From: Nitrosopumilus sp.
Lineage (GTDB): Archaea > Thermoproteota > Nitrososphaeria > Nitrososphaerales > Nitrosopumilaceae
Length of the DNA stretch: 64,000 nucleotides
Reading direction: 5' to 3'
NCBI GenBank assembly: GCA_965223425.1
Contig: OZ245003.1
Location: 864,001 to 928,000 of the forward strand
A program made the translations under genes and the position numbers. Of this stretch, positions 1 to 64,000 are shown in pieces. The notes beneath the pieces were generated by a model. That model saw only the letters and a list, made by a program, of their open reading frames with translations, was not told the origin of the DNA and ran no database searches. Numbering within the stretch: position 1 is the stretch's first letter; every line of letters begins with the position of its first letter.

Positions 1-130
1 ACGGATTTCTAATTTCTGCGAATTTACAATGATCTTTTGCATCAAAATTAAATAATTTCCTGGACTGGCTTTGTGTGTCTTGGTAGTGTGTGCTGCAGAA
101 AAAATTTGACGGGTCAATTATGCATAAAGT

Positions 131-520
131 CTATGATTCCGGCCCCGCATCCAGGTCTGCTGCAAGCTGTCTTGCCTGCGGCCCGCCTATCAGGTGCTTT
201 CGTCCCCTGCCGCTGCGCTCGAACCTTGCGCGTATTCCCTCGTCCTGTGCGCGGTTGAGCCATGCAGATATGGTGGACTTGGGCCTTCCCAGCATCCTTC
301 CAATCCTGTCTAGCGGCACGCCGTCCTTGCGCTGCATGTACGCAAGCAGCCTGTCGCGCCTTCTGGGATCGGTCTCTTTTTTGTATGCCCTTTTGAGGTC
401 TGCAACGCTGGTGTTTGGCAGAAATTTTGCCCCCCTTGCAACCTGTCTCTTTTTTTGTTTGTACATGCAGTGTGTGCGGTATGGCCGGTCTTGGATCTTT
501 TGGCCAAAAATAATTGTCAA
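131..520 (-). pseudogene. IS630-like transposase N-terminal HTH remnant
   Basis: IGRMLGRPKSTISAWLNR...RSGRGRK HTH pattern; ORF stops before any DDE domain. Confidence 0.6.
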
Positions 521-599
521 AATGGTTCAGTTTTTTTATGTGCATACTACAGCTCCCGAATGTCTGATATCTGTCTGGTCTCTGCAAGCTTTTTGTCAG

Positions 600-941
600 G
601 CAGTGACAGTGCAGACCTTATGGCAGGCTCCATGTATCGTATGCCGGTACTGACATTTGACTGGCTCAGGTCAAAAAGCAGGCTCAGGAGACCTGTGTAA
701 CGTATGTTCTGTAGTGGATCAGTGCCATCAGGATTCTGTCCCTGCGGCAGTGTTTGAACCTGCGCCCTGCGCCGATGTCTCGGATTCTGTTATTCCTAGA
801 GAGGCGTCTTTCCTCCGTTATCTTGTACTGTGACTCTATCTCCGGGCACAGATCATAAAACTGCCCGGGGGTAACTCCCGTCATGGACAGGAATAATTTT
901 GGTTTTTTTGCCAGCTTTTTGTGGTTTAACATGACATGCAT
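600..941 (-). pseudogene. IS5-family (ISL2-like) transposase remnant, frameshifted
   Basis: FLSMTGVT...GAGRRFK...ILMALIHYRTYVTQ, continuing in another frame as LLSLLFDLSQSNV. Confidence 0.6.
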
Positions 942-1056
942 GGCATTTTGCCTGTTTTGGATCTAGTTGCGAACAAATATCTGGAAAATGGTAAAATTAT
1001 GTTAATAACGGATAGGGTCTATAGAGTTATTGGAATGTATGTTTCAATAGAGAATA

Positions 1057-2520
1057 TTGGATCAAAAGAGAACATGCAAGGGTTTGTGTAAAAAATACCG
1101 AGTAGCAAAGCCCACAGGAATTGGTAGATATGAATCAGGTCAGGGCAGATGTCAGATATGCGATATATGGCTCAATCATAAAGGCGCCAAAATGAAAAAT
1201 GGAATGCCTGCAACCAAAGGATCTATTGGATGGTTCTGCCGCTGTTGTAATTATCGAATAAGACAAAAACCTAGAAACAAAATCTACAAAGAAAAACTTC
1301 ACAATTCACAAAATCACTCAAACATTCCAAAATATAATCAATTGATGCTTCCAATTCTTCAAATTTGCAGTCAAAAAAGCCACACACAAAAGGAGTTGGA
1401 AGATTCTATTGCAGACAGATTCAATATTACAGAACAAGAGCGCAGAATCATCTTGCGCAATAAAGAGACTTATTTGACAAACAGAATCTATTGGGCCACG
1501 TTATATCTGAGAAAAGCCAGTCTTTTGGTCAAAAAGGAAGATAGTTTTTTCTATGCTACAGAGGATGGAGAAAAGATATTGGGCCAAAATCCCTCTAAAA
1601 TTGATAAAAAATTTCTGCTTAAGATACCTGTGTTTGCCAGATGGATTAACAAATCTGCTAAGAAAGACAAGTCAGTTGTAGGTAACAAATTAGATGAGCT
1701 TATTGCAAAATCTCTGGATTTGATTAAACACGATATAGTGTATGTTAATGATCTTACAAGGATTCTAGGTATCACCGATGATGTGAAAGACTTGCTTGTG
1801 CATAAATTACTTGAGATGCAAAAAGTGACAAAAGAAGATATACAGTATCAGGGAGATATCTTAGATTCCATACTCAAATATAATCCTCCTGTAGAGAATA
1901 ATTCTGATTCTACAGAAAATGATGCAGAATCTATAGATGATGGTTTGTCTTATTTTAATAAAAGCAGAGCAGAAATGACTCAAAAGATATTTCATAGTCT
2001 TGCTGAAGATAAGAGTGATTTAAGACACAAGAAATTCAAAAAGTGGAGTAAGATAAATGGAATCACTGTAACTGAGATTGAAACAGAATTTGATATGTCC
2101 ATTGAAAAATTCATCAGTCTTGCATATGCGTCACCGCCAAACAAAATATCGCTGATAAGGGAGTTTGAGCATATAAAATCAGAGATAGGCAGAATTCCCA
2201 CAAAGCAAGACATTGATGAGCATTCAGAGTTTAATTCCTTGCAATATGATGAGGAATTTCAATCATGGGAACATATGTTGGAGAGATTGGGATATGATCC
2301 ATGGTATCGCAAAAAAACCATAAAACCTGTCATAGATGATCTAGAACCAACATCAACCACATACAAAGAATCCCAGAGAAATCTGAAAGAGATAAAAGAT
2401 GAAATTTGCAAGAGATTAAAAAATGACCCGCAGATGTTAGAACTATTCAATACGGTAGATAAAAAAATTCAAGAGTTAGATAATGATACGTTAGAAAAAA
2501 TAATCCAAAATATGGACTAA
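1057..2520 (+). CDS. Zn-finger + Mrr N-terminal wHTH + homing-endonuclease-associated repeat protein
   Basis: N-terminal CxxxC/CxxC/CxCC; IPKYNQLMLPIL...NRIYWATLYLRKASLL (Mrr_N-like); IGRIPTKQD...FQSWEHMLERLG repeat. Confidence 0.65.
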   Translation: MDQKRTCKGLCKKYRVAKPTGIGRYESGQGRCQICDIWLNHKGAKMKNGMPATKGSIGWFCRCCNYRIRQKPRNKIYKEKLHNSQNHSNIPKYNQLMLPILQICSQKSHTQKELEDSIADRFNITEQERRIILRNKETYLTNRIYWATLYLRKASLLVKKEDSFFYATEDGEKILGQNPSKIDKKFLLKIPVFARWINKSAKKDKSVVGNKLDELIAKSLDLIKHDIVYVNDLTRILGITDDVKDLLVHKLLEMQKVTKEDIQYQGDILDSILKYNPPVENNSDSTENDAESIDDGLSYFNKSRAEMTQKIFHSLAEDKSDLRHKKFKKWSKINGITVTEIETEFDMSIEKFISLAYASPPNKISLIREFEHIKSEIGRIPTKQDIDEHSEFNSLQYDEEFQSWEHMLERLGYDPWYRKKTIKPVIDDLEPTSTTYKESQRNLKEIKDEICKRLKNDPQMLELFNTVDKKIQELDNDTLEKIIQNMD

Positions 2521-4649
2521 GTTTGTTCGTTGTCAATATGCGCCTGCAGATATTCTTTTAATAGAAGATCAGAATCTGGATTACATACTTCCTTTATTGC
2601 ATGAATGGAATTTGTAATGTTATCCTCTTTAAATCGAAATATTTCATTATCCAATTTGTCAATACTATGATTGATTTCTGACCATGGTTTGTGTGTGCTT
2701 TGGCAAAAAAGATAAATCGCAGCTAACTGATGTTTACATAGTGTTTTGAAGTAATTCTCATTAAGTTTGTGGCCACAACTACAATGAAACGCATCATTGA
2801 TTGAAGAACGAGTCCTAATGGATACATATACACCATTATCAAATTCAAAATATTGTATCCTGTTTGAAGGGCGTTTAGTACGAGAATTCCGTTCTGTGTT
2901 GGAATGAGTGCTATCGAAGAGTTCAGGATGTAAGCTTTTCTGAAGATCGTCCCATGTATTATGTGTCTTGATCTCCCTATCTATTACATCTTCAAAGGAG
3001 TATGTAGATAAATTTGCTAGGTTGCAGACAAATTTAAAGAATTTGTCGGATGCAGATTCAAAATCATCCTCCTCCAAAATATGAAGATCTACTTCCTGCA
3101 TGCATCCTATTGGAAATGTTGTCTCCAAATGATCTGGTGCAGTTTCCACTGTAGCAAGTCCCGATTCATAGTTTAGTGACTTGATTAAGACAATCTTCCC
3201 TCTACTTTCTCCATACATTACTTTTGCCACAGAATGCAGTCTACATGGAATCGTGGGAGTAATAGAGCACCAACTACGAATTCCATCTTCATCTATTACC
3301 TGGATCCTTCTGTCATCTCTGGTCTGTTGCAGTATCTCAGGATTAGCTTTTGTACACGTAAATATAACGCCTTGTTCTTTTGGTGGAATCGCATTTTTGA
3401 GCGACGATAATATCTCCGAGGTAATATCATCTTCGATCATGACTTTGCAGTGAAATATGTTAGATGTTGCCTGAAAGTCCATCTCTTTCATTATCTTCAC
3501 CTGTTCTGGCCGGAAATTATAGTTTGTAAGATCCACAATAAAATCAAATTTTTTCATATTCTCTCGAGGACTCTGGAGCATTACTGCATCACTTAGAACA
3601 AGACCTGCAATACGAGTAACTTGATCATCTAGATCATCAAGATCTCCAGTCTCCATAGTCTTTATCTCGGAAATGAATTGATCAGGCGTTATGTTTCTGC
3701 CAAAGAATTTGGTCCGGCCGGCTGATATTACCTCCTTTTTTATTTTTTCCATCTTGCGATTATAATTTTCAACGGAAAATAGTTGATCAGAATCAGGAGA
3801 GTATTTCCAATATGTACGGTTTCTAACAATGATGAGTTTTCTTTCTAATTCATCCAGTATGTCGTCAATTATTTGGACTCTGGCCGTGATTCGGATTAAC
3901 GGAAATTCATTCATTGATTTTACCATCAGGCTGTTATAGGATAGTCCCTCCTCCATCTCGTTGATTATGCTGTAAACCTTGTCAGAGAGTTTTGAATATT
4001 TTGCTGGAAGGGAGACATCTCCATCCATGCTTGTTATGTATGATTCATCTGCCAGATAATTGACGGAATTATTCAATTTATAATCAAGATCGTCATTTAG
4101 ATATTTTTCAAAGGAATCGCGTATCTTATTGTTGTATAACGCAGGTATACTATTCTTGTATTTTTTATATGAGTTGAGAATTATTTTTTTCAAATCAAAA
4201 CTATCTATGTATTCTAAATCTAGAATAACATTGCTGACAAGGGCACCAAGTATGTTGGCATGGAACAATTCTTCAAGGGGTTTTGCAAAGATATTTGACT
4301 GCTCGGTCAAAAACTCGTATTGATTTGCCCATTTTTTATTCTGAAGGTTTATCATTTTGTTGTCTTTGTTTGGATCCTTTGATCTGTCACCTTTGAAATT
4401 CAGAGCAGTTGCAACCATTGTAAAATCGTTATAGCTGCGCATCTGGTATTTTTTTACCATGTGTCGTGTAAATACCCCGTTCATAAAATCCTCAACAAAG
4501 TCTGGCAGAAATACAAATGGATATTTTTTGACGATGTTTGCAGTGAGCGATATCATCTTGTTTGCCTTGACAATATCCATTGAACCATAATTTGTGATCA
4601 TCTCATCGCAGTCTTGTTTGAATACGTGCATTGATGAGAGATTAGCCAT
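2517..4649 (-). CDS. Large protein with restriction-endonuclease-like domain and C-terminal SWIM Zn finger
   Basis: 710 aa ORF; FDFIVD...FHCKV...GVIFT...IQVIDEDGI resembles Mrr_cat fold; CSC...CKH SWIM motif. Confidence 0.5.
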   Translation of the reverse strand: MANLSSMHVFKQDCDEMITNYGSMDIVKANKMISLTANIVKKYPFVFLPDFVEDFMNGVFTRHMVKKYQMRSYNDFTMVATALNFKGDRSKDPNKDNKMINLQNKKWANQYEFLTEQSNIFAKPLEELFHANILGALVSNVILDLEYIDSFDLKKIILNSYKKYKNSIPALYNNKIRDSFEKYLNDDLDYKLNNSVNYLADESYITSMDGDVSLPAKYSKLSDKVYSIINEMEEGLSYNSLMVKSMNEFPLIRITARVQIIDDILDELERKLIIVRNRTYWKYSPDSDQLFSVENYNRKMEKIKKEVISAGRTKFFGRNITPDQFISEIKTMETGDLDDLDDQVTRIAGLVLSDAVMLQSPRENMKKFDFIVDLTNYNFRPEQVKIMKEMDFQATSNIFHCKVMIEDDITSEILSSLKNAIPPKEQGVIFTCTKANPEILQQTRDDRRIQVIDEDGIRSWCSITPTIPCRLHSVAKVMYGESRGKIVLIKSLNYESGLATVETAPDHLETTFPIGCMQEVDLHILEEDDFESASDKFFKFVCNLANLSTYSFEDVIDREIKTHNTWDDLQKSLHPELFDSTHSNTERNSRTKRPSNRIQYFEFDNGVYVSIRTRSSINDAFHCSCGHKLNENYFKTLCKHQLAAIYLFCQSTHKPWSEINHSIDKLDNEIFRFKEDNITNSIHAIKEVCNPDSDLLLKEYLQAHIDNEQT

Positions 4650-4675
4650 ATTATATCCGGAACGTTATGGTCATC

Positions 4676-5137
4676 TTACGGCTGACCTGAGTGTGATTTA
4701 ATGCCGTCTTCCAAAAATTCCTCATACTGTTTATTGTTGATGTCGGGTTGACTGTCTAGTTGCATCAAGATCTTTATTCCGCCGTTTGCATATTCTTCGC
4801 ATGTTTTGATAAGTTTTTTAGGATCAGCAAGTGTTTCCAAACCGGCGTCATTATCAGATAATGCCACACAACACATCAACCACACTTCTTGTTCATTTAG
4901 TGCATCTCGCCGTATGGACTGGGATGGAGTTTTAATGGACTCCTTGGCGTCTCGTTTCTTGCCAATGGCCATTGCTAGTAGAAATATGTCTATCTGTCTC
5001 TTGTTGTAAAAGATCGAGTTCTTTTCAACAAGAGCTCCATTTATGCTCGAATAAAATTTCTCCACTGAGCCATCATTCTTGTCATATGACATATGGGTGG
5101 GCCAATCAGACTGGAGTTGACGAGATATCTTATTCAT
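4676..5137 (-). CDS. pbeD: PbeD-like small protein
   Basis: DIFLLAMAIG...EEYANGGI motif; overlaps the 3' end of the SMC-like ATPase; position matches pbeABCD. Confidence 0.6.
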   Translation of the reverse strand: MNKISRQLQSDWPTHMSYDKNDGSVEKFYSSINGALVEKNSIFYNKRQIDIFLLAMAIGKKRDAKESIKTPSQSIRRDALNEQEVWLMCCVALSDNDAGLETLADPKKLIKTCEEYANGGIKILMQLDSQPDINNKQYEEFLEDGIKSHSGQP

Positions 5138-7236
5138 AGTTTCACCTGCTCAATTGTGGTATGGGATGTATTTGATTTACTTTCATGCGTTTTTAGCAGA
5201 TATTCTCCCCATATGCTGTTATTCGCCATCAATGTTTCCCTAACTGATGGAATCTCCTCTCCTGTAATGCCCTTGTTTGCATGACCTGTATATTCCTGAT
5301 CCTGTACCAACAACGTAATCTGTGTTTGTGGAAGAAACTTTGGTAGATTCTTGGCAATATCAACTCGCTCTTCCTGTGATATGTTGTGTAGTGGAGAATC
5401 AATCAGCATAAAATAATTTTTTTCGGCAATCTCACGTATGGCTGCAATATATGACAATGCAAGACAACAGCTCTGGCCTGCTGACAATGACTTGTATTTT
5501 TGATCTTTGCCTAATACCAATGTTTTGTAGTTTTCCTTTATCTGGACTTTGGAGAAATCATTCTTTCTTGACACCAATTTGAGGAAATACTGCGTGGTTT
5601 TCTCTGCAACTGTGTCTCGCAGTTCATCTATGATCTCGTCTCTATAGTTTTTGAATATTTTTTCAAGCGTGTTTGCAAGGTTTATCCTGTTGTTTTGTGA
5701 TTTGTATCTGTCATCTTGCTTCATTTTCATCTTCAATTCCCTATCCTTTTGCTCCAGCTCACGTTTTGCCCGCTCACTTTCATCTCGTGCACGGCTTTTG
5801 CTTTCAATTGCACTTCTTTCCTCATTTTTCAAATCCTTTAATTGTTGGAATTTTTTTTGAATTTCTTCTATGTTGATATTGGCAAATTTTTTCTCCAGAG
5901 CCTTCTTTTCATCATATTTGCCGCGATCATAAGTATCAAGTTCGTCTCTGCCACCCTTGTATTTCTTTAGTGTGTCATCCATGGATTGCACTTCATCCCA
6001 CATGTTGTCCCAGTGGCCTCTCCCAATTGTGATGTTTTGAATTATGGGAGATTCTATCAGATTTTTCTTCAAAAGTTCTTCTATGTGCCGTCTTTGGGTA
6101 CTGCCTTCATCCAGGTTCGCCCCACATATACATCTGGGCGGATTTCCTTCTAGTATATTTTTGAGTGCAAGTCCGCTTACTGCAATTGGAATCTTTCCTT
6201 CGTTTTCCCACACATTGCATTTCTCTATGCTTCGTTTTATGGAGTCACTCAGACGAATCAATATGTTGGAGTGTAATACCCAGTCATTCATCTCTTGTTT
6301 ATGTTCCTTCAAGCGTTTCTTGTTATTGCTGATGTCTTGTGTTAGTCCGTCAATACGTGATTGTGTATTTTTTATTGTCTCTTCATTGTGAGTTCGCAGA
6401 AAAGATTCTATCATGTTTATGTCTCTAGTAAATTTAACAATCTTCTCTTCTTCAGATTCGATTTTTTTGTTGGCAGTATCTATCTTTCTTTCATAAAGCA
6501 GCACTTCATCTTTGAGAGGTTCTACGTTGACTCCCTTTATGGTATTCCGGATCGAGGCTGACGTCTTTATAAGATGGTTTATCGCAGTATCAAGAACAGG
6601 AAGTCCAGATATTTTCTCAATGCCGTCTTTTACCTTTGCGTTTTTCTCATCATATATGTCAAAAAAATTATCCAATAATTCTGCATCAAATAGGAAATAC
6701 TTTGATAATGATTTTGGAAATATGTTGTCTATGGCGCTTTTTACTCGGTCGGGATCAGTATATAGTACCCAATCTGAATCACGAGTAAGATGACTAAATG
6801 TTATTGTTTCCTTCAGAACTATTCCTTTGGATATTCTTCCACCGATGGCCGAATGCTGGATGAGTTCGGCAGAGTCGTATTTTTTGGTAAATTCCATTAC
6901 TCGCGTTATTTTATAGCGAAGCTCATCTTCTTCATACAGCTGAATTTCAACTATGGTATCATCAAAGTTATTGACGTTAAGACTTTCTAGTGCACTAGTA
7001 TTCAGAATTCCTTCATCACTATCTATATTTGCAGAACGATTCTCCCCGTACAAACACCAGTAGATTGCATCCAATAGAGTTGTTTTTCCATGACCCATTT
7101 CACCGTGTATTATTGTAATGGTTTTTTGTAGATCACGTGACAGCTCTATGGTAACATCGCCTTTGTATGTTTTGTAGTTTTTGAGTATTATTTTCCCCAA
7201 CTGTAAACTAGGTCTGTTCTCACTCATAGTTTTCAC
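5134..7236 (-). CDS. pbeC: PbeC-like SMC/Rad50-family ATPase
   Basis: Walker A GEMGHGKTT, long coiled coil, LSAGQ signature, LIDSP Walker B. Confidence 0.75.
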   Translation of the reverse strand: MKTMSENRPSLQLGKIILKNYKTYKGDVTIELSRDLQKTITIIHGEMGHGKTTLLDAIYWCLYGENRSANIDSDEGILNTSALESLNVNNFDDTIVEIQLYEEDELRYKITRVMEFTKKYDSAELIQHSAIGGRISKGIVLKETITFSHLTRDSDWVLYTDPDRVKSAIDNIFPKSLSKYFLFDAELLDNFFDIYDEKNAKVKDGIEKISGLPVLDTAINHLIKTSASIRNTIKGVNVEPLKDEVLLYERKIDTANKKIESEEEKIVKFTRDINMIESFLRTHNEETIKNTQSRIDGLTQDISNNKKRLKEHKQEMNDWVLHSNILIRLSDSIKRSIEKCNVWENEGKIPIAVSGLALKNILEGNPPRCICGANLDEGSTQRRHIEELLKKNLIESPIIQNITIGRGHWDNMWDEVQSMDDTLKKYKGGRDELDTYDRGKYDEKKALEKKFANINIEEIQKKFQQLKDLKNEERSAIESKSRARDESERAKRELEQKDRELKMKMKQDDRYKSQNNRINLANTLEKIFKNYRDEIIDELRDTVAEKTTQYFLKLVSRKNDFSKVQIKENYKTLVLGKDQKYKSLSAGQSCCLALSYIAAIREIAEKNYFMLIDSPLHNISQEERVDIAKNLPKFLPQTQITLLVQDQEYTGHANKGITGEEIPSVRETLMANNSIWGEYLLKTHESKSNTSHTTIEQVKL

Positions 7237-7429
7237 AGAAATTCCTTACTTGTTCATCGTCTGCATATTTTTCAAGAAGCTTGTTTATGTTGGATTTGTA
7301 ATCTTTTTTTGCGTTTTGAATATCCATATCGATCTCTGCCTTGAGAATTTCATGTAAGATCTCTTTTATCTTATCAGGCAAGTTGCCATTTTGAATCTTG
7401 TTTGATATGAGAGGGTTTATGGACAACAT
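7220..7429 (-). CDS. pbeB: PbeB-like small subunit
   Basis: 69 aa ORF between the helicase and the ATPase, overlapping the ATPase start. Confidence 0.5.
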   Translation of the reverse strand: MLSINPLISNKIQNGNLPDKIKEILHEILKAEIDMDIQNAKKDYKSNINKLLEKYADDEQVRNFCENYE

Positions 7430-7551
7430 TGGACTGTTTGAAAAAACACCATAAAAATCTTATTTACTATATACGACACTTGACAAGTAAAATTATCAAA
7501 TTAATATGGGATGGATGGAATATTCAGAAATTTGGATTTGTTTTTCGCCTA

Positions 7552-9612
7552 TTATGATATTGAAAATTTTTCTTTTAATTTCTTTATGTTCTCTAGACAG
7601 GATTCATGGTTTATGGCTATGCCTGCCATCTCTTCCATCCTCCTTATCTGTGATGCCACTATCTGGCGCTCTATGCGAACCTCGTCATCGGTATAATCTT
7701 CTGAAATACTCGGAACTACAAGCAGATCGTAAATAATGGCATTATCTTTCTTGCTTCCATCTGGATAGCCTTCCTTGAATCTACGTAGAACACGACCCCT
7801 GCGCTGTATGAACTGTTTTGGATTTCCCGTACTTGCAAGCATTATGCAGTTTTTGGCAGATGGAATATCTGCACCTTCATCTAGAACCCGGTTTGCAACT
7901 ATTGCGTTAAACAACCCCTTGCTGAATTTTTTGATAATATCGGACCTCATGACGGGGTTTGATGGGTTTTTGTGGGTAATCTCTCGGTTTATTATGGCAG
8001 ACTTGTCCAGGGTTTTTTTAACCGTGTCCATTTGCTTTTCTGAACAATATATGAGGGCATACTCTAGGCCGTCTTTGTGTTCTTGAACCCACTCCTTGAA
8101 CTTGACAATCTTGCTTTCTGCATTTAGTATTATCCTTGAGCGATTTATTAATGCCAATTCGAGTTTTTCACGATCTTCTGGCTTTTTGGAATTCCAAAGT
8201 CGAGCTATGACCTTTGTGTAGGAGCTGTATTTCTCGTATTCTTCCTCGTTCAAGTCCACATGTATTGGGTGGTAATAATACCCAACAAGAAATTTTCTCT
8301 CTATTGCACTTTGCAAGTCAAGTGTGTATACGGTATCGCCAAAGAATCGCTGGAGCAATGCAGTCCCATCAGGATCAAAATATCTCTCAAGTGTTGCAGA
8401 TAATCCAAGCCTGTAATTATACGCGTTTGTAAGACCAGAAATATGTGCCGATGCACCTGCATTATGAACTTCATCGGCTACAAGTAATAGCGGAGCATTA
8501 CAACTTTCAACTATGCTGATAAATTTGTCAGTGCAAAATGTCTTGTATGTGGTGATAATTATCGATATGTTGCGATTTCTAGTCTCCAAGGATGCGATTT
8601 TATCTTTCATGTGTTGATCCCATTTTGTGTCGCCTGATGTAACTGCTGAATCAAATCCCCATTTTGCAAGTTCTTGTTTCCACTGTCTTTCAATATTGTC
8701 AAACGGGCAGGCGATTACAACCTGAAGTGTTTCCTGGATCTTTTGCAATTCTTTTATGCAGCCAACTGCGGCAAACGTCTTACCGGTACCTGTGGCCATC
8801 TCAAAGATCCCTCCGTAATCGTTTTCTTTCCAGTTGCGTATGGCAGTCTTTTGATACGGCCTGAGTCGAGGCATGTTCTGCAGCCTTATCTCTGATTTAG
8901 AGTTTGGGGCAATCTCTATGAGGTTTTTTCTTATTGCCTCTGGCAGTGGAATGGTCTTGAGAAGTATGTCAGATTCAATTGATTGACCGTCCCAGTATTT
9001 GTAAAATTCCTCATAGTCCTTGTCTAGAAATTTTTTTTCGCTGTCGTCCCAGCTTCGATATATCCGAAAATGATGATATTCTCCAAACATCTTGTCATCA
9101 AAATCAATATTGCCGGAAAAAGATATAGCCTTGTCATCATTATCCCAAAAAATCCCAGTTTTTAGTTTGAATAGTTGACCATCATCCAATTTCACTTCAG
9201 AAAGTATTGCACCCTGACTGTCGACAGGAACGATTATTTTGATCTCCAGATGATCATTTGCAAGCATCCATGCAAGCGCCCTTGTATGATCTTCTATGAA
9301 TTTCTCCTGCACTTCGGAAAAATCCTTTATCCAGCATTCTGAAATTACATCATGTGCATTTTTTATTCCCTTGTTAATAGAATCAATATCTTCTGCATTA
9401 AATTCGGGAAGCAGTACTAGTTTCATATATCCGTCATTTTGAATGAACTCCTGCAATCCTTCAGCACATGCGGCAAAATTCTTTGATGTGAATTTGCCCC
9501 CTATTCGGTTATATTTTCTAGAACATTTGAGAACTTTGTTAAAGAATTCATCGTATACATCGTCACTTATAGAATCATATTCTGATTTTAGCTCGATATC
9601 TTGAAAATTCAT
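7552..9612 (-). CDS. pbeA: PbeA-like PLD-fold + superfamily 2 helicase
   Basis: LRPYQ, MATGTGKT, DEVH, GLSAT, QRRGRVLR helicase motifs; N-terminal PLD-like region with an altered motif. Confidence 0.8.
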   Translation of the reverse strand: MNFQDIELKSEYDSISDDVYDEFFNKVLKCSRKYNRIGGKFTSKNFAACAEGLQEFIQNDGYMKLVLLPEFNAEDIDSINKGIKNAHDVISECWIKDFSEVQEKFIEDHTRALAWMLANDHLEIKIIVPVDSQGAILSEVKLDDGQLFKLKTGIFWDNDDKAISFSGNIDFDDKMFGEYHHFRIYRSWDDSEKKFLDKDYEEFYKYWDGQSIESDILLKTIPLPEAIRKNLIEIAPNSKSEIRLQNMPRLRPYQKTAIRNWKENDYGGIFEMATGTGKTFAAVGCIKELQKIQETLQVVIACPFDNIERQWKQELAKWGFDSAVTSGDTKWDQHMKDKIASLETRNRNISIIITTYKTFCTDKFISIVESCNAPLLLVADEVHNAGASAHISGLTNAYNYRLGLSATLERYFDPDGTALLQRFFGDTVYTLDLQSAIERKFLVGYYYHPIHVDLNEEEYEKYSSYTKVIARLWNSKKPEDREKLELALINRSRIILNAESKIVKFKEWVQEHKDGLEYALIYCSEKQMDTVKKTLDKSAIINREITHKNPSNPVMRSDIIKKFSKGLFNAIVANRVLDEGADIPSAKNCIMLASTGNPKQFIQRRGRVLRRFKEGYPDGSKKDNAIIYDLLVVPSISEDYTDDEVRIERQIVASQIRRMEEMAGIAINHESCLENIKKLKEKFSIS

Positions 9613-10460
9613 AGCATGCCCATCCTCATTAGATGAAATTGGATGTTCTTATCATTTAGTTTGTGGTCGCTAACCATGGCCAGTGTTCCTATTTTATTTC
9701 CATTCTTGTCAATTATTGTTTTTTTGTCACCGTCTATTCCAATTACTTTGTAGTCAAATTCTACGTGATGTGTTGGGCACAAGACAAGCATGTTATCAAA
9801 ATCATCACCACCTCCATCTCCTAACGGATGTATGTGGTGCACTTCGCTGTATCTTGATTTTTCAGAAACGTGTATGGTATTACCGCATATCTGACATTTA
9901 TCATTATATTGTGATTTGAGTTGTTTTACTTTTAGACTGTCTCGAATGAATCGTACTACCACTTCAGATTTTTTGTTTGGGGCGCCATCATCAGACACCA
10001 TTATGGTACCTGTGATCTTTTCTTCCATAGGCGGATATGTATCGATGTTATTTTTTACAAGATAGATGTTTGTAAGCTTGCTAGGTGAACTGATTCCTGC
10101 CTGGTTGCATAGCTTGCTAAAGGTGATATCGATATCGTGAATTGTGGCAAAAAGAATAATCCTATCATGCTCTCTCATTCTAGGTGTGTCTCCCCATATT
10201 CTAATTGCTTGTGACTGGTCAGTAACTTTGGATAGTACTATTCCGCAGTGTCTAAATGGCATTCCTTGCTCTGCAAAAAATATCCTGTCATCTTTTTGTA
10301 TTAACGACCATATGTCGTGATTGGTGGATGGCCCTAACGCCCATACATTATCGGCATCAAACCCATCAATCGATTTGATAATGTCACGGTCATACCCTGT
10401 CCGAAATCGTCGGAACCTCTCTTGATCCCTTTCCCCTACAATTAGTATGTAATCTGCCAT
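9609..10460 (-). CDS. EVE/PUA-like domain + HNH endonuclease (start revised to ATG 10460)
   Basis: CQIC...SEVHHIHPLGDGG.D...NMLVLCPTHH HNH motif; N-terminal W..IQKDDRIFF pattern; the longer ORF overlaps dndA. Confidence 0.75.
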   Translation of the reverse strand: MADYILIVGERDQERFRRFRTGYDRDIIKSIDGFDADNVWALGPSTNHDIWSLIQKDDRIFFAEQGMPFRHCGIVLSKVTDQSQAIRIWGDTPRMREHDRIILFATIHDIDITFSKLCNQAGISSPSKLTNIYLVKNNIDTYPPMEEKITGTIMVSDDGAPNKKSEVVVRFIRDSLKVKQLKSQYNDKCQICGNTIHVSEKSRYSEVHHIHPLGDGGGDDFDNMLVLCPTHHVEFDYKVIGIDGDKKTIIDKNGNKIGTLAMVSDHKLNDKNIQFHLMRMGML

Positions 10461-10464
10461 CTCA

Positions 10465-11631
10465 TCACATCTTGATATTCCCAAGCTTTTGTACTGCATC
10501 AAGTATTTCCCATGCACCAAATTCTGCCTCGTTATCCGCCTCGGTGTATCTGCCCACACCAATTCTGATTGATGAGTGGGCCCTCTCCTCCCCATAGCCT
10601 AGTGCCATTATCACGTGTGATGGTTCCACACTCTGGGTAGTACAGGCAGAGCCGGCAGATATGGCAATGCGGTCAGATACAGAATTTATTATTGCTTTGC
10701 CTTCAATTCCCTCAAAGTACAGATTCAGATTTCCAGCCAGTCGATGAACATCATCGCCATTAAGCTGTGCATTGGCCTCATCCAATATTTCAAGCATCTT
10801 GTTTGTCATGTGATTTTGCCGGATATACTCCGAATGCATGGATGTCACGGCAATATCGATTGCCTTGCCAAATCCAACTATTCCTGGAACATTCAGGGTT
10901 CCAGAACGCAGCTGCCTCTCCTGCCCCCCACCATGAATTATTCCGCTCAGTTTCACACGTGGTTTTATTCCTCGGACATACAGCGCCCCTATTCCCTTGG
11001 GTCCATACATCTTGTGTGCAGAAAAGGACATCAGATCAATGTTCATTTTTTTGACATCTATTGGAATGTTCCCTACCGCCTGGGCCGCATCAGTATGAAA
11101 CAGAATCTCCTTTTCATGTGCAATTTTGCCAATATTCTCAATGTCCTGAATTGTTCCAATCTCATTGTTTGCAGCCATTATGGATATCAGTACTGTGTCA
11201 TTTGTAATTGCATCTTCCAAAGAATTCATATCAATCCTCCCAAGATTATCCACAGGAAGATACGTCACTTTTTTACCACATCGCTCCAGATATCGTGCAG
11301 TCTCCAAGACGGCTTCGTGCTCTGTAACACACGTGATTAGATGATTGCCTTTTTCCTTATAGCTATCCATTACCCCACGCAGTGCAAGATTGTTAGATTC
11401 GGTTGCACCACTAGTAAAGATAATCTCATCACTTCCGGCACCTATTCCATCTGCAATTGTACGTCTGGCAGTCTCCACGGCAGCTTGTGCCTCACTTCCA
11501 TGTCTGTGATCAATGCTTGATGCATTTCCAAATTTTTCCATAAAATATGGCTCCATGGCATCAAAGACCCGCGGATCAAGTGGCGTTGTAGCATTGTGAT
11601 CAAGGTATACGATCTGATCCAGCTTTAACAA
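10465..11631 (-). CDS. dndA: Cysteine desulfurase DndA/IscS
   Basis: YLDHNATTP, FTSGATESNN, SAHK PLP lysine, SAGSACT; located inside the dnd operon. Confidence 0.92.
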   Translation of the reverse strand: MLKLDQIVYLDHNATTPLDPRVFDAMEPYFMEKFGNASSIDHRHGSEAQAAVETARRTIADGIGAGSDEIIFTSGATESNNLALRGVMDSYKEKGNHLITCVTEHEAVLETARYLERCGKKVTYLPVDNLGRIDMNSLEDAITNDTVLISIMAANNEIGTIQDIENIGKIAHEKEILFHTDAAQAVGNIPIDVKKMNIDLMSFSAHKMYGPKGIGALYVRGIKPRVKLSGIIHGGGQERQLRSGTLNVPGIVGFGKAIDIAVTSMHSEYIRQNHMTNKMLEILDEANAQLNGDDVHRLAGNLNLYFEGIEGKAIINSVSDRIAISAGSACTTQSVEPSHVIMALGYGEERAHSSIRIGVGRYTEADNEAEFGAWEILDAVQKLGNIKM

Positions 11632-12066
11632 CTAGTGCCTCTCCTGCTCTATTACGTGATAAAAGTCAGAAATATCCTGTATCCTTGCAGACAGCGCAAT
11701 GACTCCTCGATTAAAGTGTGCCCGCAACATCTTGTTGAGATAAAGCTCCGGGTCTAGTCCGTCTTTTTTGAGACGATATATCATAAGCGTCATAAACATG
11801 TCTTCGTATTCTCCAAAAAGCGTAGAGGGGTACATCTCAGAGCCTCTTTCATCAAACTCTTCAGGGTTTGGAGGCGATGGATCCTGCAGTGACAGACAAA
11901 TTGCAAATCTTCCTGCAATGTTTGGCGTCACTCCGGTTTTTCTTTTTACCATTCCAAGATTGTTCTGTGAGCGTAAACTCATATGCAATCGATTAAAACG
12001 CAACAATCTTTTCACCTTTCTTGTTCCAAAAGTATACATCGTGTTTTTTTGTGGCTCCGTCTCCAT
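11632..12066 (-). CDS. dndE: DNA sulfur modification protein DndE (true start probably near 11983-12010)
   Basis: TGVTPNIAGRFAICLSL...TLFGEY...RAHFNRG; follows dndD. Confidence 0.85.
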   Translation of the reverse strand: METEPQKNTMYTFGTRKVKRLLRFNRLHMSLRSQNNLGMVKRKTGVTPNIAGRFAICLSLQDPSPPNPEEFDERGSEMYPSTLFGEYEDMFMTLMIYRLKKDGLDPELYLNKMLRAHFNRGVIALSARIQDISDFYHVIEQERH

Positions 12067-14026
12067 GAATATACTCCATTGCGTACGAGTGTGACATGTA
12101 CGGCTTTAATTTTTCATAGTGTTCATATTCAATCTCCTTGTCAGTTGAAAATATCAGAATCTGATGTGATGCAAATGGAAAGAATTTTTCAACTATATTT
12201 GTCCTGTGGCTTTCATCTAATCTTGCAAGTGGCGTATCTATCATAAACGGCAAGGGCCTGCCAGATGTTTTAGCAAGTGCCCACAGTATGGCAGTTGCAA
12301 ACATTTGTTTTTCACCCTCAGACAGTATGTCTTTTGGGAGCGGATCATTGTTTTTCCTGTATAGTGTGACCTCAAAGGTCTCTGGGTTTATGACGATTTT
12401 TTCGATAAAGTCCTGTTTGTGTAACAAAGTATGCAGAGCATCTAATGTGTATTGTTCCAAAAGATGTATTTTTTTTGCCTTTAGGTTTTCAACAAATTCT
12501 TCTAGTACGGCCTGCATCTTTTGTGTGAGCTCTACACTAGTCTTTGCTTTATCATCACGATACATTTGTGCCACAATCTCACGTATGTTTACATCGATAT
12601 GGCTATTCATTGCCATAGCTGATGATATTTGTTCTTCAATATGGTTCATCTCGGCTCGAAGTTCTCCGACAAATTTGTTTGCCTTGCCAATCTTTGACAT
12701 TAACGGCCCTATTTCATCATCATCTGGTGCACGTGCTATGATTGAATGTAATTCTGAAATTTCCTCAGATAAAATACCAATATTTTCTGCTTCTTTTTTA
12801 AAATTATCTAGCATGATATCTGATGCTTTAACTGTCTGGTGTATCTCAGATGTCTGTTGCTGTGACAATCCAAACATCACCTCTTGACTGCCTGAATCCG
12901 CATCGTCTTTAATTAATTCAGATATTTTCTCTCTAATGTGCTGACGTGTATGTTTTTCCACATCAAACTCACTCCAAAATTCCTCCTTTTGTAGAATGGT
13001 ATCAACCTTGCCTGCTGTTATCTTGAGTATTTTGGCTCTATCCCTGTCACGTTGATTGATAGTGTCATGCATTATTTGTCCACTAACTGCATCAAGTATG
13101 TCAGAAATGAGACAAAATGGAGTAGGACCTGCACACATCTCCTGCATTCTTTTTTTGGTTATCTCGTATGTTTCAGTCTTTACTGTAAGCTGTGTTTTTG
13201 CATCATCACGTTTGTCTGCATATCCACCGCCTAGCTTTGATATCTTTTTCTCCATAGCTTCTATGCCCATTTCATTAGAGTCAAGCTCGTTTTGCTTTTG
13301 TGCTAATCTCTCTTGCAGTCGTCCTACAAGATTCAAATTCTCTTCTTTTTCTGCCTTGAGTTTTTCAAAGCGTTCTTGTAGTGACTTGCCTCCACTTGTA
13401 AGGTGTCTTACAAGATTTACCTGCAAATCTGTTTTAAGCTGCTCTACAAGCTCGATTCCAAGAAGCGATTTAAATGAATCACGTATTGCAAGATCTTCTT
13501 TTCCTTCTTTTGCAATTTTTACTATCTTTTCACCATCAAAAAAGAACAGTTTTACTATTCCTCGTGGAATGAGGTCTTCAACAAATGACTGCCATTGGGA
13601 TTCTTCTACCATGTCTAGCGGTTCAAATTCATCGTCATCAGCATGACGTTTTTTTATTACAAGATTCTCCTCTACGTCATCATTATCATTAGTCCATGTT
13701 CTGGCCACACGATATTCTGTCTCTTTTCTGTTATGAGAGAATTTGAACTGTACTACAATCGATGCATAATCTGCAGATGTGGCGCTGTTTAGATAACGGT
13801 GAACTTTTCTTGCAAGAAACTTGTGATATGTCTTTTGTGTGGTTTTTTTGCCCATAGTAGACATTCCGTAAAGGCACAACATTATGGACTCAAATAAGGT
13901 AGTCTTGCCGGCACCGTTTGTACCCCCAATTAATACCACCGGTTTTTCATCAGTGCAAGAAAAATCAAATTCATTTTTGCCTTTATACACTCCGTAATCT
14001 TGCAATATTACCTTGGTTAAGATCAT
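11993..14026 (-). CDS. dndD: DNA sulfur modification ATPase DndD
   Basis: GGTNGAGKTT, FFFDGEKI, LSEGEKQ, IDTPLARLD. Confidence 0.92.
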   Translation of the reverse strand: MILTKVILQDYGVYKGKNEFDFSCTDEKPVVLIGGTNGAGKTTLFESIMLCLYGMSTMGKKTTQKTYHKFLARKVHRYLNSATSADYASIVVQFKFSHNRKETEYRVARTWTNDNDDVEENLVIKKRHADDDEFEPLDMVEESQWQSFVEDLIPRGIVKLFFFDGEKIVKIAKEGKEDLAIRDSFKSLLGIELVEQLKTDLQVNLVRHLTSGGKSLQERFEKLKAEKEENLNLVGRLQERLAQKQNELDSNEMGIEAMEKKISKLGGGYADKRDDAKTQLTVKTETYEITKKRMQEMCAGPTPFCLISDILDAVSGQIMHDTINQRDRDRAKILKITAGKVDTILQKEEFWSEFDVEKHTRQHIREKISELIKDDADSGSQEVMFGLSQQQTSEIHQTVKASDIMLDNFKKEAENIGILSEEISELHSIIARAPDDDEIGPLMSKIGKANKFVGELRAEMNHIEEQISSAMAMNSHIDVNIREIVAQMYRDDKAKTSVELTQKMQAVLEEFVENLKAKKIHLLEQYTLDALHTLLHKQDFIEKIVINPETFEVTLYRKNNDPLPKDILSEGEKQMFATAILWALAKTSGRPLPFMIDTPLARLDESHRTNIVEKFFPFASHQILIFSTDKEIEYEHYEKLKPYMSHSYAMEYIHGDGATKKHDVYFWNKKGEKIVAF

Positions 14027-15528
14027 CTCTTGCCGTACTCCTTTTCTTTCTGTTTTTTATCCCGAAGGTCTTTGACTACGGCATCAAGATCATCGCGCCA
14101 TTCCTCTGACAATATTTTGTTTATCTTTGGGTAAATCTTTGAATGTCTAGACATGCCCTGTGACTCGTATTCGGCATTTAGCAATTTTGATACCAAAAGT
14201 TGCGGTACGTCATTTTTTGCACAAATTTTCTCCAGTGTATCTTGTTCTATCTTGCCAAATCCAGCAAGATCCTCCTGTCTGTATTCAAGTTTTTCACCTG
14301 TAATGTTTTCAAATATCTGATATGCCGTATTTTTCCAATCACCTCGCTCCATCCTCCATATTCGCTGAATTTCATGCAATTCATCTTCGGTTATAAGATT
14401 CATGTGTGGATCTGGCCCGTTTTGTCGCACTTTGTTTTGCGCCTTTAGCAGTTTTTCTAAAAATTCAATGCAAAATTCCAAAGTATATGGACCCGGAACC
14501 AGTATAGAGTATGGGTCAGACATATCGTCACCTCTAGTTGAATTCATCTTTGATTCCCGCATGTGTTTCTCAAAGCCTGCCCTGACATCATCGCTGATTA
14601 ATTTCATCTGTCCTATTCTCCTTTTGAGGCTCCTGACATGTCTGCGCTTTGCGGGATCCTGTGTTTCCTTGAGATCCTCACGCAGTTCCAGCAGTGGCTC
14701 CATCCAGTCCTCACCGTTTTCAATTGTATTTTGCAGGGATGTGTCCTTGTCTACTACCGTGCATGTCCAACATCCGAATCTACTGTTTCCACATGAAGGC
14801 GTACTGGTGTCTACAACCAACGGACACTCTGATGAGTTGGCGTTTTGATATAGTGACAGCAAATCACGGTTGTTTGCACCCCACGGATTTTTGTTTTGGA
14901 GAAGATAGTTCCACACGTCTTTTGTGATAAAGTCTCGCAGGGGCGTATACACATAGGTCTGGGCAAATTTTGAGTGACGTGATAGTAAGCTGTCTTTTAT
15001 CTCGTACAGGTTCATGAGCTGCTGGCGCGAGCCGCTCTCATCCTTTCTTGTTCCAAGAACGACGATTGCCTCACCATACTGCGATATCTTCTCTTGGATG
15101 AACCTGTCTGCATTTCGTATCTTGAGTCTCTCAGTGCACCATCGAAAGAGGTTGCTTGGAGCGGGAAATCCCTTTCCCAAAAGGCAGACCCAGAAGGTAT
15201 CCTCGACTACGGGCCTTACCAGATTTGTCGATACTGGAAAGTGGGTCTTTTTTGAGGCATTCTCCATCATGTCCAGTGTGCTTGTTATCTGCTCTACAAC
15301 CTTGGGTGATTCCACCAATGTATCTGAGGATATTATGAATATTTTTTTGTGAAGCTTCTCGGCGGGAAGTTCTGATAGTGCATTCCAGATCATCTGCACC
15401 ATGCATGTAGAGTCCTTGCCACCGCTGAATCCCATTATCCAGGGCCTATTGTCCCCTAGGTAAACCTGTCTTATCTCATCATAGATATCGTTTAGCTTGC
15501 GTGTTTTGAAGATGGATTCGGCAGTCAC
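14023..15528 (-). CDS. dndC: Phosphorothioation sulfurtransferase DndC
   Basis: GFSGGKDS PP-loop, RWCTERLKI, SRFGCWTC. Confidence 0.95.
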   Translation of the reverse strand: MTAESIFKTRKLNDIYDEIRQVYLGDNRPWIMGFSGGKDSTCMVQMIWNALSELPAEKLHKKIFIISSDTLVESPKVVEQITSTLDMMENASKKTHFPVSTNLVRPVVEDTFWVCLLGKGFPAPSNLFRWCTERLKIRNADRFIQEKISQYGEAIVVLGTRKDESGSRQQLMNLYEIKDSLLSRHSKFAQTYVYTPLRDFITKDVWNYLLQNKNPWGANNRDLLSLYQNANSSECPLVVDTSTPSCGNSRFGCWTCTVVDKDTSLQNTIENGEDWMEPLLELREDLKETQDPAKRRHVRSLKRRIGQMKLISDDVRAGFEKHMRESKMNSTRGDDMSDPYSILVPGPYTLEFCIEFLEKLLKAQNKVRQNGPDPHMNLITEDELHEIQRIWRMERGDWKNTAYQIFENITGEKLEYRQEDLAGFGKIEQDTLEKICAKNDVPQLLVSKLLNAEYESQGMSRHSKIYPKINKILSEEWRDDLDAVVKDLRDKKQKEKEYGKR

Positions 15529-16631
15529 TTGCGAGCTACCTCGTCTACTGTTTTGTTTATTCCAAGTTGTGAAAGGACTTCATTTGCTGCCCTCTTTATG
15601 CCCAGTCTGTTTTTTAGCATCTTGCCATCCATTACTACCTTATCTTCCCATATGGGGTTGTTCTTTTTCCAATCTATCTTCTGCAAGCCTTTTAGCTTTT
15701 CCTTCCAGTTGGAATTTTGTACAAGTACATGGCCTACTATCCCCAATGCAGTCAGAACATTTGTATGTGCATGAATGTATTGTTCACGTAGATTTTCTGG
15801 TTTTAGTTTATTTTGCATTAAAAGATTCCATTCAGGAATATTCTTTGATACATGATCCCAGTATTCTACTGCTAACTTTTGTTTTTCCTCATCTAATGAT
15901 TTTGTTTTGAGTTTCAAAAAATGTCGTGTGGCTTCTGCAACACCGTTTAATGTAAAAAAGTTACTAGAACGCTTTCCCACGTTTGTACGCTCCATCTCAG
16001 TTCTGTTATAAAATATATCTAAATCCTTTACCATTGTTACAATAAATCGTGCAAAAGTATCTCTGTGGTCATACAACAAACCAAGTGATTTTGTTGGTTT
16101 GACTGCATGCTTGTTCAAATCAGCAAATAATTGCTGACTGCGTTTTAGTCCACGATCCTCAAAGATAACTACAGGAATTCTTTCATTTCTAAGATTAACG
16201 TTTTCCTCATATGCTTTTTTTATTGCAGCACATCTGTGTTGTCCGTCATTGACTAAGATTGCAGCATCAAGTGGTACCGCTAATACTCCTGCCTTTGCGT
16301 CAGAACCCAATCCAGGATATGGGTTGAATTTTAATTTAGAATTAACTGAAACTGTAATGGGGGCAATAACATAATCATCTGGATTAGAAACAATGTAATT
16401 GACTATCTTTGGAATTCTCGGTTCTCTTAGCTTACGTTGTGCTTTTTGTTCTGCAGTAATTTGGGGGTCATTGGGATAAACAAAATATTTGCTAATGGTA
16501 GCAAATGTACACATTGTAACATAATATTCTCTTTTTGCTTGAGTTCCACGAATTACATCAAATGGTACTGCTTCCACATTATCTTGCATAATTATTCTAT
16601 TAGACCCTATATTATAAAGGGTTGTACGCAA
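15525..16631 (-). CDS. dndB: DndB DGQHR-domain regulator
   Basis: NDGQHR, QQLFADLN; directly upstream of dndC. Confidence 0.9.
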   Translation of the reverse strand: MRTTLYNIGSNRIIMQDNVEAVPFDVIRGTQAKREYYVTMCTFATISKYFVYPNDPQITAEQKAQRKLREPRIPKIVNYIVSNPDDYVIAPITVSVNSKLKFNPYPGLGSDAKAGVLAVPLDAAILVNDGQHRCAAIKKAYEENVNLRNERIPVVIFEDRGLKRSQQLFADLNKHAVKPTKSLGLLYDHRDTFARFIVTMVKDLDIFYNRTEMERTNVGKRSSNFFTLNGVAEATRHFLKLKTKSLDEEKQKLAVEYWDHVSKNIPEWNLLMQNKLKPENLREQYIHAHTNVLTALGIVGHVLVQNSNWKEKLKGLQKIDWKKNNPIWEDKVVMDGKMLKNRLGIKRAANEVLSQLGINKTVDEVARK

Positions 16632-16790
16632 GTTATAATTTAGGCACGAATTTTAGCAAAAAACATCATTTTTGGGCAAAAATATCACATAATTTGCACC
16701 ACGACATGAAATTGCATCTGATTTGCAATACACGTCATCGTATTATTTGACATCAATAAAAACAGTTTTTGATCACAAATTTAGTAAGAA

Positions 16791-17003
16791 TCAATTCGAT
16801 TTTCCTCTTTTATCGATATTAATATTGCATTGATCTCTAAGATAATTCCTATACTTTTCATGTGCGTCATGACACTCTCTGCATAATTCTACTTTTGGGG
16901 TTCGGCCCTAGCCGTCAAGATATTCTACGACATGATGCTCTGTCAACTCAACTCCTGTTTTGTTGCACACACCGCACTTTCCTACACGATAGGTTTCATT
17001 CAT
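16791..17003 (-). pseudogene. Small HNH/Zn-finger protein interrupted by in-frame TAG (16908-16910)
   Basis: MNETYRVGKCGVC...EHHV...G*GRTPKVELCRECH... reads through in one frame except for the TAG. Confidence 0.55.
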
Positions 17004-17054
17004 GGCAAACAATACACTTGAGACACGTATTAATGTAAATAAAAAATATTTTGA

Positions 17055-17924
17055 CTAATTTCTAACTTCCAACAATCTCTTCTTCCACTTTAGATATTTT
17101 GGCTCTGGCGGATATCTTGCTGTCTCTTTTATCTTCAATTCCTCTGGAATATGTTCAAGCCAAGACTTTACAATACGCTCTCTTTGGTCACGCAAATATT
17201 CAGATACTGTTATTCCAAGATCAGATTCAAGCATTATGGAGCCTTTCTCAAAGGCAACATCACAAAACCTACACAACAACAATCCATTTGAGGGATTCAT
17301 TGCGTTTTCTGCCTCCTCTATTCTCATTGTGGAATATGGAACAATATGTGCGCCTATCATGTATTCAGGAATTTTAAATCCACAAAAAGCACACTTGCTA
17401 TATTCTTTGAAAAGTTCCTCCCGGAAAGCATTTTGTTTCTGTCTGACATAGACCATAGACATTTCGCCTTTTGAGTGAAAATTTTTCTCTTTTATCTCCT
17501 GACTGACTTTACTGTACACAAACTTGTCAAGTTTTGTCTTGTCAAGACGCCATATCCCCATTCCAGTATTACTCTTCTTTATTACACGCCAGTCAATAAG
17601 TACATCTTTTCTGCGCAATTCTCCAACCACATTTGCTATTGCCTTGTAAAGTTCATTTTTCTCCTTGTCTGATCCATAATCTTCCAACTTGAGATTGAGC
17701 TTCATTGCCACAAATTCGTCAAGCCATGGTTTAGTGTGCCAGATTGGATTGTCTTTTAATTCTTTATGCTTGGGATTATCTAGGATTTTTCTCTTTTCAT
17801 AATTTTCTATCTTGGATATGGACATGCCTATTTCATTGAGGCCCTCCCAGACAAACCTCTCCAAGCCTGTAAACTCGGGATGTTTGGTGTATTTGTGAGG
17901 TTTGTATGGAGGGAGCTTGGACAT
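17055..17924 (-). CDS. HNH endonuclease with helical/wHTH-like N-terminus
   Basis: CAFCG...GAHIVPYS...NPSNGLLLCRFCDVAFEKG. Confidence 0.8.
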   Translation of the reverse strand: MSKLPPYKPHKYTKHPEFTGLERFVWEGLNEIGMSISKIENYEKRKILDNPKHKELKDNPIWHTKPWLDEFVAMKLNLKLEDYGSDKEKNELYKAIANVVGELRRKDVLIDWRVIKKSNTGMGIWRLDKTKLDKFVYSKVSQEIKEKNFHSKGEMSMVYVRQKQNAFREELFKEYSKCAFCGFKIPEYMIGAHIVPYSTMRIEEAENAMNPSNGLLLCRFCDVAFEKGSIMLESDLGITVSEYLRDQRERIVKSWLEHIPEELKIKETARYPPEPKYLKWKKRLLEVRN

Positions 17925-18218
17925 TAGATTCTAGTCTAACAGAATTAACATGGATTGATAAAGTTAATCATAAAACTCTTAAAGGAAATTTTGAATGATG
18001 TGACAGGAATCAAATAATTACATGAACGTCAAATAATTGAGGGTATTTAATATTTCCCTATCTATCCTATCACGAATAGTATTGGTATAGGAATTATTTT
18101 TGTCTTTTCTGGAATTTTAAAGAATTTTACATTTGAGCCCCCTGACACATGGAAAATTTGATGATTAATTTGAGCCCCCTTTGATCATAATTTTTTCAAA
18201 ATAGATTATACATGGGTA

Positions 18219-18240
18219 ACCGGGCTGGTAACAGCCCGGT
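18219..18240. other. Perfect GC-rich hairpin (9-bp stem, GTAA loop)
   Basis: accgggctg-gtaa-cagcccggt in an AT-rich intergenic region. Confidence 0.8.
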
Positions 18241-18375
18241 GTTAGTTCTAGTACAAGGACTTCCGATAGGAAGTCTTTGGAAAAAAGATGTTGAGTTACT
18301 GAAATCAAACTCGTCGAGTTCGTTTTTGTGAGGTAAATGCGAGTTGAAAATTTGAGTGTGGCAGGCGAGACGTAT

Positions 18376-18518
18376 TTCAAAAGTGCATTTAGTGCATTAA
18401 AAAAATGCATTTAGTGCACTTCAAAAAGTGCATTTAGTACATTTAGTACATTAAAAAAATACACTAAGTGCATTTAGTGCACTTCAAAAAGTGCATTTAG
18501 TACATTTAGTGCATTTAT
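18376..18518. repeat. Array of 9-bp GT(G/A)CATTTA repeats with TTCAAAAA linkers
   Basis: About ten near-identical copies immediately upstream of the AbrB-like gene. Confidence 0.85.
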
Positions 18519-18548
18519 GACCTTAAATTATTCTGAGATTGTGTCAAT

Positions 18549-18851
18549 ATGGATTCGGAAAAAATACTTGAACGACAAGTACAACGAAGACAGTGTTCTT
18601 ACGTTTTGACCATACCTCCTTCAGTGATCAAGATTCTAAAGGTCAAAGAAGGTCAAAATGTGAGATTTTATCCTCGTAACGACACAGTGACAATTAAAGC
18701 CGCAAACAAGGAATTGACAAAAAAAGATCTAAGTGACATAGAAAAATTCGAAAAGATCCTTGATAAAATGATGGAAGAAGACGAACCAGAGCAAAAGAAA
18801 CCTGAAAAACATCCAGAGATAAGCGATTTGGAAAAACTACGAATCAAATAA
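18549..18851 (+). CDS. AbrB/MazE/SpoVT-family DNA-binding protein
   Basis: RQVQRR..SYVLTIPPSVIKILKVKEGQNVRF. Confidence 0.75.
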   Translation: MDSEKILERQVQRRQCSYVLTIPPSVIKILKVKEGQNVRFYPRNDTVTIKAANKELTKKDLSDIEKFEKILDKMMEEDEPEQKKPEKHPEISDLEKLRIK

Positions 18852-21800
18852 CTCCTACCTTTACACCTTTTTTTTCTTTATCTTCAAGGGCATCATGGAT
18901 TTCCTGAATCTTGGAATTTTTAGACCATACATGACATTTCTCAAATCCCATGTCTTTCCACTTTATCATGTTGTATCTGACATGCTCCCGATGACTGTTC
19001 ACTTCACTTATTGACTCCAACTCTACGCTGATTGGGATCTGGGAAGCATAGTCATAAACGACCAAGTCAGTCCTGTCCTGACCCTTGCGAATCTTTTGTG
19101 TAGCCATTGTAACGAACATCTCTTTTTTGAGATAGACATCAATTGCGGCCTTTGTTACCTCTTCGATGTCTGCAGCCGATCCTATCTCTGTCACATCATA
19201 GTCAAAATAGTCCTCTCGTGCCTTCTCTGTCAGGGCATATGGAGACATTCGAGTATCGTCTGTTCTTTTTAGAATTTTATCAGAGATCATCTGCTTTAGG
19301 ACGGCAAGCACTTCTGACCTGTTCTGAACCTTTAGCATGTCTACCATGTCTGCCTGCCTCATCTCTCTTTCTCTTAGCATGAGCATAATCTTCCACTCCA
19401 TCTGGGATGGAAACGGCACTGAAATGTTTTGTATCCATTTGCTTTTTTTGGCACTCATCTGCCTTGTGGCCGTATCCTCGACTTTGCCGCTGCCATACTT
19501 TTCTAGCTGACCTAGCACAAACTCGTCATAATCCTCGTCTACGGTAAGCAGGGCAGGCGGCTGATTCAGCCAGAACTGTACGGGTGGCGGCTGCTCCTCT
19601 CCAGGCGGCGCCTTTTCCCGTATGGTCCAATGAAAGTATTCCTGACTGGCAAACTGTTGCATGAGCTCCTTTTGAAACTGTGGATCCCATATCTGTGCAA
19701 TTCTGGCGGCATCCTTGCCGTTCACCTTCCCAATTAGCTGCGTTCCAGAGTTTCCTGTAATTATTCCAAGCTGCTTGTCACTGATCTGCTCAGTAGTCTG
19801 GTGTGATAGAATCAATCCCAGCCCTAAAGACCGCGCCTGCTCCAGCATAAGCTGTAAGACCTGTAAATCCTTGACTATCTGAAACTCGTCTAATGCCAGA
19901 ACAACCTGCGTTCTGTCTTTTTCATCTTGAACCTTGTTTGCCCGCTCTTGTATGGTAAACCACAGTTTCAGAATAAACGCCTGCATGGCAAGCGGCTGTA
20001 CGTGCTGTGGCATGTTAAGCGGGGATATTCGAACTACAGTATACCTTCCTGCCCGTATTATCTCATCAAAGTTTACAGTTCCTTTTCTTACAGAGAACAT
20101 TCTTTTGAGTACCGGGTCAGTAGCAAACTGCTCTATCCTGTTCAGTAGCGGCGTAAAGGCATCGCCCTTGAGCGTGGCAATACTGGTCAGTGCCTGCCTC
20201 ATCTCAGGATCCGGCGTGCCAAATGTCTGAATGATTTGTGGCAGGGCATCGTTTCCCCTGTCTTGTAGCTTTAGAATAATATCGTGAATGTCCAAAAACG
20301 TGGGCGCATCATGCTTCATGTAGATGTAAAACAGCAAGGCCCGAAATATCCTCTCCATCTGCACATATCTTGCAGACTGCTGGTACCATTCTTCTATCGT
20401 CTTCATAAAGTATCCGACATATCGGGATACTGTCTCCTCGCGCTCCTTTGACTGATATGCCGGAAGCTCTAGCGGGTTTATCGAGAATTTAGTCTCTTGC
20501 GGATCCAAAAAGTGTACCCGGCCACCTGATATGGTGTCCGGTTCGCACTGCTTGATGAATTTGTGAGAGTCATCGCCCTTTGGGTCCACATAGACAAACG
20601 CGTTTGCAAACTTGCCGTTGTTGTTCCAGGATTCCAAATGCTTTGCAAACAGCCTGATCAGCGAGGTCTTGCCGGAGCCTGATGCCCCAACCCCATAGAA
20701 GTGGTTTGCAAAGTCAGTAGGGGAGATGACTGCAGCATCAATGTCTTTTGATTTTTCTATATTGCCCCAGATTGACTGCCAGTCAAAGTCTTTTTTGATC
20801 TTGAAGAATCCGATGTTGGCCCCTGCCTTTTGTGATGGCTTTACTGGCAGTGATACGCCTCTGGTGGTTCCTATGTTTGGTGTGGTTGGATTTGGCAGGT
20901 GGATAAACAGCGGTATCTCTGAGAGGTTCAGTATAAGAAATGGTAATGGCCCCCTTTCACGATAGCTAAACAATCCCCTCTCAAAGTATTTGCCAACTGC
21001 TGAATCCAAAAATGGTCTTGGGTCTGGCAGCAATCGGGACTCAAATACCTCCAGCCTGCAATGTTTCTCCTTTCTGCCCTCAATCTTGATTGATGTCTTT
21101 TTGGGATTTTCGTGATTAAACTCGTCATAGTCGTACCGAAACTTTGTTAGGTGCTCATGGCTTGAGTGTATGTTCTCTATGGGCAGCGCCTCTATCTCAT
21201 CAAAGTGCAAGTCAAGATCAGAATCGCTCTTTATCAGACCGCGTATGCTCATCAAAAGATGCGCGCTCTGCATCTTGAGTGTGGCATGTTTTTGCAAACC
21301 TCCATAGTTGTTTGTAAAGTCGTATCCCAGTTCTGGATGCTCGTGTGGTTTTTTGTCCGGGTGCAGCAGAATCTCTGACGTGTTAAGGTAGTTTCCCCGC
21401 TTTATCTCGCGTGCCTTCTCATCCAGTCTTGTTACGTGCTTTCGCAAAAACGCGTTAAAGGAGTAATACCGGAACGTAAACTGTATCCATGCATACTTTG
21501 ATAACTGTATTGTATTTGCAATCTGCGTTATTATCTGGTGGGATTTTGTCTGATCAAATACGGCAGTGTAATGGCCGTGATATGTGCCGACATCAAATAT
21601 CTGATACTGGGATTTTTTGTCAAACCATTCTGGTGATGTACTGGACAGATCAGTAAACGCCGCGTTTGGATACATGTTTGCAAAGGCCTGCTTGAAGTTT
21701 GAGATGTCTTTGGCCTCGCCAACTAGGACAAACTGCAGGCTTTTTTCTGTGCTGTCCCACCACAGCTCAAAGCTCCTGATTCCTGCGTTTACTAGGCCGC

Positions 21801-21954
21801 CTGCGGCTGTAACTGCCTCCTTTTTGTCCATTGAAATTGGTATGATTACCGAGCATGCAGAGAGTTTTTCTGCAGCAGAAAGGAACTTTTTTACCTGACT
21901 TAGCTGCCCTTTTTGTTTCTTCTTGTTTGCAAGACGCCAGCGTTTTGAGCCCAA
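18844..21954 (-). CDS. VirD4/TraG-like coupling ATPase with C-terminal wHTH and PD-(D/E)xK-like domain (start revised to TTG 21954)
   Basis: GASGSGKT, VDPKGD, LALDEFQ, QARSLGLGLILSHQ; TATA-like TTTTAAAA about 25 nt upstream of the TTG; the annotated first 61 aa are an IS remnant. Confidence 0.8.
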   Translation of the reverse strand: MGSKRWRLANKKKQKGQLSQVKKFLSAAEKLSACSVIIPISMDKKEAVTAAGGLVNAGIRSFELWWDSTEKSLQFVLVGEAKDISNFKQAFANMYPNAAFTDLSSTSPEWFDKKSQYQIFDVGTYHGHYTAVFDQTKSHQIITQIANTIQLSKYAWIQFTFRYYSFNAFLRKHVTRLDEKAREIKRGNYLNTSEILLHPDKKPHEHPELGYDFTNNYGGLQKHATLKMQSAHLLMSIRGLIKSDSDLDLHFDEIEALPIENIHSSHEHLTKFRYDYDEFNHENPKKTSIKIEGRKEKHCRLEVFESRLLPDPRPFLDSAVGKYFERGLFSYRERGPLPFLILNLSEIPLFIHLPNPTTPNIGTTRGVSLPVKPSQKAGANIGFFKIKKDFDWQSIWGNIEKSKDIDAAVISPTDFANHFYGVGASGSGKTSLIRLFAKHLESWNNNGKFANAFVYVDPKGDDSHKFIKQCEPDTISGGRVHFLDPQETKFSINPLELPAYQSKEREETVSRYVGYFMKTIEEWYQQSARYVQMERIFRALLFYIYMKHDAPTFLDIHDIILKLQDRGNDALPQIIQTFGTPDPEMRQALTSIATLKGDAFTPLLNRIEQFATDPVLKRMFSVRKGTVNFDEIIRAGRYTVVRISPLNMPQHVQPLAMQAFILKLWFTIQERANKVQDEKDRTQVVLALDEFQIVKDLQVLQLMLEQARSLGLGLILSHQTTEQISDKQLGIITGNSGTQLIGKVNGKDAARIAQIWDPQFQKELMQQFASQEYFHWTIREKAPPGEEQPPPVQFWLNQPPALLTVDEDYDEFVLGQLEKYGSGKVEDTATRQMSAKKSKWIQNISVPFPSQMEWKIMLMLREREMRQADMVDMLKVQNRSEVLAVLKQMISDKILKRTDDTRMSPYALTEKAREDYFDYDVTEIGSAADIEEVTKAAIDVYLKKEMFVTMATQKIRKGQDRTDLVVYDYASQIPISVELESISEVNSHREHVRYNMIKWKDMGFEKCHVWSKNSKIQEIHDALEDKEKKGVKVGVI

Positions 21955-21999
21955 GTCACAAAAAATGATTAGTTTTTTTAAAAGGATAGTACAGGATGC

Positions 22000-22220
22000 A
22001 GAATGCTGCTGTTGCCTGGCAATCGTGGCGTGGTCAGGCACCGGCTCCCTCCAGGGCAGGTCCAGATGCGGCACCATGTTCTGCATGTCCCGGTACGTGG
22101 CATTCAGCATGACTGTCAGCATGCACACGCAGTGCATCTTGGCATCAGAGTGGACTGCCTTGCGCCCCCTGACGTTGTTTCTTGCCGACGGGGGATGGGT
22201 TGTTTTTGATCAAAAAAACT
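22000..22220 (-). pseudogene. IS5-like transposase fragment
   Basis: GC-rich segment encoding TYRDMQ...PVPDHATIAR. Confidence 0.5.
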
Positions 22221-22453
22221 AATTTGTCTGTCAGGAATCTTAGTTCCTGTGTGTGTACCAGATGGTAACTCTTCCAGTAACCATCTTTTCTTTTAATCAT
22301 TGAAGGAGCACACACACACACTCCTGATCCAAATGCATCGCTGTCAAAAAGACGTAATTCGGCGCTCAGAGGTAATTACGCAACAACTTCACTTCAAGGC
22401 CATAGTTTGATGTATAGCACTACAGGATTAGATACAGTGTCCAAAGAAGGATA

Positions 22454-23014
22454 TTATTGAGAAGTCATTTGTCGAATATTTGAAATAAACTGCTTTTCAT
22501 CTAATCCATTTTTGTATTCGTCGCCGGATGCTTGTCCATCTTGTAGTTGATACTTGCCCAAATTGTGACCCATAACAAAATAATGGTCGCCCATTTCAGA
22601 GTTTGGTTCATATCCTATAAACAACACCACATGTTCACCTACTTTGAAATTAGGATGTATTGCACTACTTGTCCAGTATTCATCAGTTTTTCCACCAACT
22701 GTCCTGACTTTTATTTTATCATCCGAATACTTGTTAGTGAATTCTTCCTCTATTACAATTACAGCGTCAGTAAAGACAATTGGTTTATTACCAAATTTTT
22801 CAGAATTTTCATCTACACTAACAATCACGTCTACTATTGTTCCCTTTATCACGTATTGCGCGTTCTCTGCAACATCATGTATTGACCAAGGATCGAGTAG
22901 GCCATCCACATGGGTTATTTGAGGGGAAGTATTCAGCATTGTAGTGGAGGTTATTCCACCGACAGCAACTACTAGAATTGCAGCTATAACGAGGCTTTGT
23001 TTTCTAGTAAACAT
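22454..23014 (-). CDS. Exported partner protein of metalloprotease (module A)
   Basis: N-terminal TM/signal; AQYVIKGTIV...VRTVGG...FKVGEHVVLFI; paralog of 34820-35401. Confidence 0.7.
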   Translation of the reverse strand: MFTRKQSLVIAAILVVAVGGITSTTMLNTSPQITHVDGLLDPWSIHDVAENAQYVIKGTIVDVIVSVDENSEKFGNKPIVFTDAVIVIEEEFTNKYSDDKIKVRTVGGKTDEYWTSSAIHPNFKVGEHVVLFIGYEPNSEMGDHYFVMGHNLGKYQLQDGQASGDEYKNGLDEKQFISNIRQMTSQ

Positions 23015-23597
23015 CGTCTAATTCCTCAGCATCGTCTGTTTGTATGTTTAGTGCATTACAATTGTATGCGCCCCACATCACAGTATGAGCCTGTGTGCCA
23101 CTGTTTGCATCCACAAACTGAATCCAATGGCCTAATTCATGAGTAGCTACGTATTCTATATTGGGGCTAGTCGAAACAGTGCATGTATTATCTGTTTGCC
23201 ATATTCTACCTGACGTATCAAAATCAAAATCAACATCGTTGATGTATCCAAGCCAGTCATAGTTAAAGGTGGTAAGTCCAATTGTGCCGCCTGAAAGATT
23301 GGTTGCACCCACTTCATGACTGCATGTATTCTGTTTGTTGAAACGAAATGATGAGGATTGATCGTTCCAATCAGATATTGCATCGTCTGTTTCATCTGCC
23401 ACATCCTCTCCATTACCAGTACTTCCGACAACATTCATGTTGTCAAATTCACTTTCAAGAAAACAAATATCCGTACTTCCCCAAAAATGTTTATGATTGT
23501 TATAAAGAGGATGATCAGCAAATGCAAATCCCGTCATACTTATTGTGAGCAACACTCCCACAAACGTAATTACTGTCACAACATTCTTCATAGCCAT
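23004..23597 (-). CDS. Secreted matrixin-like zinc metalloprotease (module A)
   Basis: Signal peptide; VATHELGHWIQFVD; Met-turn HTVMW. Confidence 0.7.
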   Translation of the reverse strand: MAMKNVVTVITFVGVLLTISMTGFAFADHPLYNNHKHFWGSTDICFLESEFDNMNVVGSTGNGEDVADETDDAISDWNDQSSSFRFNKQNTCSHEVGATNLSGGTIGLTTFNYDWLGYINDVDFDFDTSGRIWQTDNTCTVSTSPNIEYVATHELGHWIQFVDANSGTQAHTVMWGAYNCNALNIQTDDAEELDDVY

Positions 23598-23690
23598 TAA
23601 TTTCTTTAATCTGTTATATGTGACTTTATGCGCAATCAGTGCATGACCATGATATCCTTTATGTGGAAGACAGTAATGGGCGGTTTTTTA

Positions 23691-23993
23691 TCAGTTTGTC
23701 TGAGTAAGGCCTTTGATTCGTCTAAGTGAATATACAATCAGACCGATGCCAGATATTCCATAGCCAGTAACTAGCAGCGACAGCCTCAAATTAAAGTGGC
23801 AATCTTCTGCCTCCTCCTCTATGTTGCTGTCCATTGATAATTGTGAATACTCCACAGTATCCAACATGCACTGATACGTAAACAGATGAACCGAGTTTAC
23901 ATCCCCCGGGAGTTGCGGAAATGAGGAAAAAAATGAAAACAAGCACAGTAAAAATATCCCAGAGAACAATAATGCAAATGTTTTTTTGAACAT
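23691..23993 (-). CDS. Small two-TM membrane protein
   Basis: Hydrophobic termini around a Cys pair. Confidence 0.5.
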   Translation of the reverse strand: MFKKTFALLFSGIFLLCLFSFFSSFPQLPGDVNSVHLFTYQCMLDTVEYSQLSMDSNIEEEAEDCHFNLRLSLLVTGYGISGIGLIVYSLRRIKGLTQTN

Positions 23994-24059
23994 GGTAAAA
24001 AAAAGGAGTTATGGATATTCATTAATGCTTCGGACTGTCCAGTCTGTTGTGATTGTCCA

Positions 24060-24133
24060 TGGCCTAAAGGGAAGTTGAACCTCCGACAGGTGGGGTTTTA
24101 ATCCACTACGCTACCTGACTGCGTCACCGGCCC
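24060..24133 (-). tRNA. Degenerate tRNA-like gene, apparent anticodon AAA
   Basis: GGGCCGG TG ACGC AGTCAGGTA GCGT A GTGGA TTAAAAC CCCAC CTGTC GGAGG TTCAACT TCCCT TTAGGCC A: 74 nt with tRNA spacing, intact D stem and GGTTCAA; mismatched acceptor and T stems. Confidence 0.5.
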
Positions 24134-24192
24134 ACAACACACATTGCATCTGGCAATATTAAAAACACATACACACACATCAAACCAGCTGA

Positions 24193-25023
24193 TTACCCTA
24201 CAAGCTTGTAAAGGCCGCGGGCATTACTCATTACAGGATCATCTGGAATCAACATCTCAAAGTCCTTCAGTCTTGACAAGAGCTCCTTGTTCATTCCAGG
24301 AATCAGCAGACCGCCACCAGATATTGCTATTGGATACTGGTTGTTGTAATTCTTTGACATTTCACATATCTCGCGTGTAAGATTCTCTGCTAGAATCTTG
24401 GAATATTTCCTGCATGTGTCCTTGTTCTGAAACAATTGCTTTACGTCTAGGTGTGCAAACTTGCCAATCTTTTTTGTAACAAAGTCTGATGCCCACTGTG
24501 AGCTATCCCCATCAATGACCTCCATGCTGTCAATTACAATTATTTCAGTTGTTCCCTGTCCTATGGATACTACAATTCCGCGCTTTCTGCCAAGATCCAA
24601 TATGGTGCCACATGCTTGTGGCACTGCAACACATTGCTCTACATTGAGAATTTTTTTGACCATCTTTGTGATCATATCTTTGCTGTCATACGCATAGTAT
24701 GGCAATCCCACAACAATCTTCACTTTCTCGTTGACATCTACTGGAGTCTTTGCGTTTTTGTATATCTGGTTCATTGATTCCTGTATTAGCATCTCGACTT
24801 GTTTTGTGTATTTTGAGTCAGGCTTTCCCCTGTTGATTGGCCGTATTGCAGATGTTCCCATGGTGTTTATTATGTTTAGAGCAGATTCGCCTACTGCCTC
24901 AGTTGTATTGCCGGCCCAGCTTCCGTGTATTCTTTTTACATAAACTGAGGGAAATCTCACAGAGCCATAGTCTGAAACACATTTGACAAAGCCTGTTCCA
25001 AGGTCTAATCCTATCTTTAGCAC
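24193..25023 (-). CDS. ParM/StbA-like actin-family ATPase
   Basis: IGLDLGTGFVK, VSIGQGTTE, ISGGG. Confidence 0.8.
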   Translation of the reverse strand: MLKIGLDLGTGFVKCVSDYGSVRFPSVYVKRIHGSWAGNTTEAVGESALNIINTMGTSAIRPINRGKPDSKYTKQVEMLIQESMNQIYKNAKTPVDVNEKVKIVVGLPYYAYDSKDMITKMVKKILNVEQCVAVPQACGTILDLGRKRGIVVSIGQGTTEIIVIDSMEVIDGDSSQWASDFVTKKIGKFAHLDVKQLFQNKDTCRKYSKILAENLTREICEMSKNYNNQYPIAISGGGLLIPGMNKELLSRLKDFEMLIPDDPVMSNARGLYKLVG

Positions 25024-25584
25024 AGACCCAAATCAGGTTATAAATTTAAGCCGTTTTTTAGACAACAGGTTACATGGAATATTTTTCCATGATCTCAGAA
25101 ATAACTGGAGATACACGCTTTTTGTTTTCTAACTGGTCATCAATTTTGTCCAAATCCTTGGATAACCCATCTTGTTCCTGAGTTTTTTTAGTTATCTTTG
25201 TGTCTTTTTCAGCACGTTTTGCTTTATCTCTTGTCTCATGCTTCTCCTTGCCTAATTTTTCAATATCTTGATCCAGCTTGATATGGCAATGTGTGCTGCC
25301 CTCCCGGTTTGCACTCTACAGTAGAGCCGCTGTACCGGAAGGCACAACACATCAAAAAAAATAAAACACGTTTAAGACGCAAAACTCTTCACGCGGTAAA
25401 CAAACTTTTCTTAAAGTCATCAGTATCGCGTACAAATCCGCATTCCTTGCAGTACTGCCAAGACCTGTGTCGCAGTATACGCAGTGGCGCATCATAGCTT
25501 ACAGAATACATCCTGCCATAACAGTACGGACATTGCAGCGGTATCTCTATTCTCATCAATGAAAAATAAAGTTTTCAATAAAAG

Positions 25585-26238
25585 TCACACAAGCATTATT
25601 GAAACCATTATTGCAATTACAAACGCTGCAAGCATAAACGGAAATGCAGGCATTGCCCATGTCACAAACACTCCTGTCCTTTCCTCATAGTCAGATTCTG
25701 GAGACGGTGTCTTGAGGCTGATGATCCTTTTGCCATCCCTCACACGCTCTGCACAGAAGGTAAACCTCTCATGAGCCCTTTTCTTGTGTGTTGAATAAAA
25801 CGCCATGATCTTGACTGGTGCAGAGCACTCTACATTCCCAAACAACTGCCTGTGACGAACCAAGTCCTCAACGTTGTATCGCAGATTGTAAAAAAATGCA
25901 GCAAAATGCTCCAATATCAACCCCCCAAAGAACACTGCAGCAGGATTCATCACGATCCCAAAGGATACCGGATATGCAACAGATATCACCAGTATTGCAA
26001 GTGCGTCTGCATCGCCCATCGGAAATATTTTCCACACCAAAAACGCAGTCACGCATCCCGCTGCAACTGCAAACATCACAAAAAAATCAACCTCGCTCCA
26101 GTCAAACACATACAGAATCGCGCCGATGCCTCCCCCTGCAACCCAGAGATAGTCAGGTATCTGCCTTGATCTTACATCATGGTATGATGCAATACAAAGT
26201 ATTGAAAGCATTAGGGCCATCCGTGGTATCTCTAGCAT
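25585..26238 (-). CDS. Prepilin peptidase (A24/PibD-like); start revised to ATG 26238
   Basis: SYHDVRSRQIPD, MGDADA, C-terminal MPAFPF, multiple TM segments. Confidence 0.85.
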   Translation of the reverse strand: MLEIPRMALMLSILCIASYHDVRSRQIPDYLWVAGGGIGAILYVFDWSEVDFFVMFAVAAGCVTAFLVWKIFPMGDADALAILVISVAYPVSFGIVMNPAAVFFGGLILEHFAAFFYNLRYNVEDLVRHRQLFGNVECSAPVKIMAFYSTHKKRAHERFTFCAERVRDGKRIISLKTPSPESDYEERTGVFVTWAMPAFPFMLAAFVIAIMVSIMLV

Positions 26239-26270
26239 CACAATAAAACCGCAGATTAGATAAAAACAGT

Positions 26271-26897
26271 CTAGTGCGGGTTTATCGTCTGTATTGCACC
26301 AGGATCCTCTAGTACAATTTTGTTTAGCGTATTTTCCAATCCAGCAATCCAGCAATGCAGCTCATCTAATGCCTCCTGATGCATCTCAAGTGTGTCTAGA
26401 AAATCTGCATTGATCTGAATGACATGATTTGAGATGTGTTTTGTCATCTCCTTGGAACAGAGAGCAAAGCCTGCATTGGCTATTGTCTTGTAGGAATAAA
26501 TTCCTTTGAAGGTATTTGCAATATCATGCAGGGCGTAAAATGATCTAGAGTTGTTTTTTAGTTGGTTTTTGTGCAGAGCATAGGCCTCAGATATTATGCA
26601 CAGACACAAAAAAGAAATTTCAAACTTGTGGCACAAGACTTTGCATCTGCCATGCAGGGTAAGCTTGTATCTTGCTCCCGGATGACAGTTGTCGACTTTT
26701 TCTATATAATGTTGTTTTGCCAATCTCACCATCAATGAATAATCTACACCAATATTCTGAACATCCCTGCTTGCAAGCATTTTGTGCGGATAAAATTTTG
26801 TGAGTACATTTGTGGTAATGGAATTTGTTCTAAAAGTATGCCTGTTACGTCTAAGATGATACAGCATGTGTGAGGAATAGTCATTTGTGCACGACAT
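26271..26897 (-). CDS. Hypothetical protein, possible winged helix
   Basis: LVRLAKQHYIEK...YKLTLHG-like wHTH pattern; co-oriented with neighbours. Confidence 0.5.
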   Translation of the reverse strand: MSCTNDYSSHMLYHLRRNRHTFRTNSITTNVLTKFYPHKMLASRDVQNIGVDYSLMVRLAKQHYIEKVDNCHPGARYKLTLHGRCKVLCHKFEISFLCLCIISEAYALHKNQLKNNSRSFYALHDIANTFKGIYSYKTIANAGFALCSKEMTKHISNHVIQINADFLDTLEMHQEALDELHCWIAGLENTLNKIVLEDPGAIQTINPH

Positions 26898-26904
26898 TTA
26901 GGAA

Positions 26905-28002
26905 TCACTTCTTAGATCGTTTGGGAGAAGACAGTATCACATATTTTTCTTCCAGTCCCTTTGCCTTTGCCTTTGCAAATGCATTGTAACCTTGAGTTGC
27001 ATTACATTTGCGGATGCGTACTGATTCCATGTCTTCAACATCAAGATAACTTATCACATGGTCAGGAAGCACGTGAGTTGATTTTCCCAAGTCATCAGTA
27101 ATTGAATATGTTCCATTTGTCTCCTTTGTCATTGCAACACGGCCTGTCTTTTTGTGAACTAGCAGATCCGGGTGTGTGCCCTTTATTGGAACGTAGATCA
27201 AGTTTGGATCCTCGCGAATGTATCTGTCTGCCTTTTGCACTGCCTTGGCTGAGGGCTTTGCCTTTGGCCTGTTCTTTGATTTTAGATCCTTTATCTCTTC
27301 ATATTTTGCTATCCTCTCTTCTGTAGGGGAAATCTTTCTCTCTCTGCCAAACTCCTTTAGAGTTGTTGCAAGCGCATCAGAGCTTGGCCATGAAAACTTT
27401 TCATCAGATGTCACTTTGGATATCGTAAATGACTTTATCTGGAGTGCTGCCTGATACTGTTCTTTTTTTGCAATCTTTGAGAGATGGTTGATATAGTATA
27501 CCGGAGTTACAACAAAATACATCTTTTGTGATATCTCATCGATTAGCTCCAGGAGCACGTCTCTTGCCTCATCTGCAATCTCTGCACGTATGGTGGTGAG
27601 CAGTTCGGGGCGCTTGTCAAGCCACAGCATCTTGCATACCTCCCACCTGTCTGTGCCGTCTTGTGCAAGATAGTCTATTACCTGCCGAATCTTGAGTGGA
27701 TCAATTGTCTGCGGATTGAAATTTTTGCGCACATGTGCTATCAAAAGATCCCGCATGCTAGAATAGTCAGTTATGAGAGCATCAGTCTTGCGCACACTTG
27801 CCTTTTTGAGTCCGAGTATGGTCTCAAATTCATTAACGGCGTATAATACGGAGTTTACCCTGCCTACAGATACCGTCTGAATCTCATCGGGATTTGTTTT
27901 GGCTTTTTTGCATATTATCTGGACTAGCTTGGCCGAAGTGTTTTTTGTATATGCTGGGAGCTCCTGTATGGATGAGACGTTTACCTGCTCTGTCTGACTC
28001 AT
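26905..28002 (-). CDS. Hypothetical basic protein
   Basis: 365 aa ORF starting 1 nt after the TFB paralog stop. Confidence 0.65.
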   Translation of the reverse strand: MSQTEQVNVSSIQELPAYTKNTSAKLVQIICKKAKTNPDEIQTVSVGRVNSVLYAVNEFETILGLKKASVRKTDALITDYSSMRDLLIAHVRKNFNPQTIDPLKIRQVIDYLAQDGTDRWEVCKMLWLDKRPELLTTIRAEIADEARDVLLELIDEISQKMYFVVTPVYYINHLSKIAKKEQYQAALQIKSFTISKVTSDEKFSWPSSDALATTLKEFGRERKISPTEERIAKYEEIKDLKSKNRPKAKPSAKAVQKADRYIREDPNLIYVPIKGTHPDLLVHKKTGRVAMTKETNGTYSITDDLGKSTHVLPDHVISYLDVEDMESVRIRKCNATQGYNAFAKAKAKGLEEKYVILSSPKRSKK

Positions 28003-28003
28003 G

Positions 28004-28714
28004 CTAGTTTACCCCCATCTCATCTAGTGCGATATCTACTGCCCGCCTTGCCCTGTTCTGATGATTTCCATGAAGGCATGAGAAATTATTCATTACCCTT
28101 ACCTTGAATCTGTCATAATCCCTCGAGTCTGCAAACAGATGCTGTTTGCGTGATATTGCTAGATTGAGATAATAGCTTGACGAGTGGCCCTCGTTTGTAT
28201 TGATTCCAAGGTGCAGTGCGTCATCGTGTATTTCAGATATCACACTTAGCATGCTCGGGGTGTTTTTAACGCACAATACTGACTGCACTGCTTCTTGAAT
28301 CTGCATCTCGTCTATTGCCTGACTTGATTCCCTGCATGCGACATATATGGAAAACGTGGCACACTTTGCCCTAGTGTAGTATGTCTTGCTTCGAAGCAGG
28401 TGGTATATCTTCCATGCCCTCTGTTGAATGGAGTTTGAGAGTTTTAGCTTGCTGCATATGTTGGAAAACTCTGATGCACTAGAAGAATAGATGTGAATTT
28501 TTTTGTTTACCACTTTCATGTCTTTTGGGTCACATCCGTTTTCCACCTGGTGGTACAGTGGAATTACGCTGTTTTGCGTAACCAGTGAATCATCAAACAT
28601 CTTTTCTTCTAAGACAACTCCACACTTGCAGACAGATTCGCCATCAGATGTGACAGTTATGTCATTGGGCCTGTTGTGCTTGCATGTAATCAATAATTGA
28701 AACAGTTTTTTCAT
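28004..28714 (-). CDS. Divergent transcription factor B (TFIIB) paralog
   Basis: Zn-ribbon DGESVCKCGVVLEE; cyclin-repeat ICSKLKL...ATFSIYVACRE. Confidence 0.7.
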   Translation of the reverse strand: MKKLFQLLITCKHNRPNDITVTSDGESVCKCGVVLEEKMFDDSLVTQNSVIPLYHQVENGCDPKDMKVVNKKIHIYSSSASEFSNICSKLKLSNSIQQRAWKIYHLLRSKTYYTRAKCATFSIYVACRESSQAIDEMQIQEAVQSVLCVKNTPSMLSVISEIHDDALHLGINTNEGHSSSYYLNLAISRKQHLFADSRDYDRFKVRVMNNFSCLHGNHQNRARRAVDIALDEMGVN

Positions 28715-28810
28715 GTGGAATCATCATAAATGCGTTAAGATATTTAACGAGTTTGGAATTTGATCCACTTTGAATACACCACTTTGAGTACACAAGGCAG
28801 TGCGCTACTT

Positions 28811-30175
28811 CAGTAGTTCCCAGATGTAGATTTGTGCCCAGATGTAGGTTTATGCCCAGATGCCGGTGCGTTACCGCATATTGCAATGCAAAGATCCAGA
28901 TTAGGTTACGGTGTGCAAGATGTCATGAGCACTCAAACACACGACGATCTGATCGCACACCAGTACGACATAGCATCAAACCGGTTTAAAATCTTGCGCT
29001 CGTCGTTTCAAAAGCTTGGCATGCCAATGTCTGAGAGGCACAACGCCGTATACGGATGCAATGACATACTGGACGTGCCAATCAGGGCGTCTGAGAGAAA
29101 CACGTTTGTAGAATCCCTCGTACGGCACAACAGGCTTCAAGACACGGGTGCACGTACGCCTGATGCAGACCTGGTCATGTCTGCAGTCCGTGGCGTCAAA
29201 CCGGCAGACGTGCAGGCCTGGTGTGCAAGGACGCTGGCACGCACGGTGCGGCACGCCCGCCATACAGGAATGCTGCAGGACATCGACGCCATTGCAATAG
29301 ACGTTACGGACATACCATACCATGGAGAGCAGCTGCAGGAGCATACAAGAAAGTCGCGTCCAAGGGCAGGAACATCCACGTTTCTCTCGTATGTCGCAGT
29401 GCACGGAGTCGGCAGGGACTCCTCGCAGATTGTCCTGGAATCGAAGCTGCTGCCGGCAAAGGAAAAACTGGCCGATTTTATAGCCAAAACACGCACGAAA
29501 ATCCTCAGAGGGGGCGCACACTCAAAGACTGTGTTCCTGTACGACCGCGCCTTTTACAACGTTGACTGCATGACAGAGGCAGGAAAGGGCGGGTGCCGCT
29601 ACATTATGCCTGTCATCATGAACTCCAAGATCAAGAGGATAGTCAAGATGTACAAGGACGGAAAGGCAAGCCAGGTATCGCAGCAGTCAATGACCAACAA
29701 AGACGGCGTAACTGTGACCTACAACCTTGTAATTGTCAAAAGAGACAGGAAGAAGAAGAAAAAGGGGGAGGGGGAAGAGGAGGAGGAGCAATACATTGCG
29801 TTTGCAACAAACATTCCCATCAGGAGCGCCAGAGCCATGACAGGCATCATACCGGAGCAGTACCGCAAGAGATGGGGCATCGAGACGGGGTTTCGCGTCA
29901 TAAAGGAGATCATGGGCAGGACATGCAGCAACTCCCTGTCTGTGAGGCTGCTGATGTTTTACCTGCCGCTGCTGCTGTACAACCTGTGGAGGATTGCCAG
30001 GTTCTGCCTTGATGCGGGAAAGAGGCATGGAAGAGTGTCTTCTGCGGGAAAAAAACTCACCATGGCGTTGTTTATCGTGTACATTACAAGCAGAAACGAG
30101 TTGTTTGTCAATGATCGAGGCAAGTAGAACCGATGCCAGTTGCGGTTGCGGTAAATCTACATCTGGGAACTACTG
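28811..30175 (+). mobile_element. ISH3-like insertion sequence
   Basis: 23-bp perfect TIR cagtagttcccagatgtagattt / aaatctacatctgggaactactg; 4-bp TSD ACTT. Confidence 0.9.
28832..30127 (+). CDS. ISH3-like DDE transposase (start probably 28886 or 28925)
   Basis: AIDVTDIPYHG, LYDRAFY, YRKRWGIETGFR. Confidence 0.9.
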   Translation: MCPDVGLCPDAGALPHIAMQRSRLGYGVQDVMSTQTHDDLIAHQYDIASNRFKILRSSFQKLGMPMSERHNAVYGCNDILDVPIRASERNTFVESLVRHNRLQDTGARTPDADLVMSAVRGVKPADVQAWCARTLARTVRHARHTGMLQDIDAIAIDVTDIPYHGEQLQEHTRKSRPRAGTSTFLSYVAVHGVGRDSSQIVLESKLLPAKEKLADFIAKTRTKILRGGAHSKTVFLYDRAFYNVDCMTEAGKGGCRYIMPVIMNSKIKRIVKMYKDGKASQVSQQSMTNKDGVTVTYNLVIVKRDRKKKKKGEGEEEEEQYIAFATNIPIRSARAMTGIIPEQYRKRWGIETGFRVIKEIMGRTCSNSLSVRLLMFYLPLLLYNLWRIARFCLDAGKRHGRVSSAGKKLTMALFIVYITSRNELFVNDRGK

Positions 30176-30264
30176 ACTTGGCACGCCAAAGGATATCCCC
30201 TTTGAAACATCTGAAGTTGCCTGCTTTGGATTGCTGTTTTTAACAGGTTCGTCTTTTCAAACCG

Positions 30265-30534
30265 TTGGCAGAAGAATTGTCTAAAATTGCGCCGTACAGG
30301 GTCAAGATCAATGCAACACCATGCATTCTAGTCACAAAAAACGACTCTGTTCTCATATCCTTTGAGAGACTAAAAAAATCATTTGAAATTCCACACGATA
30401 CAGTTCGGTGCATCCAGCATCGCAGAAACTCGATACTGCTCAACGCAGAGAAAAACACAAAGCTTGTGGCATATGTGATTACAACATCTAATGCAAAAAG
30501 GATATACAAAAAAATAATCAGTCAGATGGAATAG
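30265..30534 (+). CDS. Small hypothetical protein (possibly a fragment)
   Basis: 89 aa beta-rich ORF next to the IS. Confidence 0.35.
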   Translation: MAEELSKIAPYRVKINATPCILVTKNDSVLISFERLKKSFEIPHDTVRCIQHRRNSILLNAEKNTKLVAYVITTSNAKRIYKKIISQME

Positions 30535-30874
30535 ATATTGTATCCATCGCTCCCAGCAATTGTTTGTACTGCTTGGTTCTAAACTCAAAGAAGCACTCTG
30601 TATCCTCTAGCCACGTTATGCGAAATTTTTGCGTGCCAAACAGTACTGATCCGACTGGTGCAAACTTTTTGATGACTTTACGTGGTATGAAATTAAGGTA
30701 GATCCCCCTCCCATCTACCTCGTATGCTACTGCCATGTTTGTAATGCACAAAACTCCGTTTCCCTGATTTGAGTTTGCCTGGATTTCAAGCAGCTTTCTC
30801 TCACAGATATTTTTGCGTACAAATATGGTCATGTCAACCTTCTGCGAGTCATTTGGATGCCCCGCCTGCCGCAC
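30518..30874 (-). CDS. Small PH-fold-like hypothetical protein
   Basis: GVLCITNMAVAYE pattern; follows the VirB6-like gene. Confidence 0.45.
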   Translation of the reverse strand: MRQAGHPNDSQKVDMTIFVRKNICERKLLEIQANSNQGNGVLCITNMAVAYEVDGRGIYLNFIPRKVIKKFAPVGSVLFGTQKFRITWLEDTECFFEFRTKQYKQLLGAMDTISIPSD

Positions 30875-32288
30875 TATACATGCCTTGATTGTTCACTGCA
30901 GATGCTCCGGCCAGACTTGCACCGGACGTGGATGTTCCAACATTTGCAGATAAGAACCTGCCAGGCTGTTGTATGGCTCCTCCAAGTGCGCTGTTTGCAG
31001 AGCCGTGTGAAAAGCCTCGCATGATTGCCTTCATGCCAGTAGAGCCTGCCACGCTTGCAGATGTAATGGATGTCGATACCATGTTGCCTACCCTAGTTGA
31101 GAGGTTTCCAAGCATCGGCGATAGCATGACTGGGAAAAACACCGCCAAGAACCCTATGCTTAACAGCTGAAACCACATGCGAAGTGGCGGCATGTTCTGC
31201 GAATCAATCGTGGATAACCCCACAGACAAGACAATGGCTGACATTATTGGCGCCATGGATAGCCCTATCAGGTTCTGCTGGAACATGTCTGATATGCGGC
31301 CAGTGTTGATCCACGGAATCAGGCCTATTGCAGATACCAACGGAAACGAAACGATAATGATTTCAGTTAGCATCACGCGAATGGCAGACAAGACAAACAT
31401 CATTGCAGTCATGAACATCACGGCAAATCCCTTGAATAGCGCAAGCAGTACGTTTACGATATACTCCTCTCCAAAGAACGGATTCTGCAGTGCATCGTTC
31501 CACGACTCTTGGCTCAGGACCGATGTCTGGTTGAATCCCCCCGCATCAAAGATATCGACTGGGTCTACTGACGTATTGCCATTCACACTGCACGTTACAG
31601 AGCCCATCATGCACCATAGGTCCGCCGTCTTGCCGTGCGGGTCCCCTCCAAAGGGATCCATGAGGTACAACGAGGATGACTCGATGACTAGTGCCGTCAT
31701 GTCCCACAGGTACGGTAGCACAAGATAGATTGGAATCAGCACAATCATCTTTGCAATTATCCCGTATGCCGTCCCCTGTCGTACTATGTTGAACTCTTCA
31801 AAAAAATATGACAGTCCTGCAAGCATCAAAAGTATGACAAATATTCCAAGCGCAATCTTTACCATCAGCCCATACATTGCCAAGGATGGAAACGACTCGG
31901 CAAACTCTTGTTCTGTCACCTCCATGGAATCTTCCTGATTGCCGATGACTACAGAACCTCCCCCCGATGTCAGAACAGGCAGGTATTCTGGTATTCTCTG
32001 CCCGTCTTCTGTATAGTGAAATATGGTCGGCATGTCTGCCAGCAGATCCGGAACCATCGGGCCGCCAACTGTGACGAAGAGCTGAGATATTGCAATCATT
32101 GAGGCAAATACCAGTATTCCCATCCCAAGCATTAGCGGCATGGTAAAGAGAAAGCCGCGTCTTTTCTTGCTACGAATCCTTGTAACGTGAGTAATCAGTT
32201 TTGATGCCAGCACAGCCTCAAAACTTTGGATGCAATTTAAGAGAGAAATCTCAGGGCTGTTTTTTTGGGAATGTTTTTTGCCAGTCAC
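30849..32288 (-). CDS. VirB6/TrbL-like polytopic membrane protein
   Basis: About 7-8 TM segments, low-complexity Gly/Ala/Ser tail, conjugation context. Confidence 0.65.
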   Translation of the reverse strand: MTGKKHSQKNSPEISLLNCIQSFEAVLASKLITHVTRIRSKKRRGFLFTMPLMLGMGILVFASMIAISQLFVTVGGPMVPDLLADMPTIFHYTEDGQRIPEYLPVLTSGGGSVVIGNQEDSMEVTEQEFAESFPSLAMYGLMVKIALGIFVILLMLAGLSYFFEEFNIVRQGTAYGIIAKMIVLIPIYLVLPYLWDMTALVIESSSLYLMDPFGGDPHGKTADLWCMMGSVTCSVNGNTSVDPVDIFDAGGFNQTSVLSQESWNDALQNPFFGEEYIVNVLLALFKGFAVMFMTAMMFVLSAIRVMLTEIIIVSFPLVSAIGLIPWINTGRISDMFQQNLIGLSMAPIMSAIVLSVGLSTIDSQNMPPLRMWFQLLSIGFLAVFFPVMLSPMLGNLSTRVGNMVSTSITSASVAGSTGMKAIMRGFSHGSANSALGGAIQQPGRFLSANVGTSTSGASLAGASAVNNQGMYSAAGGASK

Positions 32289-32698
32289 AGAATTGTTACG
32301 ATGGCTACTGCACTAGGATAATCGGTTGAGAAAATTTTGTAGATTCCTGGAGGAACCCGGTTGCCTTGAAGATCTGTTCGAGTCCACTGAAATGACATTT
32401 CAGAATCTGGATGCAGAGTAGTCTCCGCCTCACCTGCAGCATCTGGATATAGACGCTGATCCAACGTGTTGGTTATTGTCATGCTGTACGAGGTATCTGC
32501 AAACGATACTGTTTTGTTTCCAGAATTTACTAGATGAAATTTTATCTGCTCACCTATCTGATAATGGGATTTTTCTGTAGTTATGTGCAAGTATCCTTTA
32601 GGTGTGTTGAAATCTTCCACTGTGAGATAAACGCCGGTTACTGATGCGCCAAATACTGCGGCAACCACAATGCCGATTACTAGTCTCTTTGATGACAC
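32285..32698 (-). CDS. Membrane-anchored Ig-like (BsuPI-like) protein
   Basis: N-terminal TM; YQIGEQIKFHLVNSG...FQW...GNRVPPGIY. Confidence 0.55.
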   Translation of the reverse strand: MSSKRLVIGIVVAAVFGASVTGVYLTVEDFNTPKGYLHITTEKSHYQIGEQIKFHLVNSGNKTVSFADTSYSMTITNTLDQRLYPDAAGEAETTLHPDSEMSFQWTRTDLQGNRVPPGIYKIFSTDYPSAVAIVTIL

Positions 32699-32758
32699 TC
32701 AATATGTTTTCCCAACTTTTCATATAATGGTTTTTTTGCGCTTATAGTCGACTCGCAT

Positions 32759-33172
32759 ATGGAACTTGTGAACCAGATAATTGCGGCAGTCATGCTTTTT
32801 GGGATAGTAACTGCAGTCTTTGCGCCGATAATAGCAGAGTCCGGCTTGCAGATATTCTCAAAGTCTGTCAGCATATCAGATGCTATGGAATCATCAAGAG
32901 ACAGGACAGGCCAGATAATGGTTGCTACAAACACACAGCAGCAAGACGACACCGTCTCCGTATATCTTTCAAATATTGGCATTGCAGATATCCGTATTCA
33001 TACAGTTCTTGTGGATGGTCTAGAGTCATCATTTGTTTTGAAAAATCAGGATGATGTGCCAACTGATGTGTTTCATATAGACGAGCTTGCAATCTTGGAG
33101 ATTCAGGGTACAGGTGACGCAGTGCAGGTAATTACAGATAGTGGCAAGCTCTTTGAGTTTTTTGTACGATGA
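32759..33172 (+). CDS. Archaeal pilin-like protein
   Basis: Hydrophobic N-terminal helix, VYLSNIG, VITDSG. Confidence 0.65.
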   Translation: MELVNQIIAAVMLFGIVTAVFAPIIAESGLQIFSKSVSISDAMESSRDRTGQIMVATNTQQQDDTVSVYLSNIGIADIRIHTVLVDGLESSFVLKNQDDVPTDVFHIDELAILEIQGTGDAVQVITDSGKLFEFFVR

Positions 33173-33731
33173 TTTTCTGATCTGCCTGAAATTACTGGAG
33201 CTGTTTACAGGGCTCTGTAGCGTTATGGTGACCTGAAATATGGATCTTCTCTGGATTGAAAATCTATACGCACAACGATCAATTAACACTTGACAACATC
33301 TTAAAAAAACTATTTTTTGGTGATCAGTTCGGGGTTGTCGCCAAATTCGACCAAATGATAATTTTGTAATTTTTCACGCGTATTGATCAGGTAGGCGTGG
33401 GTTTCCAATGACTCGCCATAAGAAACGTGATCAGTACTGGAAGTACCATCACGATGCCCACACCCGAGAACTGGATTTTCTCACATCCCATAGTTTCTTT
33501 GATTGTGGATAATTCGTCCTGTACATGCCAGAAGGTCTGGCGCGGGACGCAAGCTGGTACACGGCAAAAACAAGCTTGCATTTCTCTGCATACTATGGTG
33601 TGCCTTGACTTTACATTCAGGGACATGGAGGATCCCCCCCCCTCTAGAACGCAGTTATGCAGTTAAATGATTTATAAGAATTCCAGTCAAATACAATACT
33701 GTCATCCCAAGCCCGTCAATAAAAGACTGCA

Positions 33732-34000
33732 TCAGTCTTTGCCGTAGACTACCTTGTGATCACCTACAACAATCAACAAAATGATTTTTTGTGGATTGGC
33801 AACCTTGTAGATTAATCGGCATGACCGTCCAATCTCATAGGCAAAGTATCCATATACTTTCCTTTTTTAGAATTCCTAAATCGGCAGGGAATTCTGATTT
33901 TGCAAGGGCAAGTATGGCCTCATCTGTTTGCTTTTGCAGTCGCGAAGAAAGTTTCTTGTAACTGACCACAAAGAGTTTGGTTCTTTCCGTATAGCCACAA
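33732..34000 (-). pseudogene. RelE/ParE-like toxin, frameshifted
   Basis: ERTKLFVVSYKKL...(frameshift)...YEIGRSCRLIYKV...VGDHKVVYGKD. Confidence 0.55.
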
Positions 34001-34002
34001 AA

Positions 34003-34170
34003 TCACTTATGTTCGTGAAGATCAGCTATCAACTCTTCAGGAGTTTTAAATGACTTTGGTCGGTCTGCGCCTGATTCGTACTGCTCTACTATGTATTCTT
34101 CGTTTGGCCAGAGATCGTTCTCATCTGTGACTTGTTTTGCCTTTGACATGTTCTTTTGTTTGTTCTGCAT
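34003..34170 (-). CDS. Putative antitoxin (55 aa)
   Basis: Acidic, ends FKTPEELIADLH; abuts the RelE-like remnant. Confidence 0.5.
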   Translation of the reverse strand: MQNKQKNMSKAKQVTDENDLWPNEEYIVEQYESGADRPKSFKTPEELIADLHEHK

Positions 34171-34251
34171 CCTAAAAAATATTAGGAGTCAGAAATTCCC
34201 ACGAGTTCTCGCCTTATCTTTTTGGGGATAAAATGGACTCGTTTGTTGAAT

Positions 34252-34827
34252 TTAGATTCGTTTTCTGACTTGCCATACTACAATTACAGGTGTCGCAATG
34301 TATATTCCTACAATTAATCCAATAACTGACACACCAAAGAAAATTACTTCATTCTCAGAACCCTCATTTACAAGGGTCATAATAGATAGAGTGGAAATAA
34401 TAGGCGTAATGAAAATCTTGACAGCTTCCTTGAAAATTGGATTTTCGTTCTCCATTTGTGCCACCTGTGGTGAAAAAGAATAGTAGACTGAATTAAATCC
34501 ATCCATAAACAACGCACCGGAATATGTACCAAGTAGGATGTTGTCTCGAACCTCTCTTAGCATTTGGACTTGCGGTGCCAGTTCTGAACCATAGGAGGCG
34601 GTGGCAATCAGACAGTCTACACTAGGTTTTTCTCCCGGAGGTAATTCGTAGGCAGGATCGCACTTTCCATCTACAAGTATCGTTTCAGGACCGCATACTA
34701 CTTTGTCACCTGGCAGGCCTTCGGTAAGTTCCTCTTGAGCAACAATCAAAGGCATTGTAATTGTTGTTGATATTAATAAGAATATGATTAATTGATTTGT
34801 AGTAAAAAAAATAGAAGGACTATTCAT
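34252..34827 (-). CDS. CFI-box-CTERM domain surface protein
   Basis: CGPETILVDGKC; CLIATASYGSELAPQVQMLREVRDN; C-terminal TM. Confidence 0.85.
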   Translation of the reverse strand: MNSPSIFFTTNQLIIFLLISTTITMPLIVAQEELTEGLPGDKVVCGPETILVDGKCDPAYELPPGEKPSVDCLIATASYGSELAPQVQMLREVRDNILLGTYSGALFMDGFNSVYYSFSPQVAQMENENPIFKEAVKIFITPIISTLSIMTLVNEGSENEVIFFGVSVIGLIVGIYIATPVIVVWQVRKRI

Positions 34828-35401
34828 TTTTATCCGATCTATATCTCTTGATTTCGTCTTTCAAATCTGATTCGTTCTTTTTTTCCGCATCTAATTGTTT
34901 TTTGGCTTTACCAAAATCATCTATGGTATATTTGCCTGTGAGCAGTCCTGCCACATAATAATTATCTCCCCAGATTGACTCTGGTTCTGGACCTGCAACA
35001 AATACTAGAACATGTTCGCCTTCTTCAAATGAAGCATCAATATGTGAAATGGTCTCAGCATCTCCTACTTTGCCACCTTGGATTCTTACAGTGATGTATT
35101 TTTCTTCGTATTCATCAAAGAGATCTTCTTCGACTTCAATTTTGACATCTGAGAAAATGTATTCCTCATTATCACGTATTACTATTGTTGAAACGATTCG
35201 TTGGACTTCTCCACTAATTGCGTAATTTGCCCCTTGTGACAGTTCCTCTAATGAATAATCTGGGATTATACCTTTGAGTATGATAGTCTCACTGGCTTCA
35301 ACGTTATCAGATTGCTCAAATATAGACACACCGATAGAAATACCAGTGATTGCAACGATTGCTATTAAAGATAATTTAATTTTGTTTTGCATTTTTATCA
35401 C
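34820..35401 (-). CDS. Exported partner protein of metalloprotease (module B)
   Basis: SLEELSQGANYAISGEV...VRIQGG...FEEGEHVLVFV; paralog of 22454-23014. Confidence 0.7.
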   Translation of the reverse strand: MIKMQNKIKLSLIAIVAITGISIGVSIFEQSDNVEASETIILKGIIPDYSLEELSQGANYAISGEVQRIVSTIVIRDNEEYIFSDVKIEVEEDLFDEYEEKYITVRIQGGKVGDAETISHIDASFEEGEHVLVFVAGPEPESIWGDNYYVAGLLTGKYTIDDFGKAKKQLDAEKKNESDLKDEIKRYRSDKNE

Positions 35402-36022
35402 CTAATGGTTTATGTCTAGAGCGATTTCGTCGGCAGATTGAACGTCACTAAGAATACTGGAACACCAAGGTCTCATTACAGAATGATCATAAAAGACATG
35501 CCAATGATGTTTCAAGCCAAATGAATGACCAACCTCATGATTTGCTATCCATTCAATGTCTTTATTGTTGTTAGAACAGACATTTACATCAGAACCAAAC
35601 CCTCTATCAGTTGTATATTCAATAAGGGAATGGTGAATTTTGGTTGGTTGACCTGATACAGTCCAAGTTCTTTCTTGTGCAGAAGAGCCGTATTGACCTA
35701 ATGCTGCTGATTCATGACTAATATAATATACAGAAGGGCATGAACCGTCATCATCTCTAACATCAATACTGCTACTGATATTGTCTAGTGCATCATTGTA
35801 AGTGTCTGCAACTTTGTCTAATTCGGTTTCTACTACAGATCGTTGGTTTATTGAACCATCTATTTCGATACTATTTAGTTCAGATGTATAACAAAATTCT
35901 GGATCATTTTGCCAGTAATAATTTTCTACTGAAACTGCAGTGGCAAGTACGTTTGGTATTGAAAATGCCACAATGAGGGCACTTAATGCAATTATGGAAG
36001 TTGTTGTTTTTATGTTTTTCAC
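35402..36022 (-). CDS. Secreted matrixin-like zinc metalloprotease (module B)
   Basis: Signal peptide; HEVGHSFGLKH metzincin motif; Met-turn HSVMRP. Confidence 0.8.
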   Translation of the reverse strand: MKNIKTTTSIIALSALIVAFSIPNVLATAVSVENYYWQNDPEFCYTSELNSIEIDGSINQRSVVETELDKVADTYNDALDNISSSIDVRDDDGSCPSVYYISHESAALGQYGSSAQERTWTVSGQPTKIHHSLIEYTTDRGFGSDVNVCSNNNKDIEWIANHEVGHSFGLKHHWHVFYDHSVMRPWCSSILSDVQSADEIALDINH

Positions 36023-36075
36023 GTTATTATGATATTCGATAATATGTCACTATATATAATATCAATTTCTTTCAG

Positions 36076-36367
36076 CTAACCACAAACCAATGGAAAGCTG
36101 GAGCGCCTGCACGACGAAATACAGCGGAAGCTTCCGGAGTTTGTGGCAATCATGATGCGCAAAAGCGATCCGGTGGACCTGCTCATGGACTGGTACAACA
36201 ACCGTAGGCCCCACATGTCACTGAACAGAAAGCAGAGGGAAACGCCTGCACAGGCCTTTGTGCGCAAGATGCCGCCAAAGGGGGGAATAGTAGTTGATGA
36301 GCAGACAGGGGAGGAATATGAAACCAAGTAGCAGGGTGTGTGTGTGAACTACTTTTAGGATCCCACA
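36076..36367 (+). mobile_element. IS481-like 3' remnant
   Basis: PQTNGKLERLHDEI...WYNNRRPHMSL; segment ends in ...CACA. Confidence 0.65.
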
Positions 36368-36387
36368 GGTTTTTTTATACGAAATCT

Positions 36388-38772
36388 TTATTGTTGCAGC
36401 GAATCTATAATTTGCTGGGGAATCTTAGTGGTAGGAGAGATCTCTAAAATCATATTTGTTATTAAATCTCTATATTCCTTGTGAACTTTTTCTAAGATAT
36501 CTGGATTTTCTGTTTTAATATAATTTAATGCCCGATTGAGCGGCAATACAGACTCTTCAGAAAAAGAATCTATTTCTATGATTTTATCCATAAACAAAAC
36601 AGCCTTTTCTAATTTATCATCTTTAACCAATTCTGTAACAGGTAATAACGATATGAAATATGCATCGATTGTATATCTTCGTGCAAGCGTTTCTAATGAA
36701 TCAAACAACATTTCCGTAAATTTATTTTCGTTTTCTGCCATTGTATGAGCTGCGTAATGGGCAATATCTCCGGCAATTTTTGGTACAAGTTCTTTTTGTA
36801 ATTTTTCATCCAAATTTGACAAATTACCAAATGTGACATCAACTACTTTTGATAATAATCCTAGATCGTTTGTGCCTCCCACTGCATCAAGAATTCTAAA
36901 GAAATCCTCAAAACCGCTATTTATCAGATCAATGGCTATTTTTTCAGCATCTTGTACTTTGTTGATCTCCACTAGGCACCCAAGTCGTAAAACATTCACT
37001 TCCCTTCCAATTTTGTCTTTTGGAATCTCTGATAATGCTTTTGGAATCTCTGATAATGCTTTTGGAATCTCTGATAATACTTTTAGAGCTTTTTTGAAAT
37101 CCTTTCTATGGATCATTATTATAGATTTTTCTAGCATAGATGAAGTACAAGAATAGTTAATTACCGCCATAGATAAATCAACATATTTTTCAGCCTTGTC
37201 TAGTTCATTTTTTTGTATATAGTGTGATGCTAGTTTGTGATACATTTGATGAAGCCATGCATGTTCCTTAGAATCTGATTTGTTTTGATACTTTTTAGTA
37301 ATTCTCATTAACTTGTTTTCCACCAGATCTCTTTCCTTTACAGCATCTCTTAGATGTCCATATTTTTCAGAAGCCTCAGACATGCAACACCTGGCATGAG
37401 CCATTGATAGTTCAGCTGCCAAAGAAATTATCTTATTAGACATTTGTTTTTTAAATTCCTCCACGCTTTTTATTTCACGGAGTGCAGAATCAAAATCTCC
37501 TATGAGCATAAATCTTTGCACTGTGTTTTCCAAATCAAGAATTTTCATATCAGGCATAGTATCTAAAAGGTAACATGCATAAACAAGATGTTTTTTAGTG
37601 TCTTCCTCAGAATGTGTAGATATTTCAAAAAATCTATCTGAGAGTTGCCTGTATTCAAAAAGTCTTTCTTTTCTGGTGTACCAAATTTTTAAGAAATTAA
37701 TAAACAAACTGATCCTTTTTGATCCGATTGGGGAACGCATCTCTCTCCAAATTCGATATAATCTTTCAGTTACTTGGTATGATGTTTCCTTCTTATCTCT
37801 AAATTTTATTGCCTCTGCTATGCCATTATTTTCTAAACGACGCAGTTGGGTGACCACACTTGCTACTTTCATTTTAGTTATTTGTGCCAGTTCTGTGGGC
37901 GATATTGGTCCTTTTTCTTGAGACAACGTATCTACAATCTTTCTTTGGGTTATGGACAATTGCTCCATTCGAACTTGATAGTAAGGGGTAAGTTGATCCA
38001 GTAATTCAAGAAGATTGGATTCCAAATCTACCAATGAATTTTTTTGGAGTAATATCTCACAAAGAGCATGAGTTAACCGAGGGTTTCCGCAAGTAAGAAT
38101 GTGTATCCCTTTGACTCGTTCTGTGTATTTTTCAAAATTTTTAAGCAGTTCTTTTTTCCCTCCACACTCAAATCTTTTTTTAATTAATGTTCTCATTGCT
38201 TTAACATTCAGTCCTTTCAAAAATGTTACATCCATAAAATTATAAAACGGTTCGTCATGTGAGGAAATTTCATGAAATACTGTCAAGGCCGAACCGACTA
38301 TGCAAAAGGGATTATGTTCTTGTAAAATAGCTCTTAACTTTGGTAATTCATTTTCCATCTGTTCAAATAACATTTGTAAATTATCTACAAAGATTACTGG
38401 AAATTTTTTTTGATTTTTAAGGTTATTGAATTCATTTAATGCAGTTGCTTCAACATTATTTTCATCAAATTCAACATTAAGCTCTTCTAGAATTCTTTTA
38501 AATAAATTCTCGACACTTGTTACAGAATATTCTTCCTCAGATAACCGTATAGTTGTAAAATTACTGAATTCATTTAATTTATGATATATTTGTAATAGCG
38601 TGTGTGTTTTTCCGATTCCTCGCTGACCTACTAATAAGATATGTGTAGCTAAATTACTTGAAATCGAATTTTGAAGTTTTTTAACGATATTGGCTACTGT
38701 CTTCTCCCTTCCAGTCGAAATGTATTCCAGGTCTTCTTTAGACATTAAATCAGGGGTAAATTTGTAGAACAT
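36388..38772 (-). CDS. AAA/STAND-like NTPase + wHTH + TPR-like helical C-terminus
   Basis: GQRGIGKT, IFVDNL, TCGNPR, ISPTELAQ...QLRRLE. Confidence 0.75.
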   Translation of the reverse strand: MFYKFTPDLMSKEDLEYISTGREKTVANIVKKLQNSISSNLATHILLVGQRGIGKTHTLLQIYHKLNEFSNFTTIRLSEEEYSVTSVENLFKRILEELNVEFDENNVEATALNEFNNLKNQKKFPVIFVDNLQMLFEQMENELPKLRAILQEHNPFCIVGSALTVFHEISSHDEPFYNFMDVTFLKGLNVKAMRTLIKKRFECGGKKELLKNFEKYTERVKGIHILTCGNPRLTHALCEILLQKNSLVDLESNLLELLDQLTPYYQVRMEQLSITQRKIVDTLSQEKGPISPTELAQITKMKVASVVTQLRRLENNGIAEAIKFRDKKETSYQVTERLYRIWREMRSPIGSKRISLFINFLKIWYTRKERLFEYRQLSDRFFEISTHSEEDTKKHLVYACYLLDTMPDMKILDLENTVQRFMLIGDFDSALREIKSVEEFKKQMSNKIISLAAELSMAHARCCMSEASEKYGHLRDAVKERDLVENKLMRITKKYQNKSDSKEHAWLHQMYHKLASHYIQKNELDKAEKYVDLSMAVINYSCTSSMLEKSIIMIHRKDFKKALKVLSEIPKALSEIPKALSEIPKDKIGREVNVLRLGCLVEINKVQDAEKIAIDLINSGFEDFFRILDAVGGTNDLGLLSKVVDVTFGNLSNLDEKLQKELVPKIAGDIAHYAAHTMAENENKFTEMLFDSLETLARRYTIDAYFISLLPVTELVKDDKLEKAVLFMDKIIEIDSFSEESVLPLNRALNYIKTENPDILEKVHKEYRDLITNMILEISPTTKIPQQIIDSLQQ
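37019..37081. repeat. 21-bp tandem repeat x3 (encodes KALSEIP-type heptads)
   Basis: tttggaatctctgataatgct three times, last copy with one mismatch. Confidence 0.9.
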
Positions 38773-38775
38773 GAC

Positions 38776-39948
38776 CTATAATCCCCGCCTATTCCTCCAC
38801 AAGTCTTCTAAAACTTTGGTGTAAAAACGACAGTCTTTAGAGGAAATATTCACAGTTAGATAGAAATCACCTTCTAATCTGTTTACCAACGCTGTAAATT
38901 TGGTAGCATCATTGGATTCAGTTATTTGAAAAAACAATTGCTTTAATTCCTCCAAAGACACTACCTGATGAATTGCAAGATAATCTAAAATTGACTTTGC
39001 TATTTTTCCCAATCCATTTTTATAATAATTATCCAGTCTTGTAAAATAATGTTCAAAATACCCTCTTCCACCTACTCCTAACACTTTTTCACTGTATGCT
39101 TTTTCAATTATATCTACAGATAATTTGGATTCATTTTCGTTCATTTCATCAATAACTGCCTGTATCAATATTTTAATAAAAAATGGTACACCGATACCTA
39201 CTTGTTCATAAATTTTTTGAATTATTTCTGCATCGGCAGAAGTATCCAATCCCTCAAACAACTGTTTAATCATTTCTTTAGATGGGGATTCAGGTAGGGG
39301 ATTTACCACAATTCGTTTAAAATCATTTATTGTATCCACTGCATCACATTCTGTTATCACTTGATCAATTCCTATCGACCCACAAATAATAAATCGTATG
39401 TCATAACTGATTCTAAGCTGTCGTAGCCAATTTAGAAATAATTTTGCTGTTTGGATTCCATTATCGTCGTTTCTTATCATGTTAAGTAGCATCGAAGGCA
39501 GCTCATCCACAATAAAAATAGGCCTAAGCTCACTTTCAGTTGTTAGTTTTTTAAAAATATGATTTCCTTTGTTTTCCCAATCCGGTTTTATGTACTCTCT
39601 TAATTTTAATTTGACATCCATTACCCCTACCACTTCAATCATTTTTAAAATTGAGGAGAATCCCTCCATGAGTTTGGTTTTTGTGTTTTTTAGGTTTTCT
39701 GTTTTGTCCATTATCTCCACGATGAAATTTTCTGGACGATCTAGATATTCAACATCCAAATAAAATACACGATAGCCTGATTTTGGAAAATCCCTTACAT
39801 TGAAGACAAAACTTGTTTTTCCAAATCTTCTTGGCGAAACTAGCAAAACGCTTCCTTTTTTGACAGACTCCCAGATTGCTTTTAATTCACTGTCTCTTCC
39901 AAAAAGTTCTTTTCCTGAAACAGCCGAGCCAATAATACATGAAAGCAT
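38776..39948 (-). CDS. Archaeal-type AAA ATPase
   Basis: LFGRDSEL, SPRRFGKTS, FIVDEL, ICGS, GVPFFI. Confidence 0.8.
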   Translation of the reverse strand: MLSCIIGSAVSGKELFGRDSELKAIWESVKKGSVLLVSPRRFGKTSFVFNVRDFPKSGYRVFYLDVEYLDRPENFIVEIMDKTENLKNTKTKLMEGFSSILKMIEVVGVMDVKLKLREYIKPDWENKGNHIFKKLTTESELRPIFIVDELPSMLLNMIRNDDNGIQTAKLFLNWLRQLRISYDIRFIICGSIGIDQVITECDAVDTINDFKRIVVNPLPESPSKEMIKQLFEGLDTSADAEIIQKIYEQVGIGVPFFIKILIQAVIDEMNENESKLSVDIIEKAYSEKVLGVGGRGYFEHYFTRLDNYYKNGLGKIAKSILDYLAIHQVVSLEELKQLFFQITESNDATKFTALVNRLEGDFYLTVNISSKDCRFYTKVLEDLWRNRRGL

Positions 39949-40105
39949 GTTTTTTTATAACATGTTTGTTATATAACATTTTTGTTATGTGTACGTGATA
40001 ATGATACAAAACAAGAGAAAGAGCAATTCAAAGCAAGCATGTTAACATATGCCTCTGTCTGCAGGAAATGCAGTAAGGTATCAGGTTATGGTAAACAAAA
40101 AACAT

Positions 40106-40528
40106 TCATCCTGATTTTTGCACGTCAAAGCATTCTATCGCAGAACCGTCTTCAGTCGTTGCCGATGCCCTCACAATGTATTCTTTATCAGATATTTTGG
40201 CAGAAAAGGAATCCATCTGTCTCCATGCGCCCCCTGGCGCAATTGCAACAGAACTATTGCCAAATCCGTGTGACGTGCCGTCATCATCTGCAAATGTGAC
40301 ATTGGCAGCAGTGATTACTCCAGAGCCCACATTGCGCAATGACACTGCAAGGTATGCCCTCTCCCCGACATCATACAAGGAGACATCAGATAGCATGCAT
40401 CCGGAATTTCTTGTCGCAATGTCTGCATAGTCTGTCAGGACTGCAAGCAGCATTCCAGACAGCACGATTCCAAATCCAATAAGCATTGATACTGCAATCA
40501 GGCCGTGCATGCCGCGCCTTTTCCTCAC
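40106..40528 (-). CDS. Archaeal type IV pilin
   Basis: Class III signal MRKRRG|MHGLIAV; VSLRNVG. Confidence 0.75.
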   Translation of the reverse strand: MRKRRGMHGLIAVSMLIGFGIVLSGMLLAVLTDYADIATRNSGCMLSDVSLYDVGERAYLAVSLRNVGSGVITAANVTFADDDGTSHGFGNSSVAIAPGGAWRQMDSFSAKISDKEYIVRASATTEDGSAIECFDVQKSG

Positions 40529-42342
40529 GGTTCATCCTGCGGTGACGTATCGAAGGTTTTCCTCTCGTACTCTGATGGCTCAAACTTTACGTCAAGACGG
40601 TACTTTTTGGTCATCATTATGGCATGGCCTGACTCAAATGACTTTATCCTGGCAGTCTCCTGCGGCGATAGCCCAAGTATTTTGGCTGCGCCGTCAGTTG
40701 CCTCCTCTTCCATGTTGAGCAGAATCTTAGTCTCCATGTTGTCAACTATCTTGTTTGCCCCGCCCCTGTCCTTTGCTATGTCATCAACGTTTTGCGATAC
40801 AAACAGAAACTTTACGTTACGCTTTCTTCCCATCCGGACTATCTGCTCGATGTATTTGGCAGCTCCCTCCATCTTGAATAGCATCCATGCCTCATCTAGC
40901 AGTACGATCTTTTGCGCATCCTGCGGCATCTCCTCTATTCTCTTCCAGACCTTGTTTAGTGCCAAAATAAGCAGCATTATCTCGTGTGGCTTGCCGTCTG
41001 CCTTTCTCATTGATATTACCAGCCTGTCAGATATCTTTGGAGTGCCGCGCATCATCTTTGCAAGCGGCCCATCGACTAGATCATCGAGCCACTTTTGCGA
41101 CTCGGGATTGTCCTTGAGCATATCGTACAGCTTGTCAATGCTGTCTACCTTGTCTGAGAACTTGCGAAACTGCTTTACGACATCTTCGGGTGCGCGCGTC
41201 ACGTTTCCCAAAATGTCTGCCGCATCGGCAGGCTCCAGTAACTTGAATGGATCAAAGCCTAGCTCGTCATCTCCTGTTATCTGGATTCGGTCAAGGCTCA
41301 GCGATGATGCAATATCATAGTATTCGCCCATCGGATCAATTACAAAGCACAAACTGTCTGGATATTTTTCTAATAGCCTGCGCAGGATCATCTTTGCGGT
41401 AAATGACTTGCCAGATCCGGACGTTCCAATTATTGCAACGTTATAGTTTGTCCTTTTTTGAAAGTCAAATATTACAGGCGCGCCGCTGTCTGTATTTATT
41501 CCAAGGACCAGTCCGTTTGGAACCTCTAGCATGTCGCCGGACACCATGGAATAAAGACACGACGTGCTTCCAAGGTCAAAGGTGAGTGTCTTGCCCCAGC
41601 CTTCTGATAGCATGGCGCCCTGCTTTCCAGTCTGCGTGCAGAACACTCCGCCGCTAATGCTTGAGACATTTCGAAATTCCCTGACTGCGCTCTTTAGGCT
41701 TTTTTTGTCATGCCCCAGTATGACGCATATTATCTTGCACCGGTACAGCCCAGAGTGCGTCTGCCTCATTGACTCTTCTGCACGCTCTAGTTTCTCGTAC
41801 TCTGCTGCAGATGATCTGGAGCGCCCAGCAGACTCGTAGAGCATCTCCTTTCTTTTTCTGATATAGTTTAGCGAGTCCTTGTGACTTACCGGCGTGATAT
41901 AAATTACAATTTCATAGCATGCAGGAAATATTCCAGTTGCAATCCATGCCCATGGCAGCTCATACGGCAGACTGTGCAGCGTAAAGCATTTTGCCACTGA
42001 CTTTGAGCCGTCTCCGGGATCAACTGTGAGGTCTCTCCAGCTTTCTTGGATTATTTTCATGCCTTTGTGTCCCCCTCCCAAATCAACGGCATACTCGTAG
42101 CGCAGCATCTCAAATATCTGGTTCAGGGGCTCGTTGCTAGACACGTACAGCTGTAAAATGGGCATGCCTGATACCTGCCCGTCTATTGGGACAGACAGTA
42201 TCTTTCTTGCAAGCCTTATGCGAATCGGCTTTTGGATTACGCGCAGCATGTCAAAAAACCCTCCAATCTTTTTTCGCTGCTTTGCCTCAGTTAGGGTGAC
42301 AAAGTTTGTAGGAGTTACAGTATAATGATACGAGAACTTCAC
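40525..42342 (-). CDS. virB4: VirB4-like conjugation ATPase
   Basis: GINTDSGAPVIFD, GTSGSGKS, VIDPMGEY, LLDEAW, GRKRN...SQ. Confidence 0.85.
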   Translation of the reverse strand: MKFSYHYTVTPTNFVTLTEAKQRKKIGGFFDMLRVIQKPIRIRLARKILSVPIDGQVSGMPILQLYVSSNEPLNQIFEMLRYEYAVDLGGGHKGMKIIQESWRDLTVDPGDGSKSVAKCFTLHSLPYELPWAWIATGIFPACYEIVIYITPVSHKDSLNYIRKRKEMLYESAGRSRSSAAEYEKLERAEESMRQTHSGLYRCKIICVILGHDKKSLKSAVREFRNVSSISGGVFCTQTGKQGAMLSEGWGKTLTFDLGSTSCLYSMVSGDMLEVPNGLVLGINTDSGAPVIFDFQKRTNYNVAIIGTSGSGKSFTAKMILRRLLEKYPDSLCFVIDPMGEYYDIASSLSLDRIQITGDDELGFDPFKLLEPADAADILGNVTRAPEDVVKQFRKFSDKVDSIDKLYDMLKDNPESQKWLDDLVDGPLAKMMRGTPKISDRLVISMRKADGKPHEIMLLILALNKVWKRIEEMPQDAQKIVLLDEAWMLFKMEGAAKYIEQIVRMGRKRNVKFLFVSQNVDDIAKDRGGANKIVDNMETKILLNMEEEATDGAAKILGLSPQETARIKSFESGHAIMMTKKYRLDVKFEPSEYERKTFDTSPQDEP

Positions 42343-42388
42343 ACAGGCAAAGCCGGCAGCGCTTAAAAGTCAGATATTTTTTTGATGT

Positions 42389-43891
42389 GTGGAACATTTT
42401 GCTGCAGGCGAGTTTAGCATTGCAAGGCTTCAGGTTGAGGACCCAAAAGAGATAGCAGAGTCATATGACGTCAATGGCGCTGTGGTATACATCACACATG
42501 ACGGCAGGTATCTGGTATCTGAGCCTGCGCTAAGTGATTCAGCTGAGAAAGTGTGGCGGCACCTGATGGATAACCTGTACTATTCGTATTCGGACTCTGA
42601 GAAGACTGATGCAATCCAGTCGATCAAAGAAAGGCTAGAGGAAGAGGCAAAACAGACAGCGGTACTGGACATCTACAACAAGGAGCGCCAAGCAATAGAG
42701 TACTATCTGATACGCGACATTGCAGGGTACTGCCAGATAGACGTTTTAATGAATGATCCGCACATCGAGGATATAATCTGTACGCGGTTTGACAGAGAGG
42801 TTGCGATAATTCACAGGAATCATCTGGAAAAAGAGATGCTAAAAACCAACATAAAATTTCCCACTTCGGAATCCTTTGATGGCCTGCTGCAGATAATATC
42901 GCAAAGACAGGGCCATGCGCCGACCACGTCAAAGCCAATTTTATACTGCTCTACAAAAAGCAACGACAGAATCACAATAACGTGGAGGAATGAGATTTCT
43001 TATCCCGGCTCCACACTTGCAATCCGCAAGTTTCCAAAGGAGCCGTACACAATAACCCACCTGCTAGAATCCGGCGTCCTCAGCCCGTTGATGGCATCAT
43101 ACGTCTGGATAATGAATGACGCAAGATCATTTTCGTTTGTTGTAGGTGAGACAGGATCAGGAAAAACTACGGCAATAAACGCACTTGTCTGCATGTCAAA
43201 TCCCAGATGGCATATCTTGACCATAGAGGAGACAAGGGAGCTGACCATACCCCACTTTTGGAACGAGCATCTGCTTACTAGAACCAGCCCGCATCTGGCA
43301 AAGTCAGACTATGATGTGGATATCATGGGGCTGGGCATGGCCGCACTCCGAAAAAAGCCGCACTATGTCATAGTCGGCGAGGTGAGAGGTCGGGAAGCCC
43401 AGCAGCTGTTTCAGATTGCCCTGACTGGACACGGCTGTGTGTCAAGTGTTCATGCGCCCAGCGCACAGGATTTGCTGACCAGACTTGGCGGTGATGAGAT
43501 TGGAATTACCAAAACCCAACAGATGAGCATCAACTATCTGCTCAACATACAAAAGGTAAAGACGCAAGGCAAGATTGGCAGAAAGGCAACATCGCTAACT
43601 GAGATTGTTCCGGGAGTGGATGGGCCCCAGCTGTATGAGCTGTTCAGATATGATCCAGAAAACGAGTCCTTTGCGCCATGTGACATTGATGATGTGATAA
43701 AAAACAGCAGGCGGCTAGAATATGCAACGCGGTTCTTGGGAATATCTGACGTTAAACAAGACATGCAGAGTCGCATCTCCTTGTTGGAACAATGTGTAAG
43801 GCAAAAGGCGTACAGAATCAGAGAGACGTTTGGGATAATCTCAAAGTATTACAACGTAGCTGATCCCTCAGGGCCCCTGACACCTGATTGA
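42389..43891 (+). CDS. Type II/IV secretion (FlaI/TadA/VirB11-like) ATPase
   Basis: DPHIEDI, IRKF, GETGSGKTT, TIEETREL, VGEVRG, TGH. Confidence 0.92.
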   Translation: MEHFAAGEFSIARLQVEDPKEIAESYDVNGAVVYITHDGRYLVSEPALSDSAEKVWRHLMDNLYYSYSDSEKTDAIQSIKERLEEEAKQTAVLDIYNKERQAIEYYLIRDIAGYCQIDVLMNDPHIEDIICTRFDREVAIIHRNHLEKEMLKTNIKFPTSESFDGLLQIISQRQGHAPTTSKPILYCSTKSNDRITITWRNEISYPGSTLAIRKFPKEPYTITHLLESGVLSPLMASYVWIMNDARSFSFVVGETGSGKTTAINALVCMSNPRWHILTIEETRELTIPHFWNEHLLTRTSPHLAKSDYDVDIMGLGMAALRKKPHYVIVGEVRGREAQQLFQIALTGHGCVSSVHAPSAQDLLTRLGGDEIGITKTQQMSINYLLNIQKVKTQGKIGRKATSLTEIVPGVDGPQLYELFRYDPENESFAPCDIDDVIKNSRRLEYATRFLGISDVKQDMQSRISLLEQCVRQKAYRIRETFGIISKYYNVADPSGPLTPD

Positions 43892-44110
43892 CCAGTTAAG
43901 GCCACTACACTGATACAGATATCTCTGCTTCTCTATTTTTAAACCTTTAACAGCCGATCTATGGATATTTTCCACGGGAAGATAGAACCCGACAGTTAAC
44001 AAGGAGAGATCCCACCCAGACTACGCCCGACACGCAGCAGGGATAAAATTTCTAGCTAACACCCGCTAACGCAACAGAACCGAACCCTGAAAAGTATTAT
44101 AATTATGCAA

Positions 44111-44527
44111 TTATTCTGTGTATTCAAATATCTGTAAATCAATACCTTCCTGTAATTTTTCCTTGATAATTCTCTTCTTACAGTCTATATGAAAAATTTT
44201 ATTGTCAGTGGGAATTAATCCCAATCCTTGATGATCTTCATTTTTGTCCATATAATTAGGCAAAGTATCTAGCAATATCTTGAGCAGATTATCAAGATCT
44301 TTTTTTGCTCGCCCCTCATTCTTATCATCATCATAGAGATTAAAACATACCTTCAAAGATAGTTTTTTCCCTCTGCACTGATTTTTGAGTTTCTCTAAAT
44401 TTTCTATTTTTTCCTCAAGTATTTTTTTTAACTCTGTTTTTCGCTCCATTCTATTGTTACCATCTGTCATCGGCTCAAATCCAGTTATTGATGTTTTCCA
44501 CAAACACCGAGATAAAAAACATCGCAT
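44111..44527 (-). CDS. RusA-like endonuclease
   Basis: KDLDNLLKILLDTL...DNKI motif. Confidence 0.55.
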   Translation of the reverse strand: MRCFLSRCLWKTSITGFEPMTDGNNRMERKTELKKILEEKIENLEKLKNQCRGKKLSLKVCFNLYDDDKNEGRAKKDLDNLLKILLDTLPNYMDKNEDHQGLGLIPTDNKIFHIDCKKRIIKEKLQEGIDLQIFEYTE

Positions 44528-44571
44528 GTCTCAAATGTATGATGTTTCATATATCAAGAATTCCATTTGTC

Positions 44572-44970
44572 TCATTGAGGGATACTCCGTCTCACAAACG
44601 TCTCATTGCTATTTGTCGCAACAATGTGTAGTAACGCAAAAAAATATGCAATTGCAATGCTTGCCCCAACATCAATGTCTAGTACAATGATAGCTGGCAT
44701 CAACATCACGCAAAAAGACTCTATCATAACAACAAACAGCATTGCAAGATTACGTGAAAACTTGCCATACACAAAAGACAGCACAAGGCTGCGCTCATAT
44801 CTTGGTATGTAGGATTCATTTGCAAAGGTAATCTGCAGGTCTAGCATCATGGATGCTGTCCACATGCCAAAGATTAGAGCAGATGTGATATAATCAACAT
44901 CAGGTCTTAGAAAAAAATACAAAAATAAGATTCCCGCCGACGCTACAACCAGAACTCTCTGGTGTGTCAT
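44572..44970 (-). CDS. Small multi-TM membrane protein
   Basis: Four hydrophobic segments; overlaps the upstream gene by 4 nt. Confidence 0.6.
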   Translation of the reverse strand: MTHQRVLVVASAGILFLYFFLRPDVDYITSALIFGMWTASMMLDLQITFANESYIPRYERSLVLSFVYGKFSRNLAMLFVVMIESFCVMLMPAIIVLDIDVGASIAIAYFFALLHIVATNSNETFVRRSIPQ

Positions 44971-45293
44971 GGCAGGGAACTTTTGGGATTATCCTCTGGG
45001 GCAAACCTGTACTGCATTCCCTTTATGCCAAAGGCCACGATGATAATTATCGCGCCTCCTATTCTGATCGCATTGAGGGCAACACCAATCAGACTTGTAA
45101 TGTCCTTTGAGAACAGGGCGTTTTCCTGGCAGTTCTCATCATCATCTACTGTACAAAAGCTGTTAATGTCAACTCCCATTAGCGGTGCCACAATGGTTGG
45201 CGCACCTATTATGAAGACAATAGCGATGAATGCCTTTTTGCCAAACTTTACAAGGTCGCCCTTGCTTTTTCCTTCGTCATCATCACCAAACAT
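44967..45293 (-). CDS. VirB2-like two-TM pilin candidate
   Basis: Two hydrophobic helices; adjacent to the PrgI-like gene. Confidence 0.45.
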   Translation of the reverse strand: MFGDDDEGKSKGDLVKFGKKAFIAIVFIIGAPTIVAPLMGVDINSFCTVDDDENCQENALFSKDITSLIGVALNAIRIGGAIIIIVAFGIKGMQYRFAPEDNPKSSLP

Positions 45294-45332
45294 ACACTGA
45301 AGACATCGGTTTGAATTTAAAGGCAAAAAAAT

Positions 45333-46064
45333 TTATCGGCATCTCTTTACATCAAGTGTTGCATCAACTACTGACCCGCTTATCCCGTCTGCTACCACCT
45401 TGAGACGCTTTGCGCCCTCACTTTTTGGAACAAACGTCATTCCAATGACGCCATCTGAGTCAGTAGTAATTGAGCTGAGCAGCTCATCATCAATGTATGC
45501 ACGTACAAGCTTGTGTCGCATGGGACTCCCTTTCAGATCATACAGGGTTATTGTAAGGTTTTTTGGAATCCCAAGATCAGTTACTGCCACATCATAGTTT
45601 CTAGTCTGTGATGGTACTGGTGTGATGTCGTCTTTGTGCGCAAAGCCTGCATACGAGCTTTTCGTCTCTGATTTCCTTTTGGCTTTTTTCTGTGTTGAGG
45701 ATCTTACAGAGGTGCGATGCATTGCAAACCGCACAAGAATTACAATTAATTTGTCCATTGGGACAAGCTTGGGTCGCGGCATGCCAAGTGCCAATCCCAA
45801 AGGAATCGGGGCCAACGCAAGCAGCACGTCCCATGTTATCTTTATCTGGCCATTTACCGCTGTAAATGAAAATGCTGGATCTGGAAACGCCCCACGAACT
45901 GCCTCAGAACCTGCAGAGTATATCATCATTGGAAGTATCACTGCCAGCCCGACTATGATTCCAATCTGCCTGAATGATGCCTTGCCAATAATTGGAAGCG
46001 CAATTACTGGCTCGTTTATGGTATCTGTGTTTTCAAAGACTGTAAGGACAGTATAGTTGCTCAA
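45333..46064 (-). CDS. PrgI/VirB3-like membrane protein with C-terminal Ig-like domain
   Basis: ASFRQIGII, two TM segments, RPKLVPMDK; Ig-like TTDSDG. Confidence 0.55.
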   Translation of the reverse strand: MSNYTVLTVFENTDTINEPVIALPIIGKASFRQIGIIVGLAVILPMMIYSAGSEAVRGAFPDPAFSFTAVNGQIKITWDVLLALAPIPLGLALGMPRPKLVPMDKLIVILVRFAMHRTSVRSSTQKKAKRKSETKSSYAGFAHKDDITPVPSQTRNYDVAVTDLGIPKNLTITLYDLKGSPMRHKLVRAYIDDELLSSITTDSDGVIGMTFVPKSEGAKRLKVVADGISGSVVDATLDVKRCR

Positions 46065-46097
46065 GCAGAAATAAAAAGAAAAAGAGGATAAAAGGCA

Positions 46098-46568
46098 CTA
46101 TCTGACTCGAACCGTAGCAGGCTCTATCAGCTGGCTTCCATCAGCAGTAGTTGCCCGCACCACGATTGCAATCTCCTGGCCTGCAGTAAATGATGTTGCA
46201 GTACCGTTTGCATTGACTATTTTCTCGTATGCCGAACCTGTCGTGCCCGGGGTTAGTGGAGATGGAACCAGCGATACCGTAAATGGCTGCACCCCTGTAG
46301 TTGCCAAATCCGTATCTACCATGACCTGTGCCTCAAGTGCAGTAATGTCACCGTTTCCGGTGTTTTTTATATTCACTGAGACAAATGCCTCACTTCCCAC
46401 CTGTTGCACAAAGATCTTTTGCAAAGATACAGAGCCTGCTATTGTCTGCACGTCAAATATGTCGCTTGCAAAGCTAAACAATACTCCTGCAAAGATGATT
46501 ACAATTCCCACAATCATTGCAACCTGCATCAGACCGCTTATTCCGCGTCTTTTCTTGGTGATGTTCAT
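46098..46568 (-). CDS. Archaeal type IV pilin
   Basis: KKRRG|ISGLMQVAMIV class III signal; VNIKNTG. Confidence 0.8.
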   Translation of the reverse strand: MNITKKRRGISGLMQVAMIVGIVIIFAGVLFSFASDIFDVQTIAGSVSLQKIFVQQVGSEAFVSVNIKNTGNGDITALEAQVMVDTDLATTGVQPFTVSLVPSPLTPGTTGSAYEKIVNANGTATSFTAGQEIAIVVRATTADGSQLIEPATVRVR

Positions 46569-46572
46569 GGTA

Positions 46573-46905
46573 TCAAAGAATGGATTGTATAAAAGATGGC
46601 AAAATTAGATGAAAGATCGTATCTTCCTCTTTGTCAGAAGGTTCAGTCCCTGCCGTAGACTGACTTGTGATCACATACCCGTAAAAATTCAACAACCCAC
46701 TCTCCGTATATGATGGAATAGATAATACGATATTTTCTGCCAAGTTCGTAGGAAAAGATTTTCTTGTTTGATTTGTATGTTCGAAGATCAGCTGGATTTG
46801 TTGCAGATGCAATGCCTGCAACTGCCTATCTGTCATGTCTTGCATATCTGAATTCAAGTTCTTGTACTGTTTGAGGAATTTGTTATCCGTCTGGGAATCC
46901 CACAT
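46573..46905 (-). pseudogene. Degenerate RelE-like toxin
   Basis: MWDSQTDNKFLKQYKNL start; the remainder appears frameshifted. Confidence 0.45.
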
Positions 46906-46908
46906 CTT

Positions 46909-47061
46909 TTAATCACTGTTACGTGCTTTGTGAAGTTCTTTGAGAAATTCTTCTGGCGTTCCTTGCACATGTTCTTCTGGGTGTGCATAATACTCGTTAA
47001 TATCGGCCATCTCTTCATCTGAAAGGGGTGGTGAATCTATCTGTCGTCGTGTATCTGACAT
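46909..47061 (-). CDS. Putative antitoxin (50 aa)
   Basis: PLSDEEMADI...GTPEEFLKELH, upstream of the toxin remnant. Confidence 0.45.
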   Translation of the reverse strand: MSDTRRQIDSPPLSDEEMADINEYYAHPEEHVQGTPEEFLKELHKARNSD

Positions 47062-47097
47062 GTACTGTCATACAATTACTGATTTAAAAATTATCAG

Positions 47098-49026
47098 ATG
47101 TGGAACTGTACAACAGGTGTTAATTTCTACCTGTTTTATCTGATGTGTCATTTTACTGTATTGTCCGGATACAGGGAATGGTTTGTAATGCCGCTGGTAC
47201 TGCTAGTTACAGCATCATTTCTTTTGCACAGACCGCACTTCTTTGTGATGTTTTCTGCATTGCTTGCAGCAGTGCTGCTGTACAATAAATTCACAAAGCT
47301 TGCAGGAAAACTCAGGCAGGCAAGACCCGAAATTCCTGCAATGTCCAAAATTATAGTCACTGATCTGCAGGCAGATTCGCTGGTATCATTTTTCAAGCCG
47401 ATACTGCAGATTGCCATACTTCAAAGGATTCAGGACGGTATCGAGGAGAGGATAAAGTCCGACATTCTAAAGTCCGGCTCTGTCCAAAACCCGCGCCTCT
47501 TGGGGATAAAGAGCGTGCTGTACCCGATGATTGCAGCAATCGTAGCTGTCCCTGCAGGAGTTGTCATTTTCTTCTTGTACCATGAGGCATTCATCACGGT
47601 TTTGCTTGTGCCTGTTTTCTTGTTTGGGTTTTATTTTGCCACGCTCAAGATACGAACAGCCGATAGAAAAAACTCGATAGAAGACGAGTTTGCATCATTT
47701 GCAGCAGTCGCAAGCATAATGGAGTCAGTACACGTATCATTGTTCTCCACATTTGAAGCCGTTGCCGATTCTGCATCTGGAATATTTCCTGTAATGAAAA
47801 AAGAAGGACAGAGAATCAAAAACATAACTGCACTGGGAAAGAGTCCGACTGATGCGCTGATGGATCTGGCAGACACCCATCCAAATGAATCATTTCGCGA
47901 CTTTGTCCAAGGGTACATATCATCGTGGAACACTGGAGGGGCTGACACTGCAGCATATCTGCAAGAGCAGTCACACAGGTTTTTTAAATTCATGCAAAGC
48001 AAAATGACTCGATATACCAAACAGGCAGATTCGATTGCACAGATAATTCTGACTGTAATGCTGCTCTTGCCCATGATGGGGTTGTCCATGATGTTTTTTG
48101 CAACAGGGCAGATGGCAGCCACCATGATACTTCTTTTGATAGTGGTACTGCCATTTGTTACGGTAATTCTGATAAGCTTTGTGCAGATAAAGCAGCCAAA
48201 AAATATAGAGTGCATCAGAGTCTCACCTGTAATATTTCTGGCAGGAGGGGCAAGCGCGATTCTGGTGTATCTGCTTAGAGGATCAGTTTGGGAGGCAATA
48301 GGTGCAGGAGTAGTGGCTGGCTCTTTTCTCAACATGGTTTTGCTGCAAAAAAAATTCACAGAGATTGCAGATACAGAGTCGCCGCTTCCTGAATTTATGA
48401 GACAGATAACCCGATTCAAAAACATTGGCGCAGATATCATGCACGGAATACAAAATATAAGATACGAGGCATCCCAAAAAAACCGCTCAAAGTTCAACGA
48501 TACCTTTGATGGAATAATAGAGTCACTGTATCGAAAAATGATGTCAGGCAGTACGCTAAGCGAGGCAGTCGCAAGAACTGGAATAAGGTCACACAATGCA
48601 AGAATCGTATTTTTCATACTGGGTAAGATACACGAGTCAGGCGGAGGAACTGCAAAGACGCTTGATGATGTGACTCGGTGGGTCACAGAGTATGCAGATG
48701 CCAAAAAAGAGATGATTGTAAACCTCCGTGCATCATTATTTACCGCGTTTATCGGGCCTGTGCTGATGGTAATGATGAGCGTAGTGTCAAACCAGCTTGC
48801 AGCTGAGTTTGACAGCTCAAATCTTGCAGGTATCGGGATTGGGCTTGATGCGACAGCTGATGTTTCAGGACTGTCTGAGGTTCTCACCATTACCGCTGTT
48901 GTGTGCATGGGAGTGGTGCTGTCTAAGATAAACTATTTTACCGTACAGCACACCACATTTACCGGAATAATTACGGCAGTAACAATGGCGCTGTTATACG
49001 CAATACCGTATTTTCCAGAGTTTTGA
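47098..49026 (+). CDS. TadC/FlaJ-like pilus platform protein (start probably later, e.g. 47341)
   Basis: Two T2SSF-like repeats with TM clusters; ESGGG. Confidence 0.8.
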   Translation: MWNCTTGVNFYLFYLMCHFTVLSGYREWFVMPLVLLVTASFLLHRPHFFVMFSALLAAVLLYNKFTKLAGKLRQARPEIPAMSKIIVTDLQADSLVSFFKPILQIAILQRIQDGIEERIKSDILKSGSVQNPRLLGIKSVLYPMIAAIVAVPAGVVIFFLYHEAFITVLLVPVFLFGFYFATLKIRTADRKNSIEDEFASFAAVASIMESVHVSLFSTFEAVADSASGIFPVMKKEGQRIKNITALGKSPTDALMDLADTHPNESFRDFVQGYISSWNTGGADTAAYLQEQSHRFFKFMQSKMTRYTKQADSIAQIILTVMLLLPMMGLSMMFFATGQMAATMILLLIVVLPFVTVILISFVQIKQPKNIECIRVSPVIFLAGGASAILVYLLRGSVWEAIGAGVVAGSFLNMVLLQKKFTEIADTESPLPEFMRQITRFKNIGADIMHGIQNIRYEASQKNRSKFNDTFDGIIESLYRKMMSGSTLSEAVARTGIRSHNARIVFFILGKIHESGGGTAKTLDDVTRWVTEYADAKKEMIVNLRASLFTAFIGPVLMVMMSVVSNQLAAEFDSSNLAGIGIGLDATADVSGLSEVLTITAVVCMGVVLSKINYFTVQHTTFTGIITAVTMALLYAIPYFPEF

Positions 49027-49042
49027 CTGTAATGGATAATTT

Positions 49043-51385
49043 TTATTCGTGATTCTTTGCACGCCGGTAAACCCAATATGTCAGAACAAGCAACAGCGCA
49101 AATAGCGCAATTGGGATCAGATTGGAGGACGCAGATGGCCTCTCCTCTGGAACAAATTCCGGCGCCACACCGTGTGCCAGTCCTCCCCATGCGTTCTCTG
49201 CAGTTATTGAGATTTTCTCATTGTCTTTTGTGCTTATCGTACATTTTGTATTGCATGCTGCATTTATTGCAGTATCGTCTGCATACAGCTTTGCAATTTC
49301 CCCAAAGCCGGGATGTGCAGTGATTGTAACAGAGCCTGGATTTCTTGTCACGTCAAGCGTGTTGTCTTTGGCAAGATTTATGAGAATTTGACTGTCTGTG
49401 CTAAAATCCACATAGCCATGGTGGAATTTTTTTGTCATGTTTGCTGCCGTGACTTGTATTGTCACAGGTGAGAGTGCGCCATACCCCACATCTAACGGAA
49501 CATCCAAGCGTGCATTCTGTGAATTCTCAAAGTATAGTGATGATAAACTGACAATATCAAGATTTGCTAGACTCTGATTCCCGTTTGTCTGATACACTTC
49601 AAAATTTGATGCTGTTCTTCGCAGCTTTACATCCAGGCTGCCTGTTCCTGATTCAGAATATTTTACAGGATACACGTCTTGTGATATTATCTTTGCAAGT
49701 CCTGGGTCATCTGAGTCATGGCCCACCTTTTCACGTGTATATTCCTGTATTGACTGCATCTGGCTGTATGGCATGACATCAACTGTAATTGCAACGGGAT
49801 TGACCGTGCCGTTATTCCCCACTGACCTTACATGCAGATTTGAATTAAAAAACGACTCTGCAAACCTGTATTCGTAATGTGAAAGATATGTCAGAACCTG
49901 TCCCGCAAAGTTGCGCGATACAAGCGTGTTAAACAGCGTGGCATTCTCGTATCTTGGTCCCGTAGAACCGTGCACCGTATCCAGTATCGGATACTCAAAA
50001 TACACCTTGCAGTATCCTGCCTTTACCAGCATTGCAGTCTCCTCAAATGTCTCACACGGGGTTACGCTGGGATTCTGCGTCTTTGCGACATCTGCAAATT
50101 TGCTTACTGCATCGTGCTCTTTGAGTATTCCAACGTCTCTGGCCTCAGACCATGCCAGCGTTTCATTGAACAGTACAAGATTCCACGGGTCAAAGCCTGC
50201 CCCGGCGTACAGAAAATCATTTATCTTGCTTCGCCTGTCCTCGTGAATTCCCGCATCATCATCTGGCCCGCCACCATGCGAGCCAAAGTAGTGCAAGGCA
50301 ACGGCGGCCCTGTCCTCGTATGATGTGCGGTGATCATCAGACAGTAACGGGTATGGATACTGGGAATATTCTGGTTTGTACCGTACCGCCAGTGCATCTG
50401 TCTTATCTGAGTCCGAATCAAGCAGTATTCCTGCATTAAACACATCTGTATCATATGAAAAAAAATTTCTGCCAAGATCCGAGGTGCCAGTAGCATTATA
50501 CATTGTGATGCCGTCCCCGTTGCCAAGACTCCACGGGCTTGGCGTGACCCCTGTATGCTTGAGAACCTTGTTGCAGGAATTAAGGCCGCATTCAATATGT
50601 GTCTCTATTTTGAGGTCCGGCGTTTTTACGGTCTCAAAGTGGATTGTGTTCTCCCTGTGGTTCTTCCACAAGAGCTCAGGCACATGCCGTACCACTATAG
50701 GATCCCAGAGATAGTATGTGCCATCTAGATTTCGTGCATCGTATCTGTCTTTGTCTTGTACCTGTTCTATGCTCAAAGTTACATCCAGATTTGGAATCAA
50801 GACATCAGGCGATATTGTGGCAGTTCTCACCACTGGAATTATACTACATTTGCTTCCTCCGTCCCCGCTTGAGCGGCACACCTTTTTCTTTCCAGTTATG
50901 GTCAGTTCCAGCTTGGCAGACTTGTTTATGCACGGGTCTGAATTATCAGTACAGTTCTTTGCAATATTGCCACTAACTGAGGCCATTCCAGAGATGCATC
51001 CAGAGTATCTTTTTACACTATTACATCTTGACTCTACCGTACTTTTGAATTTATTTTTGGATTCTGAATCCATGTATTTTTGATCAGGAATATTCATTCC
51101 AGTGTATGTGATGTCTAGTCCGTTGTATGATTTGAGCGGGTGTACTGTAAGACTGATGCAGGTCGGACTGGCAGAATATTTGAATATATAGAAAAAAGCA
51201 TCGCCAGAATAGTATGTTCCATCAGGATTATTCCTTGGTTGATTCTGATACATTACAGGATATGTCTGTCCCTGTATGCTGATGTTGCATGGTCTTGATT
51301 TTGTGTGAGATGCTGATGCATCATCAATTCCATACATGACAAATATGCTGACAGTTATTGCAAGCAGAAATAATGTCTTCAACAA
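49043..51385 (-). CDS. Large surface protein, signal peptide and C-terminal TM
   Basis: 780 aa, Cys-rich N-terminal half, TM plus basic tail. Confidence 0.7.
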   Translation of the reverse strand: MLKTLFLLAITVSIFVMYGIDDASASHTKSRPCNISIQGQTYPVMYQNQPRNNPDGTYYSGDAFFYIFKYSASPTCISLTVHPLKSYNGLDITYTGMNIPDQKYMDSESKNKFKSTVESRCNSVKRYSGCISGMASVSGNIAKNCTDNSDPCINKSAKLELTITGKKKVCRSSGDGGSKCSIIPVVRTATISPDVLIPNLDVTLSIEQVQDKDRYDARNLDGTYYLWDPIVVRHVPELLWKNHRENTIHFETVKTPDLKIETHIECGLNSCNKVLKHTGVTPSPWSLGNGDGITMYNATGTSDLGRNFFSYDTDVFNAGILLDSDSDKTDALAVRYKPEYSQYPYPLLSDDHRTSYEDRAAVALHYFGSHGGGPDDDAGIHEDRRSKINDFLYAGAGFDPWNLVLFNETLAWSEARDVGILKEHDAVSKFADVAKTQNPSVTPCETFEETAMLVKAGYCKVYFEYPILDTVHGSTGPRYENATLFNTLVSRNFAGQVLTYLSHYEYRFAESFFNSNLHVRSVGNNGTVNPVAITVDVMPYSQMQSIQEYTREKVGHDSDDPGLAKIISQDVYPVKYSESGTGSLDVKLRRTASNFEVYQTNGNQSLANLDIVSLSSLYFENSQNARLDVPLDVGYGALSPVTIQVTAANMTKKFHHGYVDFSTDSQILINLAKDNTLDVTRNPGSVTITAHPGFGEIAKLYADDTAINAACNTKCTISTKDNEKISITAENAWGGLAHGVAPEFVPEERPSASSNLIPIALFALLLVLTYWVYRRAKNHE

Positions 51386-51484
51386 ACATCATGTGTCGTA
51401 TGTTAAAAAGGATTCAATAGAGGGTTCTGTAACAAATTGGGGACATGAATACGGATCTTCTCTGAAATGAATTTTATCCATAGT

Positions 51485-52825
51485 CTAAGAATCAGAACTG
51501 CTTCCTTTACCAAACTTCATACCGTCTGCAACTAAAATCGCCCTTAGTTCTGTCATGTCAAGTTTTCCACCCTTCCGTCTGTTGCAGTTACCACATAACA
51601 ATTGGAGGTTTTTGTCATCGTCTTGTCCTCCCTTTACTCTTGGTATGATGTGATCTACTTCTAGGTCTTTGAACTGGTAATGATATTTGCAGCCGTTGCA
51701 GTATCCGTGCTGAATTCCGTATAATGTATGCTTGATGTCTTTGGATCGTCTGCCTTTTCTGTGTGGGATGTCAGTCCTATGTATGACTTCTCCAGCTCCT
51801 GTAATGAATTTGGCAATTCCTGCATCCGTTTTTAGTCTCTGCTCGATAAGCGAATAGGCCCTCTCGGATATGTCACAGCCTATCCATTTTCGGCCCTTTC
51901 GTTCTGCTGCAAGGCACGCAGTGGCACAGCCGCAGAACGGGTCAAACACGACATCGCCGGTATAACTGCTGGCCTCTATGATTCGTTCCAAAAGTGCGAT
52001 TGGTTTTTGTGTGGGATAGCCCAGTTTTTCCATACCCTTAACATTCTGTATGTCTGTCCATATGTTTTGTAACGGAAGTCCCTTTGCATCCTCTCGGTAT
52101 ATCTTGCGGCGTGGAAGCCCGCCCTTTTTCTTTGGATAGTGTATCATGTTGCTTTCTTTCAATTTCAGCATAGATTCCAAAGGCCTTTCCCATATCCTTG
52201 TATGTCCCATGAACTCATACTCATACCCGCCATTTGACAGGTTTTCGGCAGTCACTTTTTCATGGCTATAGTATCCGCGCTCATCCTCATTACTGAAATT
52301 TTTCTTGATGTATTCCTTTGAGTATGGCGTGTAAATTTTATGCCATGTGTACTTTTTGGTTTTTGTATAGAACAATATTTGATCAGAAATCTTTCCGTAT
52401 CTTTTACCGTCATTGTGTGAACTAGTTCGCTTCCACGTAATGTCGTTGCGAAATGACTTACTTCCAAATACTGTGTCAAGTGTCAGTTTTAAATAATGAC
52501 TCATTGTAGTGTCACAGTGCAAATACAATGACCCTTTAGGTTTTAGTATGCGGTACATTTCCAGAATGCGGATTGCCATGTATATCAGATATGACATGGT
52601 AGACTTGCCACCAATCTTTCCAGCAGTGCCAATGATGGAGTATAGCGGTTCGTTCTGATCTGCGATTTCACCCCACCAAGATACATCTACATCGCTTAGT
52701 GTCCATGTGTCCTTGAATTCCATACCAGCTGCCTTTGATCCTATCGGTGCGGCATAGTTGTGTTTGGAATTGAACGGGGGATCAAGGTAGATCAAATCCA
52801 CACTTTCATCCTCCATGCCTCTCAT
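51485..52825 (-). CDS. N6/N4 DNA methyltransferase (beta class) fused to C-terminal HNH
   Basis: IYLDPPF, YPTQKP, FDPFCGCAT; CNGC...VDHIIP..KGG.D...NLQLLC..CN. Confidence 0.9.
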   Translation of the reverse strand: MRGMEDESVDLIYLDPPFNSKHNYAAPIGSKAAGMEFKDTWTLSDVDVSWWGEIADQNEPLYSIIGTAGKIGGKSTMSYLIYMAIRILEMYRILKPKGSLYLHCDTTMSHYLKLTLDTVFGSKSFRNDITWKRTSSHNDGKRYGKISDQILFYTKTKKYTWHKIYTPYSKEYIKKNFSNEDERGYYSHEKVTAENLSNGGYEYEFMGHTRIWERPLESMLKLKESNMIHYPKKKGGLPRRKIYREDAKGLPLQNIWTDIQNVKGMEKLGYPTQKPIALLERIIEASSYTGDVVFDPFCGCATACLAAERKGRKWIGCDISERAYSLIEQRLKTDAGIAKFITGAGEVIHRTDIPHRKGRRSKDIKHTLYGIQHGYCNGCKYHYQFKDLEVDHIIPRVKGGQDDDKNLQLLCGNCNRRKGGKLDMTELRAILVADGMKFGKGSSSDS

Positions 52826-52926
52826 AACAGGCAGGTTATCTGCTATGAAGATAGTCCTGTTTTTGATTCCACTTGCGGAGAACCGCCACCCCCGATTGAG
52901 GAAGATTTGACTTTACGTCTCATACC

Positions 52927-53070
52927 TTAGCGTACTCTTTCCTTGTTCCAATATGGTGACTTGCATTTTACACTGGCACAGTTCTTTGGATCTTCATTTA
53001 CGCTGTACCAGATTTTCCCACATCTGTTACACTCATGCTTCCAATAGTCGCCTTCTACTTTCATACTCAT
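52927..53070 (-). CDS. 47-aa Zn-ribbon protein (not in ORF track)
   Basis: MSMKVEGDYWKHECNRCGKIW...PKNCASVKCKSPYWNKERVR. Confidence 0.65.
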   Translation of the reverse strand: MSMKVEGDYWKHECNRCGKIWYSVNEDPKNCASVKCKSPYWNKERVR

Positions 53071-53302
53071 ACCCTTCTTATGATTCTACCATTATATAAT
53101 TCATATCCGTATATGTGTTCAAAGTATAGTATATATGTGGGTTAAACACATAGTGTAACATGAATCAAAAAGAATTGAGGGCGATGATGAACCGTGTGCG
53201 ATCTGATTTGATGATTGAAACTGACAATCATCAATGGGTTGTCTCTGAGCCCTCACTTTTTGATTATCTTTATTCTATATTAATTTTCGAGGTTGTGTAC
53301 GC

Positions 53303-54340
53303 ATGAAAACAAAACAGATCTATCTAGGCAAATATCAAGCTGGTGATCATGAGGTTAGCTCAACTGGCAAGGGTCTAGTCTGCAGCTGTGGTTTTAATGG
53401 TGACTGTGAATACATCAAGGCCACGTTGGAATTTTTAAAAAAAGCGGAATTTGGCTTGGGCTTTAGAATCATGGAACGCTCAAAACTTCAACTGTGCAAA
53501 TTCTGTAACTCTGGAAATATTGTAAAGGCTGGATTAAAGAAGAACAAAACCAAAACCATGCAGATGTTCAAGTGTAATGACTGCAAGAAAAGGTTTACTG
53601 CTAATTTTGGTTTTGAAAATACTAGGTATGATGACAGTATTATTACGAGTGCCTTGCAGATGTATTTCTCTAAAATGTCAGTACGTAGAATTTCTGAATT
53701 ATTTGAAATGCAGGGAATCAAAGTATCATATCAAGCCATTTACAACTGGATTGAAAAATACTCTAAAATGGCTTCTGTGTATCTAAATGGAATAGTACCA
53801 CATGCAGGCAACTGGTTCAGGGCAGACGAGGTATGGATAAAGATTGCAGGAAAACAAAATTATCTGTTTGCTAGTATGGATGATGATTCTAGATTTTGGT
53901 TGGCCTCTGATGTTGCAGACAACAAGTTTCAACATAATGCAGACAGCCTATTACAGTTAACCAAACTACAAGCTGGTAAGACCCCTAGAAACTTCATTAC
54001 TGATGGATTGCCAGCCTACATGAAATCATCCAAGAAAGTGTTTGGAAAAAAGACAAACCATGTAAGGCATATCCACTTGGCAGGAAAGAGAGACAAAGAT
54101 AACAACAACAAGATGGAACGACTGAACGGTGAAATAAGAGATCGTGAAAAAGTGTTTAGAGGTCTCAAAAAGATGGATACGCCTGTATTGGATGGCATGA
54201 GGGTTTACTATAATTTCACCAAAAAGCATGGTTCCTTAGATGGCAAGACCCCAGCAGAAGCATCAAAGATTGAGGTTGAGGGTACTAACAAGTGGAAGAC
54301 AATCATACAGAATGCCAGTCTGAACAAGGCTACTGTGTGA
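53303..54340 (+). CDS. IS6-family DDE transposase with Zn ribbon
   Basis: CKFC...CNDC, WFRADE, FITDGLPAY, NNKMERLN. Confidence 0.9.
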   Translation: MKTKQIYLGKYQAGDHEVSSTGKGLVCSCGFNGDCEYIKATLEFLKKAEFGLGFRIMERSKLQLCKFCNSGNIVKAGLKKNKTKTMQMFKCNDCKKRFTANFGFENTRYDDSIITSALQMYFSKMSVRRISELFEMQGIKVSYQAIYNWIEKYSKMASVYLNGIVPHAGNWFRADEVWIKIAGKQNYLFASMDDDSRFWLASDVADNKFQHNADSLLQLTKLQAGKTPRNFITDGLPAYMKSSKKVFGKKTNHVRHIHLAGKRDKDNNNKMERLNGEIRDREKVFRGLKKMDTPVLDGMRVYYNFTKKHGSLDGKTPAEASKIEVEGTNKWKTIIQNASLNKATV

Positions 54341-54445
54341 GTGATTTTTTTGAATTCAGAGAAGATCCATATTTCATATCTATATCACTACAACTTGACA
54401 GAACCCAATAGAGGGATTTTAAATCGTGGTTATTCTTGGAATGTA

Positions 54446-55021
54446 ATGTTGATTGGAGGTGCAGATGTCTCAGGTGATAGTCGTGAAGGACAACAGAAAC
54501 ATATTGCCTTTCTTGTCGGAAAAGAAGAATCCATAAATAAATTACATGATAAAATTGGGCTTGAACGAATTCACATGAGTACGATTTCAGAAAAGGATAG
54601 AATGAATGTTTATCGTAATCTCAAATCAATTTCCAACGATATTCATGTTTGGTGTTTTCATGTTGATCGTCAACGTATTGAAGAACACATACAGAATCAT
54701 AAGAAATTTCTCAAGTATAAAATGCCAAAACATAATATTCACAAAAACTTTGATCTAAATTGGCTTCGATTATTCAGGAGTGAACTTGAAAACACGACAA
54801 TGCCATTTGGAATAGCTGTTACAGATCTTGTCATTCAAACAGATGGCGACATGGTCAAAACCATAAGAAACTGGAGGATGAAAAATTCCAATGTAGGAAA
54901 AGCACACGAACTAGCCGATGCAGTTGCATGGTGCAATCAAAAAAACATCAAGATTGATTGCAAGGTATTGGATCTGCGAGATGAGATAAAGAAAAAGATG
55001 GAGCAAACTCTATTAAAATAA
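54446..55021 (+). CDS. DUF3800-like RNase H-fold protein (start revised to ATG 54446)
   Basis: N-terminal DVSGD and C-terminal ELADAVAW resemble the DESG and QxAD motifs. Confidence 0.55.
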   Translation: MLIGGADVSGDSREGQQKHIAFLVGKEESINKLHDKIGLERIHMSTISEKDRMNVYRNLKSISNDIHVWCFHVDRQRIEEHIQNHKKFLKYKMPKHNIHKNFDLNWLRLFRSELENTTMPFGIAVTDLVIQTDGDMVKTIRNWRMKNSNVGKAHELADAVAWCNQKNIKIDCKVLDLRDEIKKKMEQTLLK

Positions 55022-55029
55022 TGAAAAGG

Positions 55030-55124
55030 TCAGGAACAATTGATCCCTAGTGCCGCGAATAACTGCCAAGGCAGCAAGTGTACTTTGTACACAATCTCCA
55101 CCACCTAGAGGGTAAGTATCCTGA
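55030..55124 (+). ncRNA. Candidate structured RNA downstream of the DUF3800-like gene
   Basis: Closing stems tcagga/tcctga and ccctag/ctagaggg enclose hairpins ctgcc-aa-ggcag and gtgtac-ttt-gtacac. Confidence 0.55.
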
Positions 55125-55162
55125 TAATAATACTACAACATACCAATATAAAAAATCTCACC

Positions 55163-57997
55163 TCATTTTCGTGACTGATTCTTTGCAGATTTTCCCTGAT
55201 CCCTCTTTCCATTTGGAATGAATCCCATGATTTTTTCCAGCAAATTCTGTATGATCCACCTAAAGCTTGACGTGTTTTTTACCAGTGTAAGGATACTGCC
55301 TGAAACCAATGGAATGACCACTAGTGCCATCAGATAGGTATAGTCTTCCCTGTATATGGCAACAATCTCCATATCCTGACTTGCAACAAAAGATGCCACA
55401 GACGAATCTGCATCAATTCCCTTCCAGTGATCAAAGACATCACGGATCAAAAACAACACCCTGTCTTTGTCTGGTGCAGATATCTCAACTATATCGCCAA
55501 TCTTGTACACGCCAGAGCCCTGCCCGTCAACCACATCAATCAGAATCTCCTCGTTGTACGATGCTGATATCCTTACATCCTGTGTTGGCGTAATGTGAAG
55601 ATAATTCCCCTTGATCTCCTCAGCGTTTACAGTCATCTTTTCAAATGTATATCCCCTGCTGTGCGCAGTCGCTTTTTTAGAAAACGCAATCTCGATATCG
55701 TCTGGCCTAAACTCTGAATAGTACGGCGATACAGCTTCGATTGCACTGCCGCCTACTGTAACATCAAACGGCATGGCCAGTCTTTTTCCCTCTGCATCAT
55801 GTATTGTAACATCAATTGAGAATATTTTTTTTACAGATATGGTTTCTGATATCGATACTGTCTCATAGCCGTCCCTTGTTGCAAGTACGGTAATTGTTGA
55901 TGATTCGTCTTCTGCATCAGGCGTTATTACAAACGTATCGTGTGCAGTATGCTCGTATGGATGATCCGTGATTAGCGTATAGCTTGCATTAACAGAGTTG
56001 AGAGCCTTCAGCACTGTCTGCTGGCCCACTCTCAAATCCGTCTTTTCAATGTCCAGGCTGACACTCATAGTATTTGCAAACCCAGATAGTTCCAGCTCTG
56101 ATGCCCCCACATCTGAGATTATCGAGGCCTGCGCATCACCGGAATTCTCCAGCAGCATGTATCCATCCCGTATTGTGACTCCAAGAGGGGAGGAGATCTT
56201 CCAGTGTGTGGCCTTGTACAGTGGCACTCCAAAGGAATCCACTGCATGTACGGCAAACGGAAACCATTCCTGAATGTGAACCTGTTCTGGCGCAAGCAGC
56301 TCTATTGATGTGGCAATCTTTGCAGGCAAGATATCTGCGCTGGCCGAATCTATGCCGTCCATTGTTGCAGTGATGGCATCTGTCTTGGATAGTACGCCGC
56401 CAATTGTCGCCGAACCCGAATGTGTGGGCTGTATGGCACCGGACAGTCTGGCAGATTCAGAGTATATCAAAAACTCTACGTCCCTTCCAAAGACGTCTTG
56501 CGCATCAATCATGGCGCCGCTTTTGTCTGTTATGCTGACTATGGCAACATCTTGTTTTGTGTGCGCAGTTGCAGCAAGTACGGTAATGTCCAGCCCAAAC
56601 TCCTCTGTGTGTTGCGGGGCAATTTCCACTCTGGCATTGCCTGACTCTAGGCCCTTACCTGATATCTGAATCTCATGAGTCCCATGATCTCCTGTGATCT
56701 CAAACTCTATTGCGTTGGTCTTTGTTATGTGCTGCTGCTCTAAAAGATAGACGCCGTCGTGTTCTAGTCCGTCTGAAGAGGAGACATAGACAGTACCATG
56801 TGAGCTTGCAGGGGTGATTGTGGCGCCTTGGGATATTGCGCCGTCCATCTTTCCGACATCATCAATGAACAGCTCCAATGACTGTGTCTTGTTTATGTGG
56901 TATGTGGCAGCTACCCCCCATGCGGATTCAGATGTAACATCAGGGTATATCCAGGATAGTATGAGGTTTGGCTCATGTTCTGTGTCATCTCGCACCACAA
57001 AGTTTTGCTCCTGAATCTTTATTGTTGCAGAGTCGCCTGTGTTGCCAATCTTTGCAGGACCCACAAATATCGTATCATGTGCCGTGCCAAACCCCGCACT
57101 TGCAGTAATTGTTGCGTATCCCCTGTTGCCAGTGTACAGTATTCCCTTTGCAACGCCATCTACTAGATGTATCTGAAATCCGTCTGAACCTGTAACGTAC
57201 GGGTTTGTGTTTAGTCTTGCAATGTCTGCGTTGCTAGAATGAACAAAGGCATCTACCACATACGGCGGTACAAACGGTCTTTGCTCCTTTTCTAACCACA
57301 CATAGTAAAATGCATAAGAGTTCTCCATGGCAATGTCCGGAGCTATGGCCATTCTGAGGGTGAATCCGTCTTGAATCTTTTCTATGTGCGTCTTGTACGA
57401 GTCCAGCTGATCGGCACTTGCAATTATGTGGCCTGTCCCGCCTATGTCCATCTCAAATGCTTTTAGAGTCGTACCGTTTCTTATGGTAATCGTATCTGGG
57501 GCATCAATTGCCTGCGTCGTGCTAATGCCTATCCTCAGGTTCTCATTTGCAGGTGCAGGAGAGCCGCCCTCATCTACAAGCATCACATATCCAAGCATTG
57601 AATCTGCTTTTGTCTTGTTTGCAGGAATTACAATTTGCAGCCCGGATGCTTCGCTTTTTTTAGAATAGACCTGCGTTGATACAGAGTATAGCTGCCCGTC
57701 AATTGCTGCAAAGACATCTGCTGTTCCCTCATGTATTGGAGCAACTGAGAATATCCCATGATTCTGATAGGGTAGAATGGAGACGCTTTCCTGAATGTTT
57801 ATTGCATCATCGCCGGCAGACAGCAAGACAAGTGAGCCCCGAGGCGTTGCCTCTGATATGACGACCCCCTCGTATTGCTCCCCTGCAATCATGTGCTCTG
57901 GCACCCACAGTATCACGTCAGCTTTTGCATATGCTGGTGCTGCCACGCACGCCAAAAAAACCATGCACAAAAAGACCACACACAGCAAGCTTTTCAT
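55163..57997 (-). CDS. Large multi-Ig-like surface protein with C-terminal TM
   Basis: Signal peptide, beta-rich body, GSGVYKIGD...FDHW repeat-like motif, TM anchor. Confidence 0.75.
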   Translation of the reverse strand: MKSLLCVVFLCMVFLACVAAPAYAKADVILWVPEHMIAGEQYEGVVISEATPRGSLVLLSAGDDAINIQESVSILPYQNHGIFSVAPIHEGTADVFAAIDGQLYSVSTQVYSKKSEASGLQIVIPANKTKADSMLGYVMLVDEGGSPAPANENLRIGISTTQAIDAPDTITIRNGTTLKAFEMDIGGTGHIIASADQLDSYKTHIEKIQDGFTLRMAIAPDIAMENSYAFYYVWLEKEQRPFVPPYVVDAFVHSSNADIARLNTNPYVTGSDGFQIHLVDGVAKGILYTGNRGYATITASAGFGTAHDTIFVGPAKIGNTGDSATIKIQEQNFVVRDDTEHEPNLILSWIYPDVTSESAWGVAATYHINKTQSLELFIDDVGKMDGAISQGATITPASSHGTVYVSSSDGLEHDGVYLLEQQHITKTNAIEFEITGDHGTHEIQISGKGLESGNARVEIAPQHTEEFGLDITVLAATAHTKQDVAIVSITDKSGAMIDAQDVFGRDVEFLIYSESARLSGAIQPTHSGSATIGGVLSKTDAITATMDGIDSASADILPAKIATSIELLAPEQVHIQEWFPFAVHAVDSFGVPLYKATHWKISSPLGVTIRDGYMLLENSGDAQASIISDVGASELELSGFANTMSVSLDIEKTDLRVGQQTVLKALNSVNASYTLITDHPYEHTAHDTFVITPDAEDESSTITVLATRDGYETVSISETISVKKIFSIDVTIHDAEGKRLAMPFDVTVGGSAIEAVSPYYSEFRPDDIEIAFSKKATAHSRGYTFEKMTVNAEEIKGNYLHITPTQDVRISASYNEEILIDVVDGQGSGVYKIGDIVEISAPDKDRVLFLIRDVFDHWKGIDADSSVASFVASQDMEIVAIYREDYTYLMALVVIPLVSGSILTLVKNTSSFRWIIQNLLEKIMGFIPNGKRDQGKSAKNQSRK

Positions 57998-58101
57998 CTA
58001 AATACGAATTTGAGTTTTGGATTTAAGCGGGAAAGAACTGATTCATATGAGACACCTGCCAGAATTCACAATACTTTCATAAAAAAAATAGCTGCGGTTT
58101 A

Positions 58102-58278
58102 TTATTCTATCCTTAGCGCCTTTGATGGACACTCATCTACTGTTTTTCTGATCTGCTCTTCTGGAGCACCGTCCTGGATTATGACAAACTTTCCGTCCTG
58201 TACTGAAAACACAGACGGAAGGCTCTTTACGCATTTTCCAGAATGAATGCAGGTTTCCTCATCCCAGCTTACTTTCAT
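58102..58278 (-). CDS. YjdI-like single-cluster ferredoxin (not in ORF track)
   Basis: MKVSWDEETCIHSGKCVKSLPSVF...ECPSKALRIE. Confidence 0.75.
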   Translation of the reverse strand: MKVSWDEETCIHSGKCVKSLPSVFSVQDGKFVIIQDGAPEEQIRKTVDECPSKALRIE

Positions 58279-58336
58279 GGTTTACTTGTATGCCTACAAC
58301 TAGAAAAACTAGACGGTTTGTACGCTTGAACCCATG

Positions 58337-60562
58337 TCACATGCTTGTGTTTATGCTGGCATACCGCAAAACAGCAGTGGCAGATGCCGTACTGCTCCTT
58401 TGATATTCAGTAAATCCGGAAGGCACAGGCGGAATACTCCCCTGTGCAAATATCTGATTGTAAAAATAAAACTCTACAAAGTCTGCCTCTCTTACTGGGA
58501 CTGAAATCGTGTCTGTTATGGTAATTTCAGGATATGAGAACCGCGCAATGTGAGTAGCTGAGGTACTGTAACTTTGTGCTGTGTGGTCAGTATCTGGCGT
58601 ATCGCTGAAAAATATCTGTGTTCTGGTATTGCCGTTTATCTGTGTGATCTCCCCGTTGATGTACACCTCAATCCATGTTGTAAGCGGGTCTACGGGCCGA
58701 GGGGGCGGGGGAGGAGGCGGATTGCCCAGATACTTTCGGGTGTTTGTAATTTCAGACGTCCCAGATATGGTTGCCTGCACATGTGCTTTTGCGTTTCCGT
58801 CGTGCGTGGCAATCATGTATGCTATGGCCCCAGCCGTTGACTGTACACTGTGGATAAAGCCGTCTGGATTGTTTTGCGTAACAGTGTCTGATACAGAGTC
58901 TGCAATGTATAGTCCCGTGCCGCTCAGTACGTCTGCTACGTTCAGGGATGTCGGCACACCGTTGATTCTCATGTGAATGCTTTGGTATGTCGGGATTACT
59001 GGGACAAAGATGCCCTGTCCCTCTGTATAGTTTCCATCAAGATACCGCAAAGGCAGCGTTTCATCCAAACTGATTCCAGTTATCGTTACATCTCCTATCA
59101 CTGGAATCTTGACATAGGCATGAACGTTGTATAGGGTATCTTTTAGTTTGGATCCTGCAAATATTCTGTCATGTATGGTGTCGTGCAGTGTCACATCATT
59201 GTGGTGATCAAATATTACGGTTTGAATGTCCGGTGAACCGGCACTATGCATGATGGACTTGTCATGTATGTGGAGTATTCCGCCAATTTCAGATGACACA
59301 TCTGAATCCGGCGCAGGTATGCTTATCGTGCCTTGTTCTGTGGTAAATCCTGCCGCAATTGTGTGGCCGTCCCGGATTATGCTGTAGCCAGTATCAGGGG
59401 CCACTCCGGACACATCTATGAAATTTCTCTGCCCCAGTGCCGTTCCTTTGATCTCAGATGCCCCTCCTGCTGAATCAATTATCAGATAGTTGTCATTGCC
59501 TGATGGCAGCGTAATCGTAGTCTCAAAATTTCCAGAAAACGCATGAATCTCCCTTACTGGAAGCGTGTCATATATCCAGTGACTAAAATCGCCCACATTG
59601 TTGTAGTTTATTCTAAAGATTTTGGCACCGGGCCTCAGAATGTCCCCGATGTTCATATTTTGCGGATTTGCAGTGTCGCCAACTATGACATGGTATCTGC
59701 TAGTGGAGTCTGGCTGGACTATCAGGGGCGCATTTACTGTCACTGTATTGGTTCCAGATGCCGTGTACCTTCCCTTGCAACATTTTCCGTGGTATACAGA
59801 GGCACTGGCACTCTGCGTGTATTGGAATGTGGCAGATTTCTCAGAGTCATCTGCAGAGCCTGCCTCTAAGGCCAGACCTGTAGTTGCTGGGTTGCATGTG
59901 CAGTGATTTATCAAAAACCCGCGGGTTGCATCATGTGTAATTGTAATCAGATTATACGGGGACTCTGCTAACCGGATTGTGGTGCCCTGGCTGAGCTTTC
60001 CGGTCAGTACAATCTCTTCTACGTTATGATCATCTAGGTGCAGTATGGTTCTTCCCCTGCCTTCGATGAGAATCTTATCGTGCAGATCAACTTGTGCGTT
60101 GCCGTTTATTTTTCTAGAGTCAGTATATCCAAGTATGTTGGGATGATCATTTGATGAGACCCTTGACAAAACCCCACCGTCTCTGCCGACGTTTTCCATG
60201 TCATAGCCATGGTAAAACTCTGGTATCTCTGCAAGTCTGGAAAGCTCTGTGTCAAGTACGGCAGTTACAAACTTTGTCTGCGGATGCATTGTATTGTATG
60301 GTTTGATGGACTGTTCTTTGCCAAGCAGCAGTCCTGTTGCGTGTATTACTTTGCCGGTGTAACCCTCGTGTACGAGTCTGGAGCTTATTCCTACCCCATC
60401 TAGCATCGATGTGCCGTTGCCTGCACCGTCATTGCTTTCGTTTAATGCATCTGTGCCATCCAACACAAAGACGTTGCCTCTGCCAGTTACTATCTCGATG
60501 CTATCTGCATGTGCTGCACATGGCACAAAAAATGCAAGAATCAACAGTACGTACAGCCTCAT
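58337..60562 (-). CDS. Large secreted beta-rich protein
   Basis: Signal peptide, 741 aa, poly-Pro linker; starts 1 nt after the pilin-like gene stop. Confidence 0.7.
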   Translation of the reverse strand: MRLYVLLILAFFVPCAAHADSIEIVTGRGNVFVLDGTDALNESNDGAGNGTSMLDGVGISSRLVHEGYTGKVIHATGLLLGKEQSIKPYNTMHPQTKFVTAVLDTELSRLAEIPEFYHGYDMENVGRDGGVLSRVSSNDHPNILGYTDSRKINGNAQVDLHDKILIEGRGRTILHLDDHNVEEIVLTGKLSQGTTIRLAESPYNLITITHDATRGFLINHCTCNPATTGLALEAGSADDSEKSATFQYTQSASASVYHGKCCKGRYTASGTNTVTVNAPLIVQPDSTSRYHVIVGDTANPQNMNIGDILRPGAKIFRINYNNVGDFSHWIYDTLPVREIHAFSGNFETTITLPSGNDNYLIIDSAGGASEIKGTALGQRNFIDVSGVAPDTGYSIIRDGHTIAAGFTTEQGTISIPAPDSDVSSEIGGILHIHDKSIMHSAGSPDIQTVIFDHHNDVTLHDTIHDRIFAGSKLKDTLYNVHAYVKIPVIGDVTITGISLDETLPLRYLDGNYTEGQGIFVPVIPTYQSIHMRINGVPTSLNVADVLSGTGLYIADSVSDTVTQNNPDGFIHSVQSTAGAIAYMIATHDGNAKAHVQATISGTSEITNTRKYLGNPPPPPPPRPVDPLTTWIEVYINGEITQINGNTRTQIFFSDTPDTDHTAQSYSTSATHIARFSYPEITITDTISVPVREADFVEFYFYNQIFAQGSIPPVPSGFTEYQRSSTASATAVLRYASINTSM

Positions 60563-60563
60563 G

Positions 60564-60917
60564 TTATCCCCTCGACGTAATTTGTGCTATTGCATCTGCA
60601 ACTCTGGGATCTGCAGGTATCGTATGTGTCTGCGATGAAAGAATGGTAGTTTCTGCCTTTTGCGTATGTATCACAAACCCTGAATCATCAAGTATTCGAA
60701 TCTCCCTGATGTGAATTGGAACAGAGCCCATGTTTTTTAGCCGCAGCTCCCCGTCTTGGATTGTGACTGCTGCCTGCTCCTGTAGTCGTTGTGCCTGCAT
60801 CTCTGCAGTCCTTTGCGTGGTATCTGAATATCTGACCTGCTCATCTGAAAAGGAGATCATCATGGATATCGAGGCTACTGCCACTGCCAAAACCCCTAAA
60901 ATCACAATCGGATTCAT
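60564..60917 (-). CDS. Pilin/FlaF-like protein (start ATG 60917)
   Basis: MNPIVILGVLAV helix; LKNMGSVPIHI. Confidence 0.65.
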   Translation of the reverse strand: MNPIVILGVLAVAVASISMMISFSDEQVRYSDTTQRTAEMQAQRLQEQAAVTIQDGELRLKNMGSVPIHIREIRILDDSGFVIHTQKAETTILSSQTHTIPADPRVADAIAQITSRG

Positions 60918-60966
60918 AACATTGCAAATTTGAGGAGTATTTAAGGCAAAAAATACCCTCACCGAT

Positions 60967-61048
60967 CACCCCGTTGTTGCCAACGGTAGGCAACAACAGG
61001 GCAATAAACCACCCCGTTGTTGCCAACAGTAGGCAACAACAGGGCAAT
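60967..61048. repeat. Two tandem 39-bp palindromic repeats
   Basis: caccccgttgttgccaac(g/a)gtaggcaacaacagggcaat at 60967 and 61010. Confidence 0.9.
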
Positions 61049-61785
61049 CAGCGGCCCTGACTTTTCTCTGGGGGTCCGGAAAATGTGGAATTGCCTGCTT
61101 GATTCAAAGAAGTCGCACCTGCATAATCTAGCAGCTCAAAGGTAAACATTACTGGCGGATCATCTGTGTTCCAAAACGGATTATATGCAATTGCAGTGAT
61201 TGGAAATGCAACGTCTTGCGATATCATAAATGTGCTTTGCTCAAAGATGCCGTACTGTATTGCAGATACGTCAAGTGTGTTGCCGTTTTGCAGCTCGATG
61301 CTGTCCTCAAAGCTTACCACAAGCTTGTCTCCGCTATACAGGGACGGTGAGACATCTCCCCAGACGGCTCCAACCTTTAGATGCTTTGGGGAATGCGGAG
61401 ATGCAAACTGTGCAATGTAAAAGATCGTCTCTTCAATGGAACGTGCGACATCCCTTCCTGCAAACGTGCTAACCTTCATCGTGTCTGAATCCAACAAAAA
61501 TATGTAGTGTGCAACTGCATTATCAACTGTGACTTCTGCTTGAACTATCCAGTAGCTTTTGTTTTCAGAAAATAGTTCTGCATAAAAATCCATTCTTATC
61601 TGGTAGCACTCATGCACTACTGATTGCGAGTCGCACACATGATACGTAAAAAAATCTCCCGGTATGATTGACTTTCCTGCATGCCACATGTCTGCTAAAT
61701 AATATGCAGCAATGTCGTCTGCATCATATGCAAATGCAGGTGTTACACATGCAATCAATACAGGTATCGCATAAACGTATCTCAT
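61048..61785 (-). CDS. Secreted hypothetical protein
   Basis: Signal peptide ending PAFA; 245 aa. Confidence 0.65.
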   Translation of the reverse strand: MRYVYAIPVLIACVTPAFAYDADDIAAYYLADMWHAGKSIIPGDFFTYHVCDSQSVVHECYQIRMDFYAELFSENKSYWIVQAEVTVDNAVAHYIFLLDSDTMKVSTFAGRDVARSIEETIFYIAQFASPHSPKHLKVGAVWGDVSPSLYSGDKLVVSFEDSIELQNGNTLDVSAIQYGIFEQSTFMISQDVAFPITAIAYNPFWNTDDPPVMFTFELLDYAGATSLNQAGNSTFSGPPEKSQGR

Positions 61786-61830
61786 AAAAATAAAATGGGG
61801 TTTTTGGTTAAAAGAACAGTTTCTAATCTT

Positions 61831-62064
61831 TTATTTCCATTCTTGGTATCCGTCCAGAGTCCATACCTTCCAGCCTTTTTTGGCAAGCCTGCCATTAAAG
61901 ATCATCACCTTGCATCTGCGGCAAATCTTGATTGGTATGTTCTCCCTTTTTCGCTTCTCAAGTCTAACCAAAATACTTGGGGTGTTCAATGAGGCGATTT
62001 GGCATTCTGGACACCTGGGAGAATCATCCCGGCCATGTGTATTACTCGTCTCTTTATTTTTCAT
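61831..62064 (-). CDS. Small Zn-finger protein
   Basis: CPEC...CRRC. Confidence 0.55.
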   Translation of the reverse strand: MKNKETSNTHGRDDSPRCPECQIASLNTPSILVRLEKRKRENIPIKICRRCKVMIFNGRLAKKGWKVWTLDGYQEWK

Positions 62065-62656
62065 TATTACCGTACTGTACGGTACAGATCGATAAAAGCC
62101 TTATGTGCAGTTTGCCGTTTGCAAATGTCCCAATTGATGCAGAACAAAGAATAGAGGCAAGACCCCATGCATTCTAGATCGGATTTTGTGAGTTATCCAC
62201 TGACATGCATACCAAGCCAGCATTTCATTCAAGCTCAGATGGACTGGCAGAATATTCGAAAAATCCAAAAACGCCAAAAGAGATAATCAAGGGTTGAGAA
62301 AAATTCCGCATCCCTGACTTGCACTTTTGGTATTTTTTATTTGCAGTTCCCGTCTGAGAAAACAATATCCTGGCTGACTTGAAATTTTGGGCCTTTTATT
62401 TGAGGGCATATTTGATGCCGTGTCCAAAAATCCAAAACTGTCATTGTTTGAGGAGCTTGCAAGGGAGATGCTTGAAAATATCTGCAAGAGCCGCAGACCC
62501 TGCCATATGCCTGGCAGCTAGGACAGGCTACTGCCTTTTAAAATACTGCAGATAGCATGTCATGGATGAAACAGTAACAATTTCAAAAAAGTCATTCCAA
62601 GCCATACAGGAATTCATTATGCAGTGTGTAAAGAAGATAGATGAGATAGAAGAGGA

Positions 62657-62765
62657 CCTGCAGTGGCCCAAAGACATTACATGAGATTGCAAGCTCATGC
62701 AATGGCCATGCCAATTTCGATCATTGCGCCTGCAGTAGCTCAAAGACATTACATGAGATTGCAAA
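62657..62765 (+). CRISPR. CRISPR-like mini-array (37-bp repeat, 35-bp spacer, 37-bp repeat)
   Basis: cctgcagt(g/a)gc(c/t)caaagacattacatgagattgcaa(g/a) twice; 3' ATTGCAAG end; no cas genes in the window. Confidence 0.5.
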
Positions 62766-62902
62766 GGGCCACACCTCCAAAAATATTTTTTGCTGATTAT
62801 GATGTGGTTGCAAGTATTATTGTAAATGAGATCCCTGGCAGTCAATTTGCCCCAAACTGCATCTGTCTGCAGAAAATTCTGATACGAACCGTGCAGATAT
62901 AA

Positions 62903-64000
62903 TCAGATCGTATCTTCCTTGCAGACAGATGCATCCATATTTTTTATCATATGCAAGATTCCTGTTTCCTCTAGTTTGTCTCTAAGATCCCTGAGCTCCT
63001 TTAAATCCTGCATCATCTTTACGTTTGCAACAGACTGGAGCTTTTGATTCTGGCGTGCCTCCTTCTTGGTTGTTTCAAGCTCAGTCTTTAGACGAATGTC
63101 ATCAGATATTGTAAGATATGGGATTGCCTTTTGATATTCTGGGAATCGCTCAAAGTCTTCTTCTACGTATCTCTCATAGTTTTTCTCAAGGCCTACCCTG
63201 TGGCCCATCATGTCTTCCTTGTCTAGATAATTTACCTTTGCACGGCGCAACATCGTGTTGAAATATTTTCTAAAGCCATGATCAAGTTTTACTGCATGTC
63301 TCTTTCGTCCGGGTGGCAGTGGCAGTCTCAATCCTGCCTCCCTTGCAAGCATATCTACTCTTTTTCTTACTCCTTTTTGCATTAATCTCTTCATGCAGAT
63401 TTGATCAGTTGATCTTAACAATGGATTGTTAGGTTTTGGATATTCGGTGAGGTCGTTTTTCCACTTTTCTCTGTACGCCCACAAATATCCACATGCCTCC
63501 GGTGTGATAAATGTCCAGTAGCTTTCAGGGTCTCCGCGATACACCAGCAGTGCCGCTCCTTTGAATGTATCATCCTCGTGTCTGAAAAAAACTACATCCT
63601 GCCACGTAAAGTAATCCCATGACTCTAGTCTAAACCCTGCAGAAGAAAACATGGTCAAAATTACCTTGTCTGTAAGGTCATGTGCAAGTGACAGCATCTT
63701 TTGGATCTCTTCTCTGGTGTACGCCCTGTCTTGAGAGTTTACAGGTCTTGGATACAGGTGATACAAACGCTTCCAATGCAGTGCGGCATCGTTTGTATCA
63801 AGTAAAACTTTGATTGGCTTGACATAGTTTGGAATTGTGTTGGGACTAATACTGCCCTGTTCTACTAGTTTGACATAATGTTTGATGTATTCAGAAATAA
63901 TGTTGGTACCAATTATGCTGTGAGACTTGCACAACAACACAAAACATTCGGCTTGTGACTCTACAGTCTCATTTGGAATTTTACTGCTCAATTCCTCGTA
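62903..64000 (-). CDS. Tyrosine recombinase/integrase, 5' end beyond the window
   Basis: SAGFRLE, HGFRKYF, MMGH, catalytic Tyr region NYER; frame stays open to the window edge. Confidence 0.9.
   Translation of the reverse strand, partial: YEELSSKIPNETVESQAECFVLLCKSHSIIGTNIISEYIKHYVKLVEQGSISPNTIPNYVKPIKVLLDTNDAALHWKRLYHLYPRPVNSQDRAYTREEIQKMLSLAHDLTDKVILTMFSSAGFRLESWDYFTWQDVVFFRHEDDTFKGAALLVYRGDPESYWTFITPEACGYLWAYREKWKNDLTEYPKPNNPLLRSTDQICMKRLMQKGVRKRVDMLAREAGLRLPLPPGRKRHAVKLDHGFRKYFNTMLRRAKVNYLDKEDMMGHRVGLEKNYERYVEEDFERFPEYQKAIPYLTISDDIRLKTELETTKKEARQNQKLQSVANVKMMQDLKELRDLRDKLEETGILHMIKNMDASVCKEDTI

Follow-up and report, generated by a model that had tools for sequence, protein, structure and literature searches.

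A predicted winged-helix and nuclease-fold module fused to the coupling ATPase of an archaeal conjugative element is a candidate for the missing relaxase of archaeal conjugation

The 64,000-nucleotide stretch of Nitrosopumilus sp. DNA that we analysed (the window) contains the gene for the VirD4/TraG-type coupling ATPase of an integrated conjugative element in an ammonia-oxidising archaeon (class Nitrososphaeria). The start shared by homologues of this protein, MGSxRW, falls on a TTG codon at residue 62 of the listed open reading frame, so the gene probably spans 18844-21954. The C-terminal 211 residues, which we call P0002, form a module comprised of a winged helix and a predicted nuclease-fold domain. 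The features of the gene are as follows, with residues numbered as in the listed reading frame unless P0002 is named.

18844-22137, minus strand: VirD4/TraG-like coupling ATPase reading frame, 1097 codons as listed
20818-21954, minus strand: N-terminal domain of the coupling ATPase, about 380 aa, without a Pfam match
19528-20820, minus strand: P-loop ATPase domain of the T4CP / HerA-FtsK kind
20665-20688, minus strand: Walker A motif GASGSGKT, residues 484-491
19201-19413, minus strand: winged helix-turn-helix, residues 909-979 (P0002 residues 23-93)
18847-19182, minus strand: PD-(D/E)xK-fold domain, P0002 residues 100-211
19066-19068, 19021-19023 and 19015-19017, minus strand: codons of the putative active site, D1024, E1039 and E1041
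18961-18963, minus strand: codon of K1059, conserved together with H1049 in the helix after the putative active site

The protein matches TrwB_AAD_bind (23.4 bits against a cut-off of 20.5) and TraG-D_C (22.6 bits against 22) in Pfam, and matches to DUF87 and FtsK_SpoIIIE put the ATPase in the HerA/FtsK/VirD4 group. The NCBIfam model for VirD4-like CD1115 proteins gave an E of 7e-7 with a score far under its cut-off. Two of the traits by which we judged it to be a T4CP, a Walker A motif with T4CP Pfam matches above cut-off and a VirB4-type ATPase in the same element, are both present. The third, an N-terminal transmembrane anchor, was not seen in a simple Kyte-Doolittle scan, which found no membrane-span-like segment in the coupling ATPase (best 19-aa mean 1.35). 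The N-terminal domain of about 380 aa occurs in the long forms of the family (about 1000-1260 aa) and is missing from the short ones (about 620-740 aa). Elsewhere in the window, the element encodes a pilus ATPase, platform, pilin and prepilin peptidase, with these coordinates.

40525-42342, minus strand: VirB4/TrbE-like ATPase (VirB4/TraG P-loop) of the same element
42389-43891, 46098-46568 and 47098-49026: type IV pilus-like genes
25585-26355: prepilin peptidase

Defence-type cargo (Dnd genes and HNH nucleases) adjoins in the window. A tRNA scan of the window found none.

A first-pass annotation of this DNA had proposed that the coupling ATPase continues into a winged helix and a PD-(D/E)xK-like domain, and that this module is a candidate for the missing relaxase. 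The two peptides that it quoted, MRQADMVDML...YALTEKA and RTDLVVYD...ISVELES, are both present in the translation of 18847-19479 (minus strand). A structure model of the C-terminal 211 residues (pLDDT 92) bore out the predicted nuclease fold, with a winged helix followed by a domain in the order alpha-beta-beta-beta-alpha-beta, which is the PD-(D/E)xK core fold. Fold searches with the whole module were dominated by the winged helix, so the nuclease part was folded alone, again with a pLDDT of 92. Its best Foldseek matches were BstEII, NucS/EndoMS, SfsA and EcoT38I, and its structural neighbours also include the defence nucleases Card1, Can2, HamA and McrC. Sequence identity to NucS/EndoMS, AF1548, PaqCI and other PD-(D/E)xK nucleases was 7-14%; these nucleases have other partner domains and another biology, and the likeness is one of fold only. 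Searches by sequence were less informative: solved structures yielded only a marginal MarR-type match (E 0.16), Pfam and NCBIfam gave only chance-level or winged-helix matches on the module, and the nuclease core matched no Pfam family.

In the model, D138 of P0002 (D1024) opens strand 2, and E153 (E1039) and E155 (E1041) lie inside strand 3, forming a putative D...ExE site. These acidic residues are conserved well beyond chance: among 50%-identity cluster representatives covering each position, D138 is kept in 80 of 84, E153 in 89 of 92 and E155 in 90 of 93. In the same kind of sample H163 is kept in 84/93, N170 in 83/93 and K173 in 83/92, and directly before D138, 29 of 84 have P and 38 have T. 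The third motif position is thus a glutamate, E155, where (D/E)xK has its canonical lysine, and K173 sits in the helix that follows. The D...ExE form of the PD-(D/E)xK site is known to be active in BamHI. We take the C-terminal module to be, most likely, an active endonuclease that depends on metal.

The ATPase-nuclease fusion is obligate. An exhaustive HMMER search with the module returned 102 representatives at E <= 0.001, and a VirD4-like ATPase lies directly upstream of the module in 50 of the 52 that are at least 300 aa long (table count). TrwB_AAD_bind and TraG-D_C each match 46 of 84 family members. The winged helix is conserved ahead of the nuclease in the members inspected. A search for shorter stand-alone forms gave four matches among 333 candidates, providing no support for a common split form; three of these are cut by contig ends or retain parts of the ATPase, and the fourth is a 187-aa fragment that begins inside the winged helix. 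Stand-alone forms are rare, limited to short proteins of the P0132/P0129 type. In other families of Nitrososphaeria, eight distant VirD4-like genes encode tails with the motifs GG..H / PD / E.E(T) / Q..N..K, and an alignment of these tails matched the window's module over 174 columns (hhalign probability 98.7%, E 2.7e-16). Two of the eight depart from the motifs, L021 reading E-S-Q and L027 having neither the D nor the first E.

Archaeal conjugation has been known since pNOB8, and the window protein resembles the corresponding proteins of archaeal conjugative plasmids. The TraG/VirD4 proteins of pNOB8 (1025 aa), pTC (ORF1019) and pT33-3 (1370 aa) have the same ATPase at 24-30% identity (tblastn) and the same winged helix and nuclease-fold module; the module HMM matches them with E values of 4e-26, 3e-20 and 4e-22, respectively, and their D, E, E, H, N and K fall in register with those of the window. 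These plasmid copies were detected by HMMs only, and tblastn of the module against 72,556 plasmids found nothing at E <= 1. The plasmid records label the proteins only as DUF87, ATP-binding or T4SS DNA-binding proteins. Their modules trail long low-complexity tails, unlike that of the window, and they are plasmid-borne, whereas the window protein belongs to a chromosomal element of a mesophilic ammonia oxidiser. Transfer of pT33-3 is abolished by mutating its VirB4- and VirD4-like genes, according to the available portion of a December 2025 review of T4SS.

The window protein shares its P-loop motor with bacterial T4CPs (TrwB, VirD4, TraD, TraG) and differs from them in the additional N-terminal domain of about 380 aa and in the C-terminal module. 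We know of no winged helix and nuclease-fold module in bacterial T4CPs. Streptomyces TraB and FtsK are hexameric DNA pumps of the same superfamily in which a C-terminal winged helix (the gamma domain in FtsK) reads short repeats, clt and KOPS; neither is known to carry a nuclease domain, and both move double-stranded DNA.

A parallel in layout is with the MOBC relaxases (Replic_Relax, PF13814; TraX of pAD1 and MobC of CloDF13), in which a winged helix precedes a PD-(D/E)xK-type domain. The first-pass annotation had pointed to this resemblance, and the part of the December 2025 review available to us gives the same layout for MOBC/TraX, an N-terminal winged helix with a PD-(D/E)xK-type active site. 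A TraX-like protein of pTEF1, encoded two genes downstream of the T4CP gene, has an acidic motif, D...E-I-E, like the D...ExE of the window. The resemblance stands for layout and motif; kinship of the nuclease core was not supported. In hhalign comparisons with MOBC, the match of the window's module was confined to the winged helix and the 'IG' linker after it (94% probability), and that of the distant group's tails to the same two elements (61%); the nuclease part alone gave 4.6%. The MOBC alignment used was enterococcal only (102 sequences, Neff about 4.3). PF13814 had no match in P0002 or P0034 at E <= 10 and was absent among the 25 commonest families of 84 members and the families listed for the eight distant members, and the pTEF1 TraX-like protein, as a positive control, matched it with 28.5 bits against a cut-off of 25.3. 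The CloDF13 record, whose gene table has a 'Mobilization protein A' and does not list MobC, was left out of the comparison. MOBC relaxases, at about 260 aa, are bacterial proteins that stand alone, whereas the window's module is part of a motor protein. Because its core is without a Pfam match and did not align with enterococcal MOBC of the TraX type, we regard the module as an analogue of MOBC in layout rather than a demonstrated member.

No canonical relaxase family was found among the 50 reading frames of the window, in agreement with the first-pass annotation. In the genome as a whole, which is 99.99% complete, PF03432, PF08751, PF03389, PF01076, PF07514 and PF02486 each had zero matches; these six families (HUH, HD and Rep_trans; MOBF/P/Q/V/H/T) were each positive in control searches in 1-3 of 14 named genomes. 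PF13814 also had zero matches in this genome, with a control that was likewise without any match. The annotation's premise that crenarchaeal-type conjugative elements have no identified relaxase agrees with Krupovic 2019, Beltran 2023 and the December 2025 review, which name none for archaea as a whole as far as their available text goes, and the accessible part of the 2015 pTC paper says the same of pTC1 and several Sulfolobus plasmids. Our literature search found no published description of a winged helix and nuclease domain on a coupling ATPase, and in PMC9899855 the words nuclease, relaxase, oriT and nick are all absent. Thus the candidate stood up to the three observations that had been named as counting against it (no nuclease fold, unconserved acidic residues, a canonical relaxase elsewhere in the element), none of which was made, and kinship of its core with Replic_Relax was not supported.

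Beside the 3' end of the ATPase gene lie a small convergent gene, which overlaps it, and a non-coding module.

18549-18851, plus strand: AbrB/MazE-like gene, 100 aa (PrlF_antitoxin E 0.005 and MazE_antitoxin E 0.0098, both sub-threshold)
18379-18517, no strand: array of about 13 copies of a 9-bp repeat, AGTRCATTT, about 30 bp upstream of the AbrB/MazE-like gene
18316-18343, no strand: conserved non-coding block GAGTTCGTT..TTTGTGAGGTAAATGCGAG
18257-18276, no strand: hairpin with an 8 bp stem and a 4-nt loop
18220-18239: second hairpin
18131-18180, no strand: two copies of ATTTGAGCCCCCT, 37 bp apart

Of 16 loci examined, 12 have a homologue of the AbrB/MazE-like gene in this position. TGCA-core arrays are found where the array of the window lies in 4 of the 16, and locus L005 has a different, CTGCAGGCGCC-type array there. 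The conserved block is common to four loci from different genomes (4/16 examined). At the 18257-18276 hairpin, all 32 cells are paired in four sequences, with five of the eight pairs changed on both sides, against 31-63% pairing in slid controls; the DNA fold of the region has a z of -5.35. Paralogue C has three copies similar to ATTTGAGCCCCCT, and pNOB8 has ATYTCTATACCCCC twice at the equivalent place. As in the window, the 3' end of the TraG/VirD4 gene is overlapped in both pNOB8 and pTC by a small convergent reading frame, beyond which lies non-coding DNA rich in repeats. The small reading frames of the plasmids show no detectable relation to the AbrB/MazE-like gene. Rfam on 17000-19000 gave sub-threshold miRNA-like matches on palindromic repeats only, which we rejected as chance. 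The non-coding module could alternatively be the promoter or operator of the AbrB/MazE-like gene. By analogy it could also be a replication origin, the role given in the available text of the pTC paper to its counterpart in Sulfolobus plasmids, 'section B'.

We propose that the module is part of a motor-fused endonuclease that cuts the DNA of the element at a nearby cis site for transfer. We give this proposal a probability of about 0.45. The winged helix would aim the nuclease at DNA, and the nuclease, tethered to a hexameric motor, would cut at a cis site for which the best candidate is 18220-18343, where the hairpin and conserved block lie between repeat arrays. The repeats may be bound by the winged helix or by the product of the convergent gene. 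Most likely the nuclease would nick one strand hydrolytically, with no covalent link between protein and DNA, as reported for MOBC; the accessible part of the December 2025 review describes MOBC relaxases as forming no covalent intermediate and as binding direct repeats 70-120 bp from the nick. The cut end would then pass straight to the ATPase channel, such that one polypeptide for cutting and pumping would replace the bacterial pair of relaxase and coupling protein. Several points count against this proposal. Hydrolysis would leave no bond energy with which to rejoin the DNA in the recipient, a glutamate replaces the canonical lysine, and the nuclease core neither matches a Pfam family nor aligns with enterococcal MOBC. 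In addition, the tblastn search of plasmids was empty, two of the eight distant tails deviate from the motifs, and the TGCA-type array and conserved block occur in only 4 of the 16 loci and the small gene in 12.

Instead of a nick, the enzyme may make a site-specific double-strand cut that linearises the excised circle, after which the motor would pump double-stranded DNA as Streptomyces TraB does with clt repeats. A C-terminal winged helix that reads short repeats on an FtsK-like pump is the arrangement of TraB and FtsK gamma, repeat arrays adjoin the ATPase gene, and most of the structural neighbours (restriction enzymes, NucS, Hjc) cut both strands as dimers. Transfer of double-stranded DNA in archaeal conjugation is also a suggestion repeated in the available text of Krupovic 2019. 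However, the element has pilin-like and VirB4-like genes, and archaeal mating pili most likely carry single-stranded DNA, as argued from the size of the pilus lumen in the portion of Beltran 2023 available to us. On balance we consider a double-strand cut unlikely.

We give little credence to a processing nuclease of low specificity that, like HerA-NurA, would degrade or clip one strand or process ends while tracking to leave a single strand for export. The membership of the ATPase in the HerA/FtsK/VirD4 group and the covalent joining of nuclease to motor are consistent with this, and Beltran 2023, in its accessible part, proposes HerA-NurA as the source of single-stranded DNA in archaeal transfer. 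Nonetheless, the winged helix conserved ahead of the nuclease in the members inspected suggests that a particular site is recognised, the conserved hairpin and block adjoin the gene, and an unspecific nuclease on a constitutive motor would endanger the host.

It is similarly improbable that the nuclease serves something other than the start of transfer, such as starting replication of the excised element or resolving its multimers, entry exclusion, or attacking competing DNA. The origin reading of the Sulfolobus region in the pTC paper, as available, the Dnd and HNH cargo and the defence nucleases among the structural neighbours all fit such a role. Yet the module stays with the coupling ATPase across elements of Nitrososphaeria, Sulfolobales and Thermococcales that differ in cargo, and it rarely stands alone; moreover, nicking for replication and nicking for transfer can coexist. 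Very unlikely is a domain that has kept the fold and lost cutting, its task in the coupling protein being confined to DNA binding or assembly. In favour of this are the absent lysine at the classical position, one distant member of the eight that lacks the D and first E, and the existence of inactive PD-(D/E)xK domains in other proteins. Yet 95-97% of covering representatives retain the D and both E residues, and the H, N and K of the helix that follows are conserved as well, a pattern that would be difficult to account for if the domain neither cut nor bound metal. The D...ExE of BamHI is an active-site variant.

The module is thus a concrete, unproven candidate for the missing relaxase of archaeal conjugation. 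More tentatively, it may be the relaxase of archaeal conjugation generally and represent a new, hydrolytically nicking MOB class, with 18220-18343 as the origin of transfer and the convergent gene encoding an accessory protein. This possibility, which we think falls somewhat short of even odds, would cover integrative elements of Nitrososphaeria, plasmids of Sulfolobales, pT33-3 of Thermococcales and probably haloarchaeal plasmids. If it is true, the placing of the nuclease within the motor would also answer how uncapped DNA enters the channel. It would explain how a relaxase delivers DNA without a covalent link, a question that the December 2025 review raises, in its available text, for MOBC and MOBH, and it would provide a marker for locating archaeal transfer origins. 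If the relaxase reading is wrong, the family is still a pan-archaeal fusion of motor and nuclease whose nuclease domain has no Pfam model and for which our literature search found no description. The conserved nuclease fold, with an intact acidic site within the protein that hands on the DNA, makes the question of the archaeal relaxase experimentally tractable.

The module examined here is the C-terminal part of the protein encoded by the following open reading frame:

18844-22137, minus strand: coupling-ATPase ORF, 1097 codons as listed

Because the start of the homologues, MGSxRW, corresponds to a TTG at residue 62 of this ORF, the true gene probably extends from 18844 to 21954. The 61 extra codons upstream of that start (21955-22137) have no counterpart in 30 aligned relatives. 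The ORF matches TrwB_AAD_bind (23.4 bits, cut-off 20.5) and TraG-D_C (22.6 bits, cut-off 22). Its residues 484-491, as listed, form the Walker A motif GASGSGKT. The stretches quoted in the first-pass annotation as following a VirD4-like ATPase were both located within the last 211 residues (P0002).

When modelled separately, the last 115 residues were predicted with a pLDDT of 92.5 to run helix, three strands, helix, strand, which agrees with the restriction-endonuclease-type fold suggested earlier. Foldseek with the model of the nuclease part returned nothing at E ≤ 0.001; the top rows were BstEII (1.7e-3) and NucS (2.1e-3), then EndoMS and SfsA. The acidic D...ExE pattern noted in the first reading proved to be conserved. 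Counted over the cluster representatives covering each position, D138 is kept in 80/84, E153 in 89/92 and E155 in 90/93 (P0002 numbering), along with E159 (80/92), H163 (84/93), N170 (83/93), K173 (83/92) and Q128 (74/80). The residue preceding D138 is T in 38 of 84 and P in 29 of 84, and many members therefore have the classical 'PD'. D138 is the start of strand 2 and strand 3 contains E153 and E155; PD-(D/E)xK enzymes carry their metal ligands at these places. The third active-site position, E155, is E instead of K, as in the BamHI-type variant.

Searched by word index, 787 candidates with lengths of 603-1920 aa yielded 31 clusters that share the module, including two paralogues in the same genome. 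An exhaustive HMMER search using a three-row profile of the module gave 102 representatives (E ≤ 0.001), of which 76 reached ≤ 1e-10 and 33 reached ≤ 1e-30. The VirD4-like ATPase is directly upstream of the module in 50 of the 52 HMMER representatives of at least 300 aa. The other two are P0053 and P0130; P0130 starts with a stretch resembling the last part of a TraG ATPase of the Sulfolobales type. Long forms of about 1000-1260 aa comprise an N-terminal domain, the ATPase and the module, and short forms of about 620-740 aa the ATPase and the module. Two G+C-rich proteins are smaller: P0129 (131 aa) contains only the linker and nuclease domain, and P0132 (184 aa) is a compact winged helix plus nuclease-fold domain without an ATPase that keeps D...E-V-E. 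Judged by the architecture of P0132, the module may also occur as a stand-alone form.

The module is present in 40 of 301 sampled genomes of the class and, leaving out the window's genome, in 35 of 180 genomes of its own family; four matches in another family span the winged helix only (E about 1e-4). The ATPase was found at E ≤ 1e-20 in 40/301 genomes, including ten from four other families. Of eight distant ATPase genes retrieved from other families for comparison, the module HMM recognised one (L020, E 2.3e-9). By eye, each of the eight tails shows what resembles a winged helix and, after it, the motifs GG..H, PD, E-x-E-(T) and Q..N..K, which are intact in six; L021 reads E-S-Q and L027 lacks the D and the first E. 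Compared by hhalign, the eight-tail alignment and the window's module match across 174 columns (probability 98.7%, E 2.7e-16), and their motifs line up. The products of four of these genes (L021, L022, L023 and L024) end in another winged helix, past the nuclease-fold domain (MarR_2, HTH_11 and HTH_24 matches).

On plasmids, the nearest ATPases (64 records) are from pT33-3 of Thermococcus nautili, from twelve Sulfolobus records and from numerous haloarchaeal plasmids. The TraG/VirD4 proteins of pNOB8 (E 4e-26), pTC (3e-20) and pT33-3 (4e-22) share the module, and haloarchaeal pNVE500 scored weakly (0.08). Aligned plasmid rows retain PD, E-I-E-S, H, N and K. This likeness is detectable by HMM but not by BLAST, as tblastn with the module gave no match in the plasmid collection.

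The first-pass annotation had recognised no relaxase, and none was found: a Pfam scan of 50 window ORFs detected no relaxase family, and Relaxase, TrwC, MobA_MobL, Mob_Pre, TraI_2 and Rep_trans had no matches in the 99.99%-complete genome, with positive controls. Replic_Relax also had none in this genome, but its control was likewise without any match. The 'replication-relaxation family protein' of pTEF1 matches PF13814 (28.5 bits, cut-off 25.3), and this protein with 101 relatives formed our profile of MOBC, the Replic_Relax relaxases. Module and MOBC are alike in layout and in the D...E-x-E motif, read for MOBC from the pTEF1 protein. The hhalign match of the module to the MOBC profile (94% probability) was confined to winged helix, 'IG' linker and first helix, and the probability was 4.6% when only the nuclease parts were compared. 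Among the Pfam families listed for proteins with the module, PF13814 does not occur. The proposed resemblance to Replic_Relax is one of winged helix plus PD-(D/E)xK layout and of motif; kinship of the core or membership of that family is not supported. According to a review, MOBC relaxases bind repeats away from the nick and act without a covalent intermediate; by analogy, the module might share both traits.

A small gene converges on the ATPase gene, overlapping its end, with non-coding elements upstream of it:

18549-18851, plus strand: small gene, 100 aa, weakly AbrB/MazE-like (E 0.005-0.01)
18131-18180: two ATTTGAGCCCCCT repeats
18220-18239 and 18255-18278: two strong hairpins
18316-18343: block GAGTTCGTT..TTTGTGAGGTAAATGCGAG
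18379-18517: AGTRCATTT array, about 13 copies

Twelve of the 16 loci inspected have a homologue of the small gene at the equivalent position, and four have the block and the TGCA-rich arrays. Folded as DNA, 18205-18350 gave z = -5.35. Across only four sequences, the second hairpin was paired in 32/32 cells and five of eight pairs were changed on both sides; slid controls gave 31-63% pairing. The order of elements is the same in paralogue C of the ATPase gene and in the MAG locus L004, and also in a second, L005, with other repeat units. Beyond the hairpins these two loci have long perfect tandem arrays, of 21-bp GGCCCGTACAGGTCACCAAG-type units (L004:7385-7630) and 15-bp GGCCCGTGGCTCCAT-type units (L005:7980-8290), to which CCCCC repeats correspond in the window. 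At paralogue B (G000:C1:1900535-1901334) a transposase-like coding sequence replaces the repeat array and conserved block, and insertion may have separated this gene from its cis region. At G000:C1:835300-835600, some 28 kb upstream of the window and near another DndB/DndC-like pair, the non-coding module recurs in truncated form, with the same AAGGACTTCCGATAGGAAGTCC hairpin and GAGTTCGTT..TTTATGAGGTAAATGCGAAGG block but without the repeat array. An HNH_2 endonuclease gene (17055-17924, E 5e-11) directly adjoins the window's non-coding module; at paralogue C the equivalent place holds a 499-aa relative (48% identity, 273 residues). Sulfolobus plasmids similarly have a small convergent ORF after the TraG gene and then a repeat-rich 'section B', which the pTC paper interprets as a replication origin with the motif TCTATACCCCC.

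The window belongs to the type of integrated conjugative element that Krupovic et al. 2019 described in Thaumarchaeota. Related loci come from one Cenarchaeum sp. MAG and one Nitrosopumilaceae MAG. Besides transposases, the window's genes include:

40525-42342: VirB4-like ATPase
42389-43891: pilus ATPase
47098-49026: pilus platform protein
46098-46568: archaeal pilin
25585-26355: prepilin peptidase
28004-28714: TFIIB-like gene
24193-25023: actin-like gene
62903-63991: tyrosine-integrase-like ORF, weak
10465-16631: Dnd phosphorothioation cluster, apparent cargo
10465-11631: cysteine desulfurase of this cluster
11993-14026: SMC-like DndD
14023-15528: DndC
15525-16631: DndB

Alongside the Dnd cluster are an HNH protein, a SNF2/ResIII helicase and a second SMC-like ATPase (5134-10595), and the whole stretch 2517-16631 appears to be cargo adjoining the coupling-ATPase gene. 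Two 'archaeal ATPase' (ATPase_2/AAA_22) genes are at 38776-39948 and 36388-38772, the larger (36388-38772) with an internal winged helix (HTH_24, MarR).

The most economical reading, to which we give a probability of 0.45, is that the nuclease, tied to the motor and aimed at DNA by its own winged helix, would open the element's DNA at a neighbouring site, and that the opened DNA would then be fed into the channel. The present results fit a nick and a double-strand cut alike, and a double-strand cut serving dsDNA transfer is an unlikely but leading alternative. We consider it less likely still that the module is an unspecific, HerA-NurA-like processing nuclease, and equally so that its role lies outside transfer initiation. 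A non-catalytic domain is the least probable.

A literature search, outside which lay supplements, Catchpole 2023 and Greve 2004, found no description of the domain. The window contributes a thaumarchaeal case with three paralogues within one genome, a class-wide link joining two diverged forms of the module, an explicit negative test against MOBC, and a conserved non-coding module with its small partner gene.

Follow-up and report, generated by a model that had tools for sequence, protein, structure and literature searches.

We analysed a window of 64 kb, the whole stretch of DNA under study, and found two cassettes, modules A and B, each encoding a protease of about 200 residues followed by a partner protein (Table 1). 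The ORFs of both cassettes, as predicted earlier from the sequence, were confirmed, and protease and partner are exported-type proteins in each. The partner A ORF overlaps the protease A stop by 11 nt, partner B starts immediately after the protease B stop, and the ORF of a CFI-box protein overlaps the partner B stop by 8 nt. This CFI-box gene is probably co-transcribed with module B; inspection by eye of the ORF lists of five GTDB loci found no CFI-box protein next to the partner. Both modules lie in a region of ICE type, with IS remnants on their flanks. The window holds a thaumarchaeal ICE set comprising VirB4, VirD4, a FlaI/PilT ATPase, a TadC-like protein, a prepilin peptidase, pilins, a TFIIB homologue and an integrase; all of these matches fall under the curated cut-offs of the named models, yet they are consistent with a thaumarchaeal ICE as described in the published account (PMC6563490). 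No tRNA gene or att pair was found in the 64-kb window, and the ends of the element may fall outside it. The GC content of the modules is 38 and 37%, compared with 46-49% for the VirD4-, VirB4- and VirB6-like genes.

Table 1. Features of the two protease-partner modules and of the host element in the window.
Feature	Positions	Strand	Details
VirD4/TraG-like coupling ATPase of host ICE	18844..22137	-	
Partner A, hydrophobic N-terminal segment and Cys-free NTR/TIMP-fold domain	22454..23014	-	186 aa; fold predicted through homology with partner B
Protease A, exported minimal metzincin (M10-like)	23004..23597	-	197 aa; HELGHWIQFVD, Met-turn, 4 Cys, without propeptide
13-mer upstream of protease A	23616..23628	.	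possible operator/promoter element
CFI-box-CTERM surface protein	34252..34827	-	NCBIfam NF041770, E 7.7e-20
Partner B, hydrophobic N-terminal segment, linker and Cys-free NTR/TIMP-fold domain (residues 44-193)	34820..35401	-	193 aa
Protease B, exported minimal metzincin	35402..36022	-	206 aa; HEVGHSFGLKH and Met-turn, 4 Cys, without propeptide
13-mer upstream of protease B	36042..36054	.	short AT-rich stretch between start codon and transposase remnant
C-terminal end of a truncated rve-type transposase, next to module B	36080..36328	+	Pfam rve_3 E 3.1e-6
VirB4-like ATPase of host ICE	40525..42342	-	
Tyrosine integrase/recombinase	62903..63991	-	

The two modules are related as proteins, with 22% identity between the proteases (E 2e-4) and 32% between the partners (E 4e-23). 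At the DNA level nothing alike was detected above 12-nt words, and A and B fall into separate clades in both the partner tree, which is a quick tree, and the protease tree. With these two results, the earlier term paralogous has to be qualified. Low identity, separate clades and the lack of DNA similarity rule out a recent tandem duplication, and these sequence comparisons make A and B two distinct subfamilies of long standing, both travelling as ICE cargo.

Matrixin-like proteases had been predicted, and both proteins display the zinc motif, the Met-turn and weak Pfam Matrixin matches (21.1 bits for protease A, under the cut-off of 24, and 24.3 bits for protease B). In PDB sequence searches the protease came closest to MMP-10 and MMP-8 (E roughly 1e-3 to 4e-3). 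The Val-Met of the Met-turn is invariant in all 15 aligned archaeal proteases. None of 25 proteases contained the PRCG motif of a cysteine-switch propeptide, and too little sequence separates the signal peptide from the catalytic domain to accommodate a propeptide. The zinc motif of protease B is the fully canonical HEXXHXXGXXH. The catalytic Glu is residue 154 in protease A and residue 163 in protease B. In protease A, Asp occupies the position of the third zinc His, as originally noted, and Gln replaces the motif Gly. The Asp is shared by 7 of the 8 A-clade members and by locus L004, which rules out a one-off inactivating mutation and makes it, on this alignment, a clade trait; the motif Gly is replaced by Gln, Thr or Trp in 9 of 9 A-type sequences. 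The loss of this Gly makes activity of protease A less likely, but natural Asn, Thr and Trp replacements are reported in other zincins (PMC3890501), so the enzyme may still be active. Protease A may be inactive, since the motif Gly is missing and its predicted model is poor (pLDDT 59). The best fold matches of this poor model were MMP-9, -20, -2 and -12; the top five were all MMPs, at Z 6.5-7.3, a range that the tool describes as possibly a common arrangement. Snapalysin (M7) and other Asp-ligand zincins share with protease A the Asp third ligand and the Met-turn (PMC3890501), and the model matched snapalysin at Z 5.9. Protease A differs in also missing the motif Gly, and it is most closely related to the His-type B clade and to matrixin clusters.

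For the partner, a TIMP/NTR OB-fold had been proposed, and the predicted model of partner B (pLDDT 89) bears this out. Its best structural match was agrin NtA (Z 11.2, rmsd 2.6, 111 aligned), followed by N-TIMP-3 (Z 11.1, rmsd 2.6, 117 aligned) and the PCOLCE NTR domain, whereas generic OB folds reached Z 6.8 at most. Among the first 13 matches, 12 were of NTR/TIMP/C345C type, judged in part by their titles, and in the model an OB-type barrel with N- and C-terminal helices superposes on NTR domains. The Foldseek comparison with TIMP proposed earlier held in so far as NtA and TIMP ranked first, but no PDB match reached E 0.001 from Foldseek alone. The non-inhibitory NTR domains agrin NtA, PCOLCE1 NTR and complement C345C, which have the same fold as the partner B model (Z 7-12), are disulfide-bonded modules of large animal proteins. 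The top match, agrin NtA, is a laminin-binding domain rather than an inhibitor, which counts against the explanation favored below. Sequence searches of the partner against PDB, Pfam, NCBIfam, PHROGs and PADLOC gave nothing significant; the Pfam NtA model matched 2 of 122 family members with a best E of 0.036. Matches to TIMP, NtA and NTR entries in the ESM Atlas (0.77-0.82) serve as leads only, and one borderline match in a viral structure library was discarded for its rmsd of 23. A survey of 2012 had reported no TIMP/netrin domains in Archaea (PMC3516229).

The position at which the superposition begins is specific. In every row listed of the TIMP-1, -2 and -3 alignments, model residue 44 pairs with the first TIMP residue, so that Gly44 of partner B is predicted to superpose on Cys1. 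Partners A and B contain no Cys, and neither do 98 of the 122 family members when counted from column 40 onward. A median of 40 residues precedes the Cys1-equivalent column, and the linker after the hydrophobic segment has a median of 18 residues (3 or fewer in 1 of 113). Judged by sequence and model, the partner does not qualify as a true TIMP, since Cys is lacking and the Cys1-equivalent Gly44 is internal, behind a hydrophobic anchor. A free alpha-amino group at this position is absent as the protein is made and could arise after proteolysis. Compared with the animal MMP-TIMP system (MEROPS M10A / I35), the archaeal protease resembles the MMP catalytic domain and the partner B model superposes on the TIMP N-domain (Z 8-11). 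In contrast to the animal proteins, the proteases have no cysteine-switch propeptide or hemopexin domain, and the partner, at 5-11% identity, has no disulfides or TIMP C-domain and carries about 40 residues before the Cys1 position.

The closest characterised system is the Mtz-Tim pair of Listeria, a metzincin and a TIMP-like lipoprotein, in which Tim is the substrate of Mtz, the cut lies at about residues 49-55 (a 7-residue region rather than a mapped bond), and the phenotype requires both the mtz and tim genes and protease activity (PMC8235301). Locus L011 showed the published Mtz-Tim gene order, the lipobox, the Met-turn motif and Glu136. On the broad profile of the partner family Tim scored 18.3 bits, where the highest of 1000 shuffles reached 9.6, and hhalign linked it to the family at 85% (E 6e-6); narrow archaeal profiles gave Tim 6.2 and 3.9 bits, below the shuffled maxima of 8.3 and 7.6. 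The link is remote, reached via two bridging searches, and the alignments suggest that the window partners are remotely homologous to Tim, with Tim Gly55 aligned to partner B Gly44. Because of this link the system is not categorically new. Both systems share the protease-then-partner order, similar sizes, the lack of a propeptide, HEXXHXXGXXH/D with a Met-turn, an association with mobile elements, and a Tim cut region that maps to the Gly44 segment. They differ in that the archaeal host has no peptidoglycan, the window partners have no lipobox, the archaeal proteases have 4 conserved Cys and an Asp-ligand, Gly-less subclade, and no cI/cro switch lies beside the archaeal genes. The Tim phenotype is not directly transferable to archaea, as Tim is a lipoprotein in a peptidoglycan-bearing cell. 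Archaea are not mentioned in the main text of the Mtz-Tim paper (PMC8235301), and the matrixin plus TIMP-fold pair now reaches Archaea, beyond Listeria and related Bacillota.

The pairing is conserved at 3 of 5 loci of other Nitrososphaerota, with an intact protease directly upstream of the partner at L004, a frameshifted one at L001 and a 28-residue relic at L003, and on 6 of 10 Bacillota records; in addition, 3 of 27 long homologues scanned were natural single-chain matrixin-partner fusions. Partners with no protease nearby occurred at 2 of the 5 archaeal and 4 of the 10 bacterial loci, so the partner domain also works or persists alone. Protease and partner types go together in these sequences: the L003 partner groups with A (99*) and its relic is A-type, and the L001 partner falls inside a 96* clade with B and its protease is B-type. 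At the Gly44 column, Gly occurred in 12 of the 14 partners that are paired or fused and in none of the 4 unpaired ones, a contrast that is post hoc, small and phylogenetically non-independent; in the family as a whole only 57 of 122 members have it. The family is large (3812 clusters of 50% identity at E 0.001), and at the thresholds applied neither Pfam nor NCBIfam offers a model for it. Phage searches that used P0121, P0146, P0131 or the Brevibacillus matrixin as query returned no matches; another search hit six phage records. Two Bacillota plasmid matrixins reached via P0146 (L006, L007) had no partner nearby.

Our preferred reading, to which we assign a probability of about 0.5, is that the two cassettes represent archaeal versions of the Mtz-Tim module, riding as cargo on a Nitrososphaerota ICE; the protease would bind and clip its tethered partner, and the TIMP-like domain set free would inhibit the enzyme or act on cell envelopes. 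Both proteins would be exported, as their hydrophobic N-terminal segments indicate, and the protease is probably active once folded because it has no propeptide. The N-terminal segment and linker would tether the partner, with its confidently predicted NTR/TIMP fold, at or near the membrane. The analogy to Mtz-Tim and the mapped positions suggest that the cognate protease would bind the N-terminal ridge of the partner as a substrate and cut it either at the Gly that corresponds to TIMP Cys1 or immediately ahead of it. The freed domain, now with a TIMP-like N-terminus, may stay as a product inhibitor or hit targets in the cell envelope. Direct interaction of the cognate proteins is likely, and cleavage of the partner by the protease is slightly favored; inhibition by the cleaved partner is possible, though we consider it doubtful.

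The original prediction of a plain protease-inhibitor, or effector-immunity, pair was not sustained, as the partner has neither cysteines nor a free N-terminus at the Cys1 position, and the homologous Tim is a substrate in a system that needs both genes and activity, the opposite of immunity (PMC8235301). An intact, tethered partner might still act as a classical cognate inhibitor or immunity protein, blocking the protease through a loop or the uncut ridge and protecting the surface of the producer, as with the Tannerella potempins. These likewise are co-encoded, tethered beta-barrel partners beside secreted MMP-like (KLIKK) peptidases, but they are lipoproteins of 98-132 residues, their genes lie upstream of the peptidase, and their inhibition is loop-based (PMC9890683); no potempin was among the 50 matches listed in each structural comparison, where a weaker match is possible. 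We consider such immunity unlikely, since co-expression in Listeria yields a phenotype and Tim is cleaved (PMC8235301), eight extra residues abolished inhibition by TIMP-3 for all six enzymes tested whereas the partners have a median of 40, and the single-chain fusions fit less well.

Two further explanations give the partner or the module another role. A non-inhibitory adaptor that binds in the manner of the agrin or PCOLCE NTR domains could anchor the protease at the surface, aid its folding or deliver it to a substrate. The near tie of agrin NtA with TIMP-3, the third place of the PCOLCE NTR domain, the fusions with matrixin, PKD and other surface domains, and the lack of a protease domain in 24 of the 27 long homologues scanned all speak for it; it appears quite improbable given that the TIMP superposition starts exactly at the Gly enriched in paired members and that the characterised homologue Tim gets cleaved (PMC8235301). 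That the modules are working parts of conjugation (S-layer opening, mating-pair formation or entry exclusion) would fit module A directly upstream of, and on the same strand as, the VirD4-like gene, and both modules amid pilin, VirB4 and prepilin-peptidase genes. We regard this as very improbable: the modules differ from the conjugation genes in GC content and are bordered by IS remnants, no conjugation genes were evident by eye in the ORF lists within 6 kb at L001, L003 and L004, and such proteases are missing from the conserved ICE components in the accessible part of that account (PMC6563490).

A conserved Gly, the published cut region of Tim and the site of Cys1 in TIMPs coincide, which permits a precise and cheap test of how the TIMP mechanism might have originated, and one element with two divergent cognate pairs offers a natural cross-specificity experiment. 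A more speculative extension, which we hold to be unlikely, is that a large Cys-free TIMP-fold family of archaea and bacteria consists of self-arming inhibitors: the cognate matrixin, which has no propeptide, would cut its tethered partner at the Gly equivalent to Cys1, creating a new N-terminus that binds the zinc. If so, prokaryotes would have a forerunner of the animal MMP-TIMP system or a parallel to it, and one element would combine His-type and Asp-type enzyme-partner specificities that have diverged together.

A shared promoter motif, ATATGT(G/C)ACT(T/A)TA, had also been claimed for the two modules. A sigma-70 scan, with a model unsuited to archaea, remained at chance level. The 13-mer is not an IS end, as its position is outside the transposase remnant and the listed inverted repeats do not include it, nor an ICE-wide regulon site, as the 64 kb contain only the two exact copies of Table 1 and matches with two mismatches (15 versus 7.7 expected) are mostly coding. 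Among 1326 valid pairings of the regions upstream of window ORFs, 4, including A/B, reached agreement at 11 of 13 positions with a similar offset, as did 47 of 5000 shuffles (offset 2 or less) or 99 of 2000 (any offset); since these two sites themselves supplied the pattern, its significance is modest. With up to 3 mismatches the 13-mer was absent just upstream of the homologous protease genes at L001 and L004. The claim thus weakens as to significance and generality and stands as to the exact match at both sites, 18 nt (protease A) and 19 nt (protease B) from the start codon, where the sequence is a possible operator or promoter element.

All five open reading frames of the two cassettes (two metalloproteases, two exported partners and a CFI-box gene) were confirmed where the original prediction had placed them, and the genes of each module are tightly coupled. 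The genes of protease A and partner A overlap by 11 nt. In module B, the protease stop is followed without a gap by partner B, which shares 8 nt with the CFI-box gene. All four proteins begin with a hydrophobic segment; each protease also has a zinc motif, a Met-turn and four cysteines, and neither partner has a cysteine. The two proteases share 22% identity and the two partners 32%; at the DNA level, no similarity between the modules was found beyond 12-nt words.

Features of the window (nt; minus-strand genes marked -)
Feature	Coordinates	Observation
Phosphorothioation cluster	2517-16631	Complete-looking, for DNA (DndB, C, D, E, cysteine desulfurase); adjoins the defence genes PbeA and PbeC as well as HNH nucleases
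Repeat array	18382-18507	9-nt units of AGTGCATTT type, degenerate, lying upstream of an AbrB/MazE-like gene; may be iterons, an operator or the element's origin
IS-like remnants	22117-22294; 33420-33596	Related, degraded (tblastx E 4.7e-8); downstream of both modules
Partner A	22454-23014 (-)	
Protease A	23004-23597 (-)	13-mer at 23616
Actin-like gene	24193-25023	MreB/ParM-type, in an archaeal ICE; two genes upstream of module A
IS element	28810-30176	Perfect 24-nt terminal inverted repeats, DDE transposase; insertion point just upstream of TFIIB homologue
Small-gene pairs	33730-34140; 46573-47060	Mutually related, resembling toxin-antitoxin modules; the first adjoins module B and appears broken
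CFI-box gene	34252-34827 (-)	
Partner B	34820-35401 (-)	
Protease B	35402-36022 (-)	13-mer at 36042
P-loop ATPase genes	36388-39948	Two, upstream of module B; 794 aa (HTH and TPR-like part) and 390 aa; STAND-like; 32-35% GC; no clear PADLOC match
Direct repeats	60967-61052; 62657-62764	Short, two-copy, near pilin and integrase genes; one 43 nt tandem, the other 36 nt spaced 72

Close homologues of the proteases are few (five others for B, seven others for A). The His, Glu, His and Met-turn are invariant in 15 archaeal protease sequences. The Asp reported in place of the third zinc His of protease A is genuine and recurs, being present in 7 of 8 A-clade sequences (P0022 has His) and in the archaeal locus L004, and the motif Gly is missing from all nine of these A-type sequences. 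Because Asp ligands and Gly replacements are described for other zincins in the available part of PMC3890501, protease A is, judging from sequence, more likely to be an enzyme of the Asp type than to be dead. Its model was poor (pLDDT 59), with MMP matches at Z 6.5-7.3. The cysteine-switch motif was found in 0 of 25 proteases.

The motif proposed to be shared by both modules, ATATGT(G/C)ACT(T/A)TA, is exactly present upstream of both proteases and occurs just these two times in the window; it was found in front of neither of the homologous proteases of L001 and L004. Since the pattern was derived from its own two sites, we tested it against other upstream pairs: 53 mechanically called ORF starts gave 1378 pairs, of which 1326 were used after removing 52 with one upstream region extending past the window edge. 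Eleven of 13 bases were common at an offset of ≤2 nt in four pairs, including A/B; shuffled A/B upstream regions reached this match in 47 of 5000 trials, and at any offset in 99 of 2000. On this weak support, the 13-mer may be an operator common to both modules.

The partner sequence had no matches in Pfam, NCBIfam or PDB; a profile of 13 close sequences retrieved 3812 clusters at E 0.001 and 554 at 1e-10. The AlphaFold2 model, from an alignment of 122 family members, reached pLDDT 89, and its best matches among 48,161 solved chains were agrin NtA (Z 11.2) and N-TIMP-3 (11.1), followed by PCOLCE1 NTR (9.6) and TIMP-1 (8.8), with generic OB folds from 6.8 down. Because this ranking puts NtA, TIMP and NTR domains above generic OB folds, the TIMP/NTR fold first inferred for the partner is upheld as a structural prediction. 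Foldseek likewise ranked the same proteins on top, but none at E 0.001. A long archaeal partner form of 300-340 aa (L002:5476-6474, P0012, P0048, P0058, P0064) has an additional Cys-containing N-terminal region.

The gene pair recurs at some of the loci examined. A GTDB scan with a single peptide pattern matched 35 stretches, of which five were confirmed (L001-L005). An intact Asp-type protease lies immediately upstream of the partner in L004, L001 has a frameshifted B-type protease, and in L003 28 residues of an A-type one survive as a relic; in L002 (the long form) and L005, no protease was found within about 6 kb. The longest contigs of three B-type protease clusters equal in size that of a partner cluster, which is circumstantial for pairing. 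Matrixin-partner fusions made up 3 of 27 long homologues, in both orders. P0070 (185 aa), whose N-terminus is protease-like and whose C-terminus is that of a partner, derives from a protease-partner cassette either by deletion or as an assembly chimera. A distant family member led to a Brevibacillus plasmid encoding a matrixin and then a partner (54 bits on the family profile). With this partner as query, 10 records were obtained from the plasmid collection and all examined: six (L008, L011, L013-L016) have a matrixin-motif gene immediately upstream, and the other four lack one (L012, plus one Listeria gene adjoining mogR that accounts for three records). In trees of proteases and of partners (the latter a quick tree), A and B belong to different clades, and the L003 cassette groups with A and the L001 cassette with B for both genes.

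The Listeria mtz-tim locus described in PMC8235301 is L011, with flanking genes, lipobox, Met-turn motif and Glu136 all in agreement; this pair type is already published for Listeria and related Bacillota. Tim scored 18.3 bits on the broad family profile, where the highest of 1000 shuffles reached 9.6, but narrow archaeal profiles did not lift it over shuffled sequences; hhalign gave 85%. These profile comparisons show a remote homology to Tim. The orphan Listeria member adjoining mogR (L009:5001-5609, L010, L017) scores above Tim on archaeal profiles. Potempins, too, are barrel partners encoded together with a peptidase, but their size, gene order and mechanism are different, as far as the accessible text of PMC9890683 goes. 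The accessible main text of PMC8235301 does not mention archaea, Table 1 of PMC3516229 gives TIMP/netrin domains as absent from Archaea, and the available text of PMC6790972, on an archaeal sponge symbiont, mentions neither TIMP nor M10. Literature searches, judged from their listings, returned no archaeal protease-TIMP-like pair; supplementary files of PMC8235301 and PMC6563490 may name such genes.

We favour, at a probability of about 0.5, an enzyme with a tethered substrate-partner: the protease would cut the partner near the Cys1-equivalent Gly, and the TIMP-like domain released in this way may go on to inhibit the enzyme or to act on envelopes. In the available text of PMC8235301, Mtz cuts Tim at about residues 49-55, and the lysis-sensitising phenotype requires both genes and active Mtz. 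Partner B Gly44 aligns with Tim Gly55, and Gly occupies this column in 12 of the 14 partners that are paired or fused and in none of the 4 that are unpaired (a post hoc contrast among related rows, L010 and L017 being excluded as near-copies of L009), and in 57 of 122 family members. In a second structural comparison, the alignment of all TIMP rows started with model residue 44 opposite the first TIMP residue, the ranges recording first and last aligned residues only. Export, activity, binding, cleavage and inhibition in the archaeal pairs are all putative. The original prediction of protease-inhibitor pairs would make the intact partner the cognate inhibitor, a reading that we consider rather unlikely. 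According to the accessible part of PMC3003256, TIMPs inhibit via the free amino group of Cys1, a lengthened N-terminus destroys MMP inhibition, eight added alanines abolished inhibition of 6/6 enzymes tested, and one or two added residues were tolerated by ADAM17 and ADAMTS. In the partner family (n = 122), a median of 40 residues precedes the Cys1-equivalent column, 113 members have a hydrophobic N-terminal segment, followed by a linker of median 18 residues, and 98 have a cysteine-free domain. Before any processing, then, the partner cannot act as a TIMP-style inhibitor. The partner as a non-inhibitory adaptor is more doubtful still.

Least probable among these alternatives is that the modules are accessories of conjugation. 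The window does encode VirD4-like and VirB4-like ATPases, a FlaI-type ATPase, a TadC-like protein, pilins, a prepilin peptidase, a TFIIB homologue, an actin-like protein and a tyrosine integrase, which agrees with the component list of Nitrososphaerota integrative conjugative elements in the available part of PMC6563490, and it looks like such an element; its host is assigned from the nearest named relatives, Nitrosopumilus and Nitrosopumilaceae genomes. The modules themselves look like cargo, because their GC (38% and 37%) is below that of three conjugation genes (46-49%) and IS remnants border both. The first codons of the long VirD4-like ORF apparently lie within the IS-like remnant at 22117-22294, so the gene itself probably begins at a more internal codon.

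Follow-up and report, generated by a model that had tools for sequence, protein, structure and literature searches.

A 72-nt repeat-insert-repeat unit in a Nitrosopumilus chromosome as a probable product of off-target CRISPR spacer integration

A short repeat-insert-repeat unit located near an integrase-like gene in the chromosome of a Nitrosopumilus sp. is, with high probability, an older product of off-target spacer integration by Cas1-Cas2 (a "neo-CRISPR") and a probably neutral scar. Taken alone, this unit is of little consequence and a function is probably absent; the interesting part is a genome-wide set of about 30 units. The unit lies in a 64,000-nt stretch of DNA (the window, G000:C1:864001-928000), which belongs to a genome of 2.64 Mb in two contigs. 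Because this genome encodes an archaeal AmoA (PF12942, E = 4e-118), the host is an ammonia-oxidising archaeon. The second contig (C2, 123 kb) has a GC content of 47% versus 41% for the chromosome (C1), and it may be a foreign contig in the assembly.

The unit and its surroundings

The unit consists of two direct repeats of 36 nt that are identical at 34 of 36 positions and lie 72 nt apart from start to start. Copy 1, which represents the duplicated target, occupies 62657..62692 of the window, copy 2 occupies 62729..62764, and the stretch between them is a 36-nt insert, or "spacer," at 62693..62728. The copies differ at 62665 (G/A) and 62668 (C/T), and none of 100 shuffles of the window gave a repeat match (0/100). 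The original prediction had described 37-bp repeats, identical at 34 of 37 positions, around a 35-bp spacer. These repeats are real and correspond to the 34/36 core plus one mismatched end base, and the 35-bp spacer is the insert at 62693-62728 minus one base. A hairpin that had been drawn within the repeat also exists, but its stability is nothing special (-4.3 kcal/mol, z = 0.16, for copy 1; -7.1 kcal/mol, z = -1.47, for copy 2). The accompanying remark that the window holds no cas genes stands for cas1, the one gene that the check covered, as both genomic cas1 matches fall outside the window.

The unit is present in identical form in contigs from two other studies (runs X3 and X5) and in those of run X1; run X6 yielded part of the stretch only. 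Neither an empty-site form nor a form with an extra spacer was present in the contigs of runs X1, X3, X5, and X6. The segment of the window from 62100 to 62910 had no real match in 60 relatives, and a survey of 29 loci around related integrases returned no match by blastn, tblastx, or fuzzy repeat search. An empty site of the locus at 62657-62765 was found in none of the relatives, integrase loci, collection scans, or run contigs. The junction bases at this locus are C and T, not G.

Outside the unit, a 362-aa integrase-like ORF is located on the minus strand at 62903..63991, with its stop about 140 nt away. This ORF, entered as 361 aa in the searches, had no Pfam match at E ≤ 1e-3. The H..R, GH, and Y motifs near its C terminus make a tyrosine recombinase-like protein plausible, and the integrase-like family is present in 207 of 401 genomes of the order, a count that takes in the unpublished genomes G300, G144, and G290. 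To the left of the unit are genes for orphan secreted-looking proteins, followed farther left by those for a TraG/VirD4-like ATPase, a T2SSE ATPase, and a T2SSF protein. Since genes of these conjugation types occur together with a recombinase-like ORF nearby, an integrated conjugative element is a fair description of the region, and the earlier placement of the unit next to an integrase and within an integrative and conjugative element (ICE) is plausible.

Copy 1 overlaps the last 9 codons and the stop of a 40-aa ORF on the plus strand (62562..62684). This small ORF is an orphan, as protein searches matched only itself and one 2693-aa repeat protein, and neither it nor a 105-aa ORF on the minus strand had a Pfam match. 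Upstream of the 40-aa ORF, an AT-rich TATA-like box at 62536-62545 may act as a promoter. In the centroid fold of 62640-62780 (plus strand), a left stem arm (GAGG ... GTGGCCC, 62652..62669) that begins before copy 1 and continues within it pairs with a right arm (GGGCCAC. CCTC, 62766..62779) just after copy 2, and a T-run at 62786-62791 follows the right arm. Both mismatches between the repeat copies fall in the GTGGCCC stem segment of copy 2. Before the insertion, the stem-loop would have closed directly downstream of the 40-aa ORF, without the 72 extra bases.

Several other repeats were seen in and around the window. The N-terminal half of the integrase gene and about 285 nt upstream of it (window 63491-64000 and on, to C1:928273) have an inverted copy at C1:2410911-2411694 with 96.7% identity, and partial, more diverged copies of the same segment occur at C1:463574-465590. 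Just outside the window, C1:931211-931330 contains a repeat of about 100 nt that has a MITE-like look and more than 25 chromosomal copies at 90 to 99% identity. Within the window, a 43-nt tandem repeat at 60967-61048 (1.9 copies, 97% identical) contains a hairpin and separates two minus-strand genes for orphan secreted-looking proteins, and a nested tandem repeat of a AGTGCATTT-type word with periods of 9, 22, 32, and 63 lies at 18379-18517. In the noncoding stretch to the left of the unit, 62311-62405 holds two similar motifs of about 33 nt (CTGACTTG..TTTGG..TTTTATTTG), some 60 nt apart, which could be binding sites or promoters.

Source of the insert and the host CRISPR system

The best match to the insert was in the host chromosome, where positions corresponding to 62696-62730 of the window are identical at 31 of 35 bases to the plus strand of G000:C1:1388372-1388406 (E = 4e-6). 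The earlier observation that no perfect protospacer was seen by eye therefore holds. This source site lies inside a 188-aa minus-strand ORF that encodes a nucleoside 2-deoxyribosyltransferase (PF05014, E = 3e-25), and the gene is flanked by IS elements. The homology between insert and source ends at the insert borders. Read in the frame of the gene, one of the four differences is synonymous and three are conservative (E/E, I/L, I/V, and A/V). This pattern fits continued evolution of the source gene under selection, or an insert that came from a close homologue instead. A search of 401 genomes of the order gave no match to the insert at up to three mismatches, and words taken from the insert had 0 matches in viral contigs. 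Competition was one of the two uses named in the original prediction, which proposed to compare the spacer with viruses and ICEs; a spacer aimed at a rival element found no support, the only match being the deoxyribosyltransferase gene of the host.

The host encodes a complete type I-B system (cas4, cas2, cas1, a candidate cas8b, cas7, cas5, cas3, and cas6b), which adjoins CRISPR array A1 at a distance of about 430 kb from the unit. The adaptation module is intact, with cas1 identified at 216 bits, cas2 by PF09827 (E = 3e-15), and cas4 by TIGR00372. Array A1 (C1:1357299-1362540) has 74 identical repeats of 36 nt, spacers of 34 to 38 nt, and a period of 70 to 74 nt, and A2, the other array, consists of 7 repeats, also 36 nt long, with spacers of 35 to 38 nt. 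At 36 + 36 = 72 nt, the unit under study has the dimensions of a host CRISPR unit: its duplication equals the host repeat in length, and its insert falls inside the host spacer range.

Some further features of the CRISPR region were recorded. Among the A1 spacers, one close to the putative leader end is identical at 34/34 positions to a chromosomal site (C1:198216-198249) with TAT upstream, a single case that does not settle the PAM. Such a self-match would mean that interference is inactive, that the PAM does not permit it, or that the matched element is tolerated. One and the same IS5-family element end borders both the trailer side of A1 (C1:1357150-1357300) and the 3' end of the deoxyribosyltransferase gene (L002 1180-1330, equal to C1:1388050-1388200). 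The segment C1:1371000-1394000 is packed with IS copies and also holds fragments of cas1 (L006:17318-17692) and of an additional cas6b (L006:2087-2527).

The repeat of the unit was compared with CRISPR repeats in several ways. Its best ungapped identity is 13/36 to the A1 repeat and 14/36 to the A2 repeat, and 88% and 58% of random genomic windows, respectively, reach as much. No Rfam CRISPR-DR family matched 62300-63000, even at E ≤ 10, whereas the A1 repeats used as a positive control at identical settings matched CRISPR-DR7 with 29.6 bits. A likeness of the repeat end (ATTGCAAG) to the host handle (ATTGAAAC) was considered as a lead and dismissed as chance on the basis of a window-wide control. 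Repeat words had 0 matches in viral contigs, 5 single chance-level matches in genome contigs (the one inspected, L020, falls within an HTH gene of a Nitrosomarinus MAG), and 1 chance-level match in metagenome contigs, in the C terminus of a GTPase-like ORF. Accordingly, no array carrying the repeat of the unit was found in viral, genome, or metagenome contigs by these scans, which used exact words of 18 to 20 nt that diverged relatives would escape. No third copy of the repeat exists in the whole genome, and with two genomic copies only the unit falls short of a bona fide CRISPR array, defined by at least three repeats or a cas-linked repeat. The original prediction was to be given up if no cas-linked array had a similar repeat and the region was a conserved coding duplication; no similar repeat was found in a cas-linked array, but the region is not such a duplication.

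Genome-wide set of units of about 72 nt

The genome was scanned for direct repeats in two copies, using at least 24 of 26 identical bases per window and a spacing of 30 to 160 nt (effectively 38 to 160 nt) and excluding repeats with an internal period, loci at which a third copy occurs, and pairs less than 12 nt apart. Out of 759 raw matches, 62 loci were obtained. A spacing of 71 to 75 nt was seen in 31 of these 62 loci (3 at 71, 13 at 72, 6 at 73, 7 at 74, and 2 at 75), and one more locus had a spacing of 77 nt. Under uniform spacing, about 2.4 loci would be expected at 71 to 75 nt (p = 1.6e-27). Every other spacing had 0 to 2 loci, except 150 nt, which had 5. Loci with spacings of 140 to 160 nt and those with at least three copies were considered as units with two spacers, but turned out to be longer tandem or coding repeats.

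The resulting 32 loci have unrelated "repeats," apart from three that belong to a single repeated element and were counted once, giving 30 events. All 32 are on C1, with 31 of them outside the window, and they are spread over the chromosome, many within genes and IS elements. Examples are the sister units at C1:105005, 168273, 280165, 849893, 1123479, 1303385, 1341215, 2401611, and 2466831, of which the one at C1:849893 is 14 kb short of the start of the window. The repeats appear to be 26 to 46 nt long, and the spacing is 71 to 77 nt throughout. Mean spacing is about 72.7 nt, which is some 1.4 nt more than in A1 (about 71.3 nt) and nearer to A2. Three loci, which have repeats of 26 to 29 nt and inserts without a matched source, could simply be coding repeats.

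In 16 of the 30 events, the insert was matched elsewhere in the genome over 32 to 39 nt with 89 to 100% identity. Four of these matches are 100% identical over 35 to 37 nt, and the sources lie on either strand, in unique genes as well as in IS copies. Inserts are mutually dissimilar, the only matching ones being those of the three copies of the repeated element. No motif that would represent a PAM is shared by the flanks of the 16 source sites, on either side.

For 6 of the 32 loci, which belong to multicopy elements, empty-site paralogues with a single target and no insert were available and allowed duplication and insert to be measured separately. The duplications were 36 to 39 nt and the added length was 71 to 77 nt, with duplication/insert pairs of (36,36), (37,36), (37,about 35), (39,38), (37-38,34-35), and (38,36). 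For example, the unit at G000:C1:280165 has its empty-site paralogue in the window at 54010..54315, inside an IS240-type transposase gene. Some sister units put 24 to 25 in-frame codons into genes that remain open. One such event (C1:2401611) added 75 nt in frame at residues 511-549 of a gene for a 1112-aa helicase of the PLD+SNF2 type. This insertion is absent from all five matching relatives (G440, G436, G178, G181, and G172), in which the alignments split at about residues 510/545. The subject gaps in the two closest orthologues, those of G440 and G436, are only 3 to 12 nt, and four of the five relatives have open frames of 1090 to 1094 aa; the distant G172 does not.

The first base of the duplicated target was G in 23 of 54 junctions, compared with a background of 20.7% (p = 2e-4); these 54 junctions represent 27 events, the three short-repeat loci and all but one copy of the repeated element being left out. 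Target ends of the form GT/AC occurred in 12 of 60 cases versus 5.2% (p = 5e-5), and the A1 repeat likewise starts with GT and ends with AC. As a set, the targets have no excess likeness to the A1 repeat (mean of 14.2/36 versus 14.7 for random windows, p = 0.90), and only the terminal G or GT preference is visible across them.

Origin of the unit and comparison with known systems

We propose that the unit under study was made by the adaptation enzymes of its host. A fragment of about 35 to 36 nt would have been captured from the host's own deoxyribosyltransferase gene or a close homologue of it, and the host type I-B adaptation module, Cas1-Cas2 with Cas4, would have served as the integrator. 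Two staggered strand transfers, 36 bp apart, would have taken place at a non-CRISPR site, in this case a loop region just past a small ORF of the integrated conjugative element. Gap repair would then have duplicated the 36-bp target, producing the repeat-insert-repeat arrangement with its 72-nt period. The event is not recent, given the two mismatches between the copies and the four between insert and source. Cas6b would not be expected to process the duplicated sequence, as this is no CRISPR repeat; a neutral scar is therefore most likely, or at most a "neo-CRISPR" seed.

The geometry of the unit, the source match, the recurrence throughout the genome, the empty sites of sister units, and the intact adaptation module are all observed. 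We infer Cas1-Cas2 as the maker from the footprint, on account of a spacer-length insert, a repeat-length duplication, inserts of self-DNA, G at the attacked bases, and the intact module, and absence of function is likewise inferred. Against this origin stand the lack of an empty site for the locus in the DNA searched, its C and T junction bases, targets that as a set are not repeat-like, source sites with no visible PAM, a mean spacing above that of A1, and the three short-repeat loci. The CRISPR-like reading in the original prediction was correct as to origin, in that the unit has host-unit dimensions and the look of adaptation-enzyme work, but its function as a guide was not supported. The inserts of the set are mostly self-derived and several are perfect, which fits units without a working crRNA, since in a true array perfect self spacers would lead to self-targeting. 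On the scale of the genome, it is likely that the CRISPR adaptation enzymes have acted as an insertional mutagen, with at least 26 to 30 fixed, self-derived off-target integrations, both old and fresh, of about 72 nt each, some of them adding 24 to 25 codons to open genes. If this is true, the chromosome holds an unusually rich natural record of Cas1-Cas2 target choice and prespacer sources without interference selection, and also a pool of seeds for new arrays, the ICE-borne unit among them.

Other origins were weighed against off-target integration. A working mini-CRISPR array or crRNA-like regulator on the conjugative element would use the promoter of the small ORF and the host type I-B Cascade to act on a rival element or on a deoxyribosyltransferase-like gene. 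The neighborhood would suit it, with TraG/VirD4-like and T2SSE/T2SSF genes, the integrase stop about 140 nt away, and an AT-rich TATA-like box upstream, and stand-alone arrays have been published for thaumarchaeal ICEs (PMC6563490). By eye, the last 10 bases of the repeat agree with the A1 repeat end at 8 of 10 positions, and the plus-strand insert is antisense to the mRNA of the matched gene. However, published arrays of mobile genetic elements (MGEs) and ICEs have host-like repeats, whereas the 13 to 14 of 36 identical bases seen here are reached by 58 to 88% of random windows, no CRISPR-DR family matched at E ≤ 10 under conditions where the host repeat matches CRISPR-DR7, and the repeat folds no better than its shuffles. 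The sole match of the insert is a host gene; in one orientation mismatched bases fall on positions 1 and 3 of the insert, and in the other on position 3. Sister units carry perfect self-matches that would make a working guide target its own genome, and about 30 units with unrelated repeats point to a by-product. With a repeat at chance level, no other array carrying it in the exact-word scans, a host-gene insert, and these unrelated units, the ICE-borne guide or CreA-type regulator of the original prediction is not supported, and we judge a working array or regulator very unlikely.

An undescribed Cas-independent process that copies short pieces of the genome, lengthens the site by a total of about 72 nt, and lets the target duplication offset the length of the insert would agree with the lack of a PAM at the sources, with targets that are not CRISPR-repeat-like overall, and with apparent repeats of 26 to 46 nt while the spacing holds at 71 to 77 nt. 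Yet duplications measured from empty sites are 36 to 39 nt and inserts are 34 to 38 nt, with no trade-off between them. The inserts are also diverse and share no hairpin, the geometry is that of the host CRISPR unit, Cas1-Cas2 is intact, and the terminal G matches the repeat ends, all of which leaves such a process improbable. Replication slippage within a gene, giving an ordinary tandem or coding duplication, was suggested by the caveat in the original prediction that the 72-nt period is divisible by three, and one minus-strand frame is indeed open across the unit (the 105-aa ORF; 124 codons from stop to stop). However, a search of about 5.8 billion proteins gave no homologue of this frame, Pfam gave no match either, and a conserved coding duplication is not supported. 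There are only 1.5 units, what follows copy 2 bears no relation to the insert, the unit is absent from the Tandem Repeats Finder output, and the insert is homologous to a distant gene; slippage is accordingly exceedingly improbable.

Under off-target integration by Cas1-Cas2, about 30 events in one wild genome, half with sources and several with empty sites, make a useful natural data set. Questions that it could serve include where an archaeal type I-B integrase lands outside its array, which DNA is captured when interference cannot purge self-spacers, and how genes are reshaped by such insertions. A lesson for annotation concerns two-repeat "mini-arrays": where the geometry is that of the host unit but the repeats are not those of the host, they should not be taken for guides.

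CreTA-type units occur in or beside cas loci or in phages, keep a repeat-like sequence for Cas binding, and match a promoter through a short seed. The unit described here differs in lying about 430 kb from cas, in having no repeat likeness, and in matching its source over the full length within a coding region. It resembles CreA and other crRNA-like regulatory RNAs in being a two-repeat unit with an imperfect cellular match; such RNAs in cas loci are the subject of 10.1101/2023.03.03.530964 and 10.1101/2024.10.29.618823. Mini-arrays on viruses and ICEs that use host Cas proteins (Medvedeva et al. 2019, PMC6858448) are similar in having one spacer, two repeats, a location on an integrated mobile element, and a type I-B host. 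The spacers of such arrays mostly match related elements, whereas here the repeat is unlike both host repeats and the insert matches a host gene. In the MGE mini-arrays and thaumarchaeal ICE arrays described in PMC11656645, PMC8616872, and PMC6563490, the repeats equal those of the host or nearly so.

Among three origins proposed for isolated arrays, PMC13142298 (citing Shmakov et al. 2020, CRISPR J) lists off-target acquisition, and the unit shares with isolated or orphan arrays an array-like form, a location far from cas, and this proposed origin. It differs from them in being one unit only, with a "repeat" that consists of local sequence and does not come from a transferred or orphaned array. 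Closest is the off-target spacer integration reported in Escherichia coli cells over-producing Cas1-Cas2 (Nivala, Shipman & Church 2018, as described in 10.1101/148544 and PMC7054753), and the account in 10.1101/148544 treats the evidence from natural genomes as circumstantial only. In vitro, according to PMC6698737, Pyrococcus furiosus Cas1-Cas2 carries out full-site integration at non-CRISPR sites one repeat length apart, with G preferred. Those P. furiosus sites are repeat-like; the targets here are without overall repeat likeness. The likeness to neo-CRISPR lies in the spacer-length insert, the repeat-length duplication of a non-CRISPR target, attack sites paired at a distance of one repeat, the G preference, the intact module, and the inserts of self-DNA, and the difference is that the events here are natural and fixed at about 30 sites in a wild ammonia-oxidising archaeon, with many sources and several empty sites.
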